Assembly (NCBI GenBank): GCA_024400835.1 | Contig: JAKSMC010000001.1 | Span: 16,335-80,334 of the forward strand | DNA length: 64,000 nucleotides | From: Bacteroidales bacterium | GTDB lineage: Bacteria > Bacteroidota > Bacteroidia > Bacteroidales > WCHB1-69 | Reading direction: 5' to 3' | Shown here: one piece after another, positions 1 to 64,000 of the stretch | Layout: every line of letters starts with the position of its first letter | Numbering within the stretch: position 1 is the stretch's first letter | The notes under the pieces: model-generated | Told to the model about the DNA's origin: nothing | Database searches by the model: none | What the model saw: the letters and a program-made list of their open reading frames with translations, nothing else | Program-made: the position numbers and the translations under genes

Positions 1-2321
1 TACAGAAACTCGGTAAAGAAGTAATGATTTTCGACGGTGCCTTCGGGACCGAACTCGAGAAACGCGGCATTATGTCCAAGATGCCCGAAATGCTCAACAT
101 CACTCATAAAGACCAAATCGCGGACATCCACAAAAGCTATATCGATGCCGGCTGCGACTTCATCACGACGAACACGTTCGGAGCCAACCGCATCAAGATG
201 CCCAATGAGGACCGCAAACTCGTGATTGAAAGTGCCATCGAACTGGCCAAGCGCCACCGCACTTCCCAATACGTGATGATGGACATCGGGCCGCTCGGCA
301 AAATGCTCTACCCGATGGGCGAGCTCTCCTTCGACGATGCCTACGAGGCTTTCAAGGAGATGGTTGTCACAGCCCGCGACCTCGTTGACGGCTTCATACT
401 CGAGACATTCTCCGACCTTTACGAGCTGAAATGCGCTCTATTGGCTGTCAAGGAGAACAGCGACAAGCCTGTGTTCACCACGATGACCTTCGACCAGACC
501 GGCCACACACTCACGGGCACATCCCCGCGCATCATGGCCGAGCTGATGTCCAATATGGGCGCTGATGCCATCGGCGTAAACTGTTCCCTCGGGCCCAAAG
601 ATCTGAAACCCATCGTGGAAGAGCTGCTGCAATATTCCGACAAACCCGTCATCGTGCAGCCCAACCGCGGCATTCCGACGCTCCGCTGCGGCAGGGCCAC
701 CTACAGTCTGACCACGGAGGATTTCGCCAATGTCATGCAGACTTTCTGCGATGCGGGAGTGGCCGTCCTCGGCGGCTGCTGCGGCACCAATCCCGAATTC
801 ATTGCCGCCATTGCCCAAAATAAGGGCAAGCAAGTAACTTCCAGAACAATTGTGCGCAAGGCTACGATTACCTCAGCCACGCAGGCCATCACCTTCGACA
901 AAGTGCAAATCTGCGGTGAGCGCATCAATCCCACGGGCAAAAAGAAACTCAAAGAGGCCATTATCAACGGCGACTTCGACTATATCTTCAAAGAAGCCAT
1001 CAAACAGGAAGAGGCCGGCGCCACTCTGCTGGACGTCAACCTTGGCGTGCCTAAAACCGATGACGTCACGAACATGAAGAACGTCGTCATCCGCCTCAAC
1101 GAAATCACCAACCTGCCGCTGCAGATAGACTCCTCCAACCCTGCCGCCATCGAGACGGGCTGCAGATACTACAACGGCGTGCCGCTCATCAATTCCGTAA
1201 ACGGCAATGCCGACAATATGGCCGCCATCTTCCCGATTGCGAAGAAATACGGCGCCGTCGTATTAGGCCTAACGATGGACGACAACGGCATCCCGCAAAC
1301 TGCAGAGGAGCGCTTCGCCATTGCCGAGCGCATCCTGGACGGTGCCAAACAGTACGGCATCGGCAGCCATCGTATGATGATGGACACGCTGACGCTTACG
1401 TGCAGTGCGCAGCAGCCGCTGGTTAAAGAGACCTTGCGCGCCCTGCGAATGGTCACCGACAAATTGGGCCTGCCCACCGCTTTGGGCGTTTCCAACGTCA
1501 GCTTCGGTATGCCCAACCGCGAACTCATCAACAGCACCTTCTTGGTCATGGCTTTGGAAAACGGCCTTACGATGCCCATCATCAACCCGTGCAATGCGAC
1601 GATGACCAATGCTATTTTGGCGTACAATGCGCTCCGCGGAAATAGCAGCGACTTGGATGCTTTTGTCAACAACGCAGTGGCTCAGGAGAGCACACAGCCC
1701 GCGCCTGCCGCTATGCAGATGACGTTGGGCGAGGCCGTCCGCCGCGGGTTTAAGGACGAGAGCATCGCACTCACCACGGAAGCCCTGCAGACGCAAGACC
1801 CAATGAGCATCATCAACGAAATCCTCATCCCTACCTTGAACGAAGTAGGCAGCGACTTTGAGAAGCAGAAAATCTTCCTGCCGCAGCTCATCTCCGCCTC
1901 GGAAGCCTGCAAAGAGGCCTTCGCCATCATTAAATCCAAGTTCGCACAAGGCGGCAGCCAAAAGGGCACCATCGTGCTGGCCACCGTCAAAGGCGACGTC
2001 CACGACATCGGCAAAAACATCGTGAAGGTGATTTTCGAATCTTACGGCTACAAAGTCATCGACTTGGGCAAGGACACCCCGAAAGAAGCTGTCAAGGAAG
2101 CCTACGAACAACACCATCCCGACGTGATCGGCCTGAGCGCCCTGATGACCACGACCGTGCTGTCAATGGAAGAAACCATCGCCTACTTGAAAGAGAACGG
2201 CGTGAAGTGTCCGATTTATGTGGGTGGCGCAGTGCTCACGCAGGCACTCGCGAACCAAATCCACGCCGACGGCTACACCAAAGACGCCCTCGAATTTGTG
2301 GAGGCTATTGAGAAACTATAA
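1..2321 (+). CDS. metH: Cobalamin-dependent methionine synthase with Hcy-methyltransferase, pterin-binding and B12-binding modules but no AdoMet reactivation domain; 5' end probably lies outside the window
   Basis: 765-aa ORF at 24..2321. Its frame stays open upstream to the window edge (..QKLGKEV before MIFDGAFGTELEKRG). It has the GGCCGT motif of the Hcy/Zn domain and the DVHDIG (DxHxxG) cobalamin motif near the C-terminus. The protein ends right after the B12 domain. Confidence 0.9.
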   Translation, partial: QKLGKEVMIFDGAFGTELEKRGIMSKMPEMLNITHKDQIADIHKSYIDAGCDFITTNTFGANRIKMPNEDRKLVIESAIELAKRHRTSQYVMMDIGPLGKMLYPMGELSFDDAYEAFKEMVVTARDLVDGFILETFSDLYELKCALLAVKENSDKPVFTTMTFDQTGHTLTGTSPRIMAELMSNMGADAIGVNCSLGPKDLKPIVEELLQYSDKPVIVQPNRGIPTLRCGRATYSLTTEDFANVMQTFCDAGVAVLGGCCGTNPEFIAAIAQNKGKQVTSRTIVRKATITSATQAITFDKVQICGERINPTGKKKLKEAIINGDFDYIFKEAIKQEEAGATLLDVNLGVPKTDDVTNMKNVVIRLNEITNLPLQIDSSNPAAIETGCRYYNGVPLINSVNGNADNMAAIFPIAKKYGAVVLGLTMDDNGIPQTAEERFAIAERILDGAKQYGIGSHRMMMDTLTLTCSAQQPLVKETLRALRMVTDKLGLPTALGVSNVSFGMPNRELINSTFLVMALENGLTMPIINPCNATMTNAILAYNALRGNSSDLDAFVNNAVAQESTQPAPAAMQMTLGEAVRRGFKDESIALTTEALQTQDPMSIINEILIPTLNEVGSDFEKQKIFLPQLISASEACKEAFAIIKSKFAQGGSQKGTIVLATVKGDVHDIGKNIVKVIFESYGYKVIDLGKDTPKEAVKEAYEQHHPDVIGLSALMTTTVLSMEETIAYLKENGVKCPIYVGGAVLTQALANQIHADGYTKDALEFVEAIEKL

Positions 2322-2342
2322 ATCATACAATATGATAATAAA

Positions 2343-2375
2343 AGAGCGGCAAATTGGTTTGCCGTTCTTTTATTA
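2343..2375 (+). terminator. Rho-independent terminator after metH
   Basis: An 11-bp stem AGAGCGGCAAA / TTTGCCGTTCT (one G-U pair), a 4-nt loop TTGG, then TTTTATT. Confidence 0.7.
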
Positions 2376-2436
2376 TTTCTTCTTATGAGTTGGCTTTATT
2401 TCCATCCTATTTTCTAATGATGGATGAAGATCAACT

Positions 2437-4420
2437 TTACCTCACAATCAAGACTTTGCTGTCTAACACTTCCCCGTTGGAGGCAACTAATTTCACAGTG
2501 TATTGGCCGTAAATCAAGTCGTTGACGTTTATGTTGACCGATGTTGAGGCTTGGCTGAAAGGCTCTGACTTCACCACCATCCCCATCATATTAGTGAGTT
2601 GGACAGTGCCTCCTGTGATGGTCGGTGCCAAGCGATAGGCCACGGAGACTTGCGTTTCGGCGGGATTGGGTGACATGGTTGTGATGATGCCCTTTTTCAG
2701 CTTCACATTTACACTGTCGCAGGATTTGTAGCCATCAACAGTCGATTCCACCTCCAATTTGTAACGTTGGTTCTTGGTGGCAATCGTTGTCAGGGTTATG
2801 CCAACTGCCACCGTGTCGCCTTGCTCATCGTACCACATATAGTTGGCGGGTTCGCTCACATCTCTTGCATTTAGGGAAATTTCGTCTAAAGGAATTACAA
2901 TTAAATCTTCGGGTGCAACCGCTTGGAAGTTTCTATTGTCATTATATACAGCCTCATAATGTTCGCCGCCATACAGTTCTTTGTCGTCTCGCATTGCGAT
3001 GTCAAAAGTGAAAGTTCTATTTCTCACATTCTGCTTTGTATAAAATTTAACAATGGATTCTATCCAGCCAAACTCGCCAGCCGGTATTTCAACATTGTTC
3101 AAAGATGCTTTTTCGTCCAAAACACGGAAACAATTATTTCCGATATACCTCAAACCCGAGCTTTTGCTTCCTCCATTTTGCCAATCTTCCACCAAGGACG
3201 GATTCAACCTCACATAAAATTCCCCATAATCTAAGATTGACTTGTCTGATGTGTTTTTATGGAGAGCAATGTCAAAATCATACAGGTGTTTCTCCGGTTT
3301 TCTATTGCTCATCCATATTAAAGCAGCAGGTTCCTCTTTCATGACGGAAATGTTCTTCCACGCCACATTGTTGTTGTTCAAGACAAATTGGTCTATCGGG
3401 TAGTTCTGCTGGTTTTCCCCAATAATGTCGTTGCCATCGTGAATGCGGGCAAGCAGACAGAAATGCCATTTCTCCTCTGAATTTTGGAATATGCCGAAAT
3501 TGTAATCTTCCGCTTCCGGTACAAGCCATGGTATCTTAACAGTTGTTGGACAATCAACAGTGCTATTACTCAGCGTACAAGATGGAATAATAGTTTCTCC
3601 AACAAATCCACTCATAGGAACGCTATGGCCGTCTGCGGAATATACGATGGAACCCTCCCATCCGCTTGGCCAGGGCATATTCACACCCGCTTTTGACCAA
3701 TTTAAGAGTAGTTTTTGCTTGCCATTTGAAGGTACAACATCCGCATTCCTTATTTTGACGCATACATTATAGCGTTCTCCGCTCCTCGGATTATCAACGC
3801 GATGATGTTGCATATCTTCTATCCATATATCCGGACTGTCCCACATATAGGTAACGTGACTAGGGGTTTCACCATAGTCACTTATTGTGTCTCTCACGTA
3901 AAGATCAACTTTTGTAGCATTCTTTACGGCAGTGTATGCATTAACCAAACCGTATCCTAATTGCTCATTCCACCAGCCATTGTCTTTAATTATAGATTCA
4001 CATGTAAACAGATATCAAAGCGCATTGTGGGACGACACCTGACACTCCTTTAGAATTATTTCTTATTGCCCCAATGATGCCCGCACAGGCAGTGCCGTGT
4101 TTACTCTCAGGATTGTCAGCATGGTCACCATAGGATAAATATGCAACATTACCAGATAGGTCTGGATGGTTGAAATCAAAACCATCATCCAAAATGGCTA
4201 CCTTAACCCATTGGGATAAACCATCCCAAACGTAATTGGAATTTGTTCAATACAGATTGCGGTATTTCCGCATCTTCATTCAGTAGGACACACAATTTGT
4301 CTGAATGTTGTTCCACTGCGACTTTCTTTCCTTGGTAATAGTAATAAACGCTGTCGTTTTGCGCATTACTCAGAAATACTCCAAGGAACATAAATATTAA
4401 AATATAAAAAAATGTTTCAT
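2437..4420 (-). pseudogene. Disrupted subtilisin-like (S8) serine peptidase with a T9SS C-terminal sorting domain
   Basis: Three pieces lie in three different frames (4203..4391, 3998..4192, 2437..3948). The Asp motif (VAILDDG) and His motif (HGTACAGIIGA) are present. The end of the S8 fold (GYGLVNAYTAV) follows only about 20 codons after ALISVY, so the Asn/Ser part of the catalytic domain is missing. The original ATG at 4420 (MKHFF..) is cut off by a frameshift in an A7/T7 run. The C-terminus has SPNPA...YTVKLVA...VLIVR, typical of a T9SS CTD. Confidence 0.8.
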
Positions 4421-4854
4421 AACACTTTGTTAAATTTATAATTTTTTATTATCCAACCCTGCGTGTTGTCATCGTACCAAGTAATAAGATGCACTTTTAA
4501 TTCCATCGTACTCCTCGTTTTAGAAACTATGTCAAACCAATACATCATACGATCGTCAAATACTCTATTGGATTCTCTATCATACAGAAACATCTGCTTA
4601 CCACATATTTTAAGAGTTTTTCCACTGTAAAACAGAAAGTTTGCATCTGTGTCTTCTGAAGTCAACGGCATCGGATTGGTTTCTACCGTAACAACATCAT
4701 CGGATTCATCAATGGTCAAGACCACTTCCTGTCCCTCTTCCAATACGCATTTCCATTTGGTTATCTTTTCCTTGTAGCAGCCACTAAAGGCCAGTGCAAG
4801 CGAACATAACGCTATGATGAGAAATAAGATGTGTTTTATTCTTTTCATACTCAT
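4417..4854 (-). CDS. Small lipoprotein of unknown function (paralog A)
   Basis: Signal peptide plus lipobox (LAFSGC). It is clearly paralogous to the next gene. ATGA start/stop overlaps join it to both neighbours. Confidence 0.75.
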   Translation of the reverse strand: MSMKRIKHILFLIIALCSLALAFSGCYKEKITKWKCVLEEGQEVVLTIDESDDVVTVETNPMPLTSEDTDANFLFYSGKTLKICGKQMFLYDRESNRVFDDRMMYWFDIVSKTRSTMELKVHLITWYDDNTQGWIIKNYKFNKVL

Positions 4855-5273
4855 AATATTTTTGTGAATTTATAATTTTTAATTTGGGTGTACAAATCGT
4901 CATATTCTGGGAATCCATAGGCCTCTAATTCCATTGTCGTATCTGTTTGGAATACGATGTCAAAACCGAGATATGGATGAATAATAAATTCATCGAAATA
5001 GTTATAATAACATCCATATATCTTTGAATCAACCAGTATATAAATATCGCCATTGCGGAAAACGTATCTAACCGGCTTAGTTGGACGTAACGGGTCAGGG
5101 TTTGTCTCTACTGTAACCATATCACTAGAATGGTCAATAGTCAAAACAATTTCCAAACCCTCCTCCGGTACGCATCTCCATTTGGTTATCTTTTCCTTAT
5201 GGCAGCCGCTAACGATAAGTGTCAGGGTGCAAAGGGCCAAAAGGATTACCATCGTGTGTTTTATATGTTTCAT
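4851..5273 (-). CDS. Small lipoprotein of unknown function (paralog B)
   Basis: Signal peptide plus lipobox (LIVSGC). It shares KEKITKW.CV.EEG.E.VLTID.S.D.VTVETNP.PL and a C-terminal IKNYKF.K.L with paralog A. Confidence 0.75.
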   Translation of the reverse strand: MKHIKHTMVILLALCTLTLIVSGCHKEKITKWRCVPEEGLEIVLTIDHSSDMVTVETNPDPLRPTKPVRYVFRNGDIYILVDSKIYGCYYNYFDEFIIHPYLGFDIVFQTDTTMELEAYGFPEYDDLYTQIKNYKFTKIL

Positions 5274-5349
5274 ATTCGTTGTTTTTGTTTGTTAATAATA
5301 TTATTGAAAGAGTGTTGAATTACCCTAAGTAACCGATAATACGACACCT

Positions 5350-5383
5350 ATTTCAAATGACCTTGAAATACATTTTGAAATAC
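5350..5383. repeat. Inverted plus direct repeat of TTGAAAT in the upstream region of the lipoprotein operon
   Basis: ATTTCAA-atgacc-TTGAAAT-acatt-TTGAAATAC. The arms are 7 bp, and the TTGAAATAC copies are 12 nt apart. Confidence 0.5.
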
Positions 5384-5526
5384 GCCAATAAACAAATAAC
5401 GAAGTAAAAAGGGTAATCCAATCTTCTTGCGGAGGAGCGCAAGAGTATTCAACCCACCTGCCGAGAAATAACTGCTATTACGACAGGTGGCAATGTTTTA
5501 TGAATTGGTTTTGGCCCAACCACACT

Positions 5527-5549
5527 AAATCGTGTGAAACAAATCGTGT
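5527..5549. repeat. Direct repeat AAATCGTGT x2 (period 14)
   Basis: AAATCGTGT gaaac AAATCGTGT. It overlaps a CACAC/GTGTG hairpin. Confidence 0.5.
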
Positions 5550-5618
5550 TAGTATGTGTGTATAATTAGGCTTCATAAAGAAAAACTAACAAGGAATGGT
5601 TATTTGAAAAAAACGTTG

Positions 5619-5626
5619 CAAAGATA
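5619..5626 (-). promoter_or_regulatory. Candidate Bacteroidota -7 promoter box (TATCTTTG)
   Basis: Matches TAnnTTTG on the minus strand. It lies about 345 nt upstream of the lipoprotein B start, which would imply a long leader. Confidence 0.35.
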
Positions 5627-5706
5627 GGAAAAACAAGTATCAATCAGGCTGGAATAGGAAATATTTTTTTGAGCTTTTTAGACGGGTTTAATATTGCGGC
5701 GAGATG

Positions 5707-5744
5707 AAAAAAAGAACGGCATTCCAAAAAAAGGAACGCCGCTC
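5707..5744 (-). terminator. Rho-independent terminator after the histidine kinase gene
   Basis: On minus-strand RNA the hairpin is GGCGUUCC-U7-GGAAUGCC (one G-U pair), extendable at its base, followed by a U-run. The mismatch is a wobble only on the minus strand. Confidence 0.6.
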
Positions 5745-5749
5745 TTTTT

Positions 5750-7252
5750 TTATTTCTTCAGTTGGATTCTCATCACCGTGCCCTGGTCGATTACAGAGGA
5801 TTTGACGAAAAGTTTGCCTTTATGGTATTCATTGATGATACGGCGGGCCAGCGTGAGGCCCAAGCCCCAGCCACGGCTCTTCGATGTATAGCCGGGCGAG
5901 AAAATACGCTTCTGCAACTTGTTGGGAATGCCCTTGCCCGTATCGGTGATATCCACAAACACCTTTTTCTTATCTTCCGTAACATCAATGGTGATAGAAC
6001 CTTCCCCGTTCATTGCGTCCACGGAGTTCTTACATAGGTTTTCAATCACCCATTCGAACAGATAGCGGTTGAGCGGGAGCACCAAAGATTCCGTTTCAGG
6101 CTTGTTGAACGTAATGGAAACTTTTGATGAAATACGGGATTGAAGATATTGTGAGAAATCTTCTATCACCTGCACCAAGTCTGTAGGTTCCAAAACGGGC
6201 GCAGAACCGATTTTCGAGAAACGTTGGGCAATAGTCTCCAGCCTATGCACGTCTTTGCCGATTTCGGTAGGAATAGACTGGTCCACGGGCATCTCCTTCA
6301 GCAACTCCGTCCACGCCATAAGCGAGGAAATAGGTGTGCCAAGTTGATGCGCCGTTTCTTTGGACATACCCACCCAGACTCTGTTCTGCTCCGAACGTCG
6401 AGTAGTGCTGAACAGCAGGTAGGCAATGATGACGAATATGAGGATGAAGCCGAACTGAATATAAGGGAAAATACGTAGTTTTTTCAGCACGGAAGATTCT
6501 TCGTAGAAGACGTAGCATTTGCCCATATCCGTAAGGTTCAGTTCTATAGGCGGATTTTCACTCTTCATCTTTTCCAATCGCAAGCCTAACGCTTCCGCGC
6601 TGCACAAAGTAGCAGAATCTATTTTGCCGGCATTGAGCACGTTGTGCTTGGTACTGTCGGTGATGATAACCGGCACAGAGGCCGAGTTGATGACGGTCTC
6701 CTGGAAAAACGACTGGACGAGGTTGTCAATCACCACGTGAAGATCACCGTACATAGGAGATTCCTGATAGTAAACCGTGAGATAATGATGCGCGAGGTAT
6801 CGCAATTTCAGGCTGTCGAAAGATTTGATAGCATCGCCCATTTCGCGGATATTCTTCATATTCGCAATACTGTCTGGCACATTGGCGGCCGCATCAATAT
6901 TGCCACCGGCGCTCGTAACAATCAATGGGATAGTCTTATTGGAAGATATAATCTCCTGATAGAACGTCAAATCCTCATCCCAGTCGGCCTGCGTCATGCG
7001 TTGGATTGCGGAGGCCAGTATTTTAGCATGATTGCCCTCTTCCAACTTTATGGAATTGAAAAAGCGCTCAGTTTCATTGACGAACTGCGCCTTATAGGAA
7101 ATAGCGCCGGCCCAGATTTCGATACGCTTGCGCTCTTCCTGCGCAATATTGTTGATAAGTTTGTTGGAATGGTAAATAATGAACACAAAAACGATGGCGG
7201 CCGTTACAAACAGCAGCCATTTCCAACGTGCCTGATGTAGATTATTACTCAT
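5750..7252 (-). CDS. Sensor histidine kinase (membrane-anchored, large extracytoplasmic domain); no response regulator adjacent
   Basis: H-box ETAHQLGTPISSL and a C-terminal HATPase_c region (DTGKGIP, GWGLGL). There is an N-terminal TM segment and a second TM before the HisKA domain. Confidence 0.85.
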   Translation of the reverse strand: MSNNLHQARWKWLLFVTAAIVFVFIIYHSNKLINNIAQEERKRIEIWAGAISYKAQFVNETERFFNSIKLEEGNHAKILASAIQRMTQADWDEDLTFYQEIISSNKTIPLIVTSAGGNIDAAANVPDSIANMKNIREMGDAIKSFDSLKLRYLAHHYLTVYYQESPMYGDLHVVIDNLVQSFFQETVINSASVPVIITDSTKHNVLNAGKIDSATLCSAEALGLRLEKMKSENPPIELNLTDMGKCYVFYEESSVLKKLRIFPYIQFGFILIFVIIAYLLFSTTRRSEQNRVWVGMSKETAHQLGTPISSLMAWTELLKEMPVDQSIPTEIGKDVHRLETIAQRFSKIGSAPVLEPTDLVQVIEDFSQYLQSRISSKVSITFNKPETESLVLPLNRYLFEWVIENLCKNSVDAMNGEGSITIDVTEDKKKVFVDITDTGKGIPNKLQKRIFSPGYTSKSRGWGLGLTLARRIINEYHKGKLFVKSSVIDQGTVMRIQLKK

Positions 7253-7304
7253 TTATCAAAAAATAAAACAGGTATGGATAACGCAGGTGACCTAACTTTA
7301 TTGT

Positions 7305-7330
7305 ATAAAAAACGGAGCCGCAAAGCTCCG
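7305..7330 (-). terminator. Rho-independent terminator after the MoxR-like gene
   Basis: Stem ACGGAGC/GCTCCGT with a 6-nt loop, followed on the minus strand by UUUUUUA. Confidence 0.65.
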
Positions 7331-7337
7331 TTAGAAT

Positions 7338-8318
7338 TTATTCGGCTGCAACGAGCAGTTTGTCGATGATTTGTTCGACTGTGATGCCTTCCGCTTCAGC
7401 CTTGTAGTTTTTAATAATACGGTGACGAAGAATGTTATAAGCCACAGCCTTGACGTCTTCGATGTCAGGAGAGAACTTGCCGTCCAAGACAGCGTGTGTT
7501 CGCGCACCGATGATGAGGAACTGTGAGGCACGCGGGCCGGCACCCCAAGAGAGGTAGTCGTGTGCCCACTGATGGCCTTGTGCAGTGCCCGGACGGGTCA
7601 GTGTGGCCAGATTGACGGCATAACGATATACGTTCTCCGGCACAGGAATCTTCTGGAGCAGCTTCTGATAGAAGATGATGTCTTCCACCGTCAGCACGCG
7701 CTTGGGTTCCTGCATGGCGCCATTGATAGTACTCTTCACAATTTGGATTTCCTCCTCCTTCGTCGGGTAGTCCAGCATGATGTTGAACATGAAACGGTCC
7801 TGCTGTGCTTCCGGCAGCGGGTAGGTACCCTCCTGCTCAATCGGGTTCTGCGTAGCCAGGACGAAGAACGGATCGGGAAGAGCATAAGTAGTGCCGTTCA
7901 TACTGACTGAGCGTTCCTGCATGGCTTCCAGCAATGCGGACTGTGTCTTAGGCGGTGTACGGTTGATTTCATCGGCCAGCACGATATTGGCGAAAATCGG
8001 GCCCTTGACGAATTTGAAATTACGACTGTCATCCAGGATTTCAGCACCCATGATGTCAGACGGCATCAAGTCGGGCGTGAACTGGATACGGTTATAACTC
8101 ATATCCACAGCCTTTGCGATAGTGGTAATCATCAAAGTCTTTGCCAAACCGGGAACACCGATCAGCAGAGCGTGGCTTCGGCTGAACATGGCCATAAGGA
8201 CGTTTTTGACAACATCATCCTGACCAACGATGACTTTGGCAATCTCTTGTCTAAGTTCTTTATATTTGTCTACGAAAGCCTCAATAGCTTCCACATCATT
8301 TTTCGTATTCAAATCCAT
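7338..8318 (-). CDS. MoxR-family AAA+ ATPase
   Basis: Walker A GVPGLAKT and the MoxR-type sequence [13 protein letters not shown]. The start is taken at MDLNTK (8318) because the longer ORF overlaps the upstream gene. Confidence 0.85.
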
Positions 8319-8328
8319 AGTTGTAAGT

Positions 8329-9678
8329 TTAAGGAATCTGCCATTTTGTGACAAATTCGCAGTCTCTATAATGATCGTTAAGTTTAATGCTTGTCACTTT
8401 GACTTTGTCAACGACCCATTTTTGAAGGGCGTCGTATTTTTTCTCCTCCAGCGCCGCATTTTTAATCATATCGTAATCTTCAACGATATTGGCCTTGTGT
8501 TCAGCGATTTTTTCCTTCAGGTAAATAAGTCTGTACGCCATGATGCCGTCGTCATTGACAAAGGGGAGGCATTCGGAGTACTCGCCTGGGATAAGTTTGT
8601 TCAGCGCCGCGTACGTAGCCTCGTCGAGAGTCTGACGGTCAAAGCTGTTGGAACTGGTATAGGGGTTCACGGCGAGGCCGCCGCCATTCTTTGTTGGAGC
8701 TTCGGAAAAGCGTTTGGCTGCCTCAGCGATGCCGAGTTTCTCATTGAGGATGATGGCGCGGACACTGTCCAAATAAGTGATGGCGCGGACCTGTTCGTCA
8801 GTTGAAGGCTTAGGTTGGATGAGGATATGGGCCACGTGGACAGACTCTCCGCGACGTTCAATCATTTGGATGATATGATAGCCGTAAGTAGTCTTTATCA
8901 CCTGGGAAATCTCACCTGTTTTGAGGTTGAAGGCTGCGGCTTCGAATTCAGGGACCATAGTGCCGCGTTCGACAAAGCCGAGGTCACCGCCCTTGGAAGC
9001 GCTGCCCGGGTCATCGGAATAAAGGCGTGCGAGCATGGAGAACTTCTCGCCACGCAGGACGCGTTCGCGATAATCATTCAGGCGTTGTTTGACAGACTCG
9101 ACTTCCTCCTCGCTCACCGGCGGAATTTTGACAATCTCGCCGAACTGATAGGCGGTAGGCACTACCGGCATGCTGTCAGGGGAAAGTTTGGAAGCGAACT
9201 GTTTGACTTCGGAAGGCGTGACGGTGATGTCGCCCGTGATTTTGGACTGCACATGTTCAATGAGAGCCTGTTCGTACATCATCTCCTTAAGGTCCTTTTT
9301 GATTTCGGCCATCGGTTTGTGGAAATACTCCTCGATGTACTTTTCATTGCCGCCAACCTGTTGGAGGAAATAGGACATACGGGCGTTGACGCTATAGTCC
9401 ACTTCTTCATCTGTAACCTCTATGCTGTCCAATTCCGCCTGGTTGACCATCAGTTTGTTGAACACGAGAGTCTCGAGGATGTAGCATTTCGTCTCCATCG
9501 GATCTTCGACCGTCTTGAACTGGGCCGTATAGTCCAGGTAATGCTTCTCCAGGTCGGACTGCATAATAATCTCCTTGCCGATGACTGCTACGATGCCGTC
9601 GACAGACGCCCCACCGCCTTGTGCGAACATGAGCGTAGCACACAAAGAGAGCAAAATGGTGAAAACGATTCTTTTCAT
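8329..9678 (-). CDS. Periplasmic peptidyl-prolyl isomerase, SurA/parvulin type
   Basis: Signal peptide [20 protein letters not shown] and a parvulin domain (GGDLGFV...TTYGYHIIQ). Confidence 0.85.
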
Positions 9679-9732
9679 TTTTTTAGAGTTTGGAAAAAGA
9701 AAAAACACGTTTCGAAAACGCGGGGCGAAAAT

Positions 9733-9760
9733 ACAAAAAAAAGAAGACTTCTGCCTTCTT
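9733..9760 (-). terminator. Rho-independent terminator after rpmH
   Basis: On the minus strand, an 8-bp stem AAGAAGGC/GUCUUCUU (one G-U pair), loop AGAA, then U8. Confidence 0.7.
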
Positions 9761-9788
9761 TTTAATGTTAAAACGCATCAGGGTATGA

Positions 9789-9947
9789 TTATTTTCTACC
9801 CAGGCTTTCGTCAGAAACGGTTAATTTCTTTCTACCTTTTGCTCTACGTGCAGCCAATACGCGGCGGCCGTTAGCGGTAGACATTCTTTCTCTGAAACCG
9901 TGTTTGTTTCTGCGTCTTTCATTTGAAGGTTGATATGTTCTTTTCAT
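9789..9947 (-). CDS. rpmH: 50S ribosomal protein L34
   Basis: Hand translation gives [52 protein letters not shown] (52 aa). This is below the ORF-track length cutoff. Confidence 0.95.
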
Positions 9948-9986
9948 CTCTGTATGTGTTTAATTTTCTATACTTTTTTGAGGGCG

Positions 9987-9994
9987 CAAAAGTA
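9987..9994 (-). promoter_or_regulatory. -7 promoter box TACTTTTG for rpmH
   Basis: Matches TAnnTTTG 40 nt upstream of the rpmH ATG. It is part of a 19-nt motif shared with two other promoters. Confidence 0.5.
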
Positions 9995-10129
9995 CACTTT
10001 TTTTATTATCCTCGGCACATTATTTTAAAAAAATTACCAACACCGAAAAAAGCCTTTTCAAAACAGCCGAGCTAAACAAATTTTTCTTATTATTGCTTTC
10101 CTTTTTAAGAAGAATAAAAATTGCTTAAT

Positions 10130-12586
10130 ATGAATAAAACATTTACACTTCTTTTGATTTCTATTTTGCTTGTTATCAGCAAAGTATCATTTTCCCAGAC
10201 GGAAAATCCCTATGCCGACTTCAACCCCGCATCTTTGAAGGAAAACACAAAGTATGTTAAGAATTTTGCTCCGAACACATACGATGAAAAGATTCTTTAC
10301 AACTGCATGACGGACATGTTGAACATGGCACGTGCACAATACAGATTCACAAGTGCCCTCAAACATGATGTCAGAATTGATTCAACCGCGCAATTCCAAG
10401 CAAACTATCAAGCCGACAAAGATGAGAAGACTTTGGACAATGTGGCTCCCTACCACTCTGTTTATTACAGACTGCGCAAGTACGGTCTGGCCGGCAACGG
10501 TGACGAAGTGGTGACCAAGGTGAAAGCCTATCTGGGCGAAGCCGAATACTCCTACTACGACCTCAGCCTCGCTGCCGTCCAATCCATCCTCAAAAACGTC
10601 AAAACCGCTGACATCCTGCTCGACAAGCAATACACCTTCGTCGGCATCGGCTTCAACACCGACAAAATGATGAAGAGCATGTACATCTCCTTCGTGCTCG
10701 GCAACGACAGGACTTTCAACGATTACAAGCCCGGCTATTCCGTCAAGGATGTGCCTTACACCAAAGGCCAGGCAGGCTTTAAGAATTACGATGACAAGAT
10801 TTGCAAAAAATGCGCTGCAGAACCCGGACTCGAAGTTCTCTCCGACTACTTCTCCGTCAACAAGAACAGCGAAATCTACATCAACTGCGACGATTTCAAA
10901 GGCCTGAAGAAACTCATCGGCAAAGAGGGTGACGCCATCGCTTTGGATTTCGTACAACACGACCAATACGAATGCGACAACTTCACGATAGACTACGACC
11001 TTTCCCACCGCGGATTCGTGACAAAGCCCATCACTTATGAAAAAATGATGGAACTCAACGAAAACACGAACCTCAAATCCGGCAAGCTCACCGCCAAGAT
11101 CGGCATGCTGCCAGACGGTATTTCCAGCAACAGTGACTACGACATCCACATCCTCGTGCTGAAAGAAGGCAACCGCATCTGCCGCACCATCATATCCAAG
11201 AGCATTGAAACTAAAAACGCCACTTACGACGAGAAAGTCAACTTCATTAAAGACCAAACCAGCCTCAAGGCCAAAGGCGAATGGGTTGCCGCTCCCGAAG
11301 ATGGCGAATTCAGCGTTTCCTTCCCCTACAACTTGAAAAAGACAGACTACACCTGCGCCGCTTTCGACTCCACATTGAAAAACGCCGACGTTCCAGAATA
11401 CAAACTGAACAGCATCGAAATCATCGCACACAACTCCCCGAACTACTACAAAGATGCCAACTACCAGAAAATCCAGCAGAAACGTGCTGATTTCCTGAAG
11501 AAAGACATCCTCGCCAAAAACCCGGGTGCCGAAGTCACAATTTCCTACGACTACTGTTGGGAAGATTTCAAAAAGAAAATCGTTGACAACGGCAGTTATT
11601 ACGATTTGAGCTTCCTCACGTTGGACGAATGCGCCAGACAACTGAAATCCGACCCCTGGGCCGTCAAAGAGCTCGACAGCGGATTCCTGGCTCCCTACCG
11701 CTACTATGAAATCAAATACCACGTCACCTACCTGACCAACGACAAGGTGCAAGAAGAGAACTTCGCCGTTTGGAAATTCAACCAGGCACTTAGCAGCAAA
11801 AACAGAGCATTGGCCATGGCTATCGAGAACTACATGATCGAACAAGTTGAAAACGGAAACTACACCGCTTCACCGCTGAAAGACATGTCCATTCCCAAAA
11901 ACAAGGACAACCAGGCGCTGCTCAACAACAAACTCTATATGCAATACTATCTGGCACCGAAATTGACAGAAAGCATTGCCAACGAAATGGACAAAATCTT
12001 CAACCTCAACACGGCAAACGTCCAGTTACTGTTCAACACCACAGTCTGTGACGTACTTCAAAGAGAAATCACCTCTCTAGCCGACATCACCAAGACACAG
12101 GCCAACATTGACAAACTATACACCATTCCCGGCATTCCCAAAGACCGCGTCAACGCATTGAATATGGAATACCAACTCAAGATTGTCAACTACCTTGAAA
12201 CCGTTCCTGCAAACACTGAGACAGCTGCTCTTTCCGTAGCAACGTTTGCTAAAATCAAGGAAATCAGAAATCCCAAGATGGACAGCTGGCAGAATGCCTA
12301 CAAACTGGCCTCCTATTTCGTAAAGAAATACGATTATTCATACGCGCTCTCTCTGATGGATCCGTTCTTGGATGATCCGACTATCTCCGACGACTTCATC
12401 ATGTCTTATATTTCTATTGCAGCACACCGCGAGCAGACCTACCTGAGTTCCCTTTTCACCAAAGCCGTGAAATTAGCTTCCGAGAAGGACCCCGCACGTC
12501 TCTGCGGTCTTTTCGACAAACTCCCCTACTCCGTTTTAGAGAACGAAGAAGTCAAGGCTCTGGTCTGCAAAGCCTGCAACAGATAA
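10130..12586 (+). CDS. Large secreted protein of unknown function
   Basis: Signal peptide MNKTFTLLLISILLVISKVSFSQ. The N-terminal ~190 aa loosely resemble a CAP/SCP-type fold pattern (weak, judged by eye). I recognise no motif in the rest. Confidence 0.7.
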   Translation: MNKTFTLLLISILLVISKVSFSQTENPYADFNPASLKENTKYVKNFAPNTYDEKILYNCMTDMLNMARAQYRFTSALKHDVRIDSTAQFQANYQADKDEKTLDNVAPYHSVYYRLRKYGLAGNGDEVVTKVKAYLGEAEYSYYDLSLAAVQSILKNVKTADILLDKQYTFVGIGFNTDKMMKSMYISFVLGNDRTFNDYKPGYSVKDVPYTKGQAGFKNYDDKICKKCAAEPGLEVLSDYFSVNKNSEIYINCDDFKGLKKLIGKEGDAIALDFVQHDQYECDNFTIDYDLSHRGFVTKPITYEKMMELNENTNLKSGKLTAKIGMLPDGISSNSDYDIHILVLKEGNRICRTIISKSIETKNATYDEKVNFIKDQTSLKAKGEWVAAPEDGEFSVSFPYNLKKTDYTCAAFDSTLKNADVPEYKLNSIEIIAHNSPNYYKDANYQKIQQKRADFLKKDILAKNPGAEVTISYDYCWEDFKKKIVDNGSYYDLSFLTLDECARQLKSDPWAVKELDSGFLAPYRYYEIKYHVTYLTNDKVQEENFAVWKFNQALSSKNRALAMAIENYMIEQVENGNYTASPLKDMSIPKNKDNQALLNNKLYMQYYLAPKLTESIANEMDKIFNLNTANVQLLFNTTVCDVLQREITSLADITKTQANIDKLYTIPGIPKDRVNALNMEYQLKIVNYLETVPANTETAALSVATFAKIKEIRNPKMDSWQNAYKLASYFVKKYDYSYALSLMDPFLDDPTISDDFIMSYISIAAHREQTYLSSLFTKAVKLASEKDPARLCGLFDKLPYSVLENEEVKALVCKACNR

Positions 12587-12694
12587 TTAACAGCAAACAC
12601 AGTAAAGCGACAGCCGACACATCGAGTTTTTTGGTGTGCATAACTATAATTATAACAAGAAGAGCAGTCCTACGAGGACAAGCGCCCGCCAACA

Positions 12695-13747
12695 ATGGAA
12701 GACATCAAGCTAACAGAAGAAATTGAAGAGTCCGCGAACAAGGACGAACTATACGAACACTTTCGATTTGTGGTAGACCCCGGCACCGAACTGCTGCGTA
12801 TCGACAAATACCTATTCAACCTCATCCGACACACATCGCGGAACAAGATCCAGCAGGCCGCCAAAGCCGGCTGTATCTTAGTGAACGGGAAGGCTGAGAA
12901 GCAAAACTACAAAGTACACCCCAACGATGTCATTTCGGTGTTGATGCCCAATCCGCCGCGCGACACAGAAATCCTGCCCGAGAACATCCCGCTCAACATC
13001 GAGTACGAAGATGACGACTTCATGATTATCAACAAGGAGCCGGGCATGGTGGTTCATCCCGCTTTCGGCAACTTCACCGGCACGATGGTGAATGCACTGT
13101 ATTACTATCTCAAAGACCAGAAGCTGCCCGACGGCTCTCCCATGAAACCCCTGTTGGTGCACCGTATTGACAAGAACACCTCCGGTCTCATCGCCGTGAC
13201 GAAGAACGAACTCGCCCAGATGCGACTGGCAAAAGTCTTCTTCGACCACGACTTGGAGCGCAAATACTGGGCACTCGCCTGGGGCGACTTCGAAGAGGAC
13301 GAAGGCACGATTGTCGGCAATGTGGGCCGCAACCCCAAAGACCGCATGGTGATGGCCGTCTTTCCCGAAGGCAGCGACCAAGGCAAGCACGCCGTCACCC
13401 ATTGGAAAGTGATTGAACGCTTCGGGTACGTCACCCTTGTGGAATGCCAGCTGGAAACCGGACGCACGCACCAAATCCGCGTACACATGCAGTCTATCGG
13501 ACATCCGTTGTTCAACGACGAATCCTACGGAGGCAACAGGATATTAAAAGGGACGACATTCAGCAAATACCAACAGTTCATCCGCAACTGCTTCGCGCTG
13601 ATGCCCCGCCAGGCGCTTCACGCCAAGTCCATCGGCTTCGCGCACCCGACAACCGGCAATTTCGTGAAATTCGAGTCCGAACTGCCTGCAGACTTCCAAG
13701 CCGTCATCGACAAATGGCGCAGCTACGTTCAATCCAACAAAGAATAA
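12695..13747 (+). CDS. rluD: RluA/RluD-family 23S rRNA pseudouridine synthase with an N-terminal S4 domain
   Basis: Motifs HRIDKNTSGLI and GRTHQIRVHM. Confidence 0.9.
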   Translation: MEDIKLTEEIEESANKDELYEHFRFVVDPGTELLRIDKYLFNLIRHTSRNKIQQAAKAGCILVNGKAEKQNYKVHPNDVISVLMPNPPRDTEILPENIPLNIEYEDDDFMIINKEPGMVVHPAFGNFTGTMVNALYYYLKDQKLPDGSPMKPLLVHRIDKNTSGLIAVTKNELAQMRLAKVFFDHDLERKYWALAWGDFEEDEGTIVGNVGRNPKDRMVMAVFPEGSDQGKHAVTHWKVIERFGYVTLVECQLETGRTHQIRVHMQSIGHPLFNDESYGGNRILKGTTFSKYQQFIRNCFALMPRQALHAKSIGFAHPTTGNFVKFESELPADFQAVIDKWRSYVQSNKE

Positions 13748-13756
13748 TACTACTGA

Positions 13757-14380
13757 TTACAGATAACAGCGCGTACCGTTTCGGCGATACGCGCAATTTT
13801 CGCGTGCCGCACATTGAGCACAATTTTTGGTACTCTTCCCACCCAAGCGCACAACACCTAACATCGACTTCATCGGCACCATCAGATTGGAATCCAGAAA
13901 AGTGATGCCAATCTGCTCGACATTTAGCTGTTCGGCAATGGCGCGATTATCCTGCAAAGAGGTTCCGCCATAACCAGGGCAGAAGCGAAAACCCAGATTT
14001 TCGAAAGGAAGGCTGGATTCAAACTCATCGGCACAGTACTCCAAATAGGCGGAAGCCGCGGCATCAACGATTAAGGAATACGACATATCTATCAGCTGCA
14101 GCCGACGAATTCGGCGGTCCACTTGGACGCCCAGCGTGGTAGCGCACAGCAAATAGCCCTCCGCACCAGCCATATAATTTTGATAAGCCGGCGAGTTCAT
14201 AAAATCCATCGGCTCGACGTGCTGGTCATAAATATATTTGAATGTGGACAGCTCTTGCACCTCCGCTATGGCGCGTTCCACCTGCTGACGCACCGCCTCG
14301 CTGACGACAGCATCGGGTGAGTAGCGCAAATAGCGAAGCACCGCAGCAAACAAATCTTTATTTGAGAATCCGGTCTTCAT
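13757..14380 (-). CDS. Stand-alone methionine synthase reactivation (AdoMet-binding) domain protein
   Basis: RFCPGYGG and ITFLDSNLMVPMKSMLGVV resemble the MetH C-terminal activation domain. The start is taken at MKTGFSNK (14380). The longer ORF-track start would run deep into ruvC. Confidence 0.7.
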   Translation of the reverse strand: MKTGFSNKDLFAAVLRYLRYSPDAVVSEAVRQQVERAIAEVQELSTFKYIYDQHVEPMDFMNSPAYQNYMAGAEGYLLCATTLGVQVDRRIRRLQLIDMSYSLIVDAAASAYLEYCADEFESSLPFENLGFRFCPGYGGTSLQDNRAIAEQLNVEQIGITFLDSNLMVPMKSMLGVVRLGGKSTKNCAQCAARENCAYRRNGTRCYL

Positions 14381-14924
14381 TGTTGGCGATAAAGGACTTC
14401 CAATTGTTGAACTTATTGCCGCCGCCCACCACCACGCGTGCCTGCAGATGATGGCAGACAGCCGCGGCCAAAGCATCCGTGGCATCCAAATACTCAATAT
14501 CGTCTTTCAACGGATACATGTGGCACAACATCGCAGCCACCTGTTCTTTGGCAGCGTTTCCATTGCCGGTGATGGACTGTTTGATTTTCCTCGGTTCATA
14601 CTCGAAGACCTCCATACCGGCATGCATACATGTGGCAATGACCACGCCCTGCGCCCGGCCAAGCTTGAGCATGGACTGCACATTCTTTCCGTAAAACGGC
14701 GCCTCAATGGCCAGTATGTCAGGATGGTATTCCTCAATCAACGCATTTATCTTCTCATAGATGAATTTCAACTTGGCATAATGGTCCGGAATCTTCTTCA
14801 TCTGAATCACACTGATGAGCTCAACCTCAGACTTGTTGAGATTGGTGTTCAAAAGGGCATAGCCCATCACATTGGTGCCGGGGTCAACACCGAGAATCTT
14901 ATGCGATGTTTTGACTTCTTCCAT
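14358..14924 (-). CDS. ruvC: Holliday junction resolvase RuvC
   Basis: ILGVDPGTNVMGYALL at the N-terminus, and length and pattern typical of RuvC. Confidence 0.9.
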   Translation of the reverse strand: MEEVKTSHKILGVDPGTNVMGYALLNTNLNKSEVELISVIQMKKIPDHYAKLKFIYEKINALIEEYHPDILAIEAPFYGKNVQSMLKLGRAQGVVIATCMHAGMEVFEYEPRKIKQSITGNGNAAKEQVAAMLCHMYPLKDDIEYLDATDALAAAVCHHLQARVVVGGGNKFNNWKSFIANNEDRILK

Positions 14925-15349
14925 TATTTTTCAAAAAAAAGAGACCTCATTTTGTAATCAATCACGGCATTGTGTTCAACTAAGAAATCATTGCCGAGGA
15001 TCATTTGGATTGGCTGCTTGTGCAAACGGCAGTAGGCTTGGTTGATATAGGAAAAATCAATTAGAGCCATATTATCGTAGGCCGACTGCTTGAAATGGCC
15101 GATTTTAAAGTCAGGGATATTGGCAATGCGGACCTCGAAATCGTCACCGCCGATGCCAGCCGTTACGCCGTCATGCTCTTCGGTATGCAATTCCGGCAGC
15201 AAAGACTTAGCGAAAGCCGCATCCATGCAACTATGTGACGCACCAGTATCCAAAACGACTCTAATGGGCTGTCCCATAACGGAAGCCTTGATTAGCGTAT
15301 GAAAATCCCCATCTTCAAGTTGGACGATATTGAGTTTTGTTTTATACAT
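14924..15349 (-). CDS. Retropepsin-like (clan AA) aspartic peptidase domain protein
   Basis: VLDTGASHS active-site motif. Its stop overlaps the ruvC ATG (TAATG). Confidence 0.7.
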   Translation of the reverse strand: MYKTKLNIVQLEDGDFHTLIKASVMGQPIRVVLDTGASHSCMDAAFAKSLLPELHTEEHDGVTAGIGGDDFEVRIANIPDFKIGHFKQSAYDNMALIDFSYINQAYCRLHKQPIQMILGNDFLVEHNAVIDYKMRSLFFEK

Positions 15350-15420
15350 TTAGGAAAATATAGACTACAAGCACGACGCAGGCACGCGTCCTGCAATCTT
15401 TTCAATCATAAAAAATTATT

Positions 15421-16332
15421 TCACAGCCAATGCTTTTTGATAAAGAACAGCACCAGGACAATTAAGATGATGGCGCAGAAGCCCACCACAATCAAAAAGG
15501 CATAGGGAGAACTCGAGAAGGGCAAAGCCACGTTCATACCATACAGACCGCTGATGAAGGTCAACGGCAGTACAATGGTGGAGATAATGGTGAGCATTCG
15601 CATAATCTCGTTGGTTTTGTTCGTCTGCAATGAATCGAACGTGCTGGAAAGCCCGTCAACCAACTCGCCGTAGTCGTCAATCATATCCCACATCTTCTGA
15701 TAGAAGTCGAGGATATTGCCCCAGTATTCTTCCATATCGTCAGCGAAGCCCTTCACATCGCCGGATTCGAACAGTTTGAAAAGGCGCAACTGCGGTTTGA
15801 ACATAGTATTCAACTGAATGATGTTCTTACGGAAACGCGAAATCTGCTCAATGATTTTTTCAGACTTGCTGCTGAAAAGTTCTCGATTGATAAAGTCCAA
15901 TTCCGTGCCCATGCGTTCCACGAGCAGGAAAGTCTCCTTCATCATTCTATATAATATATGGTATAAGATAGCGTCGCTGGTACCGCTGATGTCGTCTTCG
16001 TCTTCAGGTTCCGGATGGATTTTAGTATAATTGAACAAATCCTGCACCACATAATGGGAATTGCCCACCGTGATGAGGTAATCCTGGCCCCAGAAAATCT
16101 TGGTTTCTTCAGTTTTCACCAATTGCGTACGCTTGTCCAGCAAAGGGAAATGCAGGACTAAGAAGAAATAGTCGTCGTAAATATCTATTTTGGGACGTTG
16201 AACGAAACTGGAACAGTCATCTATATCCAAAGGGTGGAAATGGAAGTTATCCCTTAAAAAGTCAAGGTCTTCGACTGTCGGATTTGTAATATGATTCCAT
16301 TTAAAGGTACCAAAATCGATGGTATCTACCAT
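15421..16332 (-). CDS. corA: CorA-family magnesium/cobalt transporter
   Basis: YGMNV (GMN) motif followed by the last TM segment. Confidence 0.85.
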   Translation of the reverse strand: MVDTIDFGTFKWNHITNPTVEDLDFLRDNFHFHPLDIDDCSSFVQRPKIDIYDDYFFLVLHFPLLDKRTQLVKTEETKIFWGQDYLITVGNSHYVVQDLFNYTKIHPEPEDEDDISGTSDAILYHILYRMMKETFLLVERMGTELDFINRELFSSKSEKIIEQISRFRKNIIQLNTMFKPQLRLFKLFESGDVKGFADDMEEYWGNILDFYQKMWDMIDDYGELVDGLSSTFDSLQTNKTNEIMRMLTIISTIVLPLTFISGLYGMNVALPFSSSPYAFLIVVGFCAIILIVLVLFFIKKHWL

Positions 16333-16404
16333 AAATAACCTCCTTTCTCTTTAGGATTAGAAACTGAAAATGACTACATCTTGGTGCTTAATTTTTTGAG
16401 GGCG

Positions 16405-16412
16405 CAAAAATA
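16405..16412 (-). promoter_or_regulatory. -7 promoter box TATTTTTG for corA
   Basis: Matches TAnnTTTG and lies inside the shared 19-nt motif. Confidence 0.45.
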
Positions 16413-16456
16413 CAAAAAAGTTATATGCGCAAATATGGATTTTTTTTGATTTGCGA

Positions 16457-17257
16457 TTAGTGATCTGAGGTCTGCGGCAGGGATGTTCCTCCGCAGTCTT
16501 TAATAATGTGATAAATGGCCTCCATTTTGTCGTCCTCGGGGAGTGCGACATCAATCCAGTGGATATCCATTCCGAGGCGTTCCATACGGCGGAACCACGT
16601 CATCTGGCGTTTGGAGAACTGATGGATGGCCACATTCAGTTTCTCAAACATCTCTTCATAATCAATCTCACCCAACAGATACAACGTCACGAACTTGTAT
16701 TCGAGGCCATAGCGGAGCAGGATTTCCGAGGGAACGCCGGAATCCAACAGTCCGCGGATTTCATCTACCATGCCCTCTTCCAATCTGGCTTTCAGTCGGG
16801 ATGTAATGCGGGAGCGGATAAGGTCGCGTTCGCCGCGGAGACCGATTAAGACAGACGGCACAGGGTCAGACAGAATCTGTCCGTCATCCTGAAAACTGAA
16901 GCGGTAGCCTTGAATGACGGCTTCGATATACAGGCCGCTACCGCCACAGAGGACGATCTGCCTGCCGCGGGACTGGATGTCACGCATCGCTTTGAAAGCC
17001 TCCTGCTGATAGCGGAACACATTGTATTTCACACCGGGTTCCTCAATATCGATGAGATGATAGGGAATATCTTGCCCGTTGTAGCGATATTCGGAGATAT
17101 CCTTACCCGTGCCGATATCCATTCTGCGGTAGATCTGGCGTGAATCAGCGCTGACGATTTCGCCACCGAGTTCAGCCGCCAAGCGCACCGCAATGTGCGT
17201 TTTCCCCGTTGCCGTCGGGCCCAAGACTGTAATGATAGGATGTTCGTCAGTAATCAT
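16457..17257 (-). CDS. miaA: tRNA dimethylallyltransferase
   Basis: GPTATGKT P-loop and SADSRQIYRRMDIGTGK. Confidence 0.9.
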   Translation of the reverse strand: MITDEHPIITVLGPTATGKTHIAVRLAAELGGEIVSADSRQIYRRMDIGTGKDISEYRYNGQDIPYHLIDIEEPGVKYNVFRYQQEAFKAMRDIQSRGRQIVLCGGSGLYIEAVIQGYRFSFQDDGQILSDPVPSVLIGLRGERDLIRSRITSRLKARLEEGMVDEIRGLLDSGVPSEILLRYGLEYKFVTLYLLGEIDYEEMFEKLNVAIHQFSKRQMTWFRRMERLGMDIHWIDVALPEDDKMEAIYHIIKDCGGTSLPQTSDH

Positions 17258-17763
17258 GGAATCGGTTGTAGTTTGGGTTCGTCGTAAATTTCCAAATCAG
17301 AGATATTGTCCCCGTCAATCTTCAGTCGCATCATCGTCAAACGGGTATGGAAGCCGTAACGTCCGGCGGCGCCGGGATTGATGAACATCAGATTGTTCTT
17401 CTTATCATACATAACCTTCAAGATATGGGAATGGCCGGCAACCAGCAGTGTCGGTTTTTCCTCCTGAATCAATTGCAAGCCTTCGGGGAAATACTTGCCC
17501 GGATATCCCACAATGTGCTTTATGGCCACCTTGTGGTTTTCGCATTGGAAAACCTGCGTCTCAGGAATTTCACGGCGGATATCCCAATCGTCGCAGTTGC
17601 CATAGACAGCGCGCACCACGGGGGCAATCGCCTGCAGTTCGTCCAAGATAAAGTCATCGACAATATCGCCTGCGTGCCATATCTCATCACACTCCTTGAA
17701 AAACTCAAAGGCATTGGGATGAAGGTAGCCGTGGGTATCGGAAAGTATGCCTATTTTCTTCAT
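17254..17763 (-). CDS. YfcE/MJ0936-family metallophosphoesterase
   Basis: Motifs ILSDTHG, GDIVD, GNCD and GHSH. It overlaps both neighbours by 4 nt. Confidence 0.8.
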   Translation of the reverse strand: MKKIGILSDTHGYLHPNAFEFFKECDEIWHAGDIVDDFILDELQAIAPVVRAVYGNCDDWDIRREIPETQVFQCENHKVAIKHIVGYPGKYFPEGLQLIQEEKPTLLVAGHSHILKVMYDKKNNLMFINPGAAGRYGFHTRLTMMRLKIDGDNISDLEIYDEPKLQPIP

Positions 17764-18530
17764 TCCTTCACCGGATTACGTTGTTTGACCACTTCGAACA
17801 GTGTGATTCCCGTAGCCACGGAGACATTCAGTGAGCGCACCGTGCCCACCATCGGAATGGTTACCGTGTCATTACAATGGCGCAGATAATCCCACGCAAT
17901 GCCCTCATACTCATTGCCCATAATCAGGCAGAGCGGACCGGTGAAATCTTTGTTGTAAAGCGCGTGGTTGGCCTTTTCGGTCACGCCCACCACCTCAATG
18001 CCGGAATCTTTGAGATACTGGATAACCTCCACGAGATTGGAGTGGCGACAGACTGGGATCTTGTTGAGTGCCCCTGCGGAGCTCTTCACAGCATCCTCGT
18101 TAAGTTGCGCGCCGCCATTCAGCGGAATGATGATTGCGTCAACGCCGGCGCATTCAGCCGAGCGGGCAATCGCGCCCACGTTGCGCACGTCCGTCACCTT
18201 GTCGAGCAGCAGTAGAAACGGAGTCCTACCCTCTTCGAAAATCGTCGGAACGATATCGTAAATGCTGCTGTACTCTATAGCCGACAGGAAGGCGACCACA
18301 CCCTGGTGGTTGTTGCGCGTCAGCCGGTTGAGTTTCTCGAGCGGCACATATTGGAACGGGATTTTATGCTGGCGAACTTCGTAAAAAAGCTGTTTGAAGA
18401 GTTCGCCCTGCAAACCTTTTTGGAAGAGCACCTTGTCAATGGTCTTGCCACTTTCGATGGCCTCGAAAATCGGGCGCATGCCGTAAATCAGGCTGGTGTC
18501 CTTTTCTTTATCGCGATTGTTTGGGAACAT
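17760..18530 (-). CDS. rlmB: 23S rRNA 2'-O-methyltransferase, SpoU/RlmB family
   Basis: N-terminal substrate-binding domain plus the SpoU C-terminal motifs (LIMGNEYEGI, IPMVGTVRSLNVS). The start is taken at MFPNN (18530). Confidence 0.85.
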   Translation of the reverse strand: MFPNNRDKEKDTSLIYGMRPIFEAIESGKTIDKVLFQKGLQGELFKQLFYEVRQHKIPFQYVPLEKLNRLTRNNHQGVVAFLSAIEYSSIYDIVPTIFEEGRTPFLLLLDKVTDVRNVGAIARSAECAGVDAIIIPLNGGAQLNEDAVKSSAGALNKIPVCRHSNLVEVIQYLKDSGIEVVGVTEKANHALYNKDFTGPLCLIMGNEYEGIAWDYLRHCNDTVTIPMVGTVRSLNVSVATGITLFEVVKQRNPVKE

Positions 18531-18590
18531 TATTTTCAAGTAATAATTAAGAGTTAAAAGATAAAAGAGCAAGTAGATGTAACGCCATTG

Positions 18591-18932
18591 CTATTTCTGT
18601 GGTTTGCGCACATAGTGCGGCATCTCCATCGGAATCTCCATAGACAATTCGATATATCCGGCAAATTCCCCGTTGTCGTACCAAGGCGACTGGTAAATCA
18701 GTTTCTTGATTCCGTTTTTCTCAATGGTATAGGCGTTGACGTTGTGGTTTTCCAACAAACCGAGCAACTTGGTGCGCGCTGGTTCCGGATGGCAGTCCAA
18801 GAGTGAATTGCCAATCAAGGGTTTTCCATCTTTGCAGAATGTTGCAACAGATTTGTCATTCATTTCCAATATCTTGCCATCTTTGTCACAAATGGTGACG
18901 GAGAACGGCGGTTCTTTAAAGTATTTAAGCAT
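18591..18932 (-). CDS. Small stand-alone PAS-domain protein
   Basis: A 113-aa protein with a PAS-like pattern (ICDKDGKILEMNDKS...NSLLDCHPEP...). The call is by eye only. Confidence 0.55.
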   Translation of the reverse strand: MLKYFKEPPFSVTICDKDGKILEMNDKSVATFCKDGKPLIGNSLLDCHPEPARTKLLGLLENHNVNAYTIEKNGIKKLIYQSPWYDNGEFAGYIELSMEIPMEMPHYVRKPQK

Positions 18933-18966
18933 AGTATCAATAATTTATCTTTTTCAAAAAACGGCG

Positions 18967-18974
18967 CAAACTTA
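18967..18974 (-). promoter_or_regulatory. -7 promoter box TAAGTTTG for the PAS gene
   Basis: Matches TAnnTTTG 35 nt upstream of the ATG at 18932. Confidence 0.4.
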
Positions 18975-19007
18975 CATAAAAAATCGGAATGAGGAGAGGC
19001 ATTCTTC

Positions 19008-20666
19008 TCACGCATCTCTCTTCTTGGCAATCCTCACTCGTTTCAAGTTCAGCATATTCACCGGGTTCGTGCCCATGCCAGTCACATTGGCGCGAGTGAA
19101 ACGCACCACTTTGTCATAGTAAAGCACCACGAAAGGCGCATCGGCAACCAGCAGCGAGTCCATACGCGTATAGCAGTCATTGCGTTGTGCTTCGTCGGCG
19201 CAACGTTGTGAGCGCTCGTACAGTTTGTCAAAGTCAGGATTGACATAATAGGTATAATTCGAGCCCACAGGCTGGAGGTTTTTAGAATAAAACAAGGCCA
19301 TATAATTTTCGGCATCGGGATAGTCGCAAATCCAGGAGCCACGGAAGAAGGGAAGTTGGTAGTTGCGCATCATCTGGCGTTGTTGTGCGCCCTGCATCAC
19401 ATCCATTTTCAGCTCGATGCCGAGTTCCGACAGTTCGTGCTGCATATACTGCACCAAGTCAGCATAGGAGGCCGACACCGCCACTGAGATGGGTGGCAGG
19501 CCTTTGCCGTTGGGGTAGCCCGCCTCCGCCAGCAGTTTCGCTGCCTTCTTCGGGTTGTAGTCATAGCCACCCGTGCGCGCTGGGTTGTACGAAGGCATAC
19601 CCCGCGGCACAAAACCAGCCGTGCCGGGATAGCCAACGTTGTTGCGCAGGTATTTCATCATCTTCTCGCGGTCGAATCCGTAATTGATGGCCTGACGCAC
19701 ACGCTTATCCAAAATCGGGTTTTCCTTGTCGCCAGGCTTCAACATAAAGCCCAAATACTCCGTATTCAGATAAGGGCCTGTAAGCAACTTCACTTCATCC
19801 TTGTAATCCGGATTGAGGCGACCGTCTTTGGTCAACAAGGCATCTTTGTAGCAGGCTTCTATACCTGACATAAAGTCCAAAGAGCCTTTCATGAACTCCA
19901 TGAAGACAGACTGTTTATCGACAATGAACGAGACGGCGACAGCATCCAGATAGGGCAGTCGGGTTCCTTTTTCGTCTTTTTCAAAATAGTCTGGATTCTT
20001 ACGCATAACGAGTTTCACGCCTTCCTGCCAGAGTTGGAACTGGAACGGTCCCGTGCCCACCGGGTGATTGCGGAAATCCTTGCCGTAGTGTTCCACGACC
20101 TCTTTTGGAACGACAGAACAGTATTTCATTGTCAAGATGCCGAGGAAAGGTGGGAACGGCTCGGAAAGTTCTATTTGGAACACCGTATCGTTAAGTGCGC
20201 GAAAGGCAGCCTGGCCCTTCTCATCACGTTTTACTTTCTGAAAAATCCACGCACCCGGAGAGGCCACTTCGGAATCTAAAATACGGGAGAAACTATAAAC
20301 GAAGTCTTGGGCCGTGACCACTCTCTTTTTCTTAAACGGAAAAAATGGCGTGTCATGGAACGTCACATCGTCGCGGAGGGTGAAAGTGTATAGCAGGCCG
20401 TCTTCCGAGATGGTCCAGCTTTTGGCGATGGCCGGAACGATATTCAGCGAGTCATCCAAATCCACCAATCCGTTATAGAGCTGGTTGCACGGCCAAATCA
20501 CGGCCTGGCCCGACGCATACGCCGGGTCCAACGTCTGGATGCCGTTGGATTCGTTGTAATGAAAAATCATCTTATCCGATGTGTCGTACTTCGGTTTGCA
20601 CGCGCCAATCAGTGCTGCCAGCACCAACATCGCAATGACTATATTTACACGGAAAGAGACACGCAT
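19008..20666 (-). CDS. ABC-transporter substrate-binding protein, family 5 (peptide/nickel type), lipoprotein
   Basis: Lipobox LIGAC after MRVSFRVNIVIAMLVLAA, and an SBP_bac_5-like sequence throughout. Confidence 0.8.
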   Translation of the reverse strand: MRVSFRVNIVIAMLVLAALIGACKPKYDTSDKMIFHYNESNGIQTLDPAYASGQAVIWPCNQLYNGLVDLDDSLNIVPAIAKSWTISEDGLLYTFTLRDDVTFHDTPFFPFKKKRVVTAQDFVYSFSRILDSEVASPGAWIFQKVKRDEKGQAAFRALNDTVFQIELSEPFPPFLGILTMKYCSVVPKEVVEHYGKDFRNHPVGTGPFQFQLWQEGVKLVMRKNPDYFEKDEKGTRLPYLDAVAVSFIVDKQSVFMEFMKGSLDFMSGIEACYKDALLTKDGRLNPDYKDEVKLLTGPYLNTEYLGFMLKPGDKENPILDKRVRQAINYGFDREKMMKYLRNNVGYPGTAGFVPRGMPSYNPARTGGYDYNPKKAAKLLAEAGYPNGKGLPPISVAVSASYADLVQYMQHELSELGIELKMDVMQGAQQRQMMRNYQLPFFRGSWICDYPDAENYMALFYSKNLQPVGSNYTYYVNPDFDKLYERSQRCADEAQRNDCYTRMDSLLVADAPFVVLYYDKVVRFTRANVTGMGTNPVNMLNLKRVRIAKKRDA

Positions 20667-20710
20667 AGAACATTCAGCAAATCCCAAGAATCGTCCATTT
20701 TCATCTTCAA

Positions 20711-21673
20711 CTAAGAGAGCGATTGATTAACTTTCTTAGAAGATTTGAGAATCTGGTTGTATTCTTCAGGGGTGATTTCAGCATTGAAATAGTAGACAGG
20801 GTTCACGCGCTGGCCGTTTTTGATAACCTCATAATGGAGGTGGGAGCCCGTGGACATACCCGTTGAACCGACGTAGCCGATAACCTGGCCGCGTTTCACT
20901 TTCTGGCCCGGTTTCACAGCTTTTTTAGAAAGATGGGCGTAGAGAGTTTTGTAGGAATATCCATGATTAATGACAATGGTGATACCATAGCCGCCGCCCG
21001 GGCTTTCGCTGGAAACGGTGCCGTCAGCCGTGGCAAAGATAGGTGTGCCCTTCGGTGCGGCAATATCCACTCCGGTATGTGCGCGCAGCCTTTTCAGAAT
21101 CGGGTGATAACGGCGGCCGAAACCAGAGGTGATGGCGTACATGTTCTTCAGCGGACGAATAGCAGGAATGCAACTCAACATATCCGTCTTGTTTCCAGCA
21201 ATCTTCTCCAATTGGGCAAAAGACTTGGCCTGTGCAGCCAAACGCACGGTTAGTTTGTCTGCCTTCTTGTTGGCCTCCTTCAGCAATGTGTAGGCCTCCG
21301 TTCGGGAAATGCTGTCGAAACGGGAGTCGTCGAGAATGAGCGGATAACGCTCGCTGGCCGGCACTGGGTCAGCCTCCAAGATGGTTCGGTACACATTGTC
21401 GTCGCGGTCCTCGATATCCAACAACACGTCAGACATCACATCCAAACGGGACGTCAGGTATTCAACTTCCGACTTCAGCTCGTTGTTCTCACGTTCCAAA
21501 ATCTTCACCTTCGGAGAATCGACAAAGTAAAATGCAATCCACACAAATATCAATGCCAGTGCAAAACCACTGGCGAAAACCCAAATCACCCTTTTGAAGA
21601 CGTGCTTGAAACCAAGCTTCACCTTCTCGTATGAAAGCGTCTCTGGATTAAAGTGATAAATGGACTTTGGCAT
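20711..21673 (-). CDS. M23-family peptidoglycan metalloendopeptidase
   Basis: HTGVDIAAP and GSHLHYEV motifs, an N-terminal TM segment and a coiled coil. Confidence 0.85.
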   Translation of the reverse strand: MPKSIYHFNPETLSYEKVKLGFKHVFKRVIWVFASGFALALIFVWIAFYFVDSPKVKILERENNELKSEVEYLTSRLDVMSDVLLDIEDRDDNVYRTILEADPVPASERYPLILDDSRFDSISRTEAYTLLKEANKKADKLTVRLAAQAKSFAQLEKIAGNKTDMLSCIPAIRPLKNMYAITSGFGRRYHPILKRLRAHTGVDIAAPKGTPIFATADGTVSSESPGGGYGITIVINHGYSYKTLYAHLSKKAVKPGQKVKRGQVIGYVGSTGMSTGSHLHYEVIKNGQRVNPVYYFNAEITPEEYNQILKSSKKVNQSLS

Positions 21674-21701
21674 GATATCTATAATGGATTGTTATTCTGA
21701 A

Positions 21702-22964
21702 TTATTTACAACCGATACATATTTGGTCACCGACACCATAGTTGCTGATAGCGCCACTATTACGCTTGATGATGATCTTCAACTGGATGCCGTATTTTTG
21801 AGCAATATAGCGGTAAGTGTCTCCTGCAGCCAACGTATGGAATTCAACCGGAGACTTAGTGCTTTTCATTTCTACATAAACAACCTCATCCTCAATAGGC
21901 TCGGAATCGTCGTAAACATCATTGTAGAGACGGAGGTTCTTCTCTGTAAGTTGCAGTGATTCTGCCAACTTCTTGTAAGTATCACCGGCTTTGGCGATGA
22001 TGAACTTTGTCTTGTTGTTTTCGTATGTAGGACGTGAGGTGTACGGATAATAGGCAACTTTAAACGGCACAGAATAGGGGTCGAGGACAAAGACATTTTT
22101 GCCACCCACTTTTTCCGGTGCCGGGAGAGTAGTGACGATGGTATCGTATTTCACCGTCTTGGGCTGTTCTTTTTTATTGACAATGACGTCGATGCCGTTG
22201 ACTTGGAGCGTGTCTTGCTTGGATTTCGCAGATGGCTGCTGCTGAGCCGGAGGGGTTGTCTGCGCAGCCACGGGCTGTGTTTTCGGTGCTTGGTCTTCAG
22301 GAGTCTGAGCCGATTTTATGGTACTCGGCTGAGAGGTTGCCGTAGTCGTATAGGAGATCGGCGTAGTTGTAGTGTTCGTAGCGCGTTCAGGTTGAGGAGC
22401 AGTCATGGCCTGCAGGGCTGTCGTATCTCCGATTTTCAGAGCCACCTTGCGGTCATAATGCATCAGATAGTATTTCTCAATGATGGAAATCAGCGTGTCC
22501 GCATAGCGCGGGTTGCCGGAATATCCAGCTTCCTTCAAGCCGATGGCCCAGGATTTGTAATCCGTGATGGGATAATAGAACAGCTTCACATAGCGGCTGC
22601 GTTGGGAAAGGAACAGTGAATGATCACGATAGGATTCTTTTACAGAAGCATATTTTCTATAACAGTAATCACTGGAGTGATTTTCCGTTTCATAAAAAGT
22701 TTCACCCGTCCACTCGCTGGTATGGCACATAATGCCGAAGTGGTTGTTGGCTTCCTTAGCCACCCTGTTCATTCCAATCTTGGAAGAATAGATAGCCTGT
22801 GCCAGAGTGATACTGGCCGGAATGCGGTATTGTTCCATCTCCTGCATGGCCAGGTCTTTATACTGGTCAATATAGTCATAGACCTGATCATCAAGAGTAT
22901 AGTTCTGGGCATAGCCAGTCACAAGCCCCAATATCACTGCCAAGAGAAGTACTGTCTTTTTCAT
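21702..22964 (-). CDS. Glucosaminidase-domain peptidoglycan hydrolase with LysM repeats and a Pro/Thr/Gln-rich linker
   Basis: N-terminal glucosaminidase pattern (PASITLAQAIYSS...NNHFGI) and C-terminal LysM-like GDTY...A motifs. Confidence 0.8.
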   Translation of the reverse strand: MKKTVLLLAVILGLVTGYAQNYTLDDQVYDYIDQYKDLAMQEMEQYRIPASITLAQAIYSSKIGMNRVAKEANNHFGIMCHTSEWTGETFYETENHSSDYCYRKYASVKESYRDHSLFLSQRSRYVKLFYYPITDYKSWAIGLKEAGYSGNPRYADTLISIIEKYYLMHYDRKVALKIGDTTALQAMTAPQPERATNTTTTPISYTTTATSQPSTIKSAQTPEDQAPKTQPVAAQTTPPAQQQPSAKSKQDTLQVNGIDVIVNKKEQPKTVKYDTIVTTLPAPEKVGGKNVFVLDPYSVPFKVAYYPYTSRPTYENNKTKFIIAKAGDTYKKLAESLQLTEKNLRLYNDVYDDSEPIEDEVVYVEMKSTKSPVEFHTLAAGDTYRYIAQKYGIQLKIIIKRNSGAISNYGVGDQICIGCK

Positions 22965-22977
22965 AGTTGTTGAAATT

Positions 22978-24012
22978 TTAATGTCTTAATAAAATTTGAT
23001 CACCGGGGTGTATAATCGAATTTTCATTCAAATTATTGTATTTGAATAAATATTCTAATTGTACGCCATAGCGTTGGGAAATATATCGCAGTGTTTCACC
23101 GGTTTGCACGATATGCACACGTGCCGTGTTGGTTTTCGCTTTGGATTCGATATAGACGATTTCGTTCTCCACCGGCTGGCTGCCGTTGGGAGCGTCATTG
23201 AATTTGCGGAGGTTGGTCGCTGCCACTTGGACGTCGCCCGCAATAGTCTCGTAAGTATCACCCTTTTTGGCGATGATGAAATAGGTTCTGTTGTTTTCAA
23301 AGACCTTGCGGTAACTGAACGGGCTGTTTCCTGCGGGGTAATCGTTTCCAATAGCCGTGAACACCTTCATATTGCCGGGAGCCTTCGTTTCCTGCTTCTT
23401 GGCCGGAGTGTCCTGTGTTTTCGGTTTCTGGGATGCGGGCTCTTGCTTTTTGGTGACGCAGGCGAAATCTGCCGGGCTGGCGCCTTGCATGCAAAGCGTA
23501 TCCAGACGGGCGAGGTTATAGCGTTGAATCAGGCTGATCAGCTGGTCTGCATACTTGGGGTTGGTGGCATAGCCGTCTTCTTTCAATGTACGGGCCCAGC
23601 CGGGATAATCCAGAATGTCCAAAGCGAACAGGTTGGCATAGCGTTTTCTGTTTTTCAAGAAAAGAGAATGGTCATTAAAGGATTCGGCCACGGTTTCGTA
23701 CTTGCGGAAACATTCCTGGAGTTCGTCATCATCAATCAGGATAGTGTCACCTGTCCAATCCGTATGGCACTTGATGCCGAAATGGTTGTTGCCATCTACT
23801 GCGAGGTGGCTCTTTCCGCAGGCACTTTCGAAAATGCCCTGGGCGATGGTGATACTTGCCGGAATCTTATGTTCCACCATCTTCTGCATAGCCACGTCTT
23901 TATACTGGTCGATATACGCATAAATGTCCTTCTCGGTATATTGCGCGAAAAGACAAAACGGCATCAACATCGAAGACAGAACTATGCAAAGGATTTTATA
24001 ACTCTTTCTCAT
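22978..24012 (-). CDS. Glucosaminidase-domain peptidoglycan hydrolase with LysM repeats (tandem paralog)
   Basis: Same architecture as the neighbouring gene (PASITIAQGIFESACGKS...NNHFGIKC). Confidence 0.8.
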   Translation of the reverse strand: MRKSYKILCIVLSSMLMPFCLFAQYTEKDIYAYIDQYKDVAMQKMVEHKIPASITIAQGIFESACGKSHLAVDGNNHFGIKCHTDWTGDTILIDDDELQECFRKYETVAESFNDHSLFLKNRKRYANLFALDILDYPGWARTLKEDGYATNPKYADQLISLIQRYNLARLDTLCMQGASPADFACVTKKQEPASQKPKTQDTPAKKQETKAPGNMKVFTAIGNDYPAGNSPFSYRKVFENNRTYFIIAKKGDTYETIAGDVQVAATNLRKFNDAPNGSQPVENEIVYIESKAKTNTARVHIVQTGETLRYISQRYGVQLEYLFKYNNLNENSIIHPGDQILLRH

Positions 24013-24036
24013 TTCAAATCTTATTTCTCAAATTCA

Positions 24037-25029
24037 TTATTGCAAGGCTTCCATCACCATTTTGGTGTAGAATTCCTTAAGGTCCAAATTATTAAATCTC
24101 ACTTGTTCGGGGACGATGCTCAACGCGGTTTGTCCCGGAATAGTATTGACTTCGAGGAAATAGGCCACGCCATCATCTTCGGAGACAATAAAATCGACGC
24201 GGACGACGCCTTTGCAGTCCAGGTGATGGAACAGACGGGTAGAGTATCTTCTGATAGCCTCCTCATCAGTTTGAGAAAGAACCGCGGGGGTAATCAGTTT
24301 ATGGCCCACAGCCGAATATTTGGCGTCATAATCATAAAATTCGTTGGTAGCGACGACTTCCGTAATGGCCAGCACGCGCACATCCCCGTACACGGAGGTC
24401 ACGCCGCAGGTATATTCGTGGCCGCGCACAAATTTTTCAATCATCAGCTGATTGTCGTACTTGAAAGCCTCCTCGCAAGCCGACTCCAGTTCTTCACGTT
24501 TGTGGACCTTGGTAACGCCCACACTGGAACCGGAGTTGCAGGATTTCACGAAGCAGGGATAACCGCAAACGCGCTCCACGCGTTCGATGTCGATTTCGTC
24601 GGTGCGGTAGAAATGCAATGACGGGGAGACAGGTATGCCCAGCGCGGCGGCGGAGACATTGCAGTAGTATTTGTTAAATGTCAGCGCCGAGCAGAAACTT
24701 CCGCAACCGGTATAGGGCTGTTTTATCATTTCGAAATAGCTTTGGAGCTTCCCGTTTTCGCCGGGAGTTCCGTGGATGGCGATGAAAGCCACGTCAAAGG
24801 TTATCTTCTTCCCATCGATATTAAGGGAGAAATCGTTTTTGTCGATGGCATATTTGTTACCCTGCTCATCCGTATAGCTCCAATCGGCGCCCTTGAAATG
24901 GACGAGATAAGGGTTGAATTTTTCACGATCAAGCTGATTGAAGATATTGTCAGCCGTTCTGAGGGACACTTCGTATTCGCCGGAATCCCCGCCGGCGATG
25001 ACTGCAACGTTGTACTTATATAAACACAT
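24037..25029 (-). CDS. ddl: D-alanine--D-alanine ligase
   Basis: VAVIAGGDSGEYEVSL start and an ATP-grasp body. Confidence 0.9.
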   Translation of the reverse strand: MCLYKYNVAVIAGGDSGEYEVSLRTADNIFNQLDREKFNPYLVHFKGADWSYTDEQGNKYAIDKNDFSLNIDGKKITFDVAFIAIHGTPGENGKLQSYFEMIKQPYTGCGSFCSALTFNKYYCNVSAAALGIPVSPSLHFYRTDEIDIERVERVCGYPCFVKSCNSGSSVGVTKVHKREELESACEEAFKYDNQLMIEKFVRGHEYTCGVTSVYGDVRVLAITEVVATNEFYDYDAKYSAVGHKLITPAVLSQTDEEAIRRYSTRLFHHLDCKGVVRVDFIVSEDDGVAYFLEVNTIPGQTALSIVPEQVRFNNLDLKEFYTKMVMEALQ

Positions 25030-25052
25030 AATAATATAAAATTATGAAGCTG

Positions 25053-25060
25053 CAAAAATA
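25053..25060 (-). promoter_or_regulatory. -7 promoter box TATTTTTG for ddl
   Basis: Matches TAnnTTTG 24 nt upstream of the ATG at 25029. Confidence 0.45.
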
Positions 25061-25127
25061 CAGTTTCGGTCCTATGTTTCCAAGTAGTGTTTTTTGGATT
25101 TTTAAACAGAAAAGTGTGTATAAAGGG

Positions 25128-26957
25128 CTATTGTTGGACCTCGTGGAAATGGTAATATTCGCCTTTCAGGGCCATCAGCTGTTCGTGGTTGCCGCACTCC
25201 ACAATGCGTCCGTCCTTGACGAACAGTATCGTGTCAGCATAGCGGATAGTGCTCAGACGGTGTGCAATGACAATGGCGGTATGTTCTTTTACGTAGGGCA
25301 TCAGCGCTTCCTGGAAAAGGTACTCAGATTCGTTGTCCAAAGCGGATGTGGCCTCGTCCAGAATGAGCACCTGCGGGTTGCGCAGCAGGGCGCGGGCAAT
25401 GCTGAGCCGCTGGCGCTGGCCACCGGAAAGCCGCATCCCACGGTCACCGATGACAGTCTGATAGCCCTCCTCCATTTCCGTTATGAACTGATGGGCCTGG
25501 GCAATCTTCGCTGCCGCATAGACCTGCTCTTCCGTAACATCGGGCAGACCGAAGACGATGTTGTTGTACACCGTGTCGTGAAACAGTATGACATCCTGGC
25601 TGACCATGCCGAAGAGGTTGCGCAAATCGGAAATCCGGTACTCCTGGTTCGGCACGCCGTCTATCAGAATCTCCCCGAACTTGACATCGTAAAAACGCGG
25701 CAGAAGATCCACCATCGTGGATTTGCCGCTTCCCGACGGGCCGACAATGGCCACCATCTGCCCTTTGCGCAAGGTGAAATCTATATGGTGCAGCACATCG
25801 CAAGCCTGTTCTTCCTCGACATCATTATAGGAAAATGATACGTTTCTGAACTCTATCTTCTCTTTAAGTTCTTCTATAGACTTCGGATTTTCGCATTCTG
25901 TGATTTTCTCATCCGCATCGATAATCTCATACACACGAGATGCCGCCGTGAGACCTTTCTGCATTGTATAATAGGTCGATACCAAAGACTTGGCCGGAAC
26001 AATCAGCCTTGCGAAGACAACGAAGAACAGCATAAACTGCGTGCTTTTCCCCAATGAAAGTTCCGGCACCAGTTTGAAGCCGACAATCGTGATGAACATC
26101 ATCGCCAGGATGCACAGGAACTCAATGAGCGGAGCGCCGAGTTCGCTGATACGGAACACCTTCTTGTTGAGTCGATAGAATTTGAAATTGTTCTTTTTAA
26201 AACTCTCATAGGTATGTTCAACGGCATTATAGCCCTTGATGACGCGCAGTCCGCCGACGGCCTCCTCATACATAGAGCTCATCCGGCCGAGCAGTTGCTG
26301 GGAGCGCAGCGAATACTGTTTGATGTTACGGCCGATGTTTCCCAACAGGAATCCCATAAGCGGCAGCACAACCAAGGCGACCAGGGAAAGTTTGACGCTG
26401 ATGGAGAAGAGTGCTATGAGGAAGACGACAATCATAACCGGGTCGCGGCAGATAGCCTGCAGCGCCGAGAATATGGACCATTCCACTTCGAGGACATCGG
26501 CGCCGATGCGGCTGATGATGTCGCCTTTACGTTGTTCCGAATAGAAAGAAAGCGGAAGGACGAGCAACTTTTTGTACATATCGTTGCGGAGGTCCTTCAA
26601 TATGCCCGCCCGAATCGGAGCCAAGCAGTACATCCCCATATAGCGGCACAAATTAGACAGGAAGGAGAGCACGACCATCACGCCGGCGATATAGAACAGC
26701 GCCGAGGTTTTTCCGAAGCGCAGGATGACCGCCCCCATATAATAGTAGAAGGTGTCGATAAAATATTTCGACGACATCGCAAATTCCGGACGTGTTGCCA
26801 CCGACTGCACCTGGTCGAAAAGCACCGACAGGAAGGGCACTATCATGCCCAGTGTGAAGATGGAGAAGAAGGCATACAATATGTTGGCCACCAACACCAA
26901 AAGAATGTTGGCCTTATATTTAAGCAGATAGCGTAACAGACGTTTGAGCTGGGTCAT
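25128..26957 (-). CDS. ABC exporter, fused permease/ATPase (MsbA-like)
   Basis: Six-TM N-terminal half, Walker A GPSGSGKST, signature LSGGQRQR and Walker B ILILDEATS. Confidence 0.9.
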   Translation of the reverse strand: MTQLKRLLRYLLKYKANILLVLVANILYAFFSIFTLGMIVPFLSVLFDQVQSVATRPEFAMSSKYFIDTFYYYMGAVILRFGKTSALFYIAGVMVVLSFLSNLCRYMGMYCLAPIRAGILKDLRNDMYKKLLVLPLSFYSEQRKGDIISRIGADVLEVEWSIFSALQAICRDPVMIVVFLIALFSISVKLSLVALVVLPLMGFLLGNIGRNIKQYSLRSQQLLGRMSSMYEEAVGGLRVIKGYNAVEHTYESFKKNNFKFYRLNKKVFRISELGAPLIEFLCILAMMFITIVGFKLVPELSLGKSTQFMLFFVVFARLIVPAKSLVSTYYTMQKGLTAASRVYEIIDADEKITECENPKSIEELKEKIEFRNVSFSYNDVEEEQACDVLHHIDFTLRKGQMVAIVGPSGSGKSTMVDLLPRFYDVKFGEILIDGVPNQEYRISDLRNLFGMVSQDVILFHDTVYNNIVFGLPDVTEEQVYAAAKIAQAHQFITEMEEGYQTVIGDRGMRLSGGQRQRLSIARALLRNPQVLILDEATSALDNESEYLFQEALMPYVKEHTAIVIAHRLSTIRYADTILFVKDGRIVECGNHEQLMALKGEYYHFHEVQQ

Positions 26958-26974
26958 ATTGAAGATTGAGGGCG

Positions 26975-26982
26975 CAAAAATA
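26975..26982 (-). promoter_or_regulatory. -7 promoter box TATTTTTG for the ABC exporter
   Basis: Matches TAnnTTTG inside the shared 19-nt motif. It is only 18 nt from the ATG, so the leader would be very short. Confidence 0.4.
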
Positions 26983-27091
26983 CAATTTTAATGTGATAAA
27001 TGGCGATTTCATCCTTACGCGGCTTTTCGGGAATGTTTGAAGCCTAATAGGCTGTTGATTATCACATTTTGTGATTTTCGCATTATCGCAT

Positions 27092-27107
27092 TATTTTTGT
27101 ATTTTTG
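27092..27107 (+). promoter_or_regulatory. Tandem -7 boxes TATTTTTG-TATTTTTG for ftsX
   Basis: Two adjacent TAnnTTTG matches lie 24-32 nt upstream of the ATG at 27131. Confidence 0.5.
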
Positions 27108-27130
27108 CCGCCGTTCTAAAATTGTACACA

Positions 27131-28015
27131 ATGGCAAAATATCCAGACACCATAGATAGGATTACGAAAGCCCGTTTGAGACTCTCCGCATTCGGCTCCG
27201 TCCTGAGTATCGCGCTCACGATGTTCTTCGTCGGCATCCTTGGTTTCTTCGCCTTCTTCTCCACTCAATATCTCAAGAATCTTTCTAAAAATATTGAAAT
27301 AGAGGTCCTGTTTTATTCTGACGTCAAAGAGGCTGACATCATCGCCTTGGAACAGCAGGTCAAAGTGAAGCCCTACATTGCCGCATCGCGCGTTTCCTCC
27401 AGAGAGGACAACACCCGTGAGGCCATCAAAATCATCGGCAGCAACTACACGGAAGTCATCCCCAACCCGCTGAACGCCTCCATCATCATCAGCGTCACTC
27501 CTGAATACGCCAACACCGACTCCTTAGCTAAGATTTCCAAAGAGATCAAACGCAACGAGATCGTCCAAGATGTTGACTATCCGGACTTCATCGTCAAAAA
27601 GGTCAGCAACAACTTCCAGAAAATACAATGGGTCATCCTCGGCATTTGCGCGGTGTTCATGTTCATCACCATGCTGCTGATTGCCAACTGCATACGTTTG
27701 AACATCTACGCAAAACGTTTCAACATCAAGAGCATGCTGTTAGTAGGCGCGACACCGAAGTTCGTGCGCAAACCTTTTATCACCAAAGGCCTTATTCAAG
27801 GCATTTGGGGTGGCATCATCGCCATTATGCTCCTCGCCACCGCTCTCTTCTTCGGCAACAAGTCGGCACCCGAATTCGTGGACTTCTCACAAATGCTGTA
27901 CATTGCCATCATCTTAGGCGGCATCCTGCTGCTCAGCATCCTGTTCACCGTCATCATCTCAGCGATATCCGTGAACAGATACATCCGCATCAAAGACGAA
28001 AGACTTTATTTATAA
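27131..28015 (+). CDS. ftsX: Cell-division permease-like protein FtsX
   Basis: FtsX topology and its genomic context. The start is taken at MAKYPDT, downstream of the promoter boxes. Confidence 0.8.
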   Translation: MAKYPDTIDRITKARLRLSAFGSVLSIALTMFFVGILGFFAFFSTQYLKNLSKNIEIEVLFYSDVKEADIIALEQQVKVKPYIAASRVSSREDNTREAIKIIGSNYTEVIPNPLNASIIISVTPEYANTDSLAKISKEIKRNEIVQDVDYPDFIVKKVSNNFQKIQWVILGICAVFMFITMLLIANCIRLNIYAKRFNIKSMLLVGATPKFVRKPFITKGLIQGIWGGIIAIMLLATALFFGNKSAPEFVDFSQMLYIAIILGGILLLSILFTVIISAISVNRYIRIKDERLYL

Positions 28016-28034
28016 ATCATTTACCTATATTACA

Positions 28035-28343
28035 ATGGCAACCGTTATCACAACAAAGAAAAACGAAAAACAAAATCCTGCCAAACAAGGCAAACGCCCA
28101 CCGCTTTTCCGCAAAATCAACTATATCCTGATGATTGCAGGCGCCATCATCCTCATCATCGGTTACTTCTGCCTTAAAGGCGGTGCCGTAGCCGACCCCA
28201 ACACCTTCGACGGCGAAATCTTCAGTGCCCGCCGCACCGTGGTCTCCCCCATCTTGATGTTCGCTGGCCTCGTCATCGAAATCGTCGCCATTATGTGGCA
28301 CCCCAGAGCTCCAAAGGAAAATAAAGACCAAGAAGAAGCTTAA
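28035..28343 (+). CDS. Small membrane protein (DUF3098-like)
   Basis: Two TM segments and the conserved position between ftsX and uppP in Bacteroidota. Confidence 0.65.
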
Positions 28344-28345
28344 TC

Positions 28346-29167
28346 ATGAGTTGGTTCGAATCCCTTATACTCGGCATCATCCAAGGGCTGACCGAGTTTT
28401 TGCCCGTGAGCAGTAGCGGACATCTTACCATTATGTCCAACATCTTCGGTCTCTCCGGCGAGGAAAACCTGACCGTCACCGTGGTCCTTCACGTGGCCAC
28501 CGTACTCAGCACCCTCGTCATCCTCTGGAAAGAGATCGTCTGGATTTTCAAAGACCTCTTCACCAAACAGTCGTGGAAAAGCTACAGCGGCCTCAACGAC
28601 GGCACCAAGTACGCCATCAATATCCTGATATCTATGATTCCCGTGGCCATTGTGGGCTTCTTTTTCAAAGACAAAGTGGAAGAAGTCTTCGGCTCCGGCC
28701 TGCTGATTGTGGGTATTATGCTGTTAGTGACCGCCACCCTGTTGGCCTTCTCCTATTTTGCCAAACCGCGCCAACGTGAGAACATCTCCGGACTGCACGC
28801 CTTCATCATCGGCGTAGGACAGGCCGTGGCCGTATTGCCAGGACTGTCACGTTCCGGAACGACCATTGCCACCGGCCTCCTGCTCGGCAACAAGAAGGAG
28901 CGACTAGCTCAGTTCTCCTTCCTTATGGTCATCCCGCCGGTATTGGGTGAAGCTTTGTTAAACGTCATCGACATCATGGACATCGGCTTCAGCAATGCCA
29001 TGAGCGGCGTATCTCCCGCAGCGCTCATCGTCGGCTTCCTGGCCGCATTTGCCACCGGCTGCCTGGCCTGCAAATGGATGATCAACATCGTAAAAAAAGG
29101 CAAACTCATCTGGTTCGCCGTCTATTGTGCCATCATCGGCATTCTCGCCATCATTTTCGGAATCTAA
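28346..29167 (+). CDS. uppP: Undecaprenyl-diphosphate phosphatase
   Basis: [17 protein letters not shown] and PGLSRSG motifs. Confidence 0.9.
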
Positions 29168-29874
29168 TGGGAAACAAACTCGTACACGAAGCCACCTTCA
29201 TGCTGCCCGAATTCGACGTGAATCCGGAGTGCGACACCCTGTTGTTTGACAAACCGTACAAATGCACCTCCTTCGACATCGTCGGCAAAGTGCGCCGCAT
29301 GGTGCAACGCCAGGTGGGCCACAAGGTGAAAGTCGGACACGCCGGCACGCTTGATCCTTTAGCCACAGGTCTGCTGATTATCTGCGTGGGCAAAATGACC
29401 AAACAGATAGACTCCATCCAAGCGCAGGTCAAAGAGTACACAGGAACGTTCCGTCTGGGCGCCACCACACCGAGCTTCGACTTGGAACATCCCGTGGACT
29501 GCGAATATCCCTTCGAGCACATCACCCCGGAATTAGCTGAAGAAGCCGCCAAGAGCTTTATCGGCAACATCCAACAGGTGCCGCCGGTATTCTCGGCCGT
29601 CAAGTTAGCCGGACGCCGCGCTTACGAACTCGCCCGCGAAGGTGAGGAAGCACCACTCGCCGCCAAAGACATCACCATCTACGACTTCGAACTTCCCAGA
29701 TTCGAACTTCCGGAAATAGACTTCCGCATCAAATGCTCCAAAGGCACTTACATTCGCGCCATTGCACGCGACTTCGGTGAGAAATTAAACAGCGGCGCAC
29801 ACCTGACTGCCCTCAGACGCACCCGCATAGGAGACTTCTCCGTTGACGACGCCATAAAACCCATTATGTTGTAA
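29167..29874 (+). CDS. truB: tRNA pseudouridine(55) synthase
   Basis: GHAGTLDPLATGLL motif. The ATG overlaps the uppP stop (TAATG). Confidence 0.9.
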   Translation: MGNKLVHEATFMLPEFDVNPECDTLLFDKPYKCTSFDIVGKVRRMVQRQVGHKVKVGHAGTLDPLATGLLIICVGKMTKQIDSIQAQVKEYTGTFRLGATTPSFDLEHPVDCEYPFEHITPELAEEAAKSFIGNIQQVPPVFSAVKLAGRRAYELAREGEEAPLAAKDITIYDFELPRFELPEIDFRIKCSKGTYIRAIARDFGEKLNSGAHLTALRRTRIGDFSVDDAIKPIML

Positions 29875-29961
29875 ATCAATTATTTATATCTAATTTGCAA
29901 CATCTTTTCCATATATAGAAAATAAAATTCTATAACTACTTGAACTATTTGAAAAAAAGTG

Positions 29962-29969
29962 TATTTTTG
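29962..29969 (+). promoter_or_regulatory. -7 promoter box TATTTTTG for rpmE
   Basis: Matches TAnnTTTG 40 nt upstream of the ATG at 30009. Confidence 0.5.
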
Positions 29970-30008
29970 CGGTCCAAATTTTTAGACAACAAATAAAGCA
30001 ATAATAAG

Positions 30009-30278
30009 ATGAAAAAAGGTATCCATCCAAAAGAGTATAGAACGGTTGTATTCAAAGACATGTCAAACGATTACGCTTTCTTGACAAAGTCTACCGTTGC
30101 TACAAAAGACACCATTCAATGGGAAGACGGAAATGAATATCCGCTGGTTAAGTTAGAAATCTCCAATACATCTCACCCGTTCTTCACAGGTAAGATGAAA
30201 CTCGTCGACACCGCTGGTCGTGTTGATAAGTTCCGCAACAAATATGCTCGTCATTTGGACGCTAACAAATCTAAATAA
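30009..30278 (+). CDS. rpmE: 50S ribosomal protein L31 (type B, non-zinc form)
   Basis: [15 protein letters not shown]... and HPFFTGK. Confidence 0.9.
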
Positions 30279-30292
30279 TCCATAATATTTTG

Positions 30293-30300
30293 TACTTTTG
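30293..30300 (+). promoter_or_regulatory. -7 promoter box TACTTTTG, candidate lon promoter
   Basis: A TAnnTTTG match that directly abuts the rpmE terminator hairpin. Confidence 0.4.
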
Positions 30301-30338
30301 CTGACCTTTTTTGTAGAACAAGAAAGGTCAGTTTTTTT
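30301..30338 (+). terminator. Rho-independent terminator after rpmE
   Basis: A 9-bp stem CTGACCTTT/AAAGGTCAG with a 13-nt loop, then T7. Confidence 0.7.
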
Positions 30339-30357
30339 ATTTATTAACTCCCTGAAG

Positions 30358-32781
30358 ATGAAGGACATATCCCTTTTAGAAGACATTTTAGACAGCGACT
30401 CCAACTTCATACCGCTCTTTTCCTTGGATGACGAAGCCAGCCTCCAAAAAGTCCCCGTGCCCGACGAAATCGCCCTGCTGCCCTTGCGCAACACGCTCCT
30501 TTTCCCCGGCATGATTATCCCCATCAATGTGGGCAGGACAAAATCCATACGCCTGGCACAGGAATATTCCCATTCCACGGAGACCTTCGGCGTCATCGCA
30601 CAACGCACCAACGACGTGGAAGAGCCCACCGCAGATGACCTCTACAAAGTCGGCACACTGGCCCGCATCATCAAGCACATCACTATGCCCGACGGCGGTG
30701 TGACCATCATCGTGCAAGGCATCAAGAGCTTCACACTCAAGGAAATCACACAGACAGAACCTTACTACAAAGGCGCTGTCGAACCCCTCGTCACCAACGA
30801 ACTCGACCCCGCCATTGTCAACCACAAGAACTTCAAGGCCTTAGTGTCCACGCTTCGCGACACCGCAGGACGCATGATCAAAATGGCGCCCAACATGCCA
30901 CGCGAGGCCGCACTCGCCCTCAAAAATATCGAAAGCAACTCCTTCCTTATCAACTTCCTGGCTTCCAACCTCAACACTTCCGTCGAGGACAAACAACACA
31001 TCCTCGAGGAAACCAACATCGTTGACCGCGCCAAAACGGTACTCAAGTACCTCAACCGCGACATCCAGATGCTGGAACTCAAAAACCAGATCCAGGACAA
31101 GTCCAAACAGGAGTTGGACAAACAGCAGCGCGAATACTTCCTCAACCAGCAGATGAAGACCATCCAGGAAGAATTAGGTGGGTCTCCTTCTGAAAAAGAC
31201 TACGCCTCCCTCAAGGAACGCGCCGCCAAGAAAAAATGGGACAAGGAAACAGCAGCGCTCTTCAACAAGGAGTTGGAAAAACTGCAACGCACCAACCCCA
31301 TGGCGCCCGACTACTCCGTACAGCTCAACTACTTGGAGCTGCTCGTTGACCTGCCGTGGAACGAATTCAGCAAAGACAACTTCGACCTGCAGCGCGCCCG
31401 CAAGGTGCTCGACAAAGACCACTACGGCTTGGACAAGGTGAAGGAGCGTATCCTCGAGTATCTTGCCGTCCTCAAATTGAAAGGCGACATGAAGTCTCCG
31501 ATTCTCTGTCTGGCAGGCCCTCCGGGCGTGGGTAAAACCTCCCTCGGAAAGTCCGTCGCCGCCGCACTGGGACGTAAATACGTACGCGTCTCCCTCGGCG
31601 GTCTTCGCGACGAGTCTGAAATCCGCGGACACCGCAAGACCTACATCGGCGCCATGCCCGGCCGCATCATCCAGAACATGCGCAAGGCCGGCTATGCCAA
31701 CCCTGTGTTCGTATTGGACGAAATTGACAAAATCACGGGTATGAACGTCCAGGGTGACCCCTCCGCCGCACTGCTGGAAGTTATGGATCCCGAACAGAAT
31801 AACGCATTCTACGACAACTACCTGGAGACCTCTTTCGACCTCTCCCGCGTGCTCTTCATTGCCACAGCCAATGACCTCGGCAGCGTACATCCCGCTCTTC
31901 GCGACCGTATGGAGATCATCGAAGTGCCCGGATATCTGGCCGAAGAGAAGCTGGAAATCGCCAAACGCCATCTGGTTCCTAAGCAGTTGGACGAAAACGG
32001 ATTGAGTAAGAAGGACCTTCAGATTCCGGCGAAAACTATTGAAACGGTCATCAGCGAATACACCCGCGAATCCGGTGTGCGTACGTTGGAACGCACGATT
32101 GCCAAAATCATCCGCAAACGTGCCGCGCAACTGGTTCAGGAAGGGCATATTGAAAAGAAAGTAGAACCTAAGGACCTGAAAGAGATTCTCGGCTCACCCA
32201 TCTTCCAATTGGAGAAGGCTTTCGACAACTCCGTACCGGGCGTGGCCACAGGCTTGGCTTGGACAGCCGTGGGCGGTGAAATCCTCTTCGTGGAGGCTCT
32301 GACCTCTCCGGGCAAAGGCGAACTCACCATGACCGGCAGCCTCGGCGACGTGATGAAGGAATCCGCCACCATCGCCTACGAGTTTCTCAAAGCTCACGCC
32401 GAAAACTTCGGCATTGACCCTGCCGTCTTCGAAAAGAAGAAAGTCCACGTGCACGTGCCAGAAGGTGCCACCCCGAAAGACGGCCCTTCCGCCGGCATCA
32501 CCATACTCACCGCTCTCATCTCCGCGTTTACCGGCAAAACCTTGCGCGACAAAATCGCCATGACCGGTGAAATCACCCTGCGCGGAAAACTCCTCCCCGT
32601 GGGCGGCATCAAGGAGAAAATCCTCGCCGCCAAACGCAGCGGCATCTACGACATCGTGATGTGCGCCGACAACAAAAAGGACATCGACGACATCAAAGAG
32701 AACTTCATCGACGGTATGCACTTCCACTACTTCTCCTCTATGAAAGAGGCCGTGGAGTTCAACTTCGGCATTGACCGTTAA
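30358..32781 (+). CDS. lon: ATP-dependent Lon protease
   Basis: Walker [10 protein letters not shown] and the catalytic-Ser region [10 protein letters not shown]. The start is taken at MKDISLLED. Confidence 0.95.
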
Positions 32782-32798
32782 CACTGGCTGTTAGCCAT

Positions 32799-32823
32799 TT
32801 AAACTTTGAACCTTAAACTTTGG
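32799..32823 (+). repeat. Period-7 array TTAAACT TTGAACC TTAAACT TTGG downstream of lon
   Basis: Read directly. TAA, TGA and TAA occur at 32800, 32807 and 32814, so one falls in each frame. Confidence 0.6.
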
Positions 32824-32862
32824 CAGGGCGAAAATTTTTCGTCCCCCATTATAAAAAGCATT

Positions 32863-33912
32863 ATGGAAGACTTTCAATCAGCACTGACGGAACGCGAAGG
32901 CATCGAGCAGCCTCTGCAGGTAAACCCCAACTTGGTACGTCGCAAGCGCAGGGTACTGTCCTTGGACGACTATGTGAGCGGCATCCTCAAGGGTGACCGT
33001 GTCATATTGAGCCGTGCCATCACGTTGATTGAGAGTGCCAATCCTGAGCATTTCGACATGGCGCAGAGCATCATCGAGCGTTGTCTGCCGCATTCCGGCA
33101 ACTCATTGCGCATCGGCATCACGGGTGTGCCCGGCGTGGGCAAGAGCACCTTCATCGAGGCGTTCGGCAAGTTGCTCACCGGACTGGGCCACAAAGTGGC
33201 CGTTTTGGCCATCGACCCCAGCAGTGAGCGCACCAAGGGCAGCATCTTGGGCGACAAGACGCGCATGGAGTCCCTGTCCGTCGATCCTGACGCCTTCATC
33301 CGGCCTTCGCCCTCCGGCAGCACCTTAGGCGGCGTTGCCCGCAAGACGCGCGAGAGCATCGTGCTCTGCGAAGCCGCCGGCTTTGACGTCATCATCGTCG
33401 AAACCGTTGGCGTAGGCCAATCAGAGACGGTCGTGAAGTCCATGGTGGACTTCTTCCTCTTGTTGATGCTGGCCGGTGCCGGCGACGAGTTGCAGGGCAT
33501 CAAACGCGGCATTATGGAGATGGCCGACGGCTTGGTCATCAACAAAGCCGACGGCGACAACAAGCCCAAGGCCGTGGGCGCACAGGCCCAGTACAGAATG
33601 GCCCTCAAGCTGTTCCCGAAGAACGAAAGTTGCTGGGACGTGCCCGTAGAGGTGTGCTCCGCACTTGAAGGCTTTGCCATCGACAAGGTGTGGAATATGA
33701 TACAACGCTACGAAGCCCTCACCAAAGGCAACGGCTACTTCGAGAAAAACCGCACCGAACAGAACGTCAACATTTTCTACAACTGGATAAATTTCACGTT
33801 ACAAAACAATTTTTACAATGACGAGGAAAAAGCCCTGGCCATCGAAAGGCTTCTGCCGCTCATCCGCGAAAAGAAGATCTCGCCCTATATGGCAGCCTCC
33901 TCGCTCATCTGA
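32863..33912 (+). CDS. meaB: Methylmalonyl-CoA mutase-associated G-protein chaperone (MeaB/ArgK)
   Basis: P-loop [19 protein letters not shown] and the NKAD motif. Confidence 0.9.
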
Positions 33913-33933
33913 CAAACAACAACACACACCAAT

Positions 33934-34605
33934 ATGAACAAGGTCTCGGAAAACCCTTCAAAAAACCGAACATTACCCCCGCTCGTCGTAATCGTAGGTT
34001 TGCTTGTCACCTGCTACCTGACGGCCAATGTCATGGCCGTGAAATTGATCAATGTCTTCGGCGTAACCATTTTCGACGCAGGCACCATCATCTTCCCCAT
34101 CACCTATATGTTAGGCGACGTGCTCACGGAAATATGGGGATATCAAACCGCCAAGCGCGTGATCTGGCTGACATTCTTCTGCGAAATAATCTTCACCGTA
34201 TTTGTCTGGATAGGCATTTGGCTGCCCTTCCCGGAGGAGACTGCCGCCAACGCGGAAGCCTACCATCAGGTATTCGCCTTCGTGCCGCGCATCACTATAG
34301 CGTCGCTTTTAGCATTCCTATGTGGCGAGTTAATCAATGCCTGGGCCATGGTCAAAATCAAAGAGCGCACCAAGGGCCGTCATCTGTGGATACGGACCAT
34401 CGGTTCCTCCGTGTTCGGCTACATCGTTGACACCACCATATTCGTCTGCATCGCCTTCATAGGCACAGTGCCCACGCGGGACATACTCTCGATGATAGGC
34501 ATCCAGATTGTAGTCAAGTTGCTCATTGAGAGCCTCGGCGCCACCCCTATGGCATACGCTCTGATTGGGTGGCTGAAGGCCTTAGACCTTGATATCGAAC
34601 ATTGA
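33934..34605 (+). CDS. yhhQ: Queuosine-precursor transporter (YhhQ/VUT family)
   Basis: FPITYMLGDVLTEIWGY motif in a multi-TM protein. Confidence 0.8.
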   Translation: MNKVSENPSKNRTLPPLVVIVGLLVTCYLTANVMAVKLINVFGVTIFDAGTIIFPITYMLGDVLTEIWGYQTAKRVIWLTFFCEIIFTVFVWIGIWLPFPEETAANAEAYHQVFAFVPRITIASLLAFLCGELINAWAMVKIKERTKGRHLWIRTIGSSVFGYIVDTTIFVCIAFIGTVPTRDILSMIGIQIVVKLLIESLGATPMAYALIGWLKALDLDIEH

Positions 34606-34628
34606 CATTGACTTTTTGGGGGCGCATC

Positions 34629-34663
34629 CTGAAATCTGAAACCTGAAACTTGAAACTTAAAGC
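34629..34663 (+). repeat. Period-7 array CTGAAAT CTGAAAC CTGAAAC TTGAAAC TTAAAGC between the convergent yhhQ and purF-like genes
   Basis: Read directly. TGA occurs at 34630, 34637, 34644 and 34651, and TAA at 34658. A hexamer repeat ACATTG x2 over the yhhQ stop (34599..34612) precedes it. Confidence 0.65.
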
Positions 34664-34720
34664 TCACTGCGTCTTTGCGGTGAAAACAAAACCGCAGAGG
34701 CGTGAAGAGGCAAAGTCCGG

Positions 34721-36127
34721 TTATTCGCCAAAGGATGAACCGTCGAAGCAATGGGTGCACAATCGCTCTTTGGGCAGGCCGATGGCCTTGGCAATCGTGT
34801 CTAACTTATTGAATTTCAATGTATCGACACCAAGGTGTTTGCGAATCACCTCCACCATATTGGCGTATTCTTTCGTTGTGTCGTCACAATATTTTTCAAG
34901 ATTTCTGATTTCACCGCCTTCCAGTTCGGCAATTACCCGGCGGGTGATGAGTTCCATTTCCGTTTTGGATGCGGAGAAGTTGAGGAAGTGGCAGCCATAG
35001 TTCAACGGCGGGCAACTGATACGGATGTGCACCTCCTTGGCGCCGTAGCCGTACAGTTTCTTCACATTGTCGCGCAACTGCGTGCCGCGCACGATGGAAT
35101 CATCGCAGAAGACAATACGCTGGTCCTTCATCACGCCGGTGTTGGGCAGTAACTTCATACGAGCCACGTGCTCGCGCGTGTCTTGGTCAACAGGCATAAA
35201 ACTACGAGACCAAGTGGGAGTGTATTTGGTAATACCGCGTTTGTAGGGCACGTTTTTGCCGGCAGCATAACCTAAGGCCATAGCGATTCCTGAATCGGGA
35301 ATGGCGGACACCATATCCACTTCGATATCATCCTCCTTGCCCATTTCGTAGCCGTACATATATCGTGTGTTTTCAACGTTGATGCCCTCGTAATCAGCCG
35401 TCGGATAGCCGTAATATATCCAGAGGAATGAGCAGACCTGCATCTTGGGATTGGGAGCCAAAAGTTGTTCAACGCCTTCGGCCGTCACCTTCAGAATCTC
35501 ACCAGGAGCGACAAATTTTTCAACAGAGTAGTCCAGGTTGGCAAAGCTGTGGCAGTCGAAGCAGAGGGCATGCGCACCCTCTTTCTTACCGACCACAATC
35601 GGCGTACGGCCGTAATAGTCACGTGCCGCAATAATGCCGTCATTTGTGAGGATGAGCATAGAGCAGGAACCTTTGACCTTGCGATAGACATTCTGGATGC
35701 CGTCCACGAAATCCTTGCCCTGCGTAATCATCAAAGCAATCAGCTCCGTAGGGTTGGTCTTGCCGGAGCTCAGTTCCGTAAACTGCTGATTTTTCGACAG
35801 ACAATCCTGTTCCAATTCGTCCAAATTGTTGATCTTAGCCACTGTGACGATGCCGAAACGGCCCAGATGCGAGTTCACCACGATAGGCTGAGCATCCGTA
35901 TCACTGATGACACCGATTCCGGCATTGCCTTTGAACTTAGCAAGGTCGTCACCGAACTTCGTTCTAAAATAAGAATTTTCTATGTTATGGATAGAACGAT
36001 GGAACACATTGTTCTCAATTGTCACCATACCGCCACGTTTCGTGCCGAGATGGGAATGGTAGTCAATACCATAAAAAAGATCAGGATTGCAGGGTCCGTT
36101 GGACACAACACCAAAAAATCCGCCCAT
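34721..36127 (-). CDS. Amidophosphoribosyltransferase-like protein (class II GATase-like domain plus PRTase domain) lacking the N-terminal Cys nucleophile
   Basis: It starts MGGFFGVV instead of MCG.... The PRPP motif IVFCDDSIVRGTQL is intact. Confidence 0.75.
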   Translation of the reverse strand: MGGFFGVVSNGPCNPDLFYGIDYHSHLGTKRGGMVTIENNVFHRSIHNIENSYFRTKFGDDLAKFKGNAGIGVISDTDAQPIVVNSHLGRFGIVTVAKINNLDELEQDCLSKNQQFTELSSGKTNPTELIALMITQGKDFVDGIQNVYRKVKGSCSMLILTNDGIIAARDYYGRTPIVVGKKEGAHALCFDCHSFANLDYSVEKFVAPGEILKVTAEGVEQLLAPNPKMQVCSFLWIYYGYPTADYEGINVENTRYMYGYEMGKEDDIEVDMVSAIPDSGIAMALGYAAGKNVPYKRGITKYTPTWSRSFMPVDQDTREHVARMKLLPNTGVMKDQRIVFCDDSIVRGTQLRDNVKKLYGYGAKEVHIRISCPPLNYGCHFLNFSASKTEMELITRRVIAELEGGEIRNLEKYCDDTTKEYANMVEVIRKHLGVDTLKFNKLDTIAKAIGLPKERLCTHCFDGSSFGE

Positions 36128-36183
36128 ATTGTTTTGATTGATAAAAAGTTTGTGTTAATGTTGAATTTTTAGCAAAGTGAGCG

Positions 36184-36191
36184 CAAAAATA
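36184..36191 (-). promoter_or_regulatory. -7 promoter box TATTTTTG for the purF-like gene
   Basis: Matches TAnnTTTG 57 nt upstream of the ATG at 36127. Confidence 0.45.
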
Positions 36192-36365
36192 CATTTTTGA
36201 TTTTTTCCTCAAACCGCCCCAACACCAAATTTATTACCAATTTATAAACAATATGCCCAAGCCGTATAAAGGCCGTCATCAGCGGCGGAAAGAAAAAAAA
36301 CATCGCATTTGCAATAATCAGTGATTCTTTACGTTACCCTTTTGTTTTTCTAAAATCAAGCACAT

Positions 36366-37691
36366 ATGAAAAAACAGATTCTATTTTTATGTCTGCTGTT
36401 CTCGACAACAATTTTTGCCCAAAACGAGAACAGCTACAATCCATTCAAAGGCTTCCACATCGGTCTGACGACGCAGGCCGAACTGGTTTCACCGACCATT
36501 TACCAAAGCACATCGGGCGGCAGTAATACGCCTTTGGCAAAACCGGGATTCGATTTTGAAGGAGGCCTTGAGTTCTCCTATCACTTTGCCAACTATTTCG
36601 GAATCTCTGCAGCCCTTGACTTCGGATCCACATTGGTTCAGCACGCCATTTTAGCAGACGGCAATGGTTCATACATTCCCTGGGAGAAGATTTCCAATCG
36701 AACATACAGTTTTGCGTGCCCCGTAAAGTTCGAATTCCACTACCCCGTCGGCAAAAACTTCTGGCTGATGTCCGACGTCGGCGTCCGTCTTGTCCAAGGC
36801 CAATTCGGGGCATATTCTACAAGCTGGGACGGCTATATAATAAATGAAAATGGGGATTTCGAGCGCTCTTCAAACTTTGAATCCGAAATCGATTACGGGA
36901 AGAAAAGACTCTTTGCCGACCTCACTTTCGATATGGGATTTTACTATCAGTTGCCATACGGAGATCTCCTCCGCGCTTCTGTAGGTGCAAATCTGGCTTT
37001 CCAGAACTACGCAGAAGGCAGTTATACCATTACGCCCACCGATGGCAGCGCTCCGGAAAGTGGCACCATCGTCTCACGCAACAATTTCGCGAACTTTCAA
37101 CTATCCTACATCCACACTTTCAAAAGATACAAAGAGCGGAAGCAGACAGATCCGTGGCGTACGGAACTTCCCCGTCACGAATTCCAGTTCAACATCGGCG
37201 ATCCGCACTATGCTATCGACTGTAGTTTTATCGGATGGGATGCAATATATCATGACAGATTCTTCACACCTGGCGCTTACACTTGGACGCAGCCACTGCC
37301 GGACTACACCATCGCGCGCTGCACCCCGACATTCTCTTTCAGCTACCACTATCGCGCACTCAAATGGCTATGGGTGGGCGCGACCAGCTCCATCACAGGC
37401 TTCAAAGCCACCTACCGCGACCGACTGACGGATGAAATCACCGGATCGAAAGGCGAAGTCCTCGGAACCCTTATGGGCGATTTGCGTTTCTCCTATCTCA
37501 ATCGCCAGCACGTCACCCTCTATTCCGGCTTCGGATTAGGCATAGCATTTGACAACCAAATCGGCGTCTTTCCTGCAGGGCAACTCACCGCTTTCGGCGT
37601 GAAAGCCGGCGGCAAGCACTGGTTCGGAAATCTGGAACTGGGTATCGGGCAAAAAGGATTTATGTCCGCCGGCTTCGGATACCAATTTTAG
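36366..37691 (+). CDS. Outer-membrane beta-barrel protein of unknown function
   Basis: Signal peptide ending FAQ, alternating aromatic/Gly-rich strand patterns and a terminal GFGYQF. Confidence 0.65.
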   Translation: MKKQILFLCLLFSTTIFAQNENSYNPFKGFHIGLTTQAELVSPTIYQSTSGGSNTPLAKPGFDFEGGLEFSYHFANYFGISAALDFGSTLVQHAILADGNGSYIPWEKISNRTYSFACPVKFEFHYPVGKNFWLMSDVGVRLVQGQFGAYSTSWDGYIINENGDFERSSNFESEIDYGKKRLFADLTFDMGFYYQLPYGDLLRASVGANLAFQNYAEGSYTITPTDGSAPESGTIVSRNNFANFQLSYIHTFKRYKERKQTDPWRTELPRHEFQFNIGDPHYAIDCSFIGWDAIYHDRFFTPGAYTWTQPLPDYTIARCTPTFSFSYHYRALKWLWVGATSSITGFKATYRDRLTDEITGSKGEVLGTLMGDLRFSYLNRQHVTLYSGFGLGIAFDNQIGVFPAGQLTAFGVKAGGKHWFGNLELGIGQKGFMSAGFGYQF

Positions 37692-37721
37692 AAAAAAACA
37701 ACCCCAAAATTGAATTTTATT

Positions 37722-38573
37722 ATGAAAAACATCGTTAGAAATATAGTATGGATAGCTTTGGTTGTAGTGCTGGCGGGCTGTGAAATCGGACAAGGCGAAC
37801 TGCAAAAAACCAAAACCGGCAAACTGATGTATGATGCCTGGAGCGAAGATATGTGGACGCTTTTCAACAAGATTATCGAGCCCGCATTCAATTTCAACAG
37901 CTGGCTTACCGCACCGGAAGCCGAAAGAGATGAGATTCTCAAAGAGTACTTCGTAGGCAGCACCACCATTTCCAACGAAGGCGGACAAAAATGGAAAATT
38001 GAATCTCCCAACGAGGAAGACATCCTCTACATTACTTTAGTAGAAGGGCAATCTTTATACGACGACAACTGCCAAATCCACGTTTTCTATCAAACCGAGA
38101 GCGAAAACGAGCCCGTTTTGTCATCCGAATTCATCATCAGCAAAGAAGAAGGAAACAGTTGGTCTGTGCATAAAGAAGGAGATGCCCTGCACTCATTGCA
38201 GCTGTCCTGGCCACAGTCTGCGGGCATACTTCCGAGCATCAAAAATTCCACATTTACCATCCAGGGCAACGGCATCTTCAGACATTGCTCCAATTATTGG
38301 AACTACCAAGGAGAGGATTATGTCCAGATCCAGACGCAAACCGACCTGCTGTTTGACATCACAGAGCCAGTGACGTGCACGCTCGAAGAGAACGACATGT
38401 GGTGGGTTTGGCCAAGTTACGCACAGATTGCGCAATTTAAGTCAGGGGAACTCACTTTGAAAGCCGAAGACGGCGAGGGCAATTTCAACATTGCCAACAT
38501 CACCATAATTGACGAAGACAAAATCAGTGTTGAAATCGAAGGCATAACGCAGACTTGGGAATCAGACGATTAG
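37722..38573 (+). CDS. Lipoprotein of unknown function
   Basis: MKNIVRNIVWIALVVVLAGC lipobox. The gene starts about 30 nt after the OMP gene. Confidence 0.65.
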   Translation: MKNIVRNIVWIALVVVLAGCEIGQGELQKTKTGKLMYDAWSEDMWTLFNKIIEPAFNFNSWLTAPEAERDEILKEYFVGSTTISNEGGQKWKIESPNEEDILYITLVEGQSLYDDNCQIHVFYQTESENEPVLSSEFIISKEEGNSWSVHKEGDALHSLQLSWPQSAGILPSIKNSTFTIQGNGIFRHCSNYWNYQGEDYVQIQTQTDLLFDITEPVTCTLEENDMWWVWPSYAQIAQFKSGELTLKAEDGEGNFNIANITIIDEDKISVEIEGITQTWESDD

Positions 38574-38596
38574 CCGATTTTATATAACATACTATC

Positions 38597-38631
38597 AGCG
38601 AACATTTTCCATTAGGAAGATGTTCGCTTTG
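38597..38631 (+). terminator. Terminator-like hairpin after the lipoprotein gene
   Basis: A 14-bp stem AGCGAACATTTTCC/GGAAGATGTTCGCT (one wobble) and loop ATTA. Only a short T-run follows. Confidence 0.5.
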
Positions 38632-38681
38632 CATTGTGGCTAATTTCGTCAGCGATTGACTGCGGCATAGACCTTTTTTTG

Positions 38682-38689
38682 TATTTTTG
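38682..38689 (+). promoter_or_regulatory. -7 promoter box TATTTTTG for the PASTA gene
   Basis: Matches TAnnTTTG 56 nt upstream of the ATG at 38745. Confidence 0.5.
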
Positions 38690-38744
38690 CGGCCTTGCAA
38701 TAAAATAGGGTATTTTCAGTTATCCTATTTCAATTTTTTAGATT

Positions 38745-39332
38745 ATGAAAAAACCTAATACCAATAGTTTGGGATTTCACATACTGGCGGCAGCCGTCGG
38801 GACATTGCTGCTCCTGTTCGTGATCATATTCCTCTTGCGCATCTTCACCCGCCACGGCAGGGAATTCGAGATGCCGAGTTTCATCGGGCAGAATGCCGAA
38901 GAGCTGACCCAGAGAGGCAAAGCCGAAGGCTTCGTGTTCGAAGTGAGCGACAACTTGTATGAAAACGGCAAAGAGCCCGGCACCGTGCTCAAGCAGGACC
39001 CCGCGCCGGGTGAGAAAGTGAAGAGAGGCCGCAAAGTGTACCTCACCGTCGCCGCCTCCGAGCCGCCCACCATCAAGATGCCCGAGCTGCACGACATCTC
39101 ACTCCGCCAGGCACAAATCATCCTGGAAGCACAGGGACTTGTGCTCGACAACGTCATCGAACGGCCCAGCCCTTACGAAAACGCCGTATTGGAAGTCCTC
39201 TACAAAGGACATGCCATCCATGCCGGCACGGAAATCAAGATGGGTGAGAAAATCACCCTCGTAGTAGGCAAAGACATCGGCGACCTTCCCGATGAGGAGA
39301 CGCCAGAAGAAACAACTGAACCCGAACCTTAA
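38745..39332 (+). CDS. Membrane-anchored protein with two PASTA domains and an acidic tail
   Basis: An N-terminal TM segment, then two PASTA-like repeats (MPSFIGQNAEEL..., MPELHDISLRQAQ...). There is no kinase or PBP domain. Confidence 0.7.
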   Translation: MKKPNTNSLGFHILAAAVGTLLLLFVIIFLLRIFTRHGREFEMPSFIGQNAEELTQRGKAEGFVFEVSDNLYENGKEPGTVLKQDPAPGEKVKRGRKVYLTVAASEPPTIKMPELHDISLRQAQIILEAQGLVLDNVIERPSPYENAVLEVLYKGHAIHAGTEIKMGEKITLVVGKDIGDLPDEETPEETTEPEP

Positions 39333-39349
39333 TCTGCTCTTAACAAAAT

Positions 39350-41488
39350 ATGATATCCAAGACTAAAACCATCCTCACCTTTTTGGGCATACTGTTCTGT
39401 CTGCCCTTACTGACTGTAGGACAAGAATACGTGACCGGTCTTTCGCAGAATCCCGTCTTAGTGAAAGCCGCCAAGCAGGCCCCGCACGCAACGCGCAACG
39501 CCACGGCCGTGAAATTGCCCTTCGTGGACGACTTCTCCGGAGGCGTCGGCTATCCTGACGCCAAGTTGTGGACCGACCGCACCGCATTCGTCAACAACTC
39601 CTATCCAGTCATCCCGCCTTCCATCGGCGTGGCCACATTAGATGCACTGGATGCCAACGGCCGTGTGTACGCACACGCCGACCGCTCCTCATTCCCCGCT
39701 GACACGCTGACGTCACAGCCGATACGACTGGACAGCAACTTCACGCACCACCGAGCCATGTCCATCGGCGACTCCCTATATTTCAGCTTCTACTACCAAC
39801 CCGGCGGCGGTTGCAAGGCCACCCCGGCCGTAGAATGGGAGCGCATCGGCGACGCCCCGGAATTCGATGACGAACTCATTCTCGAATTCGGCTATTCGAC
39901 TGGCAATATGATATTTACCGGATACATTTATGGCGAGTACATTTTAGGGCCAAACGAGTACCACATCACCGGCGACACCATCGACAATCCCTTTATGCCT
40001 GGGTGCATCTTCATTTTTGAAAACGACGCCTTCGCCGGCGAGACCATCCTCATCCCCACCGACTCCGTATTCGGCGAAGAATATGTTTGGAACAGAGTAT
40101 GGTCCGCAAACGGCACCACCCTGGACACCTGGCTCTCCGAAAACCCGCTCCAATATTTCAAGCAGGTGCTCATCCCCATCACTGACCCACAGTACCTACG
40201 TAACAACTTCCAGTTCCGCTTCCGCAACTACGCCTCCCTCGACCTCGACTCCTGGAGCAGCAGCAATATCATCGGGTGGGCCTCCAACTGCGACCAATGG
40301 CACATCGACTACATCCGTCTCAACACCGACCGCAGCGCTAACGACATATATCCCAACGACGTGACTTACGTCAGCCCCGCGACCTCTGCACTGACGCAAT
40401 ATCAGGCTATGCCCTGGCACCAATATCGCACTACCGACATGGCCTCCAACTTCCACAATGAGCTGGCCAACATCTCCAGTTCCACCAAGAACACCTTCTA
40501 CAACTACAAGGTCACGCATAACGGGACCAACGTCTACACCTCGCAGGTGAACAACGAGAACGCCACACCGTTTACCACCAACGGTTTGCACGACTACACT
40601 TTCCATGCCAACCCGGCCATCGGTTTTGCATACACATACGACAACGAGGACAGCGCAGAATTCGTCATCACCCACGTATTCAGAATGGAGGGTTCCACCG
40701 ACGAGTTGACACGCAACGACACCTGCGTCTTCAAGCAGAAATTCGAGAACTACTACGCCTATGACGACGGCACAGCCGAAGCCGGCTACTGCCTGCTTTC
40801 CTCACAAGGCAGCCCAGAAGCCTCACTGGCCGTACAGTTCACCCTGGCAGAACCCGACACACTCAGATGCGTGCGCATGTGGTTCAACAGCGCATTGAAT
40901 GACGAGAACGTCGACTACTTCACTCTGATGGTATGGGGCGACAACAACGGACAGCCCGGAGAAGTCCTCTACTCCCTGGATTCCCAACTCCCCTACCACG
41001 CTGACGACTTCCTCGACTTCGCCAACTATTATCCCGAAGAGCCCATAGCACTGGAAGGCACCTTCTACGTGGGATTCTGCCAAAGGCACAACACCCAGTT
41101 GAACCTCGGCTTCGACCAAAACAACGACGCACGCGGCCACTTCTTCTATAAGACAACCAACGAATGGAGAGAGTCCTTCTACAAAGGAGCTCCGATGATT
41201 CGCCCGGTGGTGGGCAAGGCCTACGACCACTCCGGCATCGCCGTGCATACGCAAGCGCCCGCTCTGAAACTCTATCCGAACCCAACATCCGGCAACGTCA
41301 ACATCCAAACGGACGAAGACGTTTACGGGCTGGAATATCAGATTTTCGACATCTACGGACGGCTCCTGCAAACCAACAGCCTGACGAGCGAAAGTATCAG
41401 TTTAACAGACTACGCATCAGGCATATACATCGTAAAGATTTTAAAAGACAATCACATTATCCAAACCGAAAAAATCATAAAGAAATAA
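39350..41488 (+). CDS. T9SS-secreted protein of unknown function
   Basis: Signal peptide plus a C-terminal T9SS sorting domain (LKLYPNPTSGNVNIQ...GIYIVKIL...KIIKK). Confidence 0.75.
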   Translation: MISKTKTILTFLGILFCLPLLTVGQEYVTGLSQNPVLVKAAKQAPHATRNATAVKLPFVDDFSGGVGYPDAKLWTDRTAFVNNSYPVIPPSIGVATLDALDANGRVYAHADRSSFPADTLTSQPIRLDSNFTHHRAMSIGDSLYFSFYYQPGGGCKATPAVEWERIGDAPEFDDELILEFGYSTGNMIFTGYIYGEYILGPNEYHITGDTIDNPFMPGCIFIFENDAFAGETILIPTDSVFGEEYVWNRVWSANGTTLDTWLSENPLQYFKQVLIPITDPQYLRNNFQFRFRNYASLDLDSWSSSNIIGWASNCDQWHIDYIRLNTDRSANDIYPNDVTYVSPATSALTQYQAMPWHQYRTTDMASNFHNELANISSSTKNTFYNYKVTHNGTNVYTSQVNNENATPFTTNGLHDYTFHANPAIGFAYTYDNEDSAEFVITHVFRMEGSTDELTRNDTCVFKQKFENYYAYDDGTAEAGYCLLSSQGSPEASLAVQFTLAEPDTLRCVRMWFNSALNDENVDYFTLMVWGDNNGQPGEVLYSLDSQLPYHADDFLDFANYYPEEPIALEGTFYVGFCQRHNTQLNLGFDQNNDARGHFFYKTTNEWRESFYKGAPMIRPVVGKAYDHSGIAVHTQAPALKLYPNPTSGNVNIQTDEDVYGLEYQIFDIYGRLLQTNSLTSESISLTDYASGIYIVKILKDNHIIQTEKIIKK

Positions 41489-41489
41489 C

Positions 41490-42314
41490 ATGAACCTCAA
41501 CCTCTCCAGACCACTCATTTTCTTTGACCTCGAGACTACCGGTCTCAATGTTGGCAAAGACCACATTGTAGAAATTTCCCTTATCAAAATGATGCCGGAC
41601 GGCACGGAAATCGAACGCACGGAGCGCATCAACCCCGGCGTGCACATTCCCGAGGAGTGCTCTGCCATTCACGGCATTTACGACCAGGATGTGGCCGACA
41701 AGCCGACCTTCGCGGAACTGGCCGACGACCTGCTCGCATTCATCGGAGACGCCGATTTGGCAGGCTTCAATTCCAACAAGTTCGACGTGCCCTTGCTGTT
41801 AGAAGAATTTTTGAGAATCGGCAAGAATCTTGATTTACGCAACCGCCATCTTATTGATGTCCAGAACATTTTCCACAAGATGGAGCCGCGCAACTTAGTG
41901 GCAGCGTACAAGTTCTACTGTGACGGCGACCTCACCGACGCGCACCAGGCCAGCGCCGACACCCGCGCCACCTGCGAGGTATTCAAAGCCCAGCTGGAAA
42001 GATATGAGAACGTGGAATACACCGACCCACGCACACACGTCAAAAGCAAACCTATTGTCGGCGACGTCAAGGCGCTGAGCGCATTCACCCGCGAACACCG
42101 CAACGTGGACATGGCCGGCCACATCGTCTGGAACACCAAAGACGAGGCAGTCTTCAATTTCGGCAAACACAAAAACGAAGCCGTGAAAGCCGTTTTCCTG
42201 AAAGAACCGGCTTATTACGATTGGATGATGAAAGCCGACTTCCCATTATACACCAAGGAAGTTATCACACAGATTTACCACGAAGTCTGTTTGGAAAGGA
42301 AATTCGGGAAATAG
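41490..42314 (+). CDS. DEDDh 3'-5' exonuclease (DnaQ/epsilon-like)
   Basis: Exo I FFDLETTG, Exo II GFNSNKFDVPLL and Exo III HQASADTRA. Confidence 0.85.
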   Translation: MNLNLSRPLIFFDLETTGLNVGKDHIVEISLIKMMPDGTEIERTERINPGVHIPEECSAIHGIYDQDVADKPTFAELADDLLAFIGDADLAGFNSNKFDVPLLLEEFLRIGKNLDLRNRHLIDVQNIFHKMEPRNLVAAYKFYCDGDLTDAHQASADTRATCEVFKAQLERYENVEYTDPRTHVKSKPIVGDVKALSAFTREHRNVDMAGHIVWNTKDEAVFNFGKHKNEAVKAVFLKEPAYYDWMMKADFPLYTKEVITQIYHEVCLERKFGK

Positions 42315-42340
42315 ATAAAATCAAACCAAAATACAGGGGA

Positions 42341-42367
42341 AAGGGCGGACAAGAATCCGCCCTTTTT
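42341..42367 (+). terminator. Rho-independent terminator after the exonuclease gene
   Basis: A 9-bp stem AAGGGCGGA/TCCGCCCTT with loop CAAGAA, then TTTTT. Confidence 0.75.
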
Positions 42368-42386
42368 GCATTTCAACGGAGACGGC

Positions 42387-42487
42387 ATGAAGGGTGGCAA
42401 AAACATGAAAATTTATTCCTTCGAGGCAATGGTTTGTAAAGGAAAATATACTACATTTGCCACCGCATAAAAATGCGGTGGTTTTTT
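42387..42487 (+). promoter_or_regulatory. Structured leader candidate upstream of the hydrogenase operon: a 27-codon uORF, alternative helices and a terminator hairpin
   Basis: The uORF is ATG 42387..TAA 42470. GGTGGCAAA (42393..42401) is complementary to TTTGCCACC (42456..42464). That segment overlaps the 5' arm of the hairpin CCACCGCA-TAAAAA-TGCGGTGG (42460..42481), which is followed by T6. A TACATTTG -7 match sits at 42452..42459. Confidence 0.4.
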
Positions 42488-42555
42488 GTGTCAAAAACCG
42501 AAAAATATAATTTTATTATACTATAATTCAACAACTTACTAAAAAAATTTAAGTT

Positions 42556-42954
42556 ATGGAAAAAATTAAATCATTGGCTGATCTCAAGAAAAGAAGAGAA
42601 GAGCTTCAATCCAAGATTGAGTTGCGCGAAGAAGGCGACAACGTAGAAAACTTGGTTCAGATCAAGGTCGCAATGGCTACCTGTGGTATCGCATCTGGCG
42701 CAAAGCAGACAATGGAAGCCATCATTGACGAATGCAAAAAGCAAAACGTCAAGGCCGTTGTATCTCAAACAGGCTGTATGGGCTACTGCTATGCAGAACC
42801 CACAGTGGAAGTTAAAAAACCGGGTGAGGATCCTATCGTATTCGGTCACGTCGACACCAACAAAGGTCGCGAATTGGTTACCAAATACATCATGGGCAAC
42901 GAAATCCTCGAAGGCGTAATTCCAGTTAACTACGAACAAATCGATAACAAATAA
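42556..42954 (+). CDS. Thioredoxin-like [2Fe-2S] ferredoxin, HndB-like hydrogenase subunit
   Basis: Cys pattern ATCGIASGA...GCMGYCYAEP. It is the first gene of the hydrogenase operon. Confidence 0.7.
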   Translation: MEKIKSLADLKKRREELQSKIELREEGDNVENLVQIKVAMATCGIASGAKQTMEAIIDECKKQNVKAVVSQTGCMGYCYAEPTVEVKKPGEDPIVFGHVDTNKGRELVTKYIMGNEILEGVIPVNYEQIDNK

Positions 42955-42968
42955 TAAGGAGGTCTCCA

Positions 42969-44762
42969 ATGGCAAATTACAAATATCACATTTTGCTCTG
43001 CGGCGGTACAGGTTGTACAGCTTCAGAAAGCCCGAAAATCAAAGAAAACTTCATTAACATCTTAGCAGAAAAGAATCTTTCCGAAGACGTTCAAGTTATC
43101 GCCACCGGTTGTTTCGGTTTCTGCGAAAAAGGCCCCATCGTCAAGATTCTGCCGGATAACACATTCTACACCCAGGTAAAACCTGAAGATTGCCGCGAAA
43201 TCATCGACGAACATATCATCAAAGGTAGAAAAGTCCAAAGATTGCTTTACGAGAACCCGGAAGACAAAAAACACATCTCCGACTCCAAGCACATGGGCTT
43301 CTACAAAAAACAAATGCGTATCGCTTTGCGTAACTGCGGTTTCATCGATCCTGAAAACATCGACGAATACATCGCACGCGACGGTTACAAAGCTCTCGCT
43401 TCCGTTCTCGAACAAAATGATCCTAAGGCAACCATCGACCTTTTGAAGAAAGCTGGTTTGCGTGGTCGTGGCGGCGCTGGTTTCCCGACCGGTTTGAAAT
43501 GGGAACTCTGCGCAAAGAACGCTGCTGACCAGAAATACATCATCTGTAACGCCGACGAAGGCGACCCAGGTGCATTCATGGATCGTTCCATCTTGGAAGG
43601 TGACCCACACTCCATCATCGAAGCTATGGCTATCGGCGGTTTCTGTATCGGTGCTTCCATCGGTTTGGTTTACATCCGTGCTGAATACCCGCTGGCTATC
43701 CACCGTTTGGAAGTAGCTATCAAACAAGCTCGCGAATATGGCTTGCTCGGCGAAAACATCTTCGGTACAGACTTCAGCTTCGACATCATCCTTCGTTACG
43801 GTGCCGGCGCATTCGTCTGCGGTGAGGAAACTGCCCTTATCCACTCTATGGAAGGCAAACGTGGTGAACCTACCTTCAAACCGCCATTCCCTGCAGTTGA
43901 AGGTTATATGAAGAAACCGTCCAACGTGAACAACGTTGAAACTTACGCCAATATCCCTGTTATCATCAACAAGGGTTGGGAATGGTTCTCTTCTATCGGT
44001 ACAGAAAAATCCAAAGGTACGAAGGTATTCGCATTGGCAGGCCAAATCAACAACGTTGGTTTGATCGAAGTTCCTATGGGTATCACCCTTCGCGAAGTCA
44101 TCTACGAAATCGGTGGCGGTATCAAGGGCGGCCGTAAGTTCAAAGCCGTTCAAACCGGTGGTCCTTCCGGCGGTTGCTTGACCGAGAAGTTCCTCGACAC
44201 CCCGATCGACTATGATAACCTCGTGGCTGCTGGCTCAATGATGGGTTCCGGTGGTATGATCGTTATGGACGAAACCTCCTGTATGGTTTCTGTCGCTAAG
44301 TTCTACCTCGACTTCACCGTTGAAGAATCCTGCGGTAAATGTTCTCCTTGCCGTATCGGTAACAAGAGACTTTGCGAAATCCTCGACAAAATCACAAAGG
44401 GCCAAGGTACAATGGAAGATCTTGAAAAACTCAAGAACCTCGCCAAAGTTATCAAAGACACCGCTCTCTGCGGTCTCGGCCAAACATCCCCGAACCCTGT
44501 TCTCTCTACTATCGACAACTTCTGGGATGAATACGTCGCTCACGTTGTTGACAAGAAATGTCCTGCTGGCCAATGCAAGGCTCTGAAACAATATGTCATC
44601 GATCCTGACAAATGTAAGGGTTGTACGGCTTGCGCACGCAATTGTCCTGTCGGCGCTATCCATGGTACAGTCAAGAACCCGCATGAAATCGATCAAAACG
44701 CTTGTATCAAGTGCGGTACCTGTATCGAAAAATGTAAGTTCAACGCAATTAGTATTAAATAG
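42969..44762 (+). CDS. hydB: NuoF-like flavoprotein subunit of a NAD(P)-linked [FeFe] hydrogenase (HydB/HndC)
   Basis: N-terminal Trx-like 2Fe-2S domain (CGGTGC...CFGFC), GLRGRGGAGFPTG FMN/NADH site, ESCGKCSPCR, and two C-terminal 4Fe-4S motifs. Confidence 0.9.
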   Translation: MANYKYHILLCGGTGCTASESPKIKENFINILAEKNLSEDVQVIATGCFGFCEKGPIVKILPDNTFYTQVKPEDCREIIDEHIIKGRKVQRLLYENPEDKKHISDSKHMGFYKKQMRIALRNCGFIDPENIDEYIARDGYKALASVLEQNDPKATIDLLKKAGLRGRGGAGFPTGLKWELCAKNAADQKYIICNADEGDPGAFMDRSILEGDPHSIIEAMAIGGFCIGASIGLVYIRAEYPLAIHRLEVAIKQAREYGLLGENIFGTDFSFDIILRYGAGAFVCGEETALIHSMEGKRGEPTFKPPFPAVEGYMKKPSNVNNVETYANIPVIINKGWEWFSSIGTEKSKGTKVFALAGQINNVGLIEVPMGITLREVIYEIGGGIKGGRKFKAVQTGGPSGGCLTEKFLDTPIDYDNLVAAGSMMGSGGMIVMDETSCMVSVAKFYLDFTVEESCGKCSPCRIGNKRLCEILDKITKGQGTMEDLEKLKNLAKVIKDTALCGLGQTSPNPVLSTIDNFWDEYVAHVVDKKCPAGQCKALKQYVIDPDKCKGCTACARNCPVGAIHGTVKNPHEIDQNACIKCGTCIEKCKFNAISIK

Positions 44763-44777
44763 TAAAAGGGTATTAAT

Positions 44778-46559
44778 ATGGATTTGATTAAATTAACAAT
44801 AGATAATAGAGAAGTTGAAGTACCAAGAGGTACCACTATTCTTAAAGCCGCTAAAGGCATGGGTATCGATATTCCTACCCTTTGCCATTTCGAATTGGAA
44901 GGTTTCAAATTCCACAACAAACCCGGTGGTTGCCGTGTTTGCGTAGTGGAAGTTGCTGGCCGTCGTAACCTCGCTCCTGCTTGCGTCACCGAATGTATGC
45001 CGGATATGGTTGTCAAAACCAACTCCATGCGCGTTCTCAACGCTCGCAAAACGGTGTTGGAACTGATCCTTTCCGACCATCCAAACGATTGTTTGCAATG
45101 TGCTAAGAGCGGCAACTGCGAACTCCAAGACCTCGCAATCCGCTTCGGCATCCGCAAAAACCCGTTCACCGGTGCTGAACACACACAATCTTCTTACAAA
45201 GTAGAACTTTCACCTTCTATCGTTCGCGATATGAACAAGTGCGTTATGTGCCGTCGCTGCGAAACAATGTGTAACGAAATCCAAAGCGTTGGCGCACTCT
45301 CCGCTATCCACCGTGGTTTCCCAGCAGTTGTTTCTACAGCTTTCGAAAAACAACTCACCGAAACTCCTTGCGTATTCTGCGGCCAATGTGTTGCAGTTTG
45401 CCCGGTTGGCGCTCTTACAGAAGTTGACAACAACGGTAAGGTTCTCCGCGACATCGCTGATCCTGCTAAGAAGACGGTTGTCCAAGTTGCTCCTGCTGTA
45501 CGTGTTGCTCTCGGCGAAGAATTCGGCATGGCTCCTGGTTCCATCGTAACCAAGAAGCTCACCGCTGCTCTCAAGGCTATCGGTTTCGACTATGTATTCG
45601 ACACTGACTGGTCTGCCGACTTGACCATCATGGAAGAAGGTACCGAATTGATCGGCCGCCTCACCAAGTTCCTTGCTGGCGACAAGAGCGTTAAGATTCC
45701 TTTGATGACATCTTGCTGCCCTGCATGGGTTAACTTCTATGAAAAACATTTCCCGCAATTAAGAGAATATCCTTCAACCGCTAAATCTCCGCAACAGATG
45801 TTCGGCGCTATCGCTAAGAACTACTTCGCAGACAAAATCGGCTGCAAACGCGAAGATATGGTTTGTGTTTCCGTAATGCCTTGCGTTGCTAAGAAATACG
45901 AAACCGGTCGTGAAGAACTCGCTAAGAACGGCAATCCTGACGTTGACTACTCCATCACCACTCGCGAATTGGCTCGCCTCATCAAGATGGCCAACATCGA
46001 CTTCAACAGCCTTCCTGATGCAGAATTCGACAGCCCGCTCGGCGAATCAACAGGTGCTGCTGTTATCTTCGGCGCAACTGGCGGCGTAATGGAAGCTGCT
46101 GTTCGTACCGCTTACGAAGTTATCACAGGCAAGACCCTCCCGAAAGTTGATTTCGAAGAACTCCGTGGCCTCGAAGGCGTTAAAGAAGCTACCGTACACG
46201 TACAAGACGGTTTGGATCTCAAACTCGCCATCGTACACGGCTTAGGCAACGCTCGCAAGATGCTCGAACTCATCGAAAAAGGCGAATGCCCGTATCACGC
46301 AATCGAAGTTATGGCTTGTCCTGGTGGCTGTATCGACGGCGCTGGCCAACCTTATCACCATGGCGATTCCAGCATCATCAAAGCTCGTTGGGAAGCTACT
46401 TACCAAGCCGATAGAGAAATGCCGATCCGTAAATCTCATGAGAACCCGTCCATCCAAGCTATCTACAAAGAATATCTTGGCGAACCGTGCGGTCATCTCT
46501 CTCACGAATTGCTGCACACTCACTACTTTGACAACCAAATCAAAGTGGAGGCTGAATAA
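44778..46559 (+). CDS. hydA: [FeFe] hydrogenase catalytic subunit (HydA/HndD)
   Basis: H-cluster motifs TSCCPAW, MPCVAKKYE and EVMACPGGCIDGAG, plus an N-terminal 2Fe-2S domain and ferredoxin-like Cys clusters. Confidence 0.95.
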   Translation: MDLIKLTIDNREVEVPRGTTILKAAKGMGIDIPTLCHFELEGFKFHNKPGGCRVCVVEVAGRRNLAPACVTECMPDMVVKTNSMRVLNARKTVLELILSDHPNDCLQCAKSGNCELQDLAIRFGIRKNPFTGAEHTQSSYKVELSPSIVRDMNKCVMCRRCETMCNEIQSVGALSAIHRGFPAVVSTAFEKQLTETPCVFCGQCVAVCPVGALTEVDNNGKVLRDIADPAKKTVVQVAPAVRVALGEEFGMAPGSIVTKKLTAALKAIGFDYVFDTDWSADLTIMEEGTELIGRLTKFLAGDKSVKIPLMTSCCPAWVNFYEKHFPQLREYPSTAKSPQQMFGAIAKNYFADKIGCKREDMVCVSVMPCVAKKYETGREELAKNGNPDVDYSITTRELARLIKMANIDFNSLPDAEFDSPLGESTGAAVIFGATGGVMEAAVRTAYEVITGKTLPKVDFEELRGLEGVKEATVHVQDGLDLKLAIVHGLGNARKMLELIEKGECPYHAIEVMACPGGCIDGAGQPYHHGDSSIIKARWEATYQADREMPIRKSHENPSIQAIYKEYLGEPCGHLSHELLHTHYFDNQIKVEAE

Positions 46560-46585
46560 TTAATTAATCTGTAAAATTATAAATT

Positions 46586-47071
46586 ATGGCAATAACAGTA
46601 AAAATTAATAAAGAAACTCATGATAAGATCGTTGCTATTTGTAATAATTTCAACAACGATCCCGGTGAATTGATCAATGTATTGCATCAAACACAGGATT
46701 TCCTCGGTTATCTGCCCGCAGAAGCTCAGGAATTAATCGCTGAATGTTTGCATATGCCTACAGCTAAGGTTTTCGGCGTTGTATCTTTCTACGCTTTCTT
46801 CACCATGACCCCGAAGGGCAAACACCCAGTATCCGTATGTATGGGTACCGCTTGCTACGTCCGCGGCGGCGAAAAGATCCTCGACGCTTTCAAGAGCGAA
46901 CTCGGTATCGAAGTTGGTGAAACTGACGCTAACGGCGAATTCTCATTGACATCCTTGCGTTGTGTAGGTGCTTGCGGTTTGGCTCCTGTTGCCCTCGTTG
47001 ATGGCAAAGTTTACGGCCGCTTGGTTCCTGCTATGGTTAAGGACATCGTTGCTGAATACAGAGGAAAATAA
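46586..47071 (+). CDS. hydC: NuoE-like [2Fe-2S] subunit (HydC/HndA)
   Basis: Cys motifs VCMGTACYVRG and RCVGACGLAP. Confidence 0.9.
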   Translation: MAITVKINKETHDKIVAICNNFNNDPGELINVLHQTQDFLGYLPAEAQELIAECLHMPTAKVFGVVSFYAFFTMTPKGKHPVSVCMGTACYVRGGEKILDAFKSELGIEVGETDANGEFSLTSLRCVGACGLAPVALVDGKVYGRLVPAMVKDIVAEYRGK

Positions 47072-47094
47072 TTTTCCAAATATATTCAATGAAA

Positions 47095-47122
47095 AAGGCG
47101 ACCGAATTGGTCGCCTTTTTTT
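47095..47122 (+). terminator. Rho-independent terminator of the hydrogenase operon
   Basis: A 9-bp stem AAGGCGACC/GGTCGCCTT with loop GAATT, then T7. Confidence 0.8.
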
Positions 47123-47165
47123 ATTTTATTTTAATAACAATATTAATTAATATTTAACTTTTATA

Positions 47166-47173
47166 TATCTTTG
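47166..47173 (+). promoter_or_regulatory. -7 promoter box TATCTTTG for the EEP gene
   Basis: Matches TAnnTTTG 20 nt upstream of the ATG at 47193. Confidence 0.45.
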
Positions 47174-47192
47174 CATCCTCAATATTTTGGAT

Positions 47193-48221
47193 ATGAAAAG
47201 ATATATAACAACCTCGCTAATCTGCCTATTGGCCCTGTTTTCAAAGGGGCAACAGGAATCCGACAGCTACATCGTCGCCTTCTACAACGTGGAAAACACC
47301 TTCCATCCTTCCAACGATTCCCTTACTAATGACGACGACTTTACGCCCACGGGGCTCTACCACTGGAGCTATAAGAAGTACTATAAGAAAATCAGCAACA
47401 TCGCAAAGGTGTTCATCGCGATGGGGAAAGGCAGCCCTCCGGCCATCATCGGTTTGGCGGAAATAGAGAACGAGCAGGTGTTGAAGGACATCTGCTATCA
47501 TTCTCCCCTTCAGAAATACGGGTACAGATACGTGCATCACGACTCGCCCGACCGCCGTGGCGTGGATGTCGCCCTACTCTACCGCGACACCATAGTACAC
47601 ATCCTGCGCGAGCATAAAGTGCCTATCATATTCCCTTTTGAGCCGAACACTCGGAATCGCGACCTGCTGTACGTGTGCGCGCAATTTCCGAATGGCGACT
47701 CGCTGCACCTCATAATCAACCACTGGACCTCGCGATACGGCGGATATGCGGCCACCATCCCCAAACGAAACTATTATGCCGATGTGGCACGGCAGATTGC
47801 CGACTCGCTCTTAGGCGAAAACCCAAAGGCCAACATCCTGTATATGGGCGATTTCAACGATTATTGCACCGACGAGAGCCTATCGCAGCACCTGCGCGCC
47901 AAGCCCTTCCAACCCGAAAACACGAGGGACAGCCTTTTCAATCTTATGTATTATTTTGAAGGCATGAACAATGTGGGCTCACACAAACACGAGGATTTCT
48001 GGCGATGCCTGGACCAAATCATCGTTTCGCGAGCCCTGATATTTGATGAAAATCAATTGCGCATTATCAATCACATTCCGCACATCTTCAATGCGGACTT
48101 CCTCCTTGTGCCTGATGAAAAATATGGCGGCGTGAAGACTTTCCGCACCTTTTTAGGACCGCGTTACATCGGCGGTTACGCCGACCATCTTCCAGTATAT
48201 ATAGTGCTGGGACTGGAATAA
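47193..48221 (+). CDS. Endonuclease/exonuclease/phosphatase-family protein, secreted
   Basis: Signal peptide, VAFYNVENTF, and terminal SDHLP-like ADHLPVY. Confidence 0.75.
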   Translation: MKRYITTSLICLLALFSKGQQESDSYIVAFYNVENTFHPSNDSLTNDDDFTPTGLYHWSYKKYYKKISNIAKVFIAMGKGSPPAIIGLAEIENEQVLKDICYHSPLQKYGYRYVHHDSPDRRGVDVALLYRDTIVHILREHKVPIIFPFEPNTRNRDLLYVCAQFPNGDSLHLIINHWTSRYGGYAATIPKRNYYADVARQIADSLLGENPKANILYMGDFNDYCTDESLSQHLRAKPFQPENTRDSLFNLMYYFEGMNNVGSHKHEDFWRCLDQIIVSRALIFDENQLRIINHIPHIFNADFLLVPDEKYGGVKTFRTFLGPRYIGGYADHLPVYIVLGLE

Positions 48222-48295
48222 AACAAAAAAATCATATTACATATTTGATTATCAATATAATAAAAAATAGTATAAAAAACTTTTATATCACATAT

Positions 48296-48317
48296 TCGTG
48301 CTATATTTGCAGCACGA
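48296..48317. promoter_or_regulatory. Palindrome TCGTGCT-N8-AGCACGA enclosing the hicAB -7 box (TATATTTG, 48302..48309)
   Basis: Perfect 7-bp arms. The spacer ATATTTGC is part of the TAnnTTTG match. It lies 18 nt upstream of the hicA ATG. Confidence 0.5.
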
Positions 48318-48334
48318 TTTTGGACACTCACATT

Positions 48335-48517
48335 ATGAAATGGGCAGAGTTGAAAAAAATCATAACTAACAAAGGTTGGTACCTATTCCGACACGGAGCA
48401 AAGCATGACATTTATGCACATAAAGACTCCGAACATAGAATTGCTATTGGGCGTCACAACAACGAAGAAATACCGACTGGAACATTTAGACAGATAAAAA
48501 AAATTATTGGATTCTAA
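48335..48517 (+). CDS. hicA: HicA-family mRNA interferase toxin
   Basis: A 60-aa protein, MKWAELKKIITNKGWYLFRHGAKHDIY...IPTGTFRQIKKIIGF, which fits the HicA pattern. The start is set at the ATG after the promoter. Confidence 0.75.
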   Translation: MKWAELKKIITNKGWYLFRHGAKHDIYAHKDSEHRIAIGRHNNEEIPTGTFRQIKKIIGF

Positions 48518-48527
48518 TTGACACAAA

Positions 48528-48926
48528 ATGAAAGCAATTGCACTAATAGAAAAAGGGAAAGAAGGTAGATTTCACATCTACTCAAAAAATATGAAGACAC
48601 TCATTATTGGAGATGGAGACAGCGTTTCAGAAGCAAAAGCGGACTTTGAAAACACAGCTCAAGAAATTATCAGCACCTATGATACAGGGAATTTGCCAAA
48701 GGAATTGCAGAATCTGACATTTGAATATCATTATGACATCGGCGCACTTTTCAATTATTACGATTTTATCAATATGAGCAAGTTGGCAAAGCGAATAGGC
48801 ATTAGCGACTCCCTCATGCGACATTATAAAATCGGAGAATATATTTCACAATCACAACTTCAAAAGATTGAAGATGCGTTACACGACATTGGCAAAGACT
48901 TCTCCGAAATCAAACTATTTGTATAG
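48528..48926 (+). CDS. hicB: HicB-family antitoxin with a C-terminal HTH
   Basis: HicB-like N-terminal fold pattern and an HTH-like MSKLAKRIGISDSLMRHYKIG. It starts 10 nt after hicA. Confidence 0.7.
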   Translation: MKAIALIEKGKEGRFHIYSKNMKTLIIGDGDSVSEAKADFENTAQEIISTYDTGNLPKELQNLTFEYHYDIGALFNYYDFINMSKLAKRIGISDSLMRHYKIGEYISQSQLQKIEDALHDIGKDFSEIKLFV

Positions 48927-48937
48927 CATTAAGACTG

Positions 48938-52849
<3,912 letters not shown>

Positions 52850-52855
52850 TTATTC

Positions 52856-53257
52856 CTATTCCACAAGTGATTTTATATATTCGATAAAAGAATAGGCTTG
52901 GTCAGTAAGAGCAGCAACATCTTCTTTTGTACACAAAACGAAATCATCATAATCACCACTTTGTCGTTTTTCAAAAAGTGTTGATAGTGTTTTCCCTATC
53001 TCTATTGGAACAATTCCGGAAGCCACGAAATGTAAACCAAACATTGTTTTGACCCCGGCGTGACTTTGAGCTTGCAAATCATTTTTCAGCAACAAAGAAA
53101 TAACCGCATAATAGCAAGCATAGTATAGTCTGTTAATAGCAGCATTATAATATCCTTCTCCGGATAAAAGTGCTGCTTCTTTCATAGTTTCAGAAGCGCG
53201 TTCCAAACGATACTTCACCAAAGCATTTTTGCTTTCTATATCTAATATTTGTTTCAT
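52856..53257 (-). CDS. HEPN-domain protein (toxin partner of MNT)
   Basis: HEPN pattern with KRQSGDYDD. It overlaps the MNT gene by 4 nt. Confidence 0.8.
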   Translation of the reverse strand: MKQILDIESKNALVKYRLERASETMKEAALLSGEGYYNAAINRLYYACYYAVISLLLKNDLQAQSHAGVKTMFGLHFVASGIVPIEIGKTLSTLFEKRQSGDYDDFVLCTKEDVAALTDQAYSFIEYIKSLVE

Positions 53258-53568
53258 AATATAATGCCTTCATTTATAACATTCAAATAAAAAGGAGTGT
53301 TAAACGGACGGTTGTCCCAATTCTTTTTCGACATGACAATCGGGCTAATAGTCACACCCGACTCTAATTCCAATTTATACAATGGAGTGGTTATACTTTG
53401 TTCTCGTTCTATAGACAAATCATCCTCATCTAATAAAATCAGAATGTCTATATCACTATCTGCCCGTGCATCGCCACGAGCCTCACTTCCATATAGGATT
53501 TTTGTTGCCGATGGGGCTATATGGCTTAATAAATCTCGTATTTGCTCAACAACTTTGGGACGTTTCAT
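53254..53568 (-). CDS. Minimal nucleotidyltransferase (MNT) antitoxin-type protein
   Basis: LYGSEARGDARADSDIDILIL motif (GS...DxD). Confidence 0.8.
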   Translation of the reverse strand: MKRPKVVEQIRDLLSHIAPSATKILYGSEARGDARADSDIDILILLDEDDLSIEREQSITTPLYKLELESGVTISPIVMSKKNWDNRPFNTPFYLNVINEGIIL

Positions 53569-53587
53569 TTCACTCTTTTTTTTTAGC

Positions 53588-53624
53588 AGCGCAAAAGTAC
53601 ATAAAAAACTTGTAATTTTGCGCT
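53588..53624. promoter_or_regulatory. Divergent promoter pair forming a 13-bp inverted repeat (AGCGCAAAAGTAC-N11-GTAATTTTGCGCT)
   Basis: The minus-strand box TACTTTTG (53592..53599) faces MNT/HEPN. The plus-strand box TAATTTTG (53613..53620) faces the 91-aa membrane protein gene. The arms differ at one position. Confidence 0.5.
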
Positions 53625-53642
53625 CTCAAAAAAAACAAGACT

Positions 53643-53918
53643 ATGACATTCGCTCTATTGATTTTCGGGCTTGCCAGTCACACCTTGCTTTCCGTCATCA
53701 TCGGACTGTTCGGGGCACGGCGGCGCATCGGCTTCGGCTGGACGTTTCTTTTGTCAGTACTGCTCACGCCCATTGCCGGACTCATCGGGGTCCTACTGTC
53801 AGACCCACTGCCGGGGCAGGAGAAGAAATGGGGCTGTGTGGGCACAATATTGGCCATGATGGTCATCATCACCCTGCTGATCATCGGCGTGGTGCTAATT
53901 GGTGCTTTTTTAGCTTAA
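53643..53918 (+). CDS. Small hydrophobic membrane protein of unknown function
   Basis: A 91-aa protein with three predicted TM segments and its own promoter box. Confidence 0.55.
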   Translation: MTFALLIFGLASHTLLSVIIGLFGARRRIGFGWTFLLSVLLTPIAGLIGVLLSDPLPGQEKKWGCVGTILAMMVIITLLIIGVVLIGAFLA

Positions 53919-53928
53919 TTGATCTGTT

Positions 53929-54294
53929 ATGAACATCGAATCCTGTCGTGAATATTGTTTGGGCAAACCGCTCGCCACGGAAGACACGCCGTTTGACGAG
54001 ACCACCTTGGTCATCCGCGTGATGAACAAGATTTTCGCCTGTTTAGATATGGAGCGTCCCGACCTCGTAGTGCTGAAGTGCGACCCCGCCTATGCCATCG
54101 AGTTACGCGACCGCTACAGCGCCATTGAAGGGGCGTGGCACTGGAACAAGAAATACTGGAATCAGATTTTCTTTCACGGCGATGTAGATGACGATCTATT
54201 ATGTTCTCTCATCGACCATTCGTATGACGAGGTTGTCAAGAAAATGCCCAAGAAAACGCAAGAACTCATTCATAAGGCAAACAATAATCTATAA
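53929..54294 (+). CDS. MmcQ/YjbR-family protein
   Basis: CREYCLGKPLATEDTPFDE...VIRVMNKIFA pattern typical of the family. Confidence 0.75.
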   Translation: MNIESCREYCLGKPLATEDTPFDETTLVIRVMNKIFACLDMERPDLVVLKCDPAYAIELRDRYSAIEGAWHWNKKYWNQIFFHGDVDDDLLCSLIDHSYDEVVKKMPKKTQELIHKANNNL

Positions 54295-54298
54295 TACT

Positions 54299-55879
54299 AT
54301 GAAGAAGTTATTTTTCCTAACACTCATCTGCACTTTTATCAGTTTTTGTCTGGCAAGCACACCTGACTCGTCACGTATGCGCCTTCCTCTGCCACCACGC
54401 ACGCACAAGCCGCTGCCAAAAGTCAAATTGGACAGCCACCGCAGCAATTTCGAGCTCACCAACTTAGTGGTGTTCATCCGTTTTGCCGACGACCCAGAAA
54501 TAGACAAGTCTTTTGAAGATATCAACAGGATATTCAACGACTCGTCAGCCAACGCAATGTCTGTGTTCAACTACTTTGATGCGATGAGTTATGGAAAAAT
54601 CCATTACAACACTGTTTATACCAATCAGATACAGAACAACACGATTGTATCGTACTGCGATCGGCATCCGCGCTGCTATTTCGAACCATACTCAGTCAAC
54701 AATCCTGAAGGTTATCAGCCATTTTCACCGGATTCAGTCTGTCCGCGCGAACGCCAGCTTTTAGCCGACGCCCTTCATTACATAGACTCTTTGCACTTAG
54801 TGGATCCCAGCATCAATCTGGACGGCAATGAAGACGGATACATCGATAACATCAGTTTCATCGTCAAAGGCGGATGCGGTGACTGGGCTTCCTTGCTTTG
54901 GCCGCACATGGAATTCTTCAATGACGAGCCCTACCCTGTCACCGTCAACGGTGTTGCGCCCTACACCTTCAATTTCGAACTGGAAGGCTCTGGATACTAC
55001 TTCTCCGCCAATGTCTTCTGCCACGAGATGTCTCATTCACTCGGACTGCCCGACCTGTACCACTACTACGAATATCAGGATGTCGATCCTGTAGGAGCTT
55101 GGGATATCATGGGCAGCAACAATATGCAGCAACTCAACGCGATGATGAAATACAAATTTTTAGGCATTGTGGACGAGCCCATTCAAATCACCGAAGACGG
55201 GGACTATGAGCTCTTCAGCAACGCAACCTCAGACGTTCAGAACTGCTACTACATCAAATCCTCGATTGACAGCACTCAATGGTACACCATTGAATATCGC
55301 AACGCTTACGACTATATGGACAACGTATATAGCACCGGGCTGCTTATCGGCCGTTGGGTGGATACGATGGATGTCAACAACATCTATTCGTCTGGGGATG
55401 CGCATTTCGACTTCTACAACAATGCTCACGGCTATTGGATTTTCCGACCGGGCAGCAGCAGCGACACCATAAACGGGGATCTCTATTCAGCCGCATTCGG
55501 AACCTACAAGCCCAACTTCGGGCCAACGACGGACCCACATCCTTACCTTACCGACGGAACTCCCGAAAACAGTTTCGAAATCAGCAATATACATAGAGAC
55601 AACGGCAAATTCATCTTCCACGTCCACTTTCTGAATGTTGGTGTTGAGGAACACGCCACAGCCGACATCCGCATCTTTCCCAACCCTGCCTCCGACGTTC
55701 TGAACATCGAAGGTTCTGGCATACAACAAGTGCAGATTTGCGATATGTTAGGCAAAGTTGTAGTTACAAGCAGCACTCCCGACAACCACATAGACATTTC
55801 ATCGTTGGATGACGGAATCTATTTGGTCAGAATCTTATCCGACCAAGGAATTGCTGTGAAGAAATTCATTAAGAAATAG
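54299..55879 (+). CDS. M6-like (immune inhibitor A-type) zinc metalloprotease with a T9SS C-terminal sorting domain
   Basis: HEMSHSLGLPDLY (HExxH), a signal peptide, and the CTD IRIFPNPASDVLNIE...GIYLVRIL...KFIKK. Confidence 0.8.
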   Translation: MKKLFFLTLICTFISFCLASTPDSSRMRLPLPPRTHKPLPKVKLDSHRSNFELTNLVVFIRFADDPEIDKSFEDINRIFNDSSANAMSVFNYFDAMSYGKIHYNTVYTNQIQNNTIVSYCDRHPRCYFEPYSVNNPEGYQPFSPDSVCPRERQLLADALHYIDSLHLVDPSINLDGNEDGYIDNISFIVKGGCGDWASLLWPHMEFFNDEPYPVTVNGVAPYTFNFELEGSGYYFSANVFCHEMSHSLGLPDLYHYYEYQDVDPVGAWDIMGSNNMQQLNAMMKYKFLGIVDEPIQITEDGDYELFSNATSDVQNCYYIKSSIDSTQWYTIEYRNAYDYMDNVYSTGLLIGRWVDTMDVNNIYSSGDAHFDFYNNAHGYWIFRPGSSSDTINGDLYSAAFGTYKPNFGPTTDPHPYLTDGTPENSFEISNIHRDNGKFIFHVHFLNVGVEEHATADIRIFPNPASDVLNIEGSGIQQVQICDMLGKVVVTSSTPDNHIDISSLDDGIYLVRILSDQGIAVKKFIKK

Positions 55880-55887
55880 CGATTGCG

Positions 55888-57510
55888 CTATTTGCGGCCG
55901 TCGCCCACGATGATGCGGCCTTGCGGCTCAGCATACTCCGTTCCGATTTTCTTGTTGAGGAATTTCGTAATGTAGGTCTCCAAAATCTCGGCATCACTGC
56001 AGACAGCGTCTTTTGTGATTACGATGTTCGGGAAGACAACACCGTCGCCATTGTCTCTAAGGACGTAAGCACTGGCAGCAATAGTGTAATGTGCCGTAGG
56101 AACGATAGGTTCGTACTCACCCGTGTTCTTGTTGAGGACAGTCACATGATGAACACGACGTTTCCCATTGACAGAAGAGAACACTCCATTACCGTCTACA
56201 ATAACGGAAGAAGCGACAGTTGTATCGATTTCATATTTCAGACCGGAAACTTGAGCAAAGCCGCCGTTGTCAACCGGGCTTCTTCTTGAAGTCATCTCCA
56301 AAGCATCAAGTACGGCCTGGCCGGTGACTTCACCTACAGCAGCCTGGCTGTTGAACGGGAACACGGACAACAATGAATTCAGCGTTATTTTCCCAGCCGG
56401 AAGGTCAGCACGGATGCTACCGCCATTGCACCAACCGATGTCCGTATTCTGGGTCATTCTATAAGCGTCAGCACAAAAGTCGCCAAGATTACATTCGAGT
56501 TTGCGAACGATACGGGCGCCTGCCTCGTCATTGATGGACTGTGCAACAGCGCTGCTGCCGATTTCACGTCTGCCAGCCTCATCAACCTTATTCTTCACGG
56601 AAGCAGCCCAGAAGCTGACCTTGCTGTCATAGAAAATCTCATCCGTCGGAATCAATTCCGTACTGATATGACCATTGGATTTGATAATCAAACGGCCGAC
56701 ATTAGCGAAAGCCGTACCGGTAGAAGAAAGCACTACCTTTTTGCCCTTGCTATTGAGAACCGTCTGCTGAGGAATTTCACTATGAGCGTGGCCGTCCAAA
56801 ACGACGTCAATGCCAGAAGTATGGGAAATCAATTGCAAAGAAGTGGGAGCACTGCCCACATCGCCAAGATGAGAAATCACCACAACGTAATCAGCACCTT
56901 CCTGACGAGCCTGGTCAACTTCATTTTGTACGATCTCAAAAAGTCTGTCCTGGCAGAAAGTATAAACGAACTTTCCATTTTCATCTTTGAAATAAGCCGG
57001 AGTAGAAGAAGTCATGGATTCGGGTGTTGAAACACCAATGAAGGCAACATTCAGCTTGCCAAATTGTTTGATGGCATGGCCGTCGAACATCGTTTTGTTT
57101 CCGTCTATTGTTCTAAAATTGCAGCTGAGCGTCTTAGCGGTCAACTTCTCCGTCAATTTCTGTAACTGCGGTATGCGGTAGTCAAACTCATGATTACCTA
57201 ATGTAATGAAGTCATAACCAACGACATTCATCAACTCCACAATATATTCTCCTTTGTTGATAGAGCCGAAAACGTTTCCGGAAACGAAGTCACCGCAAGA
57301 GACCAATGCCACATTCGGCGTCAGATTTTTCATCACGTCACGTTCGCCAGCCATACGGGCATAACCGTCAATAGCACAGTGGACATCGTTATCATATAAG
57401 ATGACAACGTCCTTAGGTTTGATATTTTGTGCATCAATTTGGCCAACTGAGCCAAATGAGAACAATATCATTATTACGATAACAAACTGATAGATAGAAT
57501 TTTTCTTCAT
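55888..57510 (-). CDS. Secreted bifunctional metallophosphatase/5'-nucleotidase (UshA-like)
   Basis: DVHC..., GDFVSG and GNHEFDY motifs, plus a C-terminal 5'-nucleotidase domain. Confidence 0.85.
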   Translation of the reverse strand: MKKNSIYQFVIVIMILFSFGSVGQIDAQNIKPKDVVILYDNDVHCAIDGYARMAGERDVMKNLTPNVALVSCGDFVSGNVFGSINKGEYIVELMNVVGYDFITLGNHEFDYRIPQLQKLTEKLTAKTLSCNFRTIDGNKTMFDGHAIKQFGKLNVAFIGVSTPESMTSSTPAYFKDENGKFVYTFCQDRLFEIVQNEVDQARQEGADYVVVISHLGDVGSAPTSLQLISHTSGIDVVLDGHAHSEIPQQTVLNSKGKKVVLSSTGTAFANVGRLIIKSNGHISTELIPTDEIFYDSKVSFWAASVKNKVDEAGRREIGSSAVAQSINDEAGARIVRKLECNLGDFCADAYRMTQNTDIGWCNGGSIRADLPAGKITLNSLLSVFPFNSQAAVGEVTGQAVLDALEMTSRRSPVDNGGFAQVSGLKYEIDTTVASSVIVDGNGVFSSVNGKRRVHHVTVLNKNTGEYEPIVPTAHYTIAASAYVLRDNGDGVVFPNIVITKDAVCSDAEILETYITKFLNKKIGTEYAEPQGRIIVGDGRK

Positions 57511-57536
57511 TTGAATAGCTATTTTTATTGAAGCCG

Positions 57537-57544
57537 CAAAAGTA
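57537..57544 (-). promoter_or_regulatory. -7 promoter box TACTTTTG for the 5'-nucleotidase gene
   Basis: Matches TAnnTTTG 27 nt upstream of the ATG at 57510. Confidence 0.45.
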
Positions 57545-57588
57545 TGAAAAAACTTTGGCTTAAGGCTTTATACATTAGCCTTTTTTTG

Positions 57589-57596
57589 TACCTTTG
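57589..57596 (+). promoter_or_regulatory. -7 promoter box TACCTTTG for the nqr operon
   Basis: Matches TAnnTTTG 23 nt upstream of the ATG at 57619. This argues against the longer ORF-track start at 57544. Confidence 0.5.
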
Positions 57597-57618
57597 CGCC
57601 TTTCAAAAGCATTATACA

Positions 57619-58959
57619 ATGAAATATAAAATCTCGAAGGGACTTGACTTGAAGTTAGCAGGCGAACCTGTGGACAAAGAAGTCAGCATTCCGATGTCCA
57701 AGACATTTTACGTGAAGCCGACTGATTTCCGTTGGTTCACCCCACGTCTACGCGTTCAGGAAGGCGCATCCGTTGACGTCGGCACACCGTTGTTTGCCGA
57801 CAAGCAGGATGAGCGCATCGTCCTCGTTTCTCCTGTCAAAGGCACAGTACGGCAGATTGTCAGAGGCGAGAAGCGCGCTATCCAGGCCGTGGTCATAGAG
57901 GCTGACGAAACCCCTGTCGTCACTCGCACTGTGGACTTTGCCGAGCCTACCGACAGCGCAACTATCCGCGAAATACTACTGCAGAATGGTCTGTGGGCCT
58001 GCCTGCGCCAACGTCCGTTTTCCACTATGCCGAGCCCAGACGTCACCCCGACCGCCGTCTTTGTGTCCTGCTTCGACTCCGCTCCGCTTGCCCCCGACTA
58101 CAATATATTATTAAGAGGCAGGGAAGAGGCTTTCCGCAAAGGCATTGGCATCCTGCGCTTAGCGGCTGACAATGCCCCGGTGCACATTTGCATGCGCGAA
58201 GATGGCCAAAACGAACTTTTCGAAAGTTGCGAGAATGTCAGCAAACACTACTTCAGCGGACCGCATCCCGCCGGCAACGTAGGCACGCAAATACACCTTG
58301 TCAGTCCCATCAACAAAGGAGATGTCGTATGGTTCGTCCATCCCGCAGAAGTTGCCCGTATCGGACAACTGTTCCTCAACCACACACTGTCCTTCGACAA
58401 GAAAGTAGCCCGCACCGGACCCTGTCTGGCCACTACCGGCTACTTCGACACTGTTTATGGGGCAGACATTTCCGACATCCTGTTTGCCAATCTGCCTGAC
58501 AAAAGTTTTCGCAATATCAGCGGCAACGTGCTCACAGGAGCTCTGCTTGCGGAATTTCCGACTGTCCGCTTCTATGATTACCAAACCACAGTCATTGAAG
58601 AAGGCGGCAAACGGGAATTCATCGGCTGGCTGCTACCCGGCTTCAAAAAGTGGAGCTTTTCGCACACCTACTTGTCCTGGCTCACCAAAAACAAGGTTTA
58701 CCAACACAACACCTCATTGCACGGCGGGCGCCGCACCTTTATGATGACCGACGTATATGACAAAGTCTTTCCTTTCGACATCATACCCTTGTCATTGCTC
58801 AAAGCCTGCTACATCAAAGACATCGAACAGATGGAAGCCTTAGGCATTTACGAGGTGGATGACGAAGACTTCGCCCTCTGCGAAGTGGTGTGCCCGTCCA
58901 AAATGGAATGTCAGCAGATTGTACGCGACGCACTTTGTGAGTTAAGAGTTAAGAACTAA
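57619..58959 (+). CDS. nqrA: Na+-translocating NADH:quinone oxidoreductase subunit A
   Basis: MKYKISKGLDLKLAGEP start typical of NqrA, and its position as first gene of the nqr operon. Confidence 0.9.
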   Translation: MKYKISKGLDLKLAGEPVDKEVSIPMSKTFYVKPTDFRWFTPRLRVQEGASVDVGTPLFADKQDERIVLVSPVKGTVRQIVRGEKRAIQAVVIEADETPVVTRTVDFAEPTDSATIREILLQNGLWACLRQRPFSTMPSPDVTPTAVFVSCFDSAPLAPDYNILLRGREEAFRKGIGILRLAADNAPVHICMREDGQNELFESCENVSKHYFSGPHPAGNVGTQIHLVSPINKGDVVWFVHPAEVARIGQLFLNHTLSFDKKVARTGPCLATTGYFDTVYGADISDILFANLPDKSFRNISGNVLTGALLAEFPTVRFYDYQTTVIEEGGKREFIGWLLPGFKKWSFSHTYLSWLTKNKVYQHNTSLHGGRRTFMMTDVYDKVFPFDIIPLSLLKACYIKDIEQMEALGIYEVDDEDFALCEVVCPSKMECQQIVRDALCELRVKN

Positions 58960-58980
58960 GAGTTAAGAGTTAAAAATTGA
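58939..58980 (+). repeat. Period-7 array GAGTTAA GAGTTAA GAACTAA GAGTTAA GAGTTAA AAATTGA straddling the nqrA stop
   Basis: Read directly. TAA or TGA recurs every 7 nt from 58943 to 58978. The nqrA stop is the one at 58957. Confidence 0.7.
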
Positions 58981-58992
58981 AAATATTAGATA

Positions 58993-60081
58993 ATGGCAAA
59001 ATTCAACGCATTATTTGACGCCATAGACTCGTTTTTGCGGACGCCAGCCACGGTGACGACCAGTGGCAGCCACATCCGCGATTCGGTCGATATGAAACGC
59101 ATCATGATCACCGTGATGATAGCCCTATGTCCCGCGCTGCTTTTCGGCATGTGGAACGTAGGTTACCAACATTTTTTAAGAATGGGTTATGAGGCCAGCA
59201 TCTTCGGATGTTTCTGGTACGGCTTTTTGAAATGGCTGCCGTTAGTCATTGTGACCTACGTCAGCGGTTTGGCCATTGAAGTGCTGTTCGCACAAATTCG
59301 CAAAGAAGAGGTGGCGGAAGGCTTCTTCGTCACAGGCTTCATCATCCCGATGATTATGCCGCCTGATGTGCCGCTTTGGATTGTTGCCGTAGCCACGGCC
59401 TTTTCCGTATTGTTCGCGAAAGAGGTGTTCGGAGGCACCGGCTACAACTTCCTGAACCCGGCGTTGGTGGCCCGCGCCTTCGTATTCTTCGCCTACCCCT
59501 CCGTCATCTCCGGTGATTCCGTTTGGGTATCCAGGGCACCGCAAGACGCCATCACAGGAGCCACGCCGTTAGGCATGGTGATGAACGGCAATATGGACGC
59601 GATGCCTTCCACGCTGGAAATGTTCATCGGCACCATCCCCGGCTGCATCGGCGAGACCTGCAAAATCGCAATCCTGCTTGGTGCCGTCATCCTGCTCCTG
59701 ACGCAAGTGGCCGACTGGCGCATTATGTTCTCCGTATTCACCGGGGGATATGTCACAGCTGTGATTTTCCGTGTCTGCGGGTTGTGCGTGATACCGGGCT
59801 ACCAGCAACTGCTGATGGGCGGATTTCTATTCGGCACCGTCTTTATGGCCACGGATCCTGTAACAGCGGCACACACAGAAATGGGCAAGTACATCTACGG
59901 CCTGTTCATCGGCATATTGGCCATCATCATCCGCGTGCTCAACAAAGGCTATCCCGAAGGTATGATGCTCGCCATCCTGCTGATGAACATCTTCGCTCCG
60001 CTCATCGACTACTGCGTCGTGCAAAGCAACATCAAGCGAAGAGAAAAACGATTGTCTAACGCTAAAAAAACGACCCGATGA
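58993..60081 (+). CDS. nqrB: Na+-NQR subunit B
   Basis: A polytopic membrane protein with the NqrB/RnfD pattern (GGTGYNFLNPAL, FMATDPVT). Confidence 0.9.
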   Translation: MAKFNALFDAIDSFLRTPATVTTSGSHIRDSVDMKRIMITVMIALCPALLFGMWNVGYQHFLRMGYEASIFGCFWYGFLKWLPLVIVTYVSGLAIEVLFAQIRKEEVAEGFFVTGFIIPMIMPPDVPLWIVAVATAFSVLFAKEVFGGTGYNFLNPALVARAFVFFAYPSVISGDSVWVSRAPQDAITGATPLGMVMNGNMDAMPSTLEMFIGTIPGCIGETCKIAILLGAVILLLTQVADWRIMFSVFTGGYVTAVIFRVCGLCVIPGYQQLLMGGFLFGTVFMATDPVTAAHTEMGKYIYGLFIGILAIIIRVLNKGYPEGMMLAILLMNIFAPLIDYCVVQSNIKRREKRLSNAKKTTR

Positions 60082-60680
60082 AAAACTTCAGCAACACCTA
60101 CATCTTTATATACGTCACTGCGCTGGTATTAGTGATTGCCGTTGTGCTGTCTGCCGTGGCCATCGGGCTCAAGCCCAAACAGGAGGCCAACAAGCAGGCC
60201 GAAAAGGCACAGCAGATCCTGAAGGCGGCCGGATATCCCGACATCGAGCGCACGAAGGCCGTTGACTTCTTTGCCTCGGTGGCGCAAGCCAAAGAGGGCC
60301 AGGAACGTGAAATGTACAGCATCCGCTGTGCCGACGGCACCAACGGCACCGTAGTTTCCCTGCGGGGCAAAGGACTCTGGGGACCCATCTGGGGTTATGC
60401 CGTACTTTCCGAAGACAACACCACAGTGAAAGGCGTCTCCTTCTCGCACAAATCCGAAACCCCAGGCTTGGGCGCAAAAATTACGGAAGAGAACTTCACA
60501 CAGTCCTTTGTCGGCAAAAGACTTTATGACAAAGACGGCAACTTCGTATCTGTAAAAGTCGTACCCAAAGGCAAAGGCGGCAACATTGCCGAAGAGAACC
60601 GCGTAGATGCCATCTCCGGAGCTACCATCACCTCAAAAGGGGTGGATAAAATGCTGCAAGAATTGAAAATTGAAAATTGA
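60078..60680 (+). CDS. nqrC: Na+-NQR subunit C
   Basis: A single TM segment plus the FMN-attachment motif SGATITS. Confidence 0.9.
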   Translation: MKNFSNTYIFIYVTALVLVIAVVLSAVAIGLKPKQEANKQAEKAQQILKAAGYPDIERTKAVDFFASVAQAKEGQEREMYSIRCADGTNGTVVSLRGKGLWGPIWGYAVLSEDNTTVKGVSFSHKSETPGLGAKITEENFTQSFVGKRLYDKDGNFVSVKVVPKGKGGNIAEENRVDAISGATITSKGVDKMLQELKIEN

Positions 60681-60688
60681 AAATTATG
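60661..60688 (+). repeat. Period-7 array AATTGAA x3 plus AATTATG spanning the nqrC stop and the nqrD start
   Basis: Read directly. TGA occurs at 60664, 60671 and 60678 (the last is the nqrC stop). The fourth unit supplies the ATG at 60686. Confidence 0.7.
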
Positions 60689-61285
60689 AAGAAATATCTC
60701 GGACCTTTAAGCAAAGACAACCCCATATTGGTGCAGATTTTAGGAGTCTGTTCCGCTTTGGCGGTGACTGCCCAGATGAAGCCGGCGGTTGTAATGGCGC
60801 TCTCCGTCACCGTGGTGTGCGCCTGCTCCAACTTCATCATATCGCTGATGCGCAACACCATCCCGCCACGCATCCGCATCATTGTACAACTGTTGGTTGT
60901 CTCCTTCTTCGTCATTTTAGTTGACCAGGTGTTACAGGCCGCGCTCTACGACGTCAGCAAGATGTTGTCCGTGTTCGTCGGGCTCATCATCACCAACTGC
61001 ATCATTATGGGCCGTTTGGAGGCATTTGCCCTCTCGCACAAACCCATTCCCTCTCTCATTGACGGTGTCATGAACGGGTTGGGCTACGGATTAGTGCTCG
61101 TCATCGTGGCCTTCTTCCGCGAACTGCTCGGTTCCGGCACGCTTTGGAACCACCAAGTCATCCCACAGGCATTGTACAATGCCGGATACCTCAACAACGG
61201 CCTGATGATTCTGCCGCCTATGGCACTCATCTTGGTCGGTACGCTCATTTGGATTAAGAACGCTAAATTCGACAAGGTAAAATGA
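60686..61285 (+). CDS. nqrD: Na+-NQR subunit D
   Basis: NPILVQILGVCSALAVT pattern. The ATG at 60686 is preferred over the TTG at 60677. Confidence 0.9.
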   Translation: MKKYLGPLSKDNPILVQILGVCSALAVTAQMKPAVVMALSVTVVCACSNFIISLMRNTIPPRIRIIVQLLVVSFFVILVDQVLQAALYDVSKMLSVFVGLIITNCIIMGRLEAFALSHKPIPSLIDGVMNGLGYGLVLVIVAFFRELLGSGTLWNHQVIPQALYNAGYLNNGLMILPPMALILVGTLIWIKNAKFDKVK

Positions 61286-61893
61286 AAGATATAGTTGACA
61301 TCTTCGTACGTTCGGTCTTCATCGACAATATGATTTTCGCCTATTTCTTAGGTATGTGCTCCTATCTGGCCGTATCCAAGAATGTGAAGACCGCCTTCGG
61401 ACTCGGACTGGCCGTGTGTTTCGTACTGGCCGTCACGGTGCCGGTAGATTATCTCCTGGACAAATACCTGCTTCGCGAAGGTGCGTTAACCTGGTTGGGT
61501 CCGCAATTCGCCACTGTCGATTTGTCGTTCCTGAGCCTCATCATCTTCATTGCCGTCATTGCCGGCATTGTCCAACTTCTGGAAATGATTATCGAGCGCT
61601 ACCTGCCGGCACTGAATATGGCATTGGGCATATTCCTGCCTCTGATTGCGGTGAACTGTGCCATCTTGGGCGGTTCGCTTTTCATGCAGGAGAAGAACTT
61701 CCCGACAGTATTCCACAGTTTCTCCTACGCACTCGGCTCGGGGTTAGGCTGGTTGTTGGCCATTGTGGCCTTTGCCGCCATCCGCGAGCGTCTCAAATAC
61801 TCCAACATCCCAGAACCTTTGAAGGGCAACGGCATCGCCTACATCATCACCGGACTGTTAGGCATAGGTTTTATGGCATTTTTAGGAATATAA
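61282..61893 (+). CDS. nqrE: Na+-NQR subunit E
   Basis: NqrE/RnfA pattern (NMIFAYFLGMC, AVNCAILG). It overlaps nqrD by 4 nt. Confidence 0.9.
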   Translation: MKDIVDIFVRSVFIDNMIFAYFLGMCSYLAVSKNVKTAFGLGLAVCFVLAVTVPVDYLLDKYLLREGALTWLGPQFATVDLSFLSLIIFIAVIAGIVQLLEMIIERYLPALNMALGIFLPLIAVNCAILGGSLFMQEKNFPTVFHSFSYALGSGLGWLLAIVAFAAIRERLKYSNIPEPLKGNGIAYIITGLLGIGFMAFLGI

Positions 61894-61914
61894 TAGTTCT
61901 CAAAACCCAATAGA

Positions 61915-63156
61915 ATGAATCTCACGACAATCATAACTGCGGCGATTATCTTCCTGGTCATCATCTGGCTTTTGGTGGCCATCCTGTTGTACGCACGCAA
62001 GAAAATGGTGCCGGAAGGCAAAGTGAAAATCACCATCAACGGTGAGAAAGAAGTGGAACATGAGCGCGGCTGCTCACTGTTGCAGGCGCTTTCAGACGAA
62101 AAGGTATTCGTCCCGTCAGCCTGCGGTGGCGGTGGCTCGTGCGGCACGTGCCGCGGCAAAGTGCTCTCCGGCGGCGGCGAAATACTGCCCACCGAACTGG
62201 CCCACATCTCCCGCAAACAGGCCGCCGAACACTATCGCCTCTTCTGCCAGGTCAAAGTGCGCGAAGATATGGAAATCGAAATCCCCAAGGAGTTCTTCGG
62301 CATCAAAAAGTGGAAATGCACCGTGCAGTCTAACAACAACGTGGCCACTTTCATCAAGCAACTGGTCCTCAAGTTGCCCGAAGGCGAGAAGATGAACTTC
62401 AAGTCTGGTGGCTATATCCAGATCGACATTCCCGCCTGCACGGTGGACTACAAGAATATCGACGTTGACGAGCAATACCGCGCCGACTGGCAGCGAATGG
62501 GGCTTTTCGACTTGAAGATGAAGAACAGCGCCGACACCGTGCGCGCCTACTCAATGGCCAACTACCCTGCCGAAGACGACATCGTGATGCTGAACGTCCG
62601 TATCGCCATTCCGCCTTTCAATCGCAAGAAAGGGTGTATGGAGAAGGTCAACCCCGGGGTGGCTTCTTCCTTCATCTACAACCTCAAGCCCGGTGACGAG
62701 GTTATGGTTTCCGGGCCTTACGGCGAATTCTTCGTCGAGGACACCGACCGCGAGATGATGTTCATCGGCGGCGGCGCCGGCATGGCTCCGATGCGGTCCC
62801 ATATCTTCGACCAGTTCAAGACCAAGCACACCACGCGCAAAACCTCTTTCTGGTATGGCGGCCGCTCCCTCAAAGAGTTGTTCTATATGGACGAATTTCA
62901 AAAGATTGCCGACGAGAACGACAACTTCGAGTTCCACATCGCCTTGTCGGATGCCCTGCCCGAAGACCACTGGACTGGCCCCACGGGATTCATCCACAAC
63001 GTCATCTTCGAAAACTACCTCAAGAACCATCCCAACCCAGAAGATATCGAGTACTACATCTGCGGCCCACCGATGATGCTGCAGGCCGTCCTCAAAATGC
63101 TCGACAGCCTCGGTGTCACACCGGAGATGATTCATTATGATGACTTTGGCGGGTGA
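61915..63156 (+). CDS. nqrF: Na+-NQR subunit F
   Basis: An N-terminal TM segment, the 2Fe-2S motif CGGGGSCGTC, and FAD/NADH motifs (RAYSMAN, GGGAGMAP). Confidence 0.95.
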   Translation: MNLTTIITAAIIFLVIIWLLVAILLYARKKMVPEGKVKITINGEKEVEHERGCSLLQALSDEKVFVPSACGGGGSCGTCRGKVLSGGGEILPTELAHISRKQAAEHYRLFCQVKVREDMEIEIPKEFFGIKKWKCTVQSNNNVATFIKQLVLKLPEGEKMNFKSGGYIQIDIPACTVDYKNIDVDEQYRADWQRMGLFDLKMKNSADTVRAYSMANYPAEDDIVMLNVRIAIPPFNRKKGCMEKVNPGVASSFIYNLKPGDEVMVSGPYGEFFVEDTDREMMFIGGGAGMAPMRSHIFDQFKTKHTTRKTSFWYGGRSLKELFYMDEFQKIADENDNFEFHIALSDALPEDHWTGPTGFIHNVIFENYLKNHPNPEDIEYYICGPPMMLQAVLKMLDSLGVTPEMIHYDDFGG

Positions 63157-63209
63157 TATAAAATAGATAATCCTGAAAAAAAACAATCATTAACTAAATT
63201 CATATCGCA

Positions 63210-63752
63210 ATGAAAAAATTATTCTACTTGTTGGCTGTTTGCGGACTGATGCTCGGATTCAGTGCCTGCAATCCGACACCAGATCCAAATCCCGGGCCGG
63301 ATGACCCAATTATCAATCCTGATTCTACGAACACTTCCGGAGATGATAATCTTCTAGGAATTTACATCGGGGAATACGATTTGCATATCGATGTCGAAGG
63401 TTATTACGTCGATGATGAGATTTCCGACAGCCAATCCGAACAATTTGACGGCACTTTGTCCATCGCTCTGCCCGAGGGGATTGAAAATCCTGCATTTGTA
63501 AATGTACAAGGTAAGTTCAATTTCGGCAATGGCGAGCAACGCCTGATTTACAACACCACAGGAGCATTGGATGCCAACGGCAATTTGGTATTGGAAGACA
63601 ACACCTATATGGGTGGTGCTGTCCCCATCACCATCTCCTATGAGGCCATTTCGCAAAACCAACCACTCACTTGGCATTCAACAATGTCTGCCGAACTCAG
63701 TGGATACAATATCCGCTATGAACTTTATAACATAGCCACCAAGATTCGATAA
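63210..63752 (+). CDS. Lipoprotein of unknown function, probably co-transcribed with nqrF
   Basis: Lipobox LGFSAC. No terminator or -7 box is seen in the 53-nt gap after nqrF. A strong terminator follows this gene. Confidence 0.65.
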   Translation: MKKLFYLLAVCGLMLGFSACNPTPDPNPGPDDPIINPDSTNTSGDDNLLGIYIGEYDLHIDVEGYYVDDEISDSQSEQFDGTLSIALPEGIENPAFVNVQGKFNFGNGEQRLIYNTTGALDANGNLVLEDNTYMGGAVPITISYEAISQNQPLTWHSTMSAELSGYNIRYELYNIATKIR

Positions 63753-63769
63753 ACCTCATCTTTACGCAT

Positions 63770-63805
63770 AAAAAAATCCCGGCTGGAACCAGTCGGGATT
63801 TTTTA
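63770..63805. terminator. Bidirectional rho-independent terminator between convergent genes
   Basis: An A-run, then a stem AATCCCGGCT/AGTCGGGATT (one wobble) with a 6-nt loop, then a T-run. Confidence 0.75.
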
Positions 63806-63823
63806 TTTATGCGAAATCAACGA

Positions 63824-64000
63824 TTAGTCTTGCATCAGAATTTCGAGCATCTTGATAGCGCAGTCGCTGATGATGGAGCCCGGTCCGAAGATACAGGAAG
63901 CACCTGCATTGTAGAGGAACTCGTAATCTTGCGGCGGGATGACGCCACCCACGATGACCATAATGTCCTCGCGGCCGAGTTTCTTGAGTTCTTCGATGAC
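63824..64000 (-). CDS. C-terminal B12-binding end of a methylmalonyl-CoA mutase-type protein (partial; continues beyond the window)
   Basis: Hand translation gives ..VIEELKKLGREDIMVIVGGVIPPQDYEFLYNAGASCIFGPGSIISDCAIKMLEILMQD*, typical of the mutase cobalamin-binding domain terminus. Confidence 0.75.
   Translation of the reverse strand, partial: VIEELKKLGREDIMVIVGGVIPPQDYEFLYNAGASCIFGPGSIISDCAIKMLEILMQD

Follow-up and report, generated by a model that had tools for sequence, protein, structure and literature searches.

Small lipoproteins genetically partnered with a T9SS-secreted S8 subtilase in uncultured Bacteroidales: candidate protease inhibitors analogous to potempins

Potempins are small lipoprotein beta-barrels whose genes overlap, or lie at most 5 bp upstream of, genes for T9SS peptidases, and they inhibit the co-transcribed peptidases at nM Ki (PMC9890683). 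PotE, PotB1 and PotB2 are eight-stranded up-and-down barrels, whereas PotC, which inhibits the subtilisin-like mirolase, has an OB fold (PMC9890683). The staphostatins of Staphylococcus and the serralysin inhibitors Inh/APRin are also encoded in an operon with a secreted protease (PMC9890683). The potempin system has been described as unique to one oral pathogen. Staphostatins and serralysin inhibitors both fold as eight-stranded beta-barrels and are believed to shield a compartment of the cell that makes them. In the orphan immunity-gene arrays of Bacteroidales (acquired interbacterial defence), tandem, diverging small protective genes outlast the cognate effector gene.

We analyzed a window of 64,000 nt from a Bacteroidales bacterium (WCHB1-69; GCA_024400835.1, contig JAKSMC010000001.1, positions 16,335-80,334 of the forward strand). 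A preliminary description of this DNA had reported three minus-strand genes chained by ATGA, and re-reading the sequence returned the same coordinates: lipoprotein B at 5273..4851, lipoprotein A at 4854..4417 and a subtilase from ATG 4420, with overlaps at 4854..4851 (B/A) and 4420..4417 (A/subtilase) (Table 1). Because all homologues begin with MKRIK, lipoprotein A may instead start at ATG 4848, 2 nt past the lipoprotein B stop; the coupling of A to B is tight with either start codon. The patch had also been called AT-richer than its flanks, and indeed its GC content of 0.398 across 2437-5749, against a window median of 0.484, marks the lowest 3.3 kb in the 64 kb. GC content fell below that of the flanks at every family locus. 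No second copy of the lipoprotein family and no intact protease were found elsewhere within the 64-kb window. The two-hairpin leader element recurs in front of family members at most of the other loci, and no credible family emerged when leader and operon were scanned with Rfam. The match of TATCTTTG to the -7 box could be chance.

Table 1. Features of the lipoprotein-subtilase region, numbered from the first nucleotide of the window.
Feature	Coordinates	Strand	Remarks
Terminator-like hairpin, bidirectional	2334..2377	.	between metH end and subtilase remnant end
Subtilase fragment 3	2437..3978	-	last S8 residues, ~400 aa unannotated, T9SS C-terminal sorting domain
Subtilase fragment 2	3998..4207	-	S8 catalytic Asp and His boxes only (VAILDDGFD ... 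HGTACAGI)
Subtilase fragment 1	4203..4391	-	remaining signal peptide and first ~50 residues, N-terminal propeptide region
Subtilase original start	4397..4420	-	ATG overlapping lipoprotein A stop, 7 codons, TAA; sequence read directly
Lipoprotein A	4417..4854	-	145 aa; alternative start 4848, giving MKRIK
Lipoprotein B	4851..5273	-	140 aa; signal peptide, lipobox VSGC, predicted beta-barrel
Two-hairpin non-coding element, conserved	5454..5529	-	in leader upstream of lipoprotein B
TATCTTTG, match to Bacteroidetes -7 promoter box	5619..5626	-	346 nt upstream of lipoprotein B start

The two lipoproteins had been proposed to be paralogues with conserved ends and a variable middle. BLASTP bore out the relationship (48% identity, E 2e-38), and column entropy agreed with the pattern, being minimal at the Cys-linker, beta1 and the beta1-beta2 turn and maximal at the beta5-beta6 loop and the beta7-beta8 tip. 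Both proteins carry a signal peptide and a lipobox (V-S-G-C in B, F-S-G-C in A), and the lipobox Cys is invariant across the family alignments. A 'Bacteroidales bacterium' MAG at NCBI encodes a protein, P0008, that is identical to lipoprotein B. Neither A nor B matched any NCBIfam family, or any Pfam family at E<=1, Lipocalin_4 (PF13648) included; an unrelated neighbour gene in locus L019 weakly matches Lipocalin_4. The lipoproteins that outlast the protease are intact and under purifying selection (dN/dS 0.2-0.5). Between window B and L001_4, overall dN/dS was 0.40, falling to 0.06 across the N-terminal strands. The variable middle had been taken for a diversifying binding surface. We found pairwise dN/dS values of 0.2-0.9 in the central segment, which indicate relaxed constraint; none clearly exceeds 1, and diversifying selection is therefore unsupported. 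Where A and B are nearly identical, over 40 N-terminal residues, pS was 0.68 and dN/dS was 0.10. We rejected gene conversion as the cause of this likeness on those values, and we conclude that the conservation is selective because synonymous sites are saturated while dN/dS is 0.10. Gene conversion is real at other loci (L016_1/2, L017_1/2 and L001_2/3), and mosaic recombination is evident among family loci.

An AlphaFold model of the mature lipoprotein (pLDDT 91.3, pTM 0.84) showed eight main strands in up-and-down order. [quoted passage not shown] The beta3-4 loop, the beta5-6 loop and the beta7-8 tip are the most variable parts, and by topology they would lie opposite the anchor. Foldseek searches of PDB with the full-length and mature models returned nothing at E<=1e-3. 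The best matches were generic avidin, lipocalin and fHbp barrels (TM 0.45-0.51, E >= 0.014, identity 7-16%), with no potempin among the best 50. A family profile of 35 sequences run against all PDB chains at E<=10 found no potempin and no other inhibitor; it gave only four weak matches, of the signal-peptide type. Surface export of lipoproteins can be signalled by K-(D/E)2 or Q-A-(D/E)2 after the Cys (PMC5080379). The post-Cys residues of the family, C-[HRQY]-K-[ED]-[KQ], differ from both versions of this rule, which comes from other species (PMC5080379). Surface exposure is thus not predicted, because the post-Cys residues fail the K-(D/E)2 signal. We suggest that these proteins are probably outer-membrane lipoproteins and form a small family new to annotation.

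The downstream gene had been described as a T9SS S8 peptidase that is now disrupted, and its sequence confirms this. The frame opened by ATG 4420 reaches a TAA after 7 codons through a frameshift in a T-run, and one extra T in the run would rebuild the subtilase signal peptide MKHFFYILIFMFLGVFLSNAQ. Relative to an intact relative, the window subtilase is missing residues ~63-235 and 310-524, and the pieces that remain occupy three different frames. Fragment 1 (4391..4203) matches the start of a 197-aa stub in L001, and fragment 2 covers positions 9-86 of the 288 in Pfam Peptidase_S8. Fragment 3 is an open frame of 513 codons that is 81% identical to the intact L020 protease (dN/dS 0.14) and contains Por_Secre_tail at about 2446-2670 (E 3.7e-8). 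The oxyanion Asn and the catalytic Ser fall within the missing residues. Thus, of the S8 Asp/His/Ser triad and the Por_Secre_tail, the tail is present and the Ser region is deleted in the window copy; intact relatives match the full S8 profile at E 3.9e-50. Because only the Asp/His part and the last S8 residues are left and the Ser region is gone, we conclude that the window copy is, judging by its sequence, a pseudogene of a peptidase of the S8/T9SS type A sorting-domain kind.

The lipoprotein family is rare and unannotated. Its members make up 24 clusters in a set of 5.8 billion proteins, and 3 of the 185,579 reference species carry it, each an uncultured member of the Bacteroidales; a metagenome scan with the core alignment found three loci. 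A survey of related genomes, which the preliminary description had proposed, showed that the linkage to the protease recurs: at six independent loci (L006-8, L011-12, L013, L020, L023 and L018) an intact S8 peptidase of 809-1043 aa with a T9SS sorting domain is directly flanked by family members. Intact lipoprotein-S8-lipoprotein modules are found at the first five of these, and in L018 a relative only ~25% identical (P0036) lies upstream of an intact 809-aa S8 peptidase with a sorting domain. Family genes stand immediately upstream of the protease, often overlapping it, and often immediately downstream too. A 4-nt stop/start overlap was seen in the window, L001, L006, L013, L017 and L023, and 6-14 nt separate lipoprotein from protease in L015, L020 and L011. 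The modules occupy at least three unrelated chromosomal contexts. The intact proteases bear their own N-terminal region of ~230 residues. With these results, we conclude that one kind of T9SS-secreted S8 subtilase has this family as its dedicated genetic partner. One distant relative, in L021, has no protease within 2.7 kb.

The window lipoproteins had been suspected to be orphans, and loss of the protease proved to be a recurrent event in this operon: it has been truncated or deleted repeatedly, while the lipoproteins remain intact. Protease stubs adjoin family genes in the window, L001, L002 and L017/L022. When L017 is compared with L023, a clean 2,814-bp deletion removes only the protease from a 98%-identical background. 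Some arrays (L010 and L016) are without any protease, and tandem lipoprotein arrays reach up to five copies. We saw no mobile-element genes beside the lipoprotein arrays.

As the most likely reading, we tentatively propose that the lipoproteins are protease-binding inhibitors or immunity proteins of a partner S8 subtilase, with inhibition itself inferred. A role as dedicated protease blockers seems probable because the same proteins are found alongside an intact protease in related gut or rumen bacteria. Long, variable loops at the membrane-distal end of the barrel would bind the enzyme and so block it, protecting the envelope of the producing cell during periplasmic folding of the protease or its stay on the cell surface. 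Separate paralogues might match separate protease variants. In the window, the protease gene has recently been destroyed, by the frameshift, two internal deletions and a mosaic junction. Because the protease is destroyed while both lipoprotein genes are intact and constrained, A and B would be orphan inhibitor or immunity genes, and they may still guard against related proteases of neighbouring cells.

Several observations count against the inhibitor reading. The family shows no similarity to PDB chains and its Foldseek matches are non-significant, and PotC, the known subtilisin-directed potempin, has a different fold. The ~230-residue N-terminal region could itself keep the intact proteases latent, and surface exposure is not predicted from the post-Cys residues. 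Lipoprotein genes are kept and multiply where the protease is absent, which would equally fit a protease-independent function. To these are added L021, without a nearby protease, and a variable region in which dN/dS is below 1.

The same linkage and translational coupling would be expected if the lipoprotein were an escort or maturation factor that binds the protease or its propeptide, holds it at the outer membrane, and aids folding, processing or surface attachment after T9SS export. The N-terminal beta1-beta2 hairpin, the most conserved part, could then serve as a constant docking site, and the absent surface-export motif fits a periplasm-facing helper. A helper should be lost with its client, yet the lipoproteins are intact, constrained and present in up to five copies after protease loss, and we know of no T9SS cargo with a type A sorting domain that needs a dedicated partner. 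We therefore consider an escort unlikely. Retention without the protease would also be explained by a calycin-like barrel that binds, for uptake, either a small molecule or peptides released by the protease, with the enzyme as only a metabolic neighbour, and the closest structures are those of avidins, lipocalins, siderocalin and the fHbp and TbpB barrels. These matches are weak (E >= 0.014, TM <= 0.51), however, and no transporter (SusC/D or TonB-dependent receptor) was found at any of the loci. The linkage is also specific to one S8 lineage across deep divergence, and a nutrient binder would not usually diversify into tandem paralogues; such a role is unlikely.

If the protease were an antibacterial weapon against a surface lipoprotein of competitors, the adjacent genes could be the producer's resistant alleles, as with some BSAP toxins of Bacteroidales, which can target one single outer-membrane lipoprotein (PMC12853789). 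Variable distal loops, multiple paralogues and an accessory, AT-rich module found in multiple contexts are compatible with this. Family members occur almost exclusively at loci with a present or former protease, a search of 1.84 billion representatives brought up no widespread 'sensitive' orthologue, and the protease lineage is without known antibacterial activity, all of which make a resistant target highly improbable. The low GC relative to flanks at every locus, the evident mosaic recombination and the protease-free L010 and L016 arrays would also be expected if lipoproteins and protease merely shared a variable accessory island and had unrelated functions. We regard such hitch-hiking as very unlikely: the 4-nt overlaps are conserved across loci, and the linkage persists at ~25% identity (L018) and in at least three unrelated chromosomal contexts.

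Should the inhibitor reading hold, it would account for a set of anonymous small lipoproteins and add a new protease-inhibitor family for MEROPS-type classification. A second, non-homologous lipoprotein-barrel family tied to a T9SS subtilase would suggest that secreted proteases are commonly paired with membrane-anchored blockers. Repeated protease loss with lipoproteins kept would offer a natural experiment on whether such blockers serve self-protection only or also defence against the enzymes of neighbours. A bolder extension, which we hold to be quite improbable, is that gut or rumen Bacteroidales use T9SS subtilases against neighbouring bacteria and that the lipoprotein family is the corresponding immunity system. 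Cells that lose the protease would then retain and amplify immunity genes, and mosaic 5' gene conversion would create new combinations. In that case, potempin-like inhibition would be general and independently evolved in Bacteroidota and not a Tannerella peculiarity.

Compared with potempins, the family would be analogous, not homologous. Arrangement and protein class, on which the preliminary description had drawn for its analogy, match those reported (PMC9890683); profile and Foldseek searches, as given above, found no potempin. Both groups are small lipobox lipoproteins of about 100-130 mature residues, and we count VSGC and FSGC within the potempin pattern [LVI][ASTVI][GAS]C. Potempins form all-beta barrels, and the family is predicted to do so, its model being eight-stranded and up-and-down like PotE, PotB1 and PotB2. 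In both, the lipoprotein gene directly precedes that of a T9SS-secreted peptidase, with a stop/start overlap (ATGA in the window) or a gap of at most 5 bp, and both include paralogues with similar signal peptides as well as 'orphan' copies. They differ in that no sequence homology to PotA-E was detectable and none of these was among the top Foldseek matches, and in that the potempin with a subtilisin-like target, PotC, is an OB fold and not an eight-stranded barrel. Here, copies also lie downstream of the protease and as many as five can stand in tandem, the protease carries an ordinary Por_Secre_tail in place of a KLIKK-type sorting domain, and the hosts are uncultured Bacteroidales as opposed to the oral pathogen Tannerella forsythia.

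Staphostatins and serralysin inhibitors share with the family a place in the same operon as a secreted protease. Unlike the family, neither are lipoproteins, staphostatins being cytoplasmic and serralysin inhibitors periplasmic and soluble, and their targets are cysteine or metallo-proteases as opposed to an S8 subtilase. Neither appeared among the top Foldseek matches, and a sequence relation was not found. The calycin-type barrels (avidins, lipocalins and the fHbp/TbpB C-lobe) differ from the family model in that their matches to it are non-significant (E >= 0.014, identity 7-16%); they have the same eight-stranded up-and-down topology as that predicted here, and fHbp and TbpB are surface lipoproteins that bind proteins. 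Orphan immunity arrays reside on mobile elements and act against T6SS effectors, whereas the partner here is a T9SS protease. The likeness, which we draw by analogy, would lie in tandem, diverging genes that persist without their partner, and if the subtilases were indeed antibacterial, the lipoprotein arrays would form a protease-based equivalent of those immunity arrays.

The preliminary description had placed two paralogous lipoprotein genes, B and A, in a chain with a subtilase gene through ATGA overlaps, and the open reading frames agree with this layout. The ATGA was read in the sequence at both the B/A and the A/subtilase junction, the two proteins share 48% identity (E 2e-38), and each carries an N-terminal signal peptide closing in a lipobox Cys. 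All homologues start with MKRIK, so A may really begin at the ATG at 4848; this lies two bases past the stop codon of B, and coupling is tight with this start too. Lipoprotein B is identical to P0008, a protein from an NCBI 'Bacteroidales bacterium' MAG. The patch, reported to be AT-richer than its flanks, is indeed the lowest-GC 3.3-kb stretch of the window (window median 0.484).

The subtilase gene is disrupted, as had been described. From its ATG at 4420 it reaches a TAA after seven codons, within a T-run, and its pieces occupy three different frames. Of the sequence of an intact relative, the pieces match residues 236-309 and 525-1035 only, and therefore the oxyanion Asn and the catalytic Ser are lost.

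Features of the window and of other loci carrying family genes (coordinates are those of the window unless a locus is named)
Feature	Position	Strand	Description
Lipoprotein B	5273..4851	minus	140-aa ORF
Lipoprotein A	4854..4417	minus	145-aa ORF
Subtilase, N-terminus	4391..4203	minus	62 aa
Subtilase, Asp and His boxes	4207..3998	minus	Peptidase_S8 profile positions 9-86 only
Subtilase, C-terminal piece	3978..2437	minus	513-codon open frame: very end of S8, ~400-aa unannotated region, Por_Secre_tail
AT-rich patch	2437-5749		GC 0.398
Conserved ~75-nt element	5454-5529	minus	non-coding
Promoter-like box	5626..5619	minus	TATCTTTG
Leader	5274-5620	minus	347 nt, box to lipoprotein B start
Histidine kinase	5750-7252	minus	500 aa; HATPase_c, weak HisKA
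L016, stretch with chimeric first paralogue	1027-2116
L010, stretch with chimeric first paralogue	152-1241
L019, other small lipoproteins with stubs	245-927, 1986-2715		META-domain protein; weak Lipocalin_4 match
L006, L007, L008			intact: 139-aa family member, 4-nt overlap with 1035-aa Peptidase_S8 + Por_Secre_tail gene; another paralogue after protease
L011, L012			intact: layout as in L006-L008; protease 1029 aa
L013			intact: paralogue, 1030-aa protease, two more paralogues
L020			intact: single lipoprotein and 1043-aa protease; different chromosomal context
L023			intact: 148-aa lipoprotein overlapping 1042-aa protease, then 161-aa paralogue
L018			intact: P0036 (relative, only ~25% identical), 112-aa gene, 809-aa S8 with sorting domain
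L005, L015			single lesions, protease gene split
L001			five tandem paralogues, then 197-aa N-terminal stub, all that is left of protease
L002			signal-peptide stub, paralogues either side
L017, L022			108-aa protease stub kept
L010, L016			four tandem paralogues, no protease

The C-terminal half of the remnant (2437-3978) belongs to the L020/L015 protease lineage, with 81% identity to L020, whereas the pieces at 3998-4391 are more distant from it (Asp/His fragment 47%, N-terminus 35%), and the N-terminus resembles the L001 stub rather than L020. The remnant is thus a mosaic, and this suggests that two different protease genes were joined by a deletion or recombination. Over its C-terminal 516 codons, comparison with L020 gave a dN/dS of 0.14 and zero stop codons. 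Since pairs of intact proteases gave 0.14-0.17, the inactivation is recent.

A survey for intact versions of the operon found them in the loci so marked in the table. The intact proteases cover the full S8 profile (E 3.9e-50) and have a long N-terminal region of their own. L021, a distant relative, has no protease in its 2.7-kb contig. We conclude that the lipoprotein and one T9SS subtilase lineage are genetic partners; the association is dedicated and conserved, and translational coupling is frequent in it.

Protease decay is recurrent across loci. When L017 was compared with L023, the flanks were 97.6-98.2% identical and a clean 2,814-bp deletion removed the protease alone; therefore, protease-plus and protease-minus alleles are both present in one population, and each has kept its lipoproteins. 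The lipoprotein genes are under constraint and retained after protease loss. The earlier view of A and B as orphaned holds in the window, where both are intact beside the broken protease, and family genes of other loci have been orphaned too.

The preliminary description had also proposed that the variable core is under diversifying selection, which the dN/dS comparison failed to bear out. Orthologues gave 0.2-0.5 overall, with 0.06-0.3 in the N-terminal strands and 0.2-0.9 in the central segment, and no positive selection was demonstrated. Judging from these ratios, the lipoproteins are under purifying selection, with a relaxed middle. The same pattern was seen where both genomes had lost the protease (window B versus L001_4, 0.40). 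Between A and B, synonymous sites are saturated throughout (pS 0.6-1.0); the central dN/dS of about 0.74 is unreliable owing to this saturation and poor alignment. The identical-looking N-terminal mature segment gave a dN/dS of 0.10, so its likeness reflects selection, and recent gene conversion was ruled out for this pair. Elsewhere, L016_1 matches L016_2 at 100% identity in its first 47 codons but at 54% in the remainder, and the 5' ends of L017_1/2 and L001_2/3 are homogenised in much the same way; thus the family is mosaic through gene conversion. In L016 and L010 the first paralogue is chimeric: in DNA, its leader and initial 47 codons are 100% identical to those of the next paralogue, and the rest of its body is of the 'downstream-type' subfamily, which points to recent segmental duplication or gene conversion.

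The family is rare. Neither A nor B matched Pfam or NCBIfam. Among 5.8 billion proteins, a single-sequence search returned 6 clusters and a profile search 24; an exhaustive HMMER search of 1.84 billion representatives yielded 37 at E <= 1e-3, and relatives occur in just 3 of 185,579 reference species, each of them titled as an uncultured Bacteroidales MAG. An AlphaFold2 model built from the family alignment (pLDDT 86.3 for the full protein; 91.3 for the mature part, pTM 0.84) predicts an up-and-down arrangement of eight main strands; the beta3-beta4 loop contains a short helix. Mapped onto this model, mean column entropy was low in the Cys-linker (0.42 bits), beta1 (0.60) and the beta1-2 turn (0.12), and high in the beta3-4 loop (1.70), the beta5-6 loop (2.09, with indels) and the beta7-8 tip (2.58). 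Because odd-numbered connections of an up-and-down barrel lie opposite the N-terminus, topology would place these variable loops on the face away from the lipid anchor.

The lipoprotein genes are preceded by a conserved element (GGTTGGGC.AAAACCAATTCAT...GCCACCTG...CAGGTGG), also found in L015, L011/12, L005-8 and L009 and in two copies each in L010 and L016, having been duplicated along with the paralogues. It has two hairpins, with a T-run after the second in most loci. In the alignment, 47 columns are invariant and covariation is nearly absent; Rfam gave no match. Its role could be to control the operon, as a terminator or attenuator or as a site to which a protein binds. The leader folds more stably than its shuffles (z = -3.0, 0/100 as stable). 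Directly upstream of the operon and co-oriented with it is the histidine kinase, which is missing from the other loci; the interval that separates it from the lipoprotein genes shows no response regulator. In L005, L006, L011 and L012, one chromosomal context, a toxin-antitoxin-like HEPN/nucleotidyltransferase pair adjoins the module upstream of the lipoprotein gene, with 0.6-1.4 kb between them lacking a called gene. In L019, other small lipoproteins directly precede short stubs that retain the N-terminal part of another secreted-protein gene and have a 'P(P)RFGY' motif in common, one pair with a 4-nt overlap. The pairing of a lipoprotein with a secreted enzyme may thus extend more widely in these bacteria.

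What might the lipoproteins do? By analogy with potempins acting on KLIKK peptidases, the barrel would bind and block the protease through its distal variable loops, and orphan copies would protect against related enzymes from neighbours. We hold this inhibitor mechanism tentatively, as somewhat short of an even chance. The potempin analogy drawn in the preliminary description is reasonable, and the function itself is a hypothesis. Several points count against inhibition: the family has no similarity to any known inhibitor, PotC, the potempin against a subtilisin-type enzyme, has an OB fold, and the proteases themselves have a long N-terminal region. A further such point is that the residues following the Cys, [HRQY]-K-[ED]-[KQ], do not fit the K-(D/E)2 surface-export signal (PMC5080379), and the protein may face the periplasm; this orientation would still fit protection while T9SS cargo folds there.

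A role as an escort or maturation factor for the protease is weakened by the retention of lipoproteins without their client. Mere co-location within an accessory island is likewise weakened, because the linkage holds across three or more unrelated contexts and for a relative with 25% identity. The eight-stranded barrel could instead be a calycin-like protein binding ligands or peptides, but its structural matches are weak, and the surroundings lack a transporter. Alternatively, the protease might have a target of which the lipoprotein is a resistant allele, a reading modelled on BSAP toxins, which target a lipoprotein (PMC12853789). We regard the lipoproteins as a candidate new protease-inhibitor or immunity family of uncultured Bacteroidales, a coherent and testable proposal.

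The closest system in mode of working is that of the potempins and KLIKK peptidases. The potempins are lipoproteins encoded by genes that overlap the peptidase gene or sit <=5 bp upstream. Their Ki values are in the nM range, and PotE, PotB1 and PotB2 fold as up-and-down barrels of eight strands (PMC9890683). However, the homology test between the two families failed, and the predicted fold matched at class level only. We would therefore not class the family among the potempins. It probably represents a new variant, without homology to the known one, of the pairing of a lipoprotein inhibitor with a T9SS protease. Three features are added by it: family genes lie on either side of the protease, tandem arrays show 5' gene conversion, and orphaning recurs.

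Follow-up and report, generated by a model that had tools for sequence, protein, structure and literature searches.

A length-variable heptanucleotide array at the nqrA stop codon of a rumen Bacteroidales bacterium belongs to a known class of gene-end microsatellites

Tandem heptanucleotides are an over-represented class of prokaryotic repeats, for which polymerase slippage is a proposed origin (Mrazek 2007, as summarized in PMC4679880 and PMC4692102). In Xanthomonas and Nostoc, GGGAATC and GGGGAYT repeats of unknown function are 89 to 93% intergenic (Rehm et al. 2015, PMC4692102). They lie about 28 nt from the end of the upstream open reading frame (ORF) and about 160 nt from the next ORF, mostly between co-oriented genes (16% convergent, 7 to 8% divergent), and their length differs between close species (PMC4692102). 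Three tandem heptanucleotide repeats in Calothrix PCC 7601 are cited in the same work (PMC4692102). Direct repeats of TAACTGA, found in Beggiatoaceae, Cyanobacteria, and five Bacteroidetes (MacGregor 2015, PMC4679880), place a stop in each of the three forward frames, extend across upstream stop codons, in some sets by up to about 18 nt, and precede start codons; no RNA structure is predicted for them, they recur at many loci per genome, and contigs often break there (PMC4679880).

Here, we compare with these systems a heptanucleotide array at the nqrA/nqrB junction in a 64,000-nt stretch of Bacteroidales DNA (the window), in which the nqrA-F annotation is backed by NCBIfam equivalog matches and a T9SS sorting domain is among the profile matches. 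Two further repeat types complete the background. The cyanobacterial STRR units, reportedly described by Mazel and colleagues in 1990, are CCCCAGT, TTGGTCA, and CAACAGT, and we know of no stop-codon link described for them; the contingency repeats of Haemophilus and Neisseria are hypermutable, have a strain-dependent copy number, and switch a reading frame or a promoter. We conclude that the nqrA array is a member of a known, functionally unexplained class of bacterial 7-base microsatellites at gene ends.

Coordinates of the nqrA/nqrB junction and of the other period-7 arrays in the window
Feature	Position	Strand	Remarks
Weak GAGTTAA-family array, opposite orientation	18544..18568	-	TCTTTTA TCTTTTA ACTCTTA ATTATTA on the gene strand
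CTGAAAY x4	34629..34658	+	23 nt past the stop of a queuosine-precursor transporter gene (33934-34605)
AAATTAT, two units	46574..46587	+	14 nt past the stop of 44778-46559; runs into the ATG at 46586
nqrA, 471 aa	57544..58959	+	Its stop codon, TAA 58957-58959, is supplied by array unit 3
Core heptanucleotide array	58939..58973	+	GAGTTAA x2, GAACTAA, GAGTTAA x2
Degenerate unit 6, AAATTGA	58974..58980	+	Resembles the nqrC/D unit
Leader before the nqrB ATG, final 12 nt, A/T-rich	58981..58992	+	A at position -3
nqrB	58993..60081	+	ATG at 58993, 12 nt past 58980
AATTGAA x3.6	60661..60685	+	Spans the nqrC stop TGA 60678-60680; ends at the nqrD ATG 60686

On inspection, positions 58939 to 58980 consist of the five core units and the degenerate sixth unit, and Tandem Repeats Finder reported 58939-58973 as a period-7 repeat of 5.0 copies with a score of 56. 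The overlap with the nqrA ORF is exactly 21 nt, units 1 to 3 encoding the NqrA tail ELRVKN and the stop codon (C terminus DALCELRVKN), and the core array ends 19 nt before the nqrB ATG. Forward stop codons at 58943 and 58964 lie in frame 2, those at 58950 and 58971 in frame 0, and those at 58957 (the nqrA stop) and 58978 in frame 1, which closes each forward frame twice. Stops on the reverse strand at 58942, 58949, 58956, 58963, and 58970 close all three reverse frames, the third solely through the variant unit GAACTAA, whose complement supplies TAG. The array sequence, the six-frame stops, the ELRVKN tail, and the 12-nt gap to the nqrB ATG were all given in the preliminary description of this DNA, and both inspection and coordinates bear them out. 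Three period-7 arrays with a score of at least 10 were found in the window against 0.13 expected from dinucleotide-preserving shuffles, with almost no arrays at other periods between 4 and 12; the array is real and non-random.

Nine independent junction-spanning contigs were compared with the window (ten sequences in all), the alleles being taken from assemblies and not from raw reads. Among contigs 99.1 to 99.4% identical to the window, the unit number is 3, 5, or 6. The in-frame TAA of unit 3 is retained in every junction-spanning contig, and NqrA was called at 471 aa in each of the six contigs that contain the complete gene; the length stays constant because three units make up 21 nt, or seven codons, so that the TAA of unit 3 is always in frame. 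A change in unit number alters only the last NqrA residue (N or S) and sets the nqrA-nqrB spacer at 19, 33, or 40 nt in the 3-, 5-, and 6-unit alleles. The preliminary description had anticipated precisely this, namely that gain or loss of a unit would affect a few residues yet shift the spacing, and the copy-number variation that it proposed to look for at orthologous nqr junctions was found. In a 5.5-kb alignment of nine haplotypes with 60 single-nucleotide polymorphism (SNP) columns, all 21 gap columns fall inside the array, which makes it the sole indel site among the compared strains, and the alleles with 5 and 6 units are found on haplotypes separated by 1 SNP. Positions 58974 to 58992 have the same length in all strains, with a single A/T substitution, at 58980. 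The window's TGA at 58978 is strain-specific, the nine other junction-spanning contigs all reading TGT. Three Logan contigs end inside the array. An assembly artefact was ruled out, since the array is present in assemblies made independently from several samples. This tract is a hypermutable microsatellite that gains and loses units in 7-nt steps.

Of the three further period-7 arrays at gene ends claimed for the window, two are strong, those at the nqrC/nqrD junction and at 34629-34658, and the remaining candidates are weak (18544-18568, 46574-46587, and 4867-4885). The nqrC/nqrD array, which encodes the NqrC tail ELKIEN, has an identical copy number in all 11 sequences compared and occupies the same codon position in species with an NqrC identity of only 60 to 65%; at this site relatives carry arrays of other units, the unit changing in concert. 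The array at 34629-34658 sits between convergent genes, is followed by a long imperfect hairpin, and has strain variants that include one 7-nt deletion. The weak array at 18544-18568 follows one stop codon by 22 nt and precedes by 10 nt the ATG of the minus-strand gene 17760-18530, and brings the loci with GAGTTAA-type units in the 64-kb window to two.

The pattern extends across the lineage. Sequence totalling 1.39 Mb, drawn from 80 related Bacteroidales genomes, yielded 112 period-7 arrays, as opposed to 1 to 25 for each other period from 4 to 12. Per 100 kb, close relatives, in which 86 of 124 arrays have period 7, show a density of 12.1 and distant relatives one of 3.8. Ordinary short nqr spacers were seen in distant relatives. 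With crude gene calls, in which long ORFs were chosen greedily, only 7 of 115 arrays fall within ORFs and about 94% outside them, though about 90% of the DNA is coding; there are 0.97 arrays per kb of co-directional spacer, 0.80 per kb of convergent spacer, and 0.20 per kb of divergent spacer. Between co-directional genes, 41 of 76 arrays overlap the upstream ORF end or stop codon, and 55 of 76 overlap that stop or begin within 7 nt past it. The enrichment at 3' gene ends that had been put forward for testing is thus strong in this lineage. Sense-strand stops in all three frames are present in 78% of arrays versus 45 to 53% expected from composition, as fits the earlier suggestion of slippage-tolerant gene ends, and sense-strand purine content is 63% in arrays that overlap a stop versus 46 to 48% in arrays more than 7 nt away.

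The stop enrichment is confined to the sense strand. Antisense three-frame closure was observed in 47% of arrays, with 44 to 46% expected; of heptamer arrays matched for composition, about 24% have all six frames closed in any case. The closure of six frames, to which the preliminary description had drawn attention, does not stand as a feature in its own right, and we reject it as a selected trait since antisense closure equals the composition expectation. Units recur within genomes: when arrays in different spacers of the same genome were paired, 14 of the 161 pairs (8.7%) had the identical unit, compared with 0.94% of pairs between genomes and 0.2% for random heptamers, all comparisons being of partial genomes. 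GAGTTAA-type units occur at three loci in L017, and a single 20-kb locus can carry many unrelated units. The nqr junction that carries an array differs from species to species, and orthologous junctions of sister species are often without one. The nqrA array is not special to nqr; arrays of many units occupy gene ends across the lineage.

A strand-specific placement was also found for (GAGTTAA)n arrays in unrelated metagenomes, where 64 of 80 fall between -28 and +7 nt relative to the stop codon of the preceding gene on the same strand, as against only 8 of 50 in the opposite orientation, even though GAGTTAA has TAA on both strands. ORFs run into (GAGTTAA)n in all three frames, at offsets of -7, -14, and -21. 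A role of the encoded tail as a peptide tag was rejected, because three entry frames give no consistent tail.

Among the known systems, the long simple sequence repeats (LSSRs) of prokaryotes (Mrazek 2007, via PMC4679880 and PMC4692102) resemble these arrays: as summarized there, they too are tandem 7-nt units with heptamers dominant, mostly intergenic, and variable in length. The nqrA array is a head-to-tail repeat with a unit within the 5 to 11 nt of the LSSR definition and is longer than chance, and the arrays studied here likewise display a period-7 excess, non-coding placement at 3' ends, rarity between divergent genes, and copy-number variation. The differences are that many of our arrays begin within the last 21 nt of an ORF, and that the LSSR-richest genomes singled out in the summaries are those of Burkholderia, Xanthomonas, cyanobacteria, and actinobacteria (PMC4679880, PMC4692102), whereas the host here is an uncultured rumen Bacteroidales lineage. 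The Xanthomonas and Nostoc repeats are similar in their 3'-end placement and their rarity between divergent genes; for them the supply of a stop codon is not reported, whereas the nqrA array supplies one (PMC4692102). Their units are also G-rich and G-quadruplex-capable, with a run of three or four Gs, whereas GAGTTAA, AATTGAA, and CTGAAAC have no G runs. With the TAACTGA repeats our arrays have in common a 7-nt A/T-rich unit, closure of the three forward frames, and an ORF overlap that the stops keep short, under three units for TAACTGA and 21 nt at nqrA, but TAACTGA sets lie mainly just 5' of start codons, while the arrays here and (GAGTTAA)n elsewhere lie on stop codons (PMC4679880). Even in its best register, TAACTCT on the opposite strand, GAGTTAA agrees with TAACTGA at no more than 5 of 7 positions; the core of the nqrA array is 19 nt from the nqrB start, not the few nucleotides typical of TAACTGA. 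Cyanobacterial STRRs are tandem heptamer families scattered over many non-coding loci of a genome, a pattern that our arrays may share, and differ from them in phylum and in units. The preliminary description knew of no function for such arrays, and indeed none has been demonstrated, but precedent for the arrays themselves had been published (TAACTGA, PMC4679880; GGGAATC/GGGGAYT, PMC4692102). Its proposed link to a lineage without Shine-Dalgarno sites is not supported, as the repeats of Xanthomonas and Nostoc are reported in the same position (PMC4692102).

The explanation that we favour, and regard as probable without being certain of it, is that a slippage-driven heptanucleotide microsatellite colonised the 3' end of nqrA and is tolerated there, no dedicated function being required. 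Strand slippage during replication would add and remove units, and the array may persist because the repeat contributes stop codons and no more than a short polar tail, and because its variable part spares the nqrB leader. These properties would act as filters: a stop-bearing unit would end any entering ORF within 21 nt, a purine-rich sense strand would yield just the short polar tail ELRVK[N/S], and the variable part would lie 5' of a fixed 19-nt nqrB leader, at a spacing beyond termination-reinitiation coupling. Closure of the forward frames would then be a condition of survival and not a purpose, closure of the reverse frames would be a coincidence, and nqrB translation would respond to unit number slightly at most. 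Three observations are not expected under purely neutral slippage: the recurrence of units within genomes, the strand asymmetry of GAGTTAA placement, and the long and strain-invariant persistence of the nqrC/nqrD array.

We weighed several other readings. The array could be a selected, unstructured A/U-rich spacer that sets nqrB initiation in a lineage devoid of Shine-Dalgarno sites, with unit number as a dial for the NqrA:NqrB stoichiometry. It does lie in the operon of a fixed-stoichiometry complex, directly 5' of an A-rich leader with A at -3; initiation in Bacteroidetes relies on low structure and upstream A residues, A-3 among them (PMC6847099), and MacGregor proposed translational regulation for the TAACTGA repeats (PMC4679880). 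Partition-function calculations gave the accessibility of the nqrB start with 3, 5, 6, 8, or 12 units present, and with the array shuffled or replaced by random genomic sequence. The array was predicted to be slightly less structured than random genomic 35-mers (start accessibility 0.64 versus 0.56 +/- 0.08), but accessibility was flat from 3 to 12 units (0.63-0.64) and equal to that of shuffled arrays (0.62 +/- 0.05). The variable units also lie 5' of a leader of fixed length, and every allele has a spacer of at least 19 nt, whereas termination-reinitiation is almost abolished at a spacing of about 20 nt in E. coli and Haloferax (PMC10666635). Across data sets, moreover, arrays adjoin stops and not starts (in the metagenome set, only 8 of 48 GAGTTAA arrays have a start codon of the same orientation within 15 nt of their end), convergent spacers, which have no start codon, nearly match the co-directional array density, and Xanthomonas and Nostoc, far outside the Bacteroidetes, share the placement (PMC4692102). 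We therefore consider this reading unlikely, and tuning of translational coupling, which the preliminary description had listed, unlikely at nqrA/nqrB in particular. A further reading is a contingency switch that turns nqr expression on and off by phase variation. The copy number is polymorphic, as such a switch would need, but unlike in Haemophilus and Neisseria the length of NqrA is the same for every observed allele, and the array is not in a promoter: a promoter and terminator scan of 57000-64000 gave nothing above shuffled controls, and nothing on the plus strand at the junction. Since nqr is a core respiratory operon, neither a surface nor a virulence gene, and the allele structure contradicts it, this switch has next to no probability.

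A binding platform is a different proposal, in which the arrays would be RNA or DNA sites for a sequence-specific factor that co-evolves with the genome, possibly an S1-, Csp-, or KH-type RNA-binding protein, and would together constitute a post-transcriptional regulon scattered over gene ends. The genome-specific unit families, a strand-specific placement that argues for action at the level of RNA or transcription, and the nqrC/nqrD array, kept over a long evolutionary distance with its unit changing in concert, all speak for it; the many unrelated units within a single 20-kb locus, the sister species that often lack an array at orthologous junctions, and the drift of copy number between strains speak against it. 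No candidate factor was found, and an Rfam scan of the whole window returned no family at gathering score, which leaves the proposal quite unlikely in our estimation. An origin coupled to transcription, with arrays expanding on ribosome-free nascent RNA just past stops and purine-rich R-loops promoting slippage, is a rival on the origin and placement of the arrays and claims no function. It would account for arrays that begin at or just inside stop codons, for a sense-strand purine excess limited to arrays at the stop, and for the depletion of divergent spacers, but the polar-tail and stop-codon filters of tolerated slippage account for the same bias in overlapping arrays, and in viral contigs opposite-orientation arrays overlap gene ends as well (7 of 12); we think it decidedly improbable. 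It is also quite improbable that sense-strand purine-rich, stop-overlapping arrays make up a functional class, with effects on RNA or transcription, in Bacteroidales and many other metagenomic lineages with genome-preferred units. If they did, unit number would be a heritable, fast-mutating dial that adjusts how strongly the downstream cistron is expressed or what becomes of the mRNA 3' end, and the preferred units would be read by a co-evolving factor or made by a transcription-coupled mechanism.

Heptanucleotide arrays are among the most over-represented prokaryotic repeats and are without a demonstrated function or mechanism. The nqrA/nqrB locus offers a clean natural case in an essential respiratory operon, where three alleles leave the protein intact and only the intercistronic spacing differs. 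Any mechanism must account for the strand-specific placement at stops, for sense-strand purine richness confined to the stop, for genome-specific unit families, and for rarity between divergent genes. In rumen Bacteroidales, the practical consequence is that such arrays fragment metagenome assemblies and displace called gene ends; they could also be used as strain markers.

Programmed -1 frameshift sites combine the motif X XXY YYZ with a stimulatory structure downstream. A slippery heptamer of this kind was rejected for the array, as GAGTTAA is unlike that motif and no structure beyond shuffled controls was predicted. Near nqrA/nqrB there is no inverted partner array with which a hairpin could form, the only other GAGTTAA-type site in the window being 40 kb away. 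At some other loci, inverted partner arrays that make hairpins do occur.

The heptanucleotide array at the nqrA/nqrB junction is a variable-number repeat whose core (58939-58973) was called by Tandem Repeats Finder with a period of 7, 5.0 copies, and a score of 56. Units 1 to 3 encode ELRVKN, the TAA of unit 3 being the nqrA stop (58957-58959), and forward stops at 58943, 58950, 58957, 58964, 58971, and 58978 fall two per frame across the array; the three reverse frames are all closed as well, one of them solely through the variant unit. The sequence and stop positions bear out the preliminary description of an array at the nqrA stop that closes all six frames. From 58980 it is 12 nt to the nqrB ATG, and nqrC to nqrF come next after nqrB, all matching NCBIfam equivalog models.

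Features of the nqr region, other repeats in the window, and inverted array pairs in retrieved sequences
Feature	Coordinates	Strand	Remarks
nqrA	57544-58959	+	NCBIfam equivalog match
nqrB	58993-60081	+	NCBIfam equivalog match
nqrA/nqrB array	58939-58980	+	GAGTTAA GAGTTAA GAACTAA GAGTTAA GAGTTAA AAATTGA
nqrC/nqrD array	60661-60685	+	AATTGAA x3.6; strong; includes nqrC stop, ends at nqrD ATG
CTGAAAY x4 array	34629-34658	+	strong; between convergent genes, starts 23 nt past stop codon
Weaker two- to three-unit repeats	18544-18568, 46574-46587, 4867-4885		
Hexamer duplication	34597-34611		(A)CATTGA CATTGA
Long imperfect hairpin	34659-34720		immediately after the 34629 array
In-frame coding repeats	61547-61570, 30972-31018, 32667-32712		61547-61570 lies in nqrE
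Glycoside hydrolase family 2 gene	48939-52916		
Inverted array pair, L014	18933-19007		
Inverted array pair, L015	18869-18968		
Inverted array pairs, L104, L142, L154, L175, L176, L181			

Same-species metagenome contigs were retrieved by exact-protein look-ups; two from SRR17543908 match the window at 100% identity, and the remaining nqr-region contigs are 99.1-99.4% identical. They carry three alleles, (GAGTTAA)3, the (GAGTTAA)2 GAACTAA (GAGTTAA)2 of the window, and (GAGTTAA)3 GAACTAA (GAGTTAA)2, so that 19, 33, or 40 nt, respectively, separate the nqrA stop and the nqrB ATG. Nine haplotypes aligned over 5.5 kb show 60 SNP columns, and 21 of 21 gap columns lie within this array, and the 5-unit and 6-unit alleles were found on haplotypes one SNP apart. 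Because three units make 21 nt, or seven codons, the unit-3 TAA is always in frame; NqrA is called at 471 aa in all contigs with a complete gene, and the alleles differ only in its last residue (N or S). The suggested slippage tolerance and spacing variation are real, and a contingency switch at this junction is rejected by the constant protein length and the in-frame stop. Three Logan contigs break inside the array (L001 ends at 58968; L010 and L011 start at 58942), consistent with unit-number heterogeneity within samples or with branching that the repeat induces in the assembly graph. The copy number of the nqrC/nqrD array is identical in 11 of 11 sequences.

Heptamer arrays are lineage-wide and not a feature of nqr. 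Searching with NqrB gave 80 loci of uncultured Bacteroidales, most of them in rumen and gut MAGs (best match 82% identical); the 1.39 Mb of these loci hold 112 period-7 arrays versus 1-25 for each other period. The window itself has 3 period-7 arrays scoring at least 10, versus 0.13 expected from dinucleotide shuffles, with other periods from 4 to 12 nearly empty. Close relatives have 12.1 arrays per 100 kb and distant relatives 3.8; in the latter, the nqr spacers are ordinary and short. Units are highly diverse, and the nqr junctions that bear arrays (A/B, B/C, C/D, D/E, E/F) differ by species. Identical units at distinct spacers make up 8.7% of within-genome pairs, versus 0.94% between genomes and 0.2% for random heptamers. 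At nqrC/D, an array occupies the same codon position in the window and in four relatives, five genomes in all, with differing units (GAATTGA, CAATTAA, CAGTTGA) and in every case a tail x-L-x-[IV]-x-N-stop, which in the window reads ELKIEN. The NqrA tails ELRVKN and, in relatives, ELRTQN are equal in length, and GAATTGAGAACGCAGAATTAA, which encodes the latter, looks like a decayed three-unit array.

With crude gene calls (greedy long ORFs, ~90% coding), only 7 of 115 arrays are ORF internal, and array density per kb of spacer is 0.97 between co-directional, 0.80 between convergent, and 0.20 between divergent genes. Among 76 arrays of co-directional pairs, 41 overlap the upstream ORF end by 1-29 nt and a further 14 begin 0-7 nt past its stop. 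All three sense frames are closed by 78% of arrays, versus 45-53% expected from composition. Antisense closure (47%) stays at the composition level (44-46%) and ~24% of composition-matched arrays close all six frames by chance, so that six-frame closure does not hold up as a feature in its own right. Arrays overlapping a stop are 63% purine on the sense strand of that gene (45 of 50 above one half), and those more than 7 nt from a stop are not purine rich (46-48%).

As an independent test with the same unit, an exact (GAGTTAA)3 scan gave at least 120 metagenome stretches and 16 viral contigs, and among the matches listed the flanks span a wide G+C range. In these listed matches, where GAGTTAA is on the + strand and the left-hand gene is also +, 64 of 80 arrays start -28 to +7 nt from the stop of that gene, versus 8 of 50 in the opposite orientation (Fisher p = 5e-13). 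Most offsets are -7, -14, or -21, which means that unit 1, 2, or 3 supplies the TAA ending the gene. A co-oriented start codon lies within 15 nt of the array end in only 8 of 48 cases.

As GAGTTAA has a TAA on both strands, a stop-codon filter alone cannot favor either orientation and does not account for the strand asymmetry. A possible explanation is that an array overlapping an ORF end would be translated in part, the frame depending on slippage, and that purine-rich units would give short polar tails and pyrimidine-rich units hydrophobic ones; Parsell, Silber and Sauer reportedly found in 1990 that non-polar C-terminal residues destabilize proteins in E. coli. Alternatively, the arrays could have a transcription-coupled origin, through R-loops on ribosome-free purine-rich RNA just past the stop, or a sequence-specific binding factor may recognize them.

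By its defining features, the nqrA/nqrB array belongs to the prokaryotic heptanucleotide repeats as a general class. As Mrazek (2007) is cited in PMC4679880 and PMC4692102, no long simple sequence repeats of prokaryotes are more over-represented than heptanucleotides, with polymerase slippage proposed as their cause. The heptamers of Xanthomonas and Nostoc (Rehm et al.) are 89-93% intergenic, lie at mean distances of 28 nt from the upstream ORF and 160 nt from the following one, fall between convergent genes in 16% and divergent genes in 7-8% of cases, and differ in length among species (PMC4692102). With comparable 3'-end placement in those genera, the supposed connection to a lineage that lacks Shine-Dalgarno sites is not supported. 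TAACTGA repeats (MacGregor), found in Beggiatoaceae, cyanobacteria, and five Bacteroidetes, close all three forward frames, in some cases extend over the upstream stop, interrupt assemblies, and are without known function (PMC4679880). The sequence of the nqrA/nqrB array excludes a TAACTGA, STRR, or G-quadruplex repeat.

Tuning of translational coupling, also put forward at the outset, is disfavored by spacers of ~20 nt or longer and by an accessibility that is flat with unit number. For the nqrB start (-20 to +12), accessibility is predicted to be 0.63-0.64 at 3, 5, 6, 8, or 12 units; shuffled arrays give 0.62 +/- 0.05 and random genomic inserts 0.56 +/- 0.08. Termination-reinitiation coupling is nearly abolished at ~20 nt in E. 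coli and Haloferax (PMC10666635), so the three alleles should be essentially uncoupled. Initiation in Flavobacterium johnsoniae depends on local structure and near-start nucleotides such as A-3 (PMC6847099); in the strain contigs, the 19 nt before the nqrB ATG, A at -3 included, are constant in length and differ solely by an A/T substitution at 58980. The window contains no Rfam family at gathering score, and a promoter/terminator scan of 57000-64000 gave no signal above shuffled controls. What the locus adds is a natural three-allele series inside an essential operon, together with strand-specific regularities at stop codons.

Several other repeats were observed. In the viral contigs (L222-L237, IMG/VR), (GAGTTAA)n overlaps gene ends in both orientations, and a giant-virus MAG (L231, 4532-4776) carries 35 units. 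Inverted array pairs, such as (GAGTTAA)n...(TTAACTC)n or TAGAGTT...CTCTAAT, lie just 3' of some genes and would fold into long stem-loops; no inverted partner accompanies the nqrA/B array. The repeat at 18544, among - strand genes, is a GAGTTAA-family array in opposite orientation, 10 nt before a start codon and not on a stop, a placement resembling that described for TAACTGA repeats. Strain differences in the 34629 array comprise point changes plus a single 7-nt deletion. The neighboring CATTGA hexamer, in which the stop codon of a queuosine-precursor transporter sits, has one or two copies (single in strains L093 and L096), a second case of a polymorphic repeat at a stop codon. GC-rich hairpin motifs, CAGCCCC-nnnn-GGGGCAA(A/G)A..CTCGG, recur beside heptamer arrays in the nqr spacers of relatives (L017, L020, L027, L029, L030); together with the hairpin after the 34629 array, they may represent a terminator or a small hairpin element that is dispersed. 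Coding repeats in nqrE (9-nt unit, TCATTGCCG x2.7) and the Lon protease gene (units of ~21-22 nt, the first called by TRF as period 22 with 7% indels) include 9-nt and 21-nt units that, unlike heptamers, are multiples of three. Finally, the large glycoside hydrolase gene is only 91-92% identical between the window and contigs L003 and L005, with flanks at ~99%, which suggests either a divergent allele or a recombination tract.
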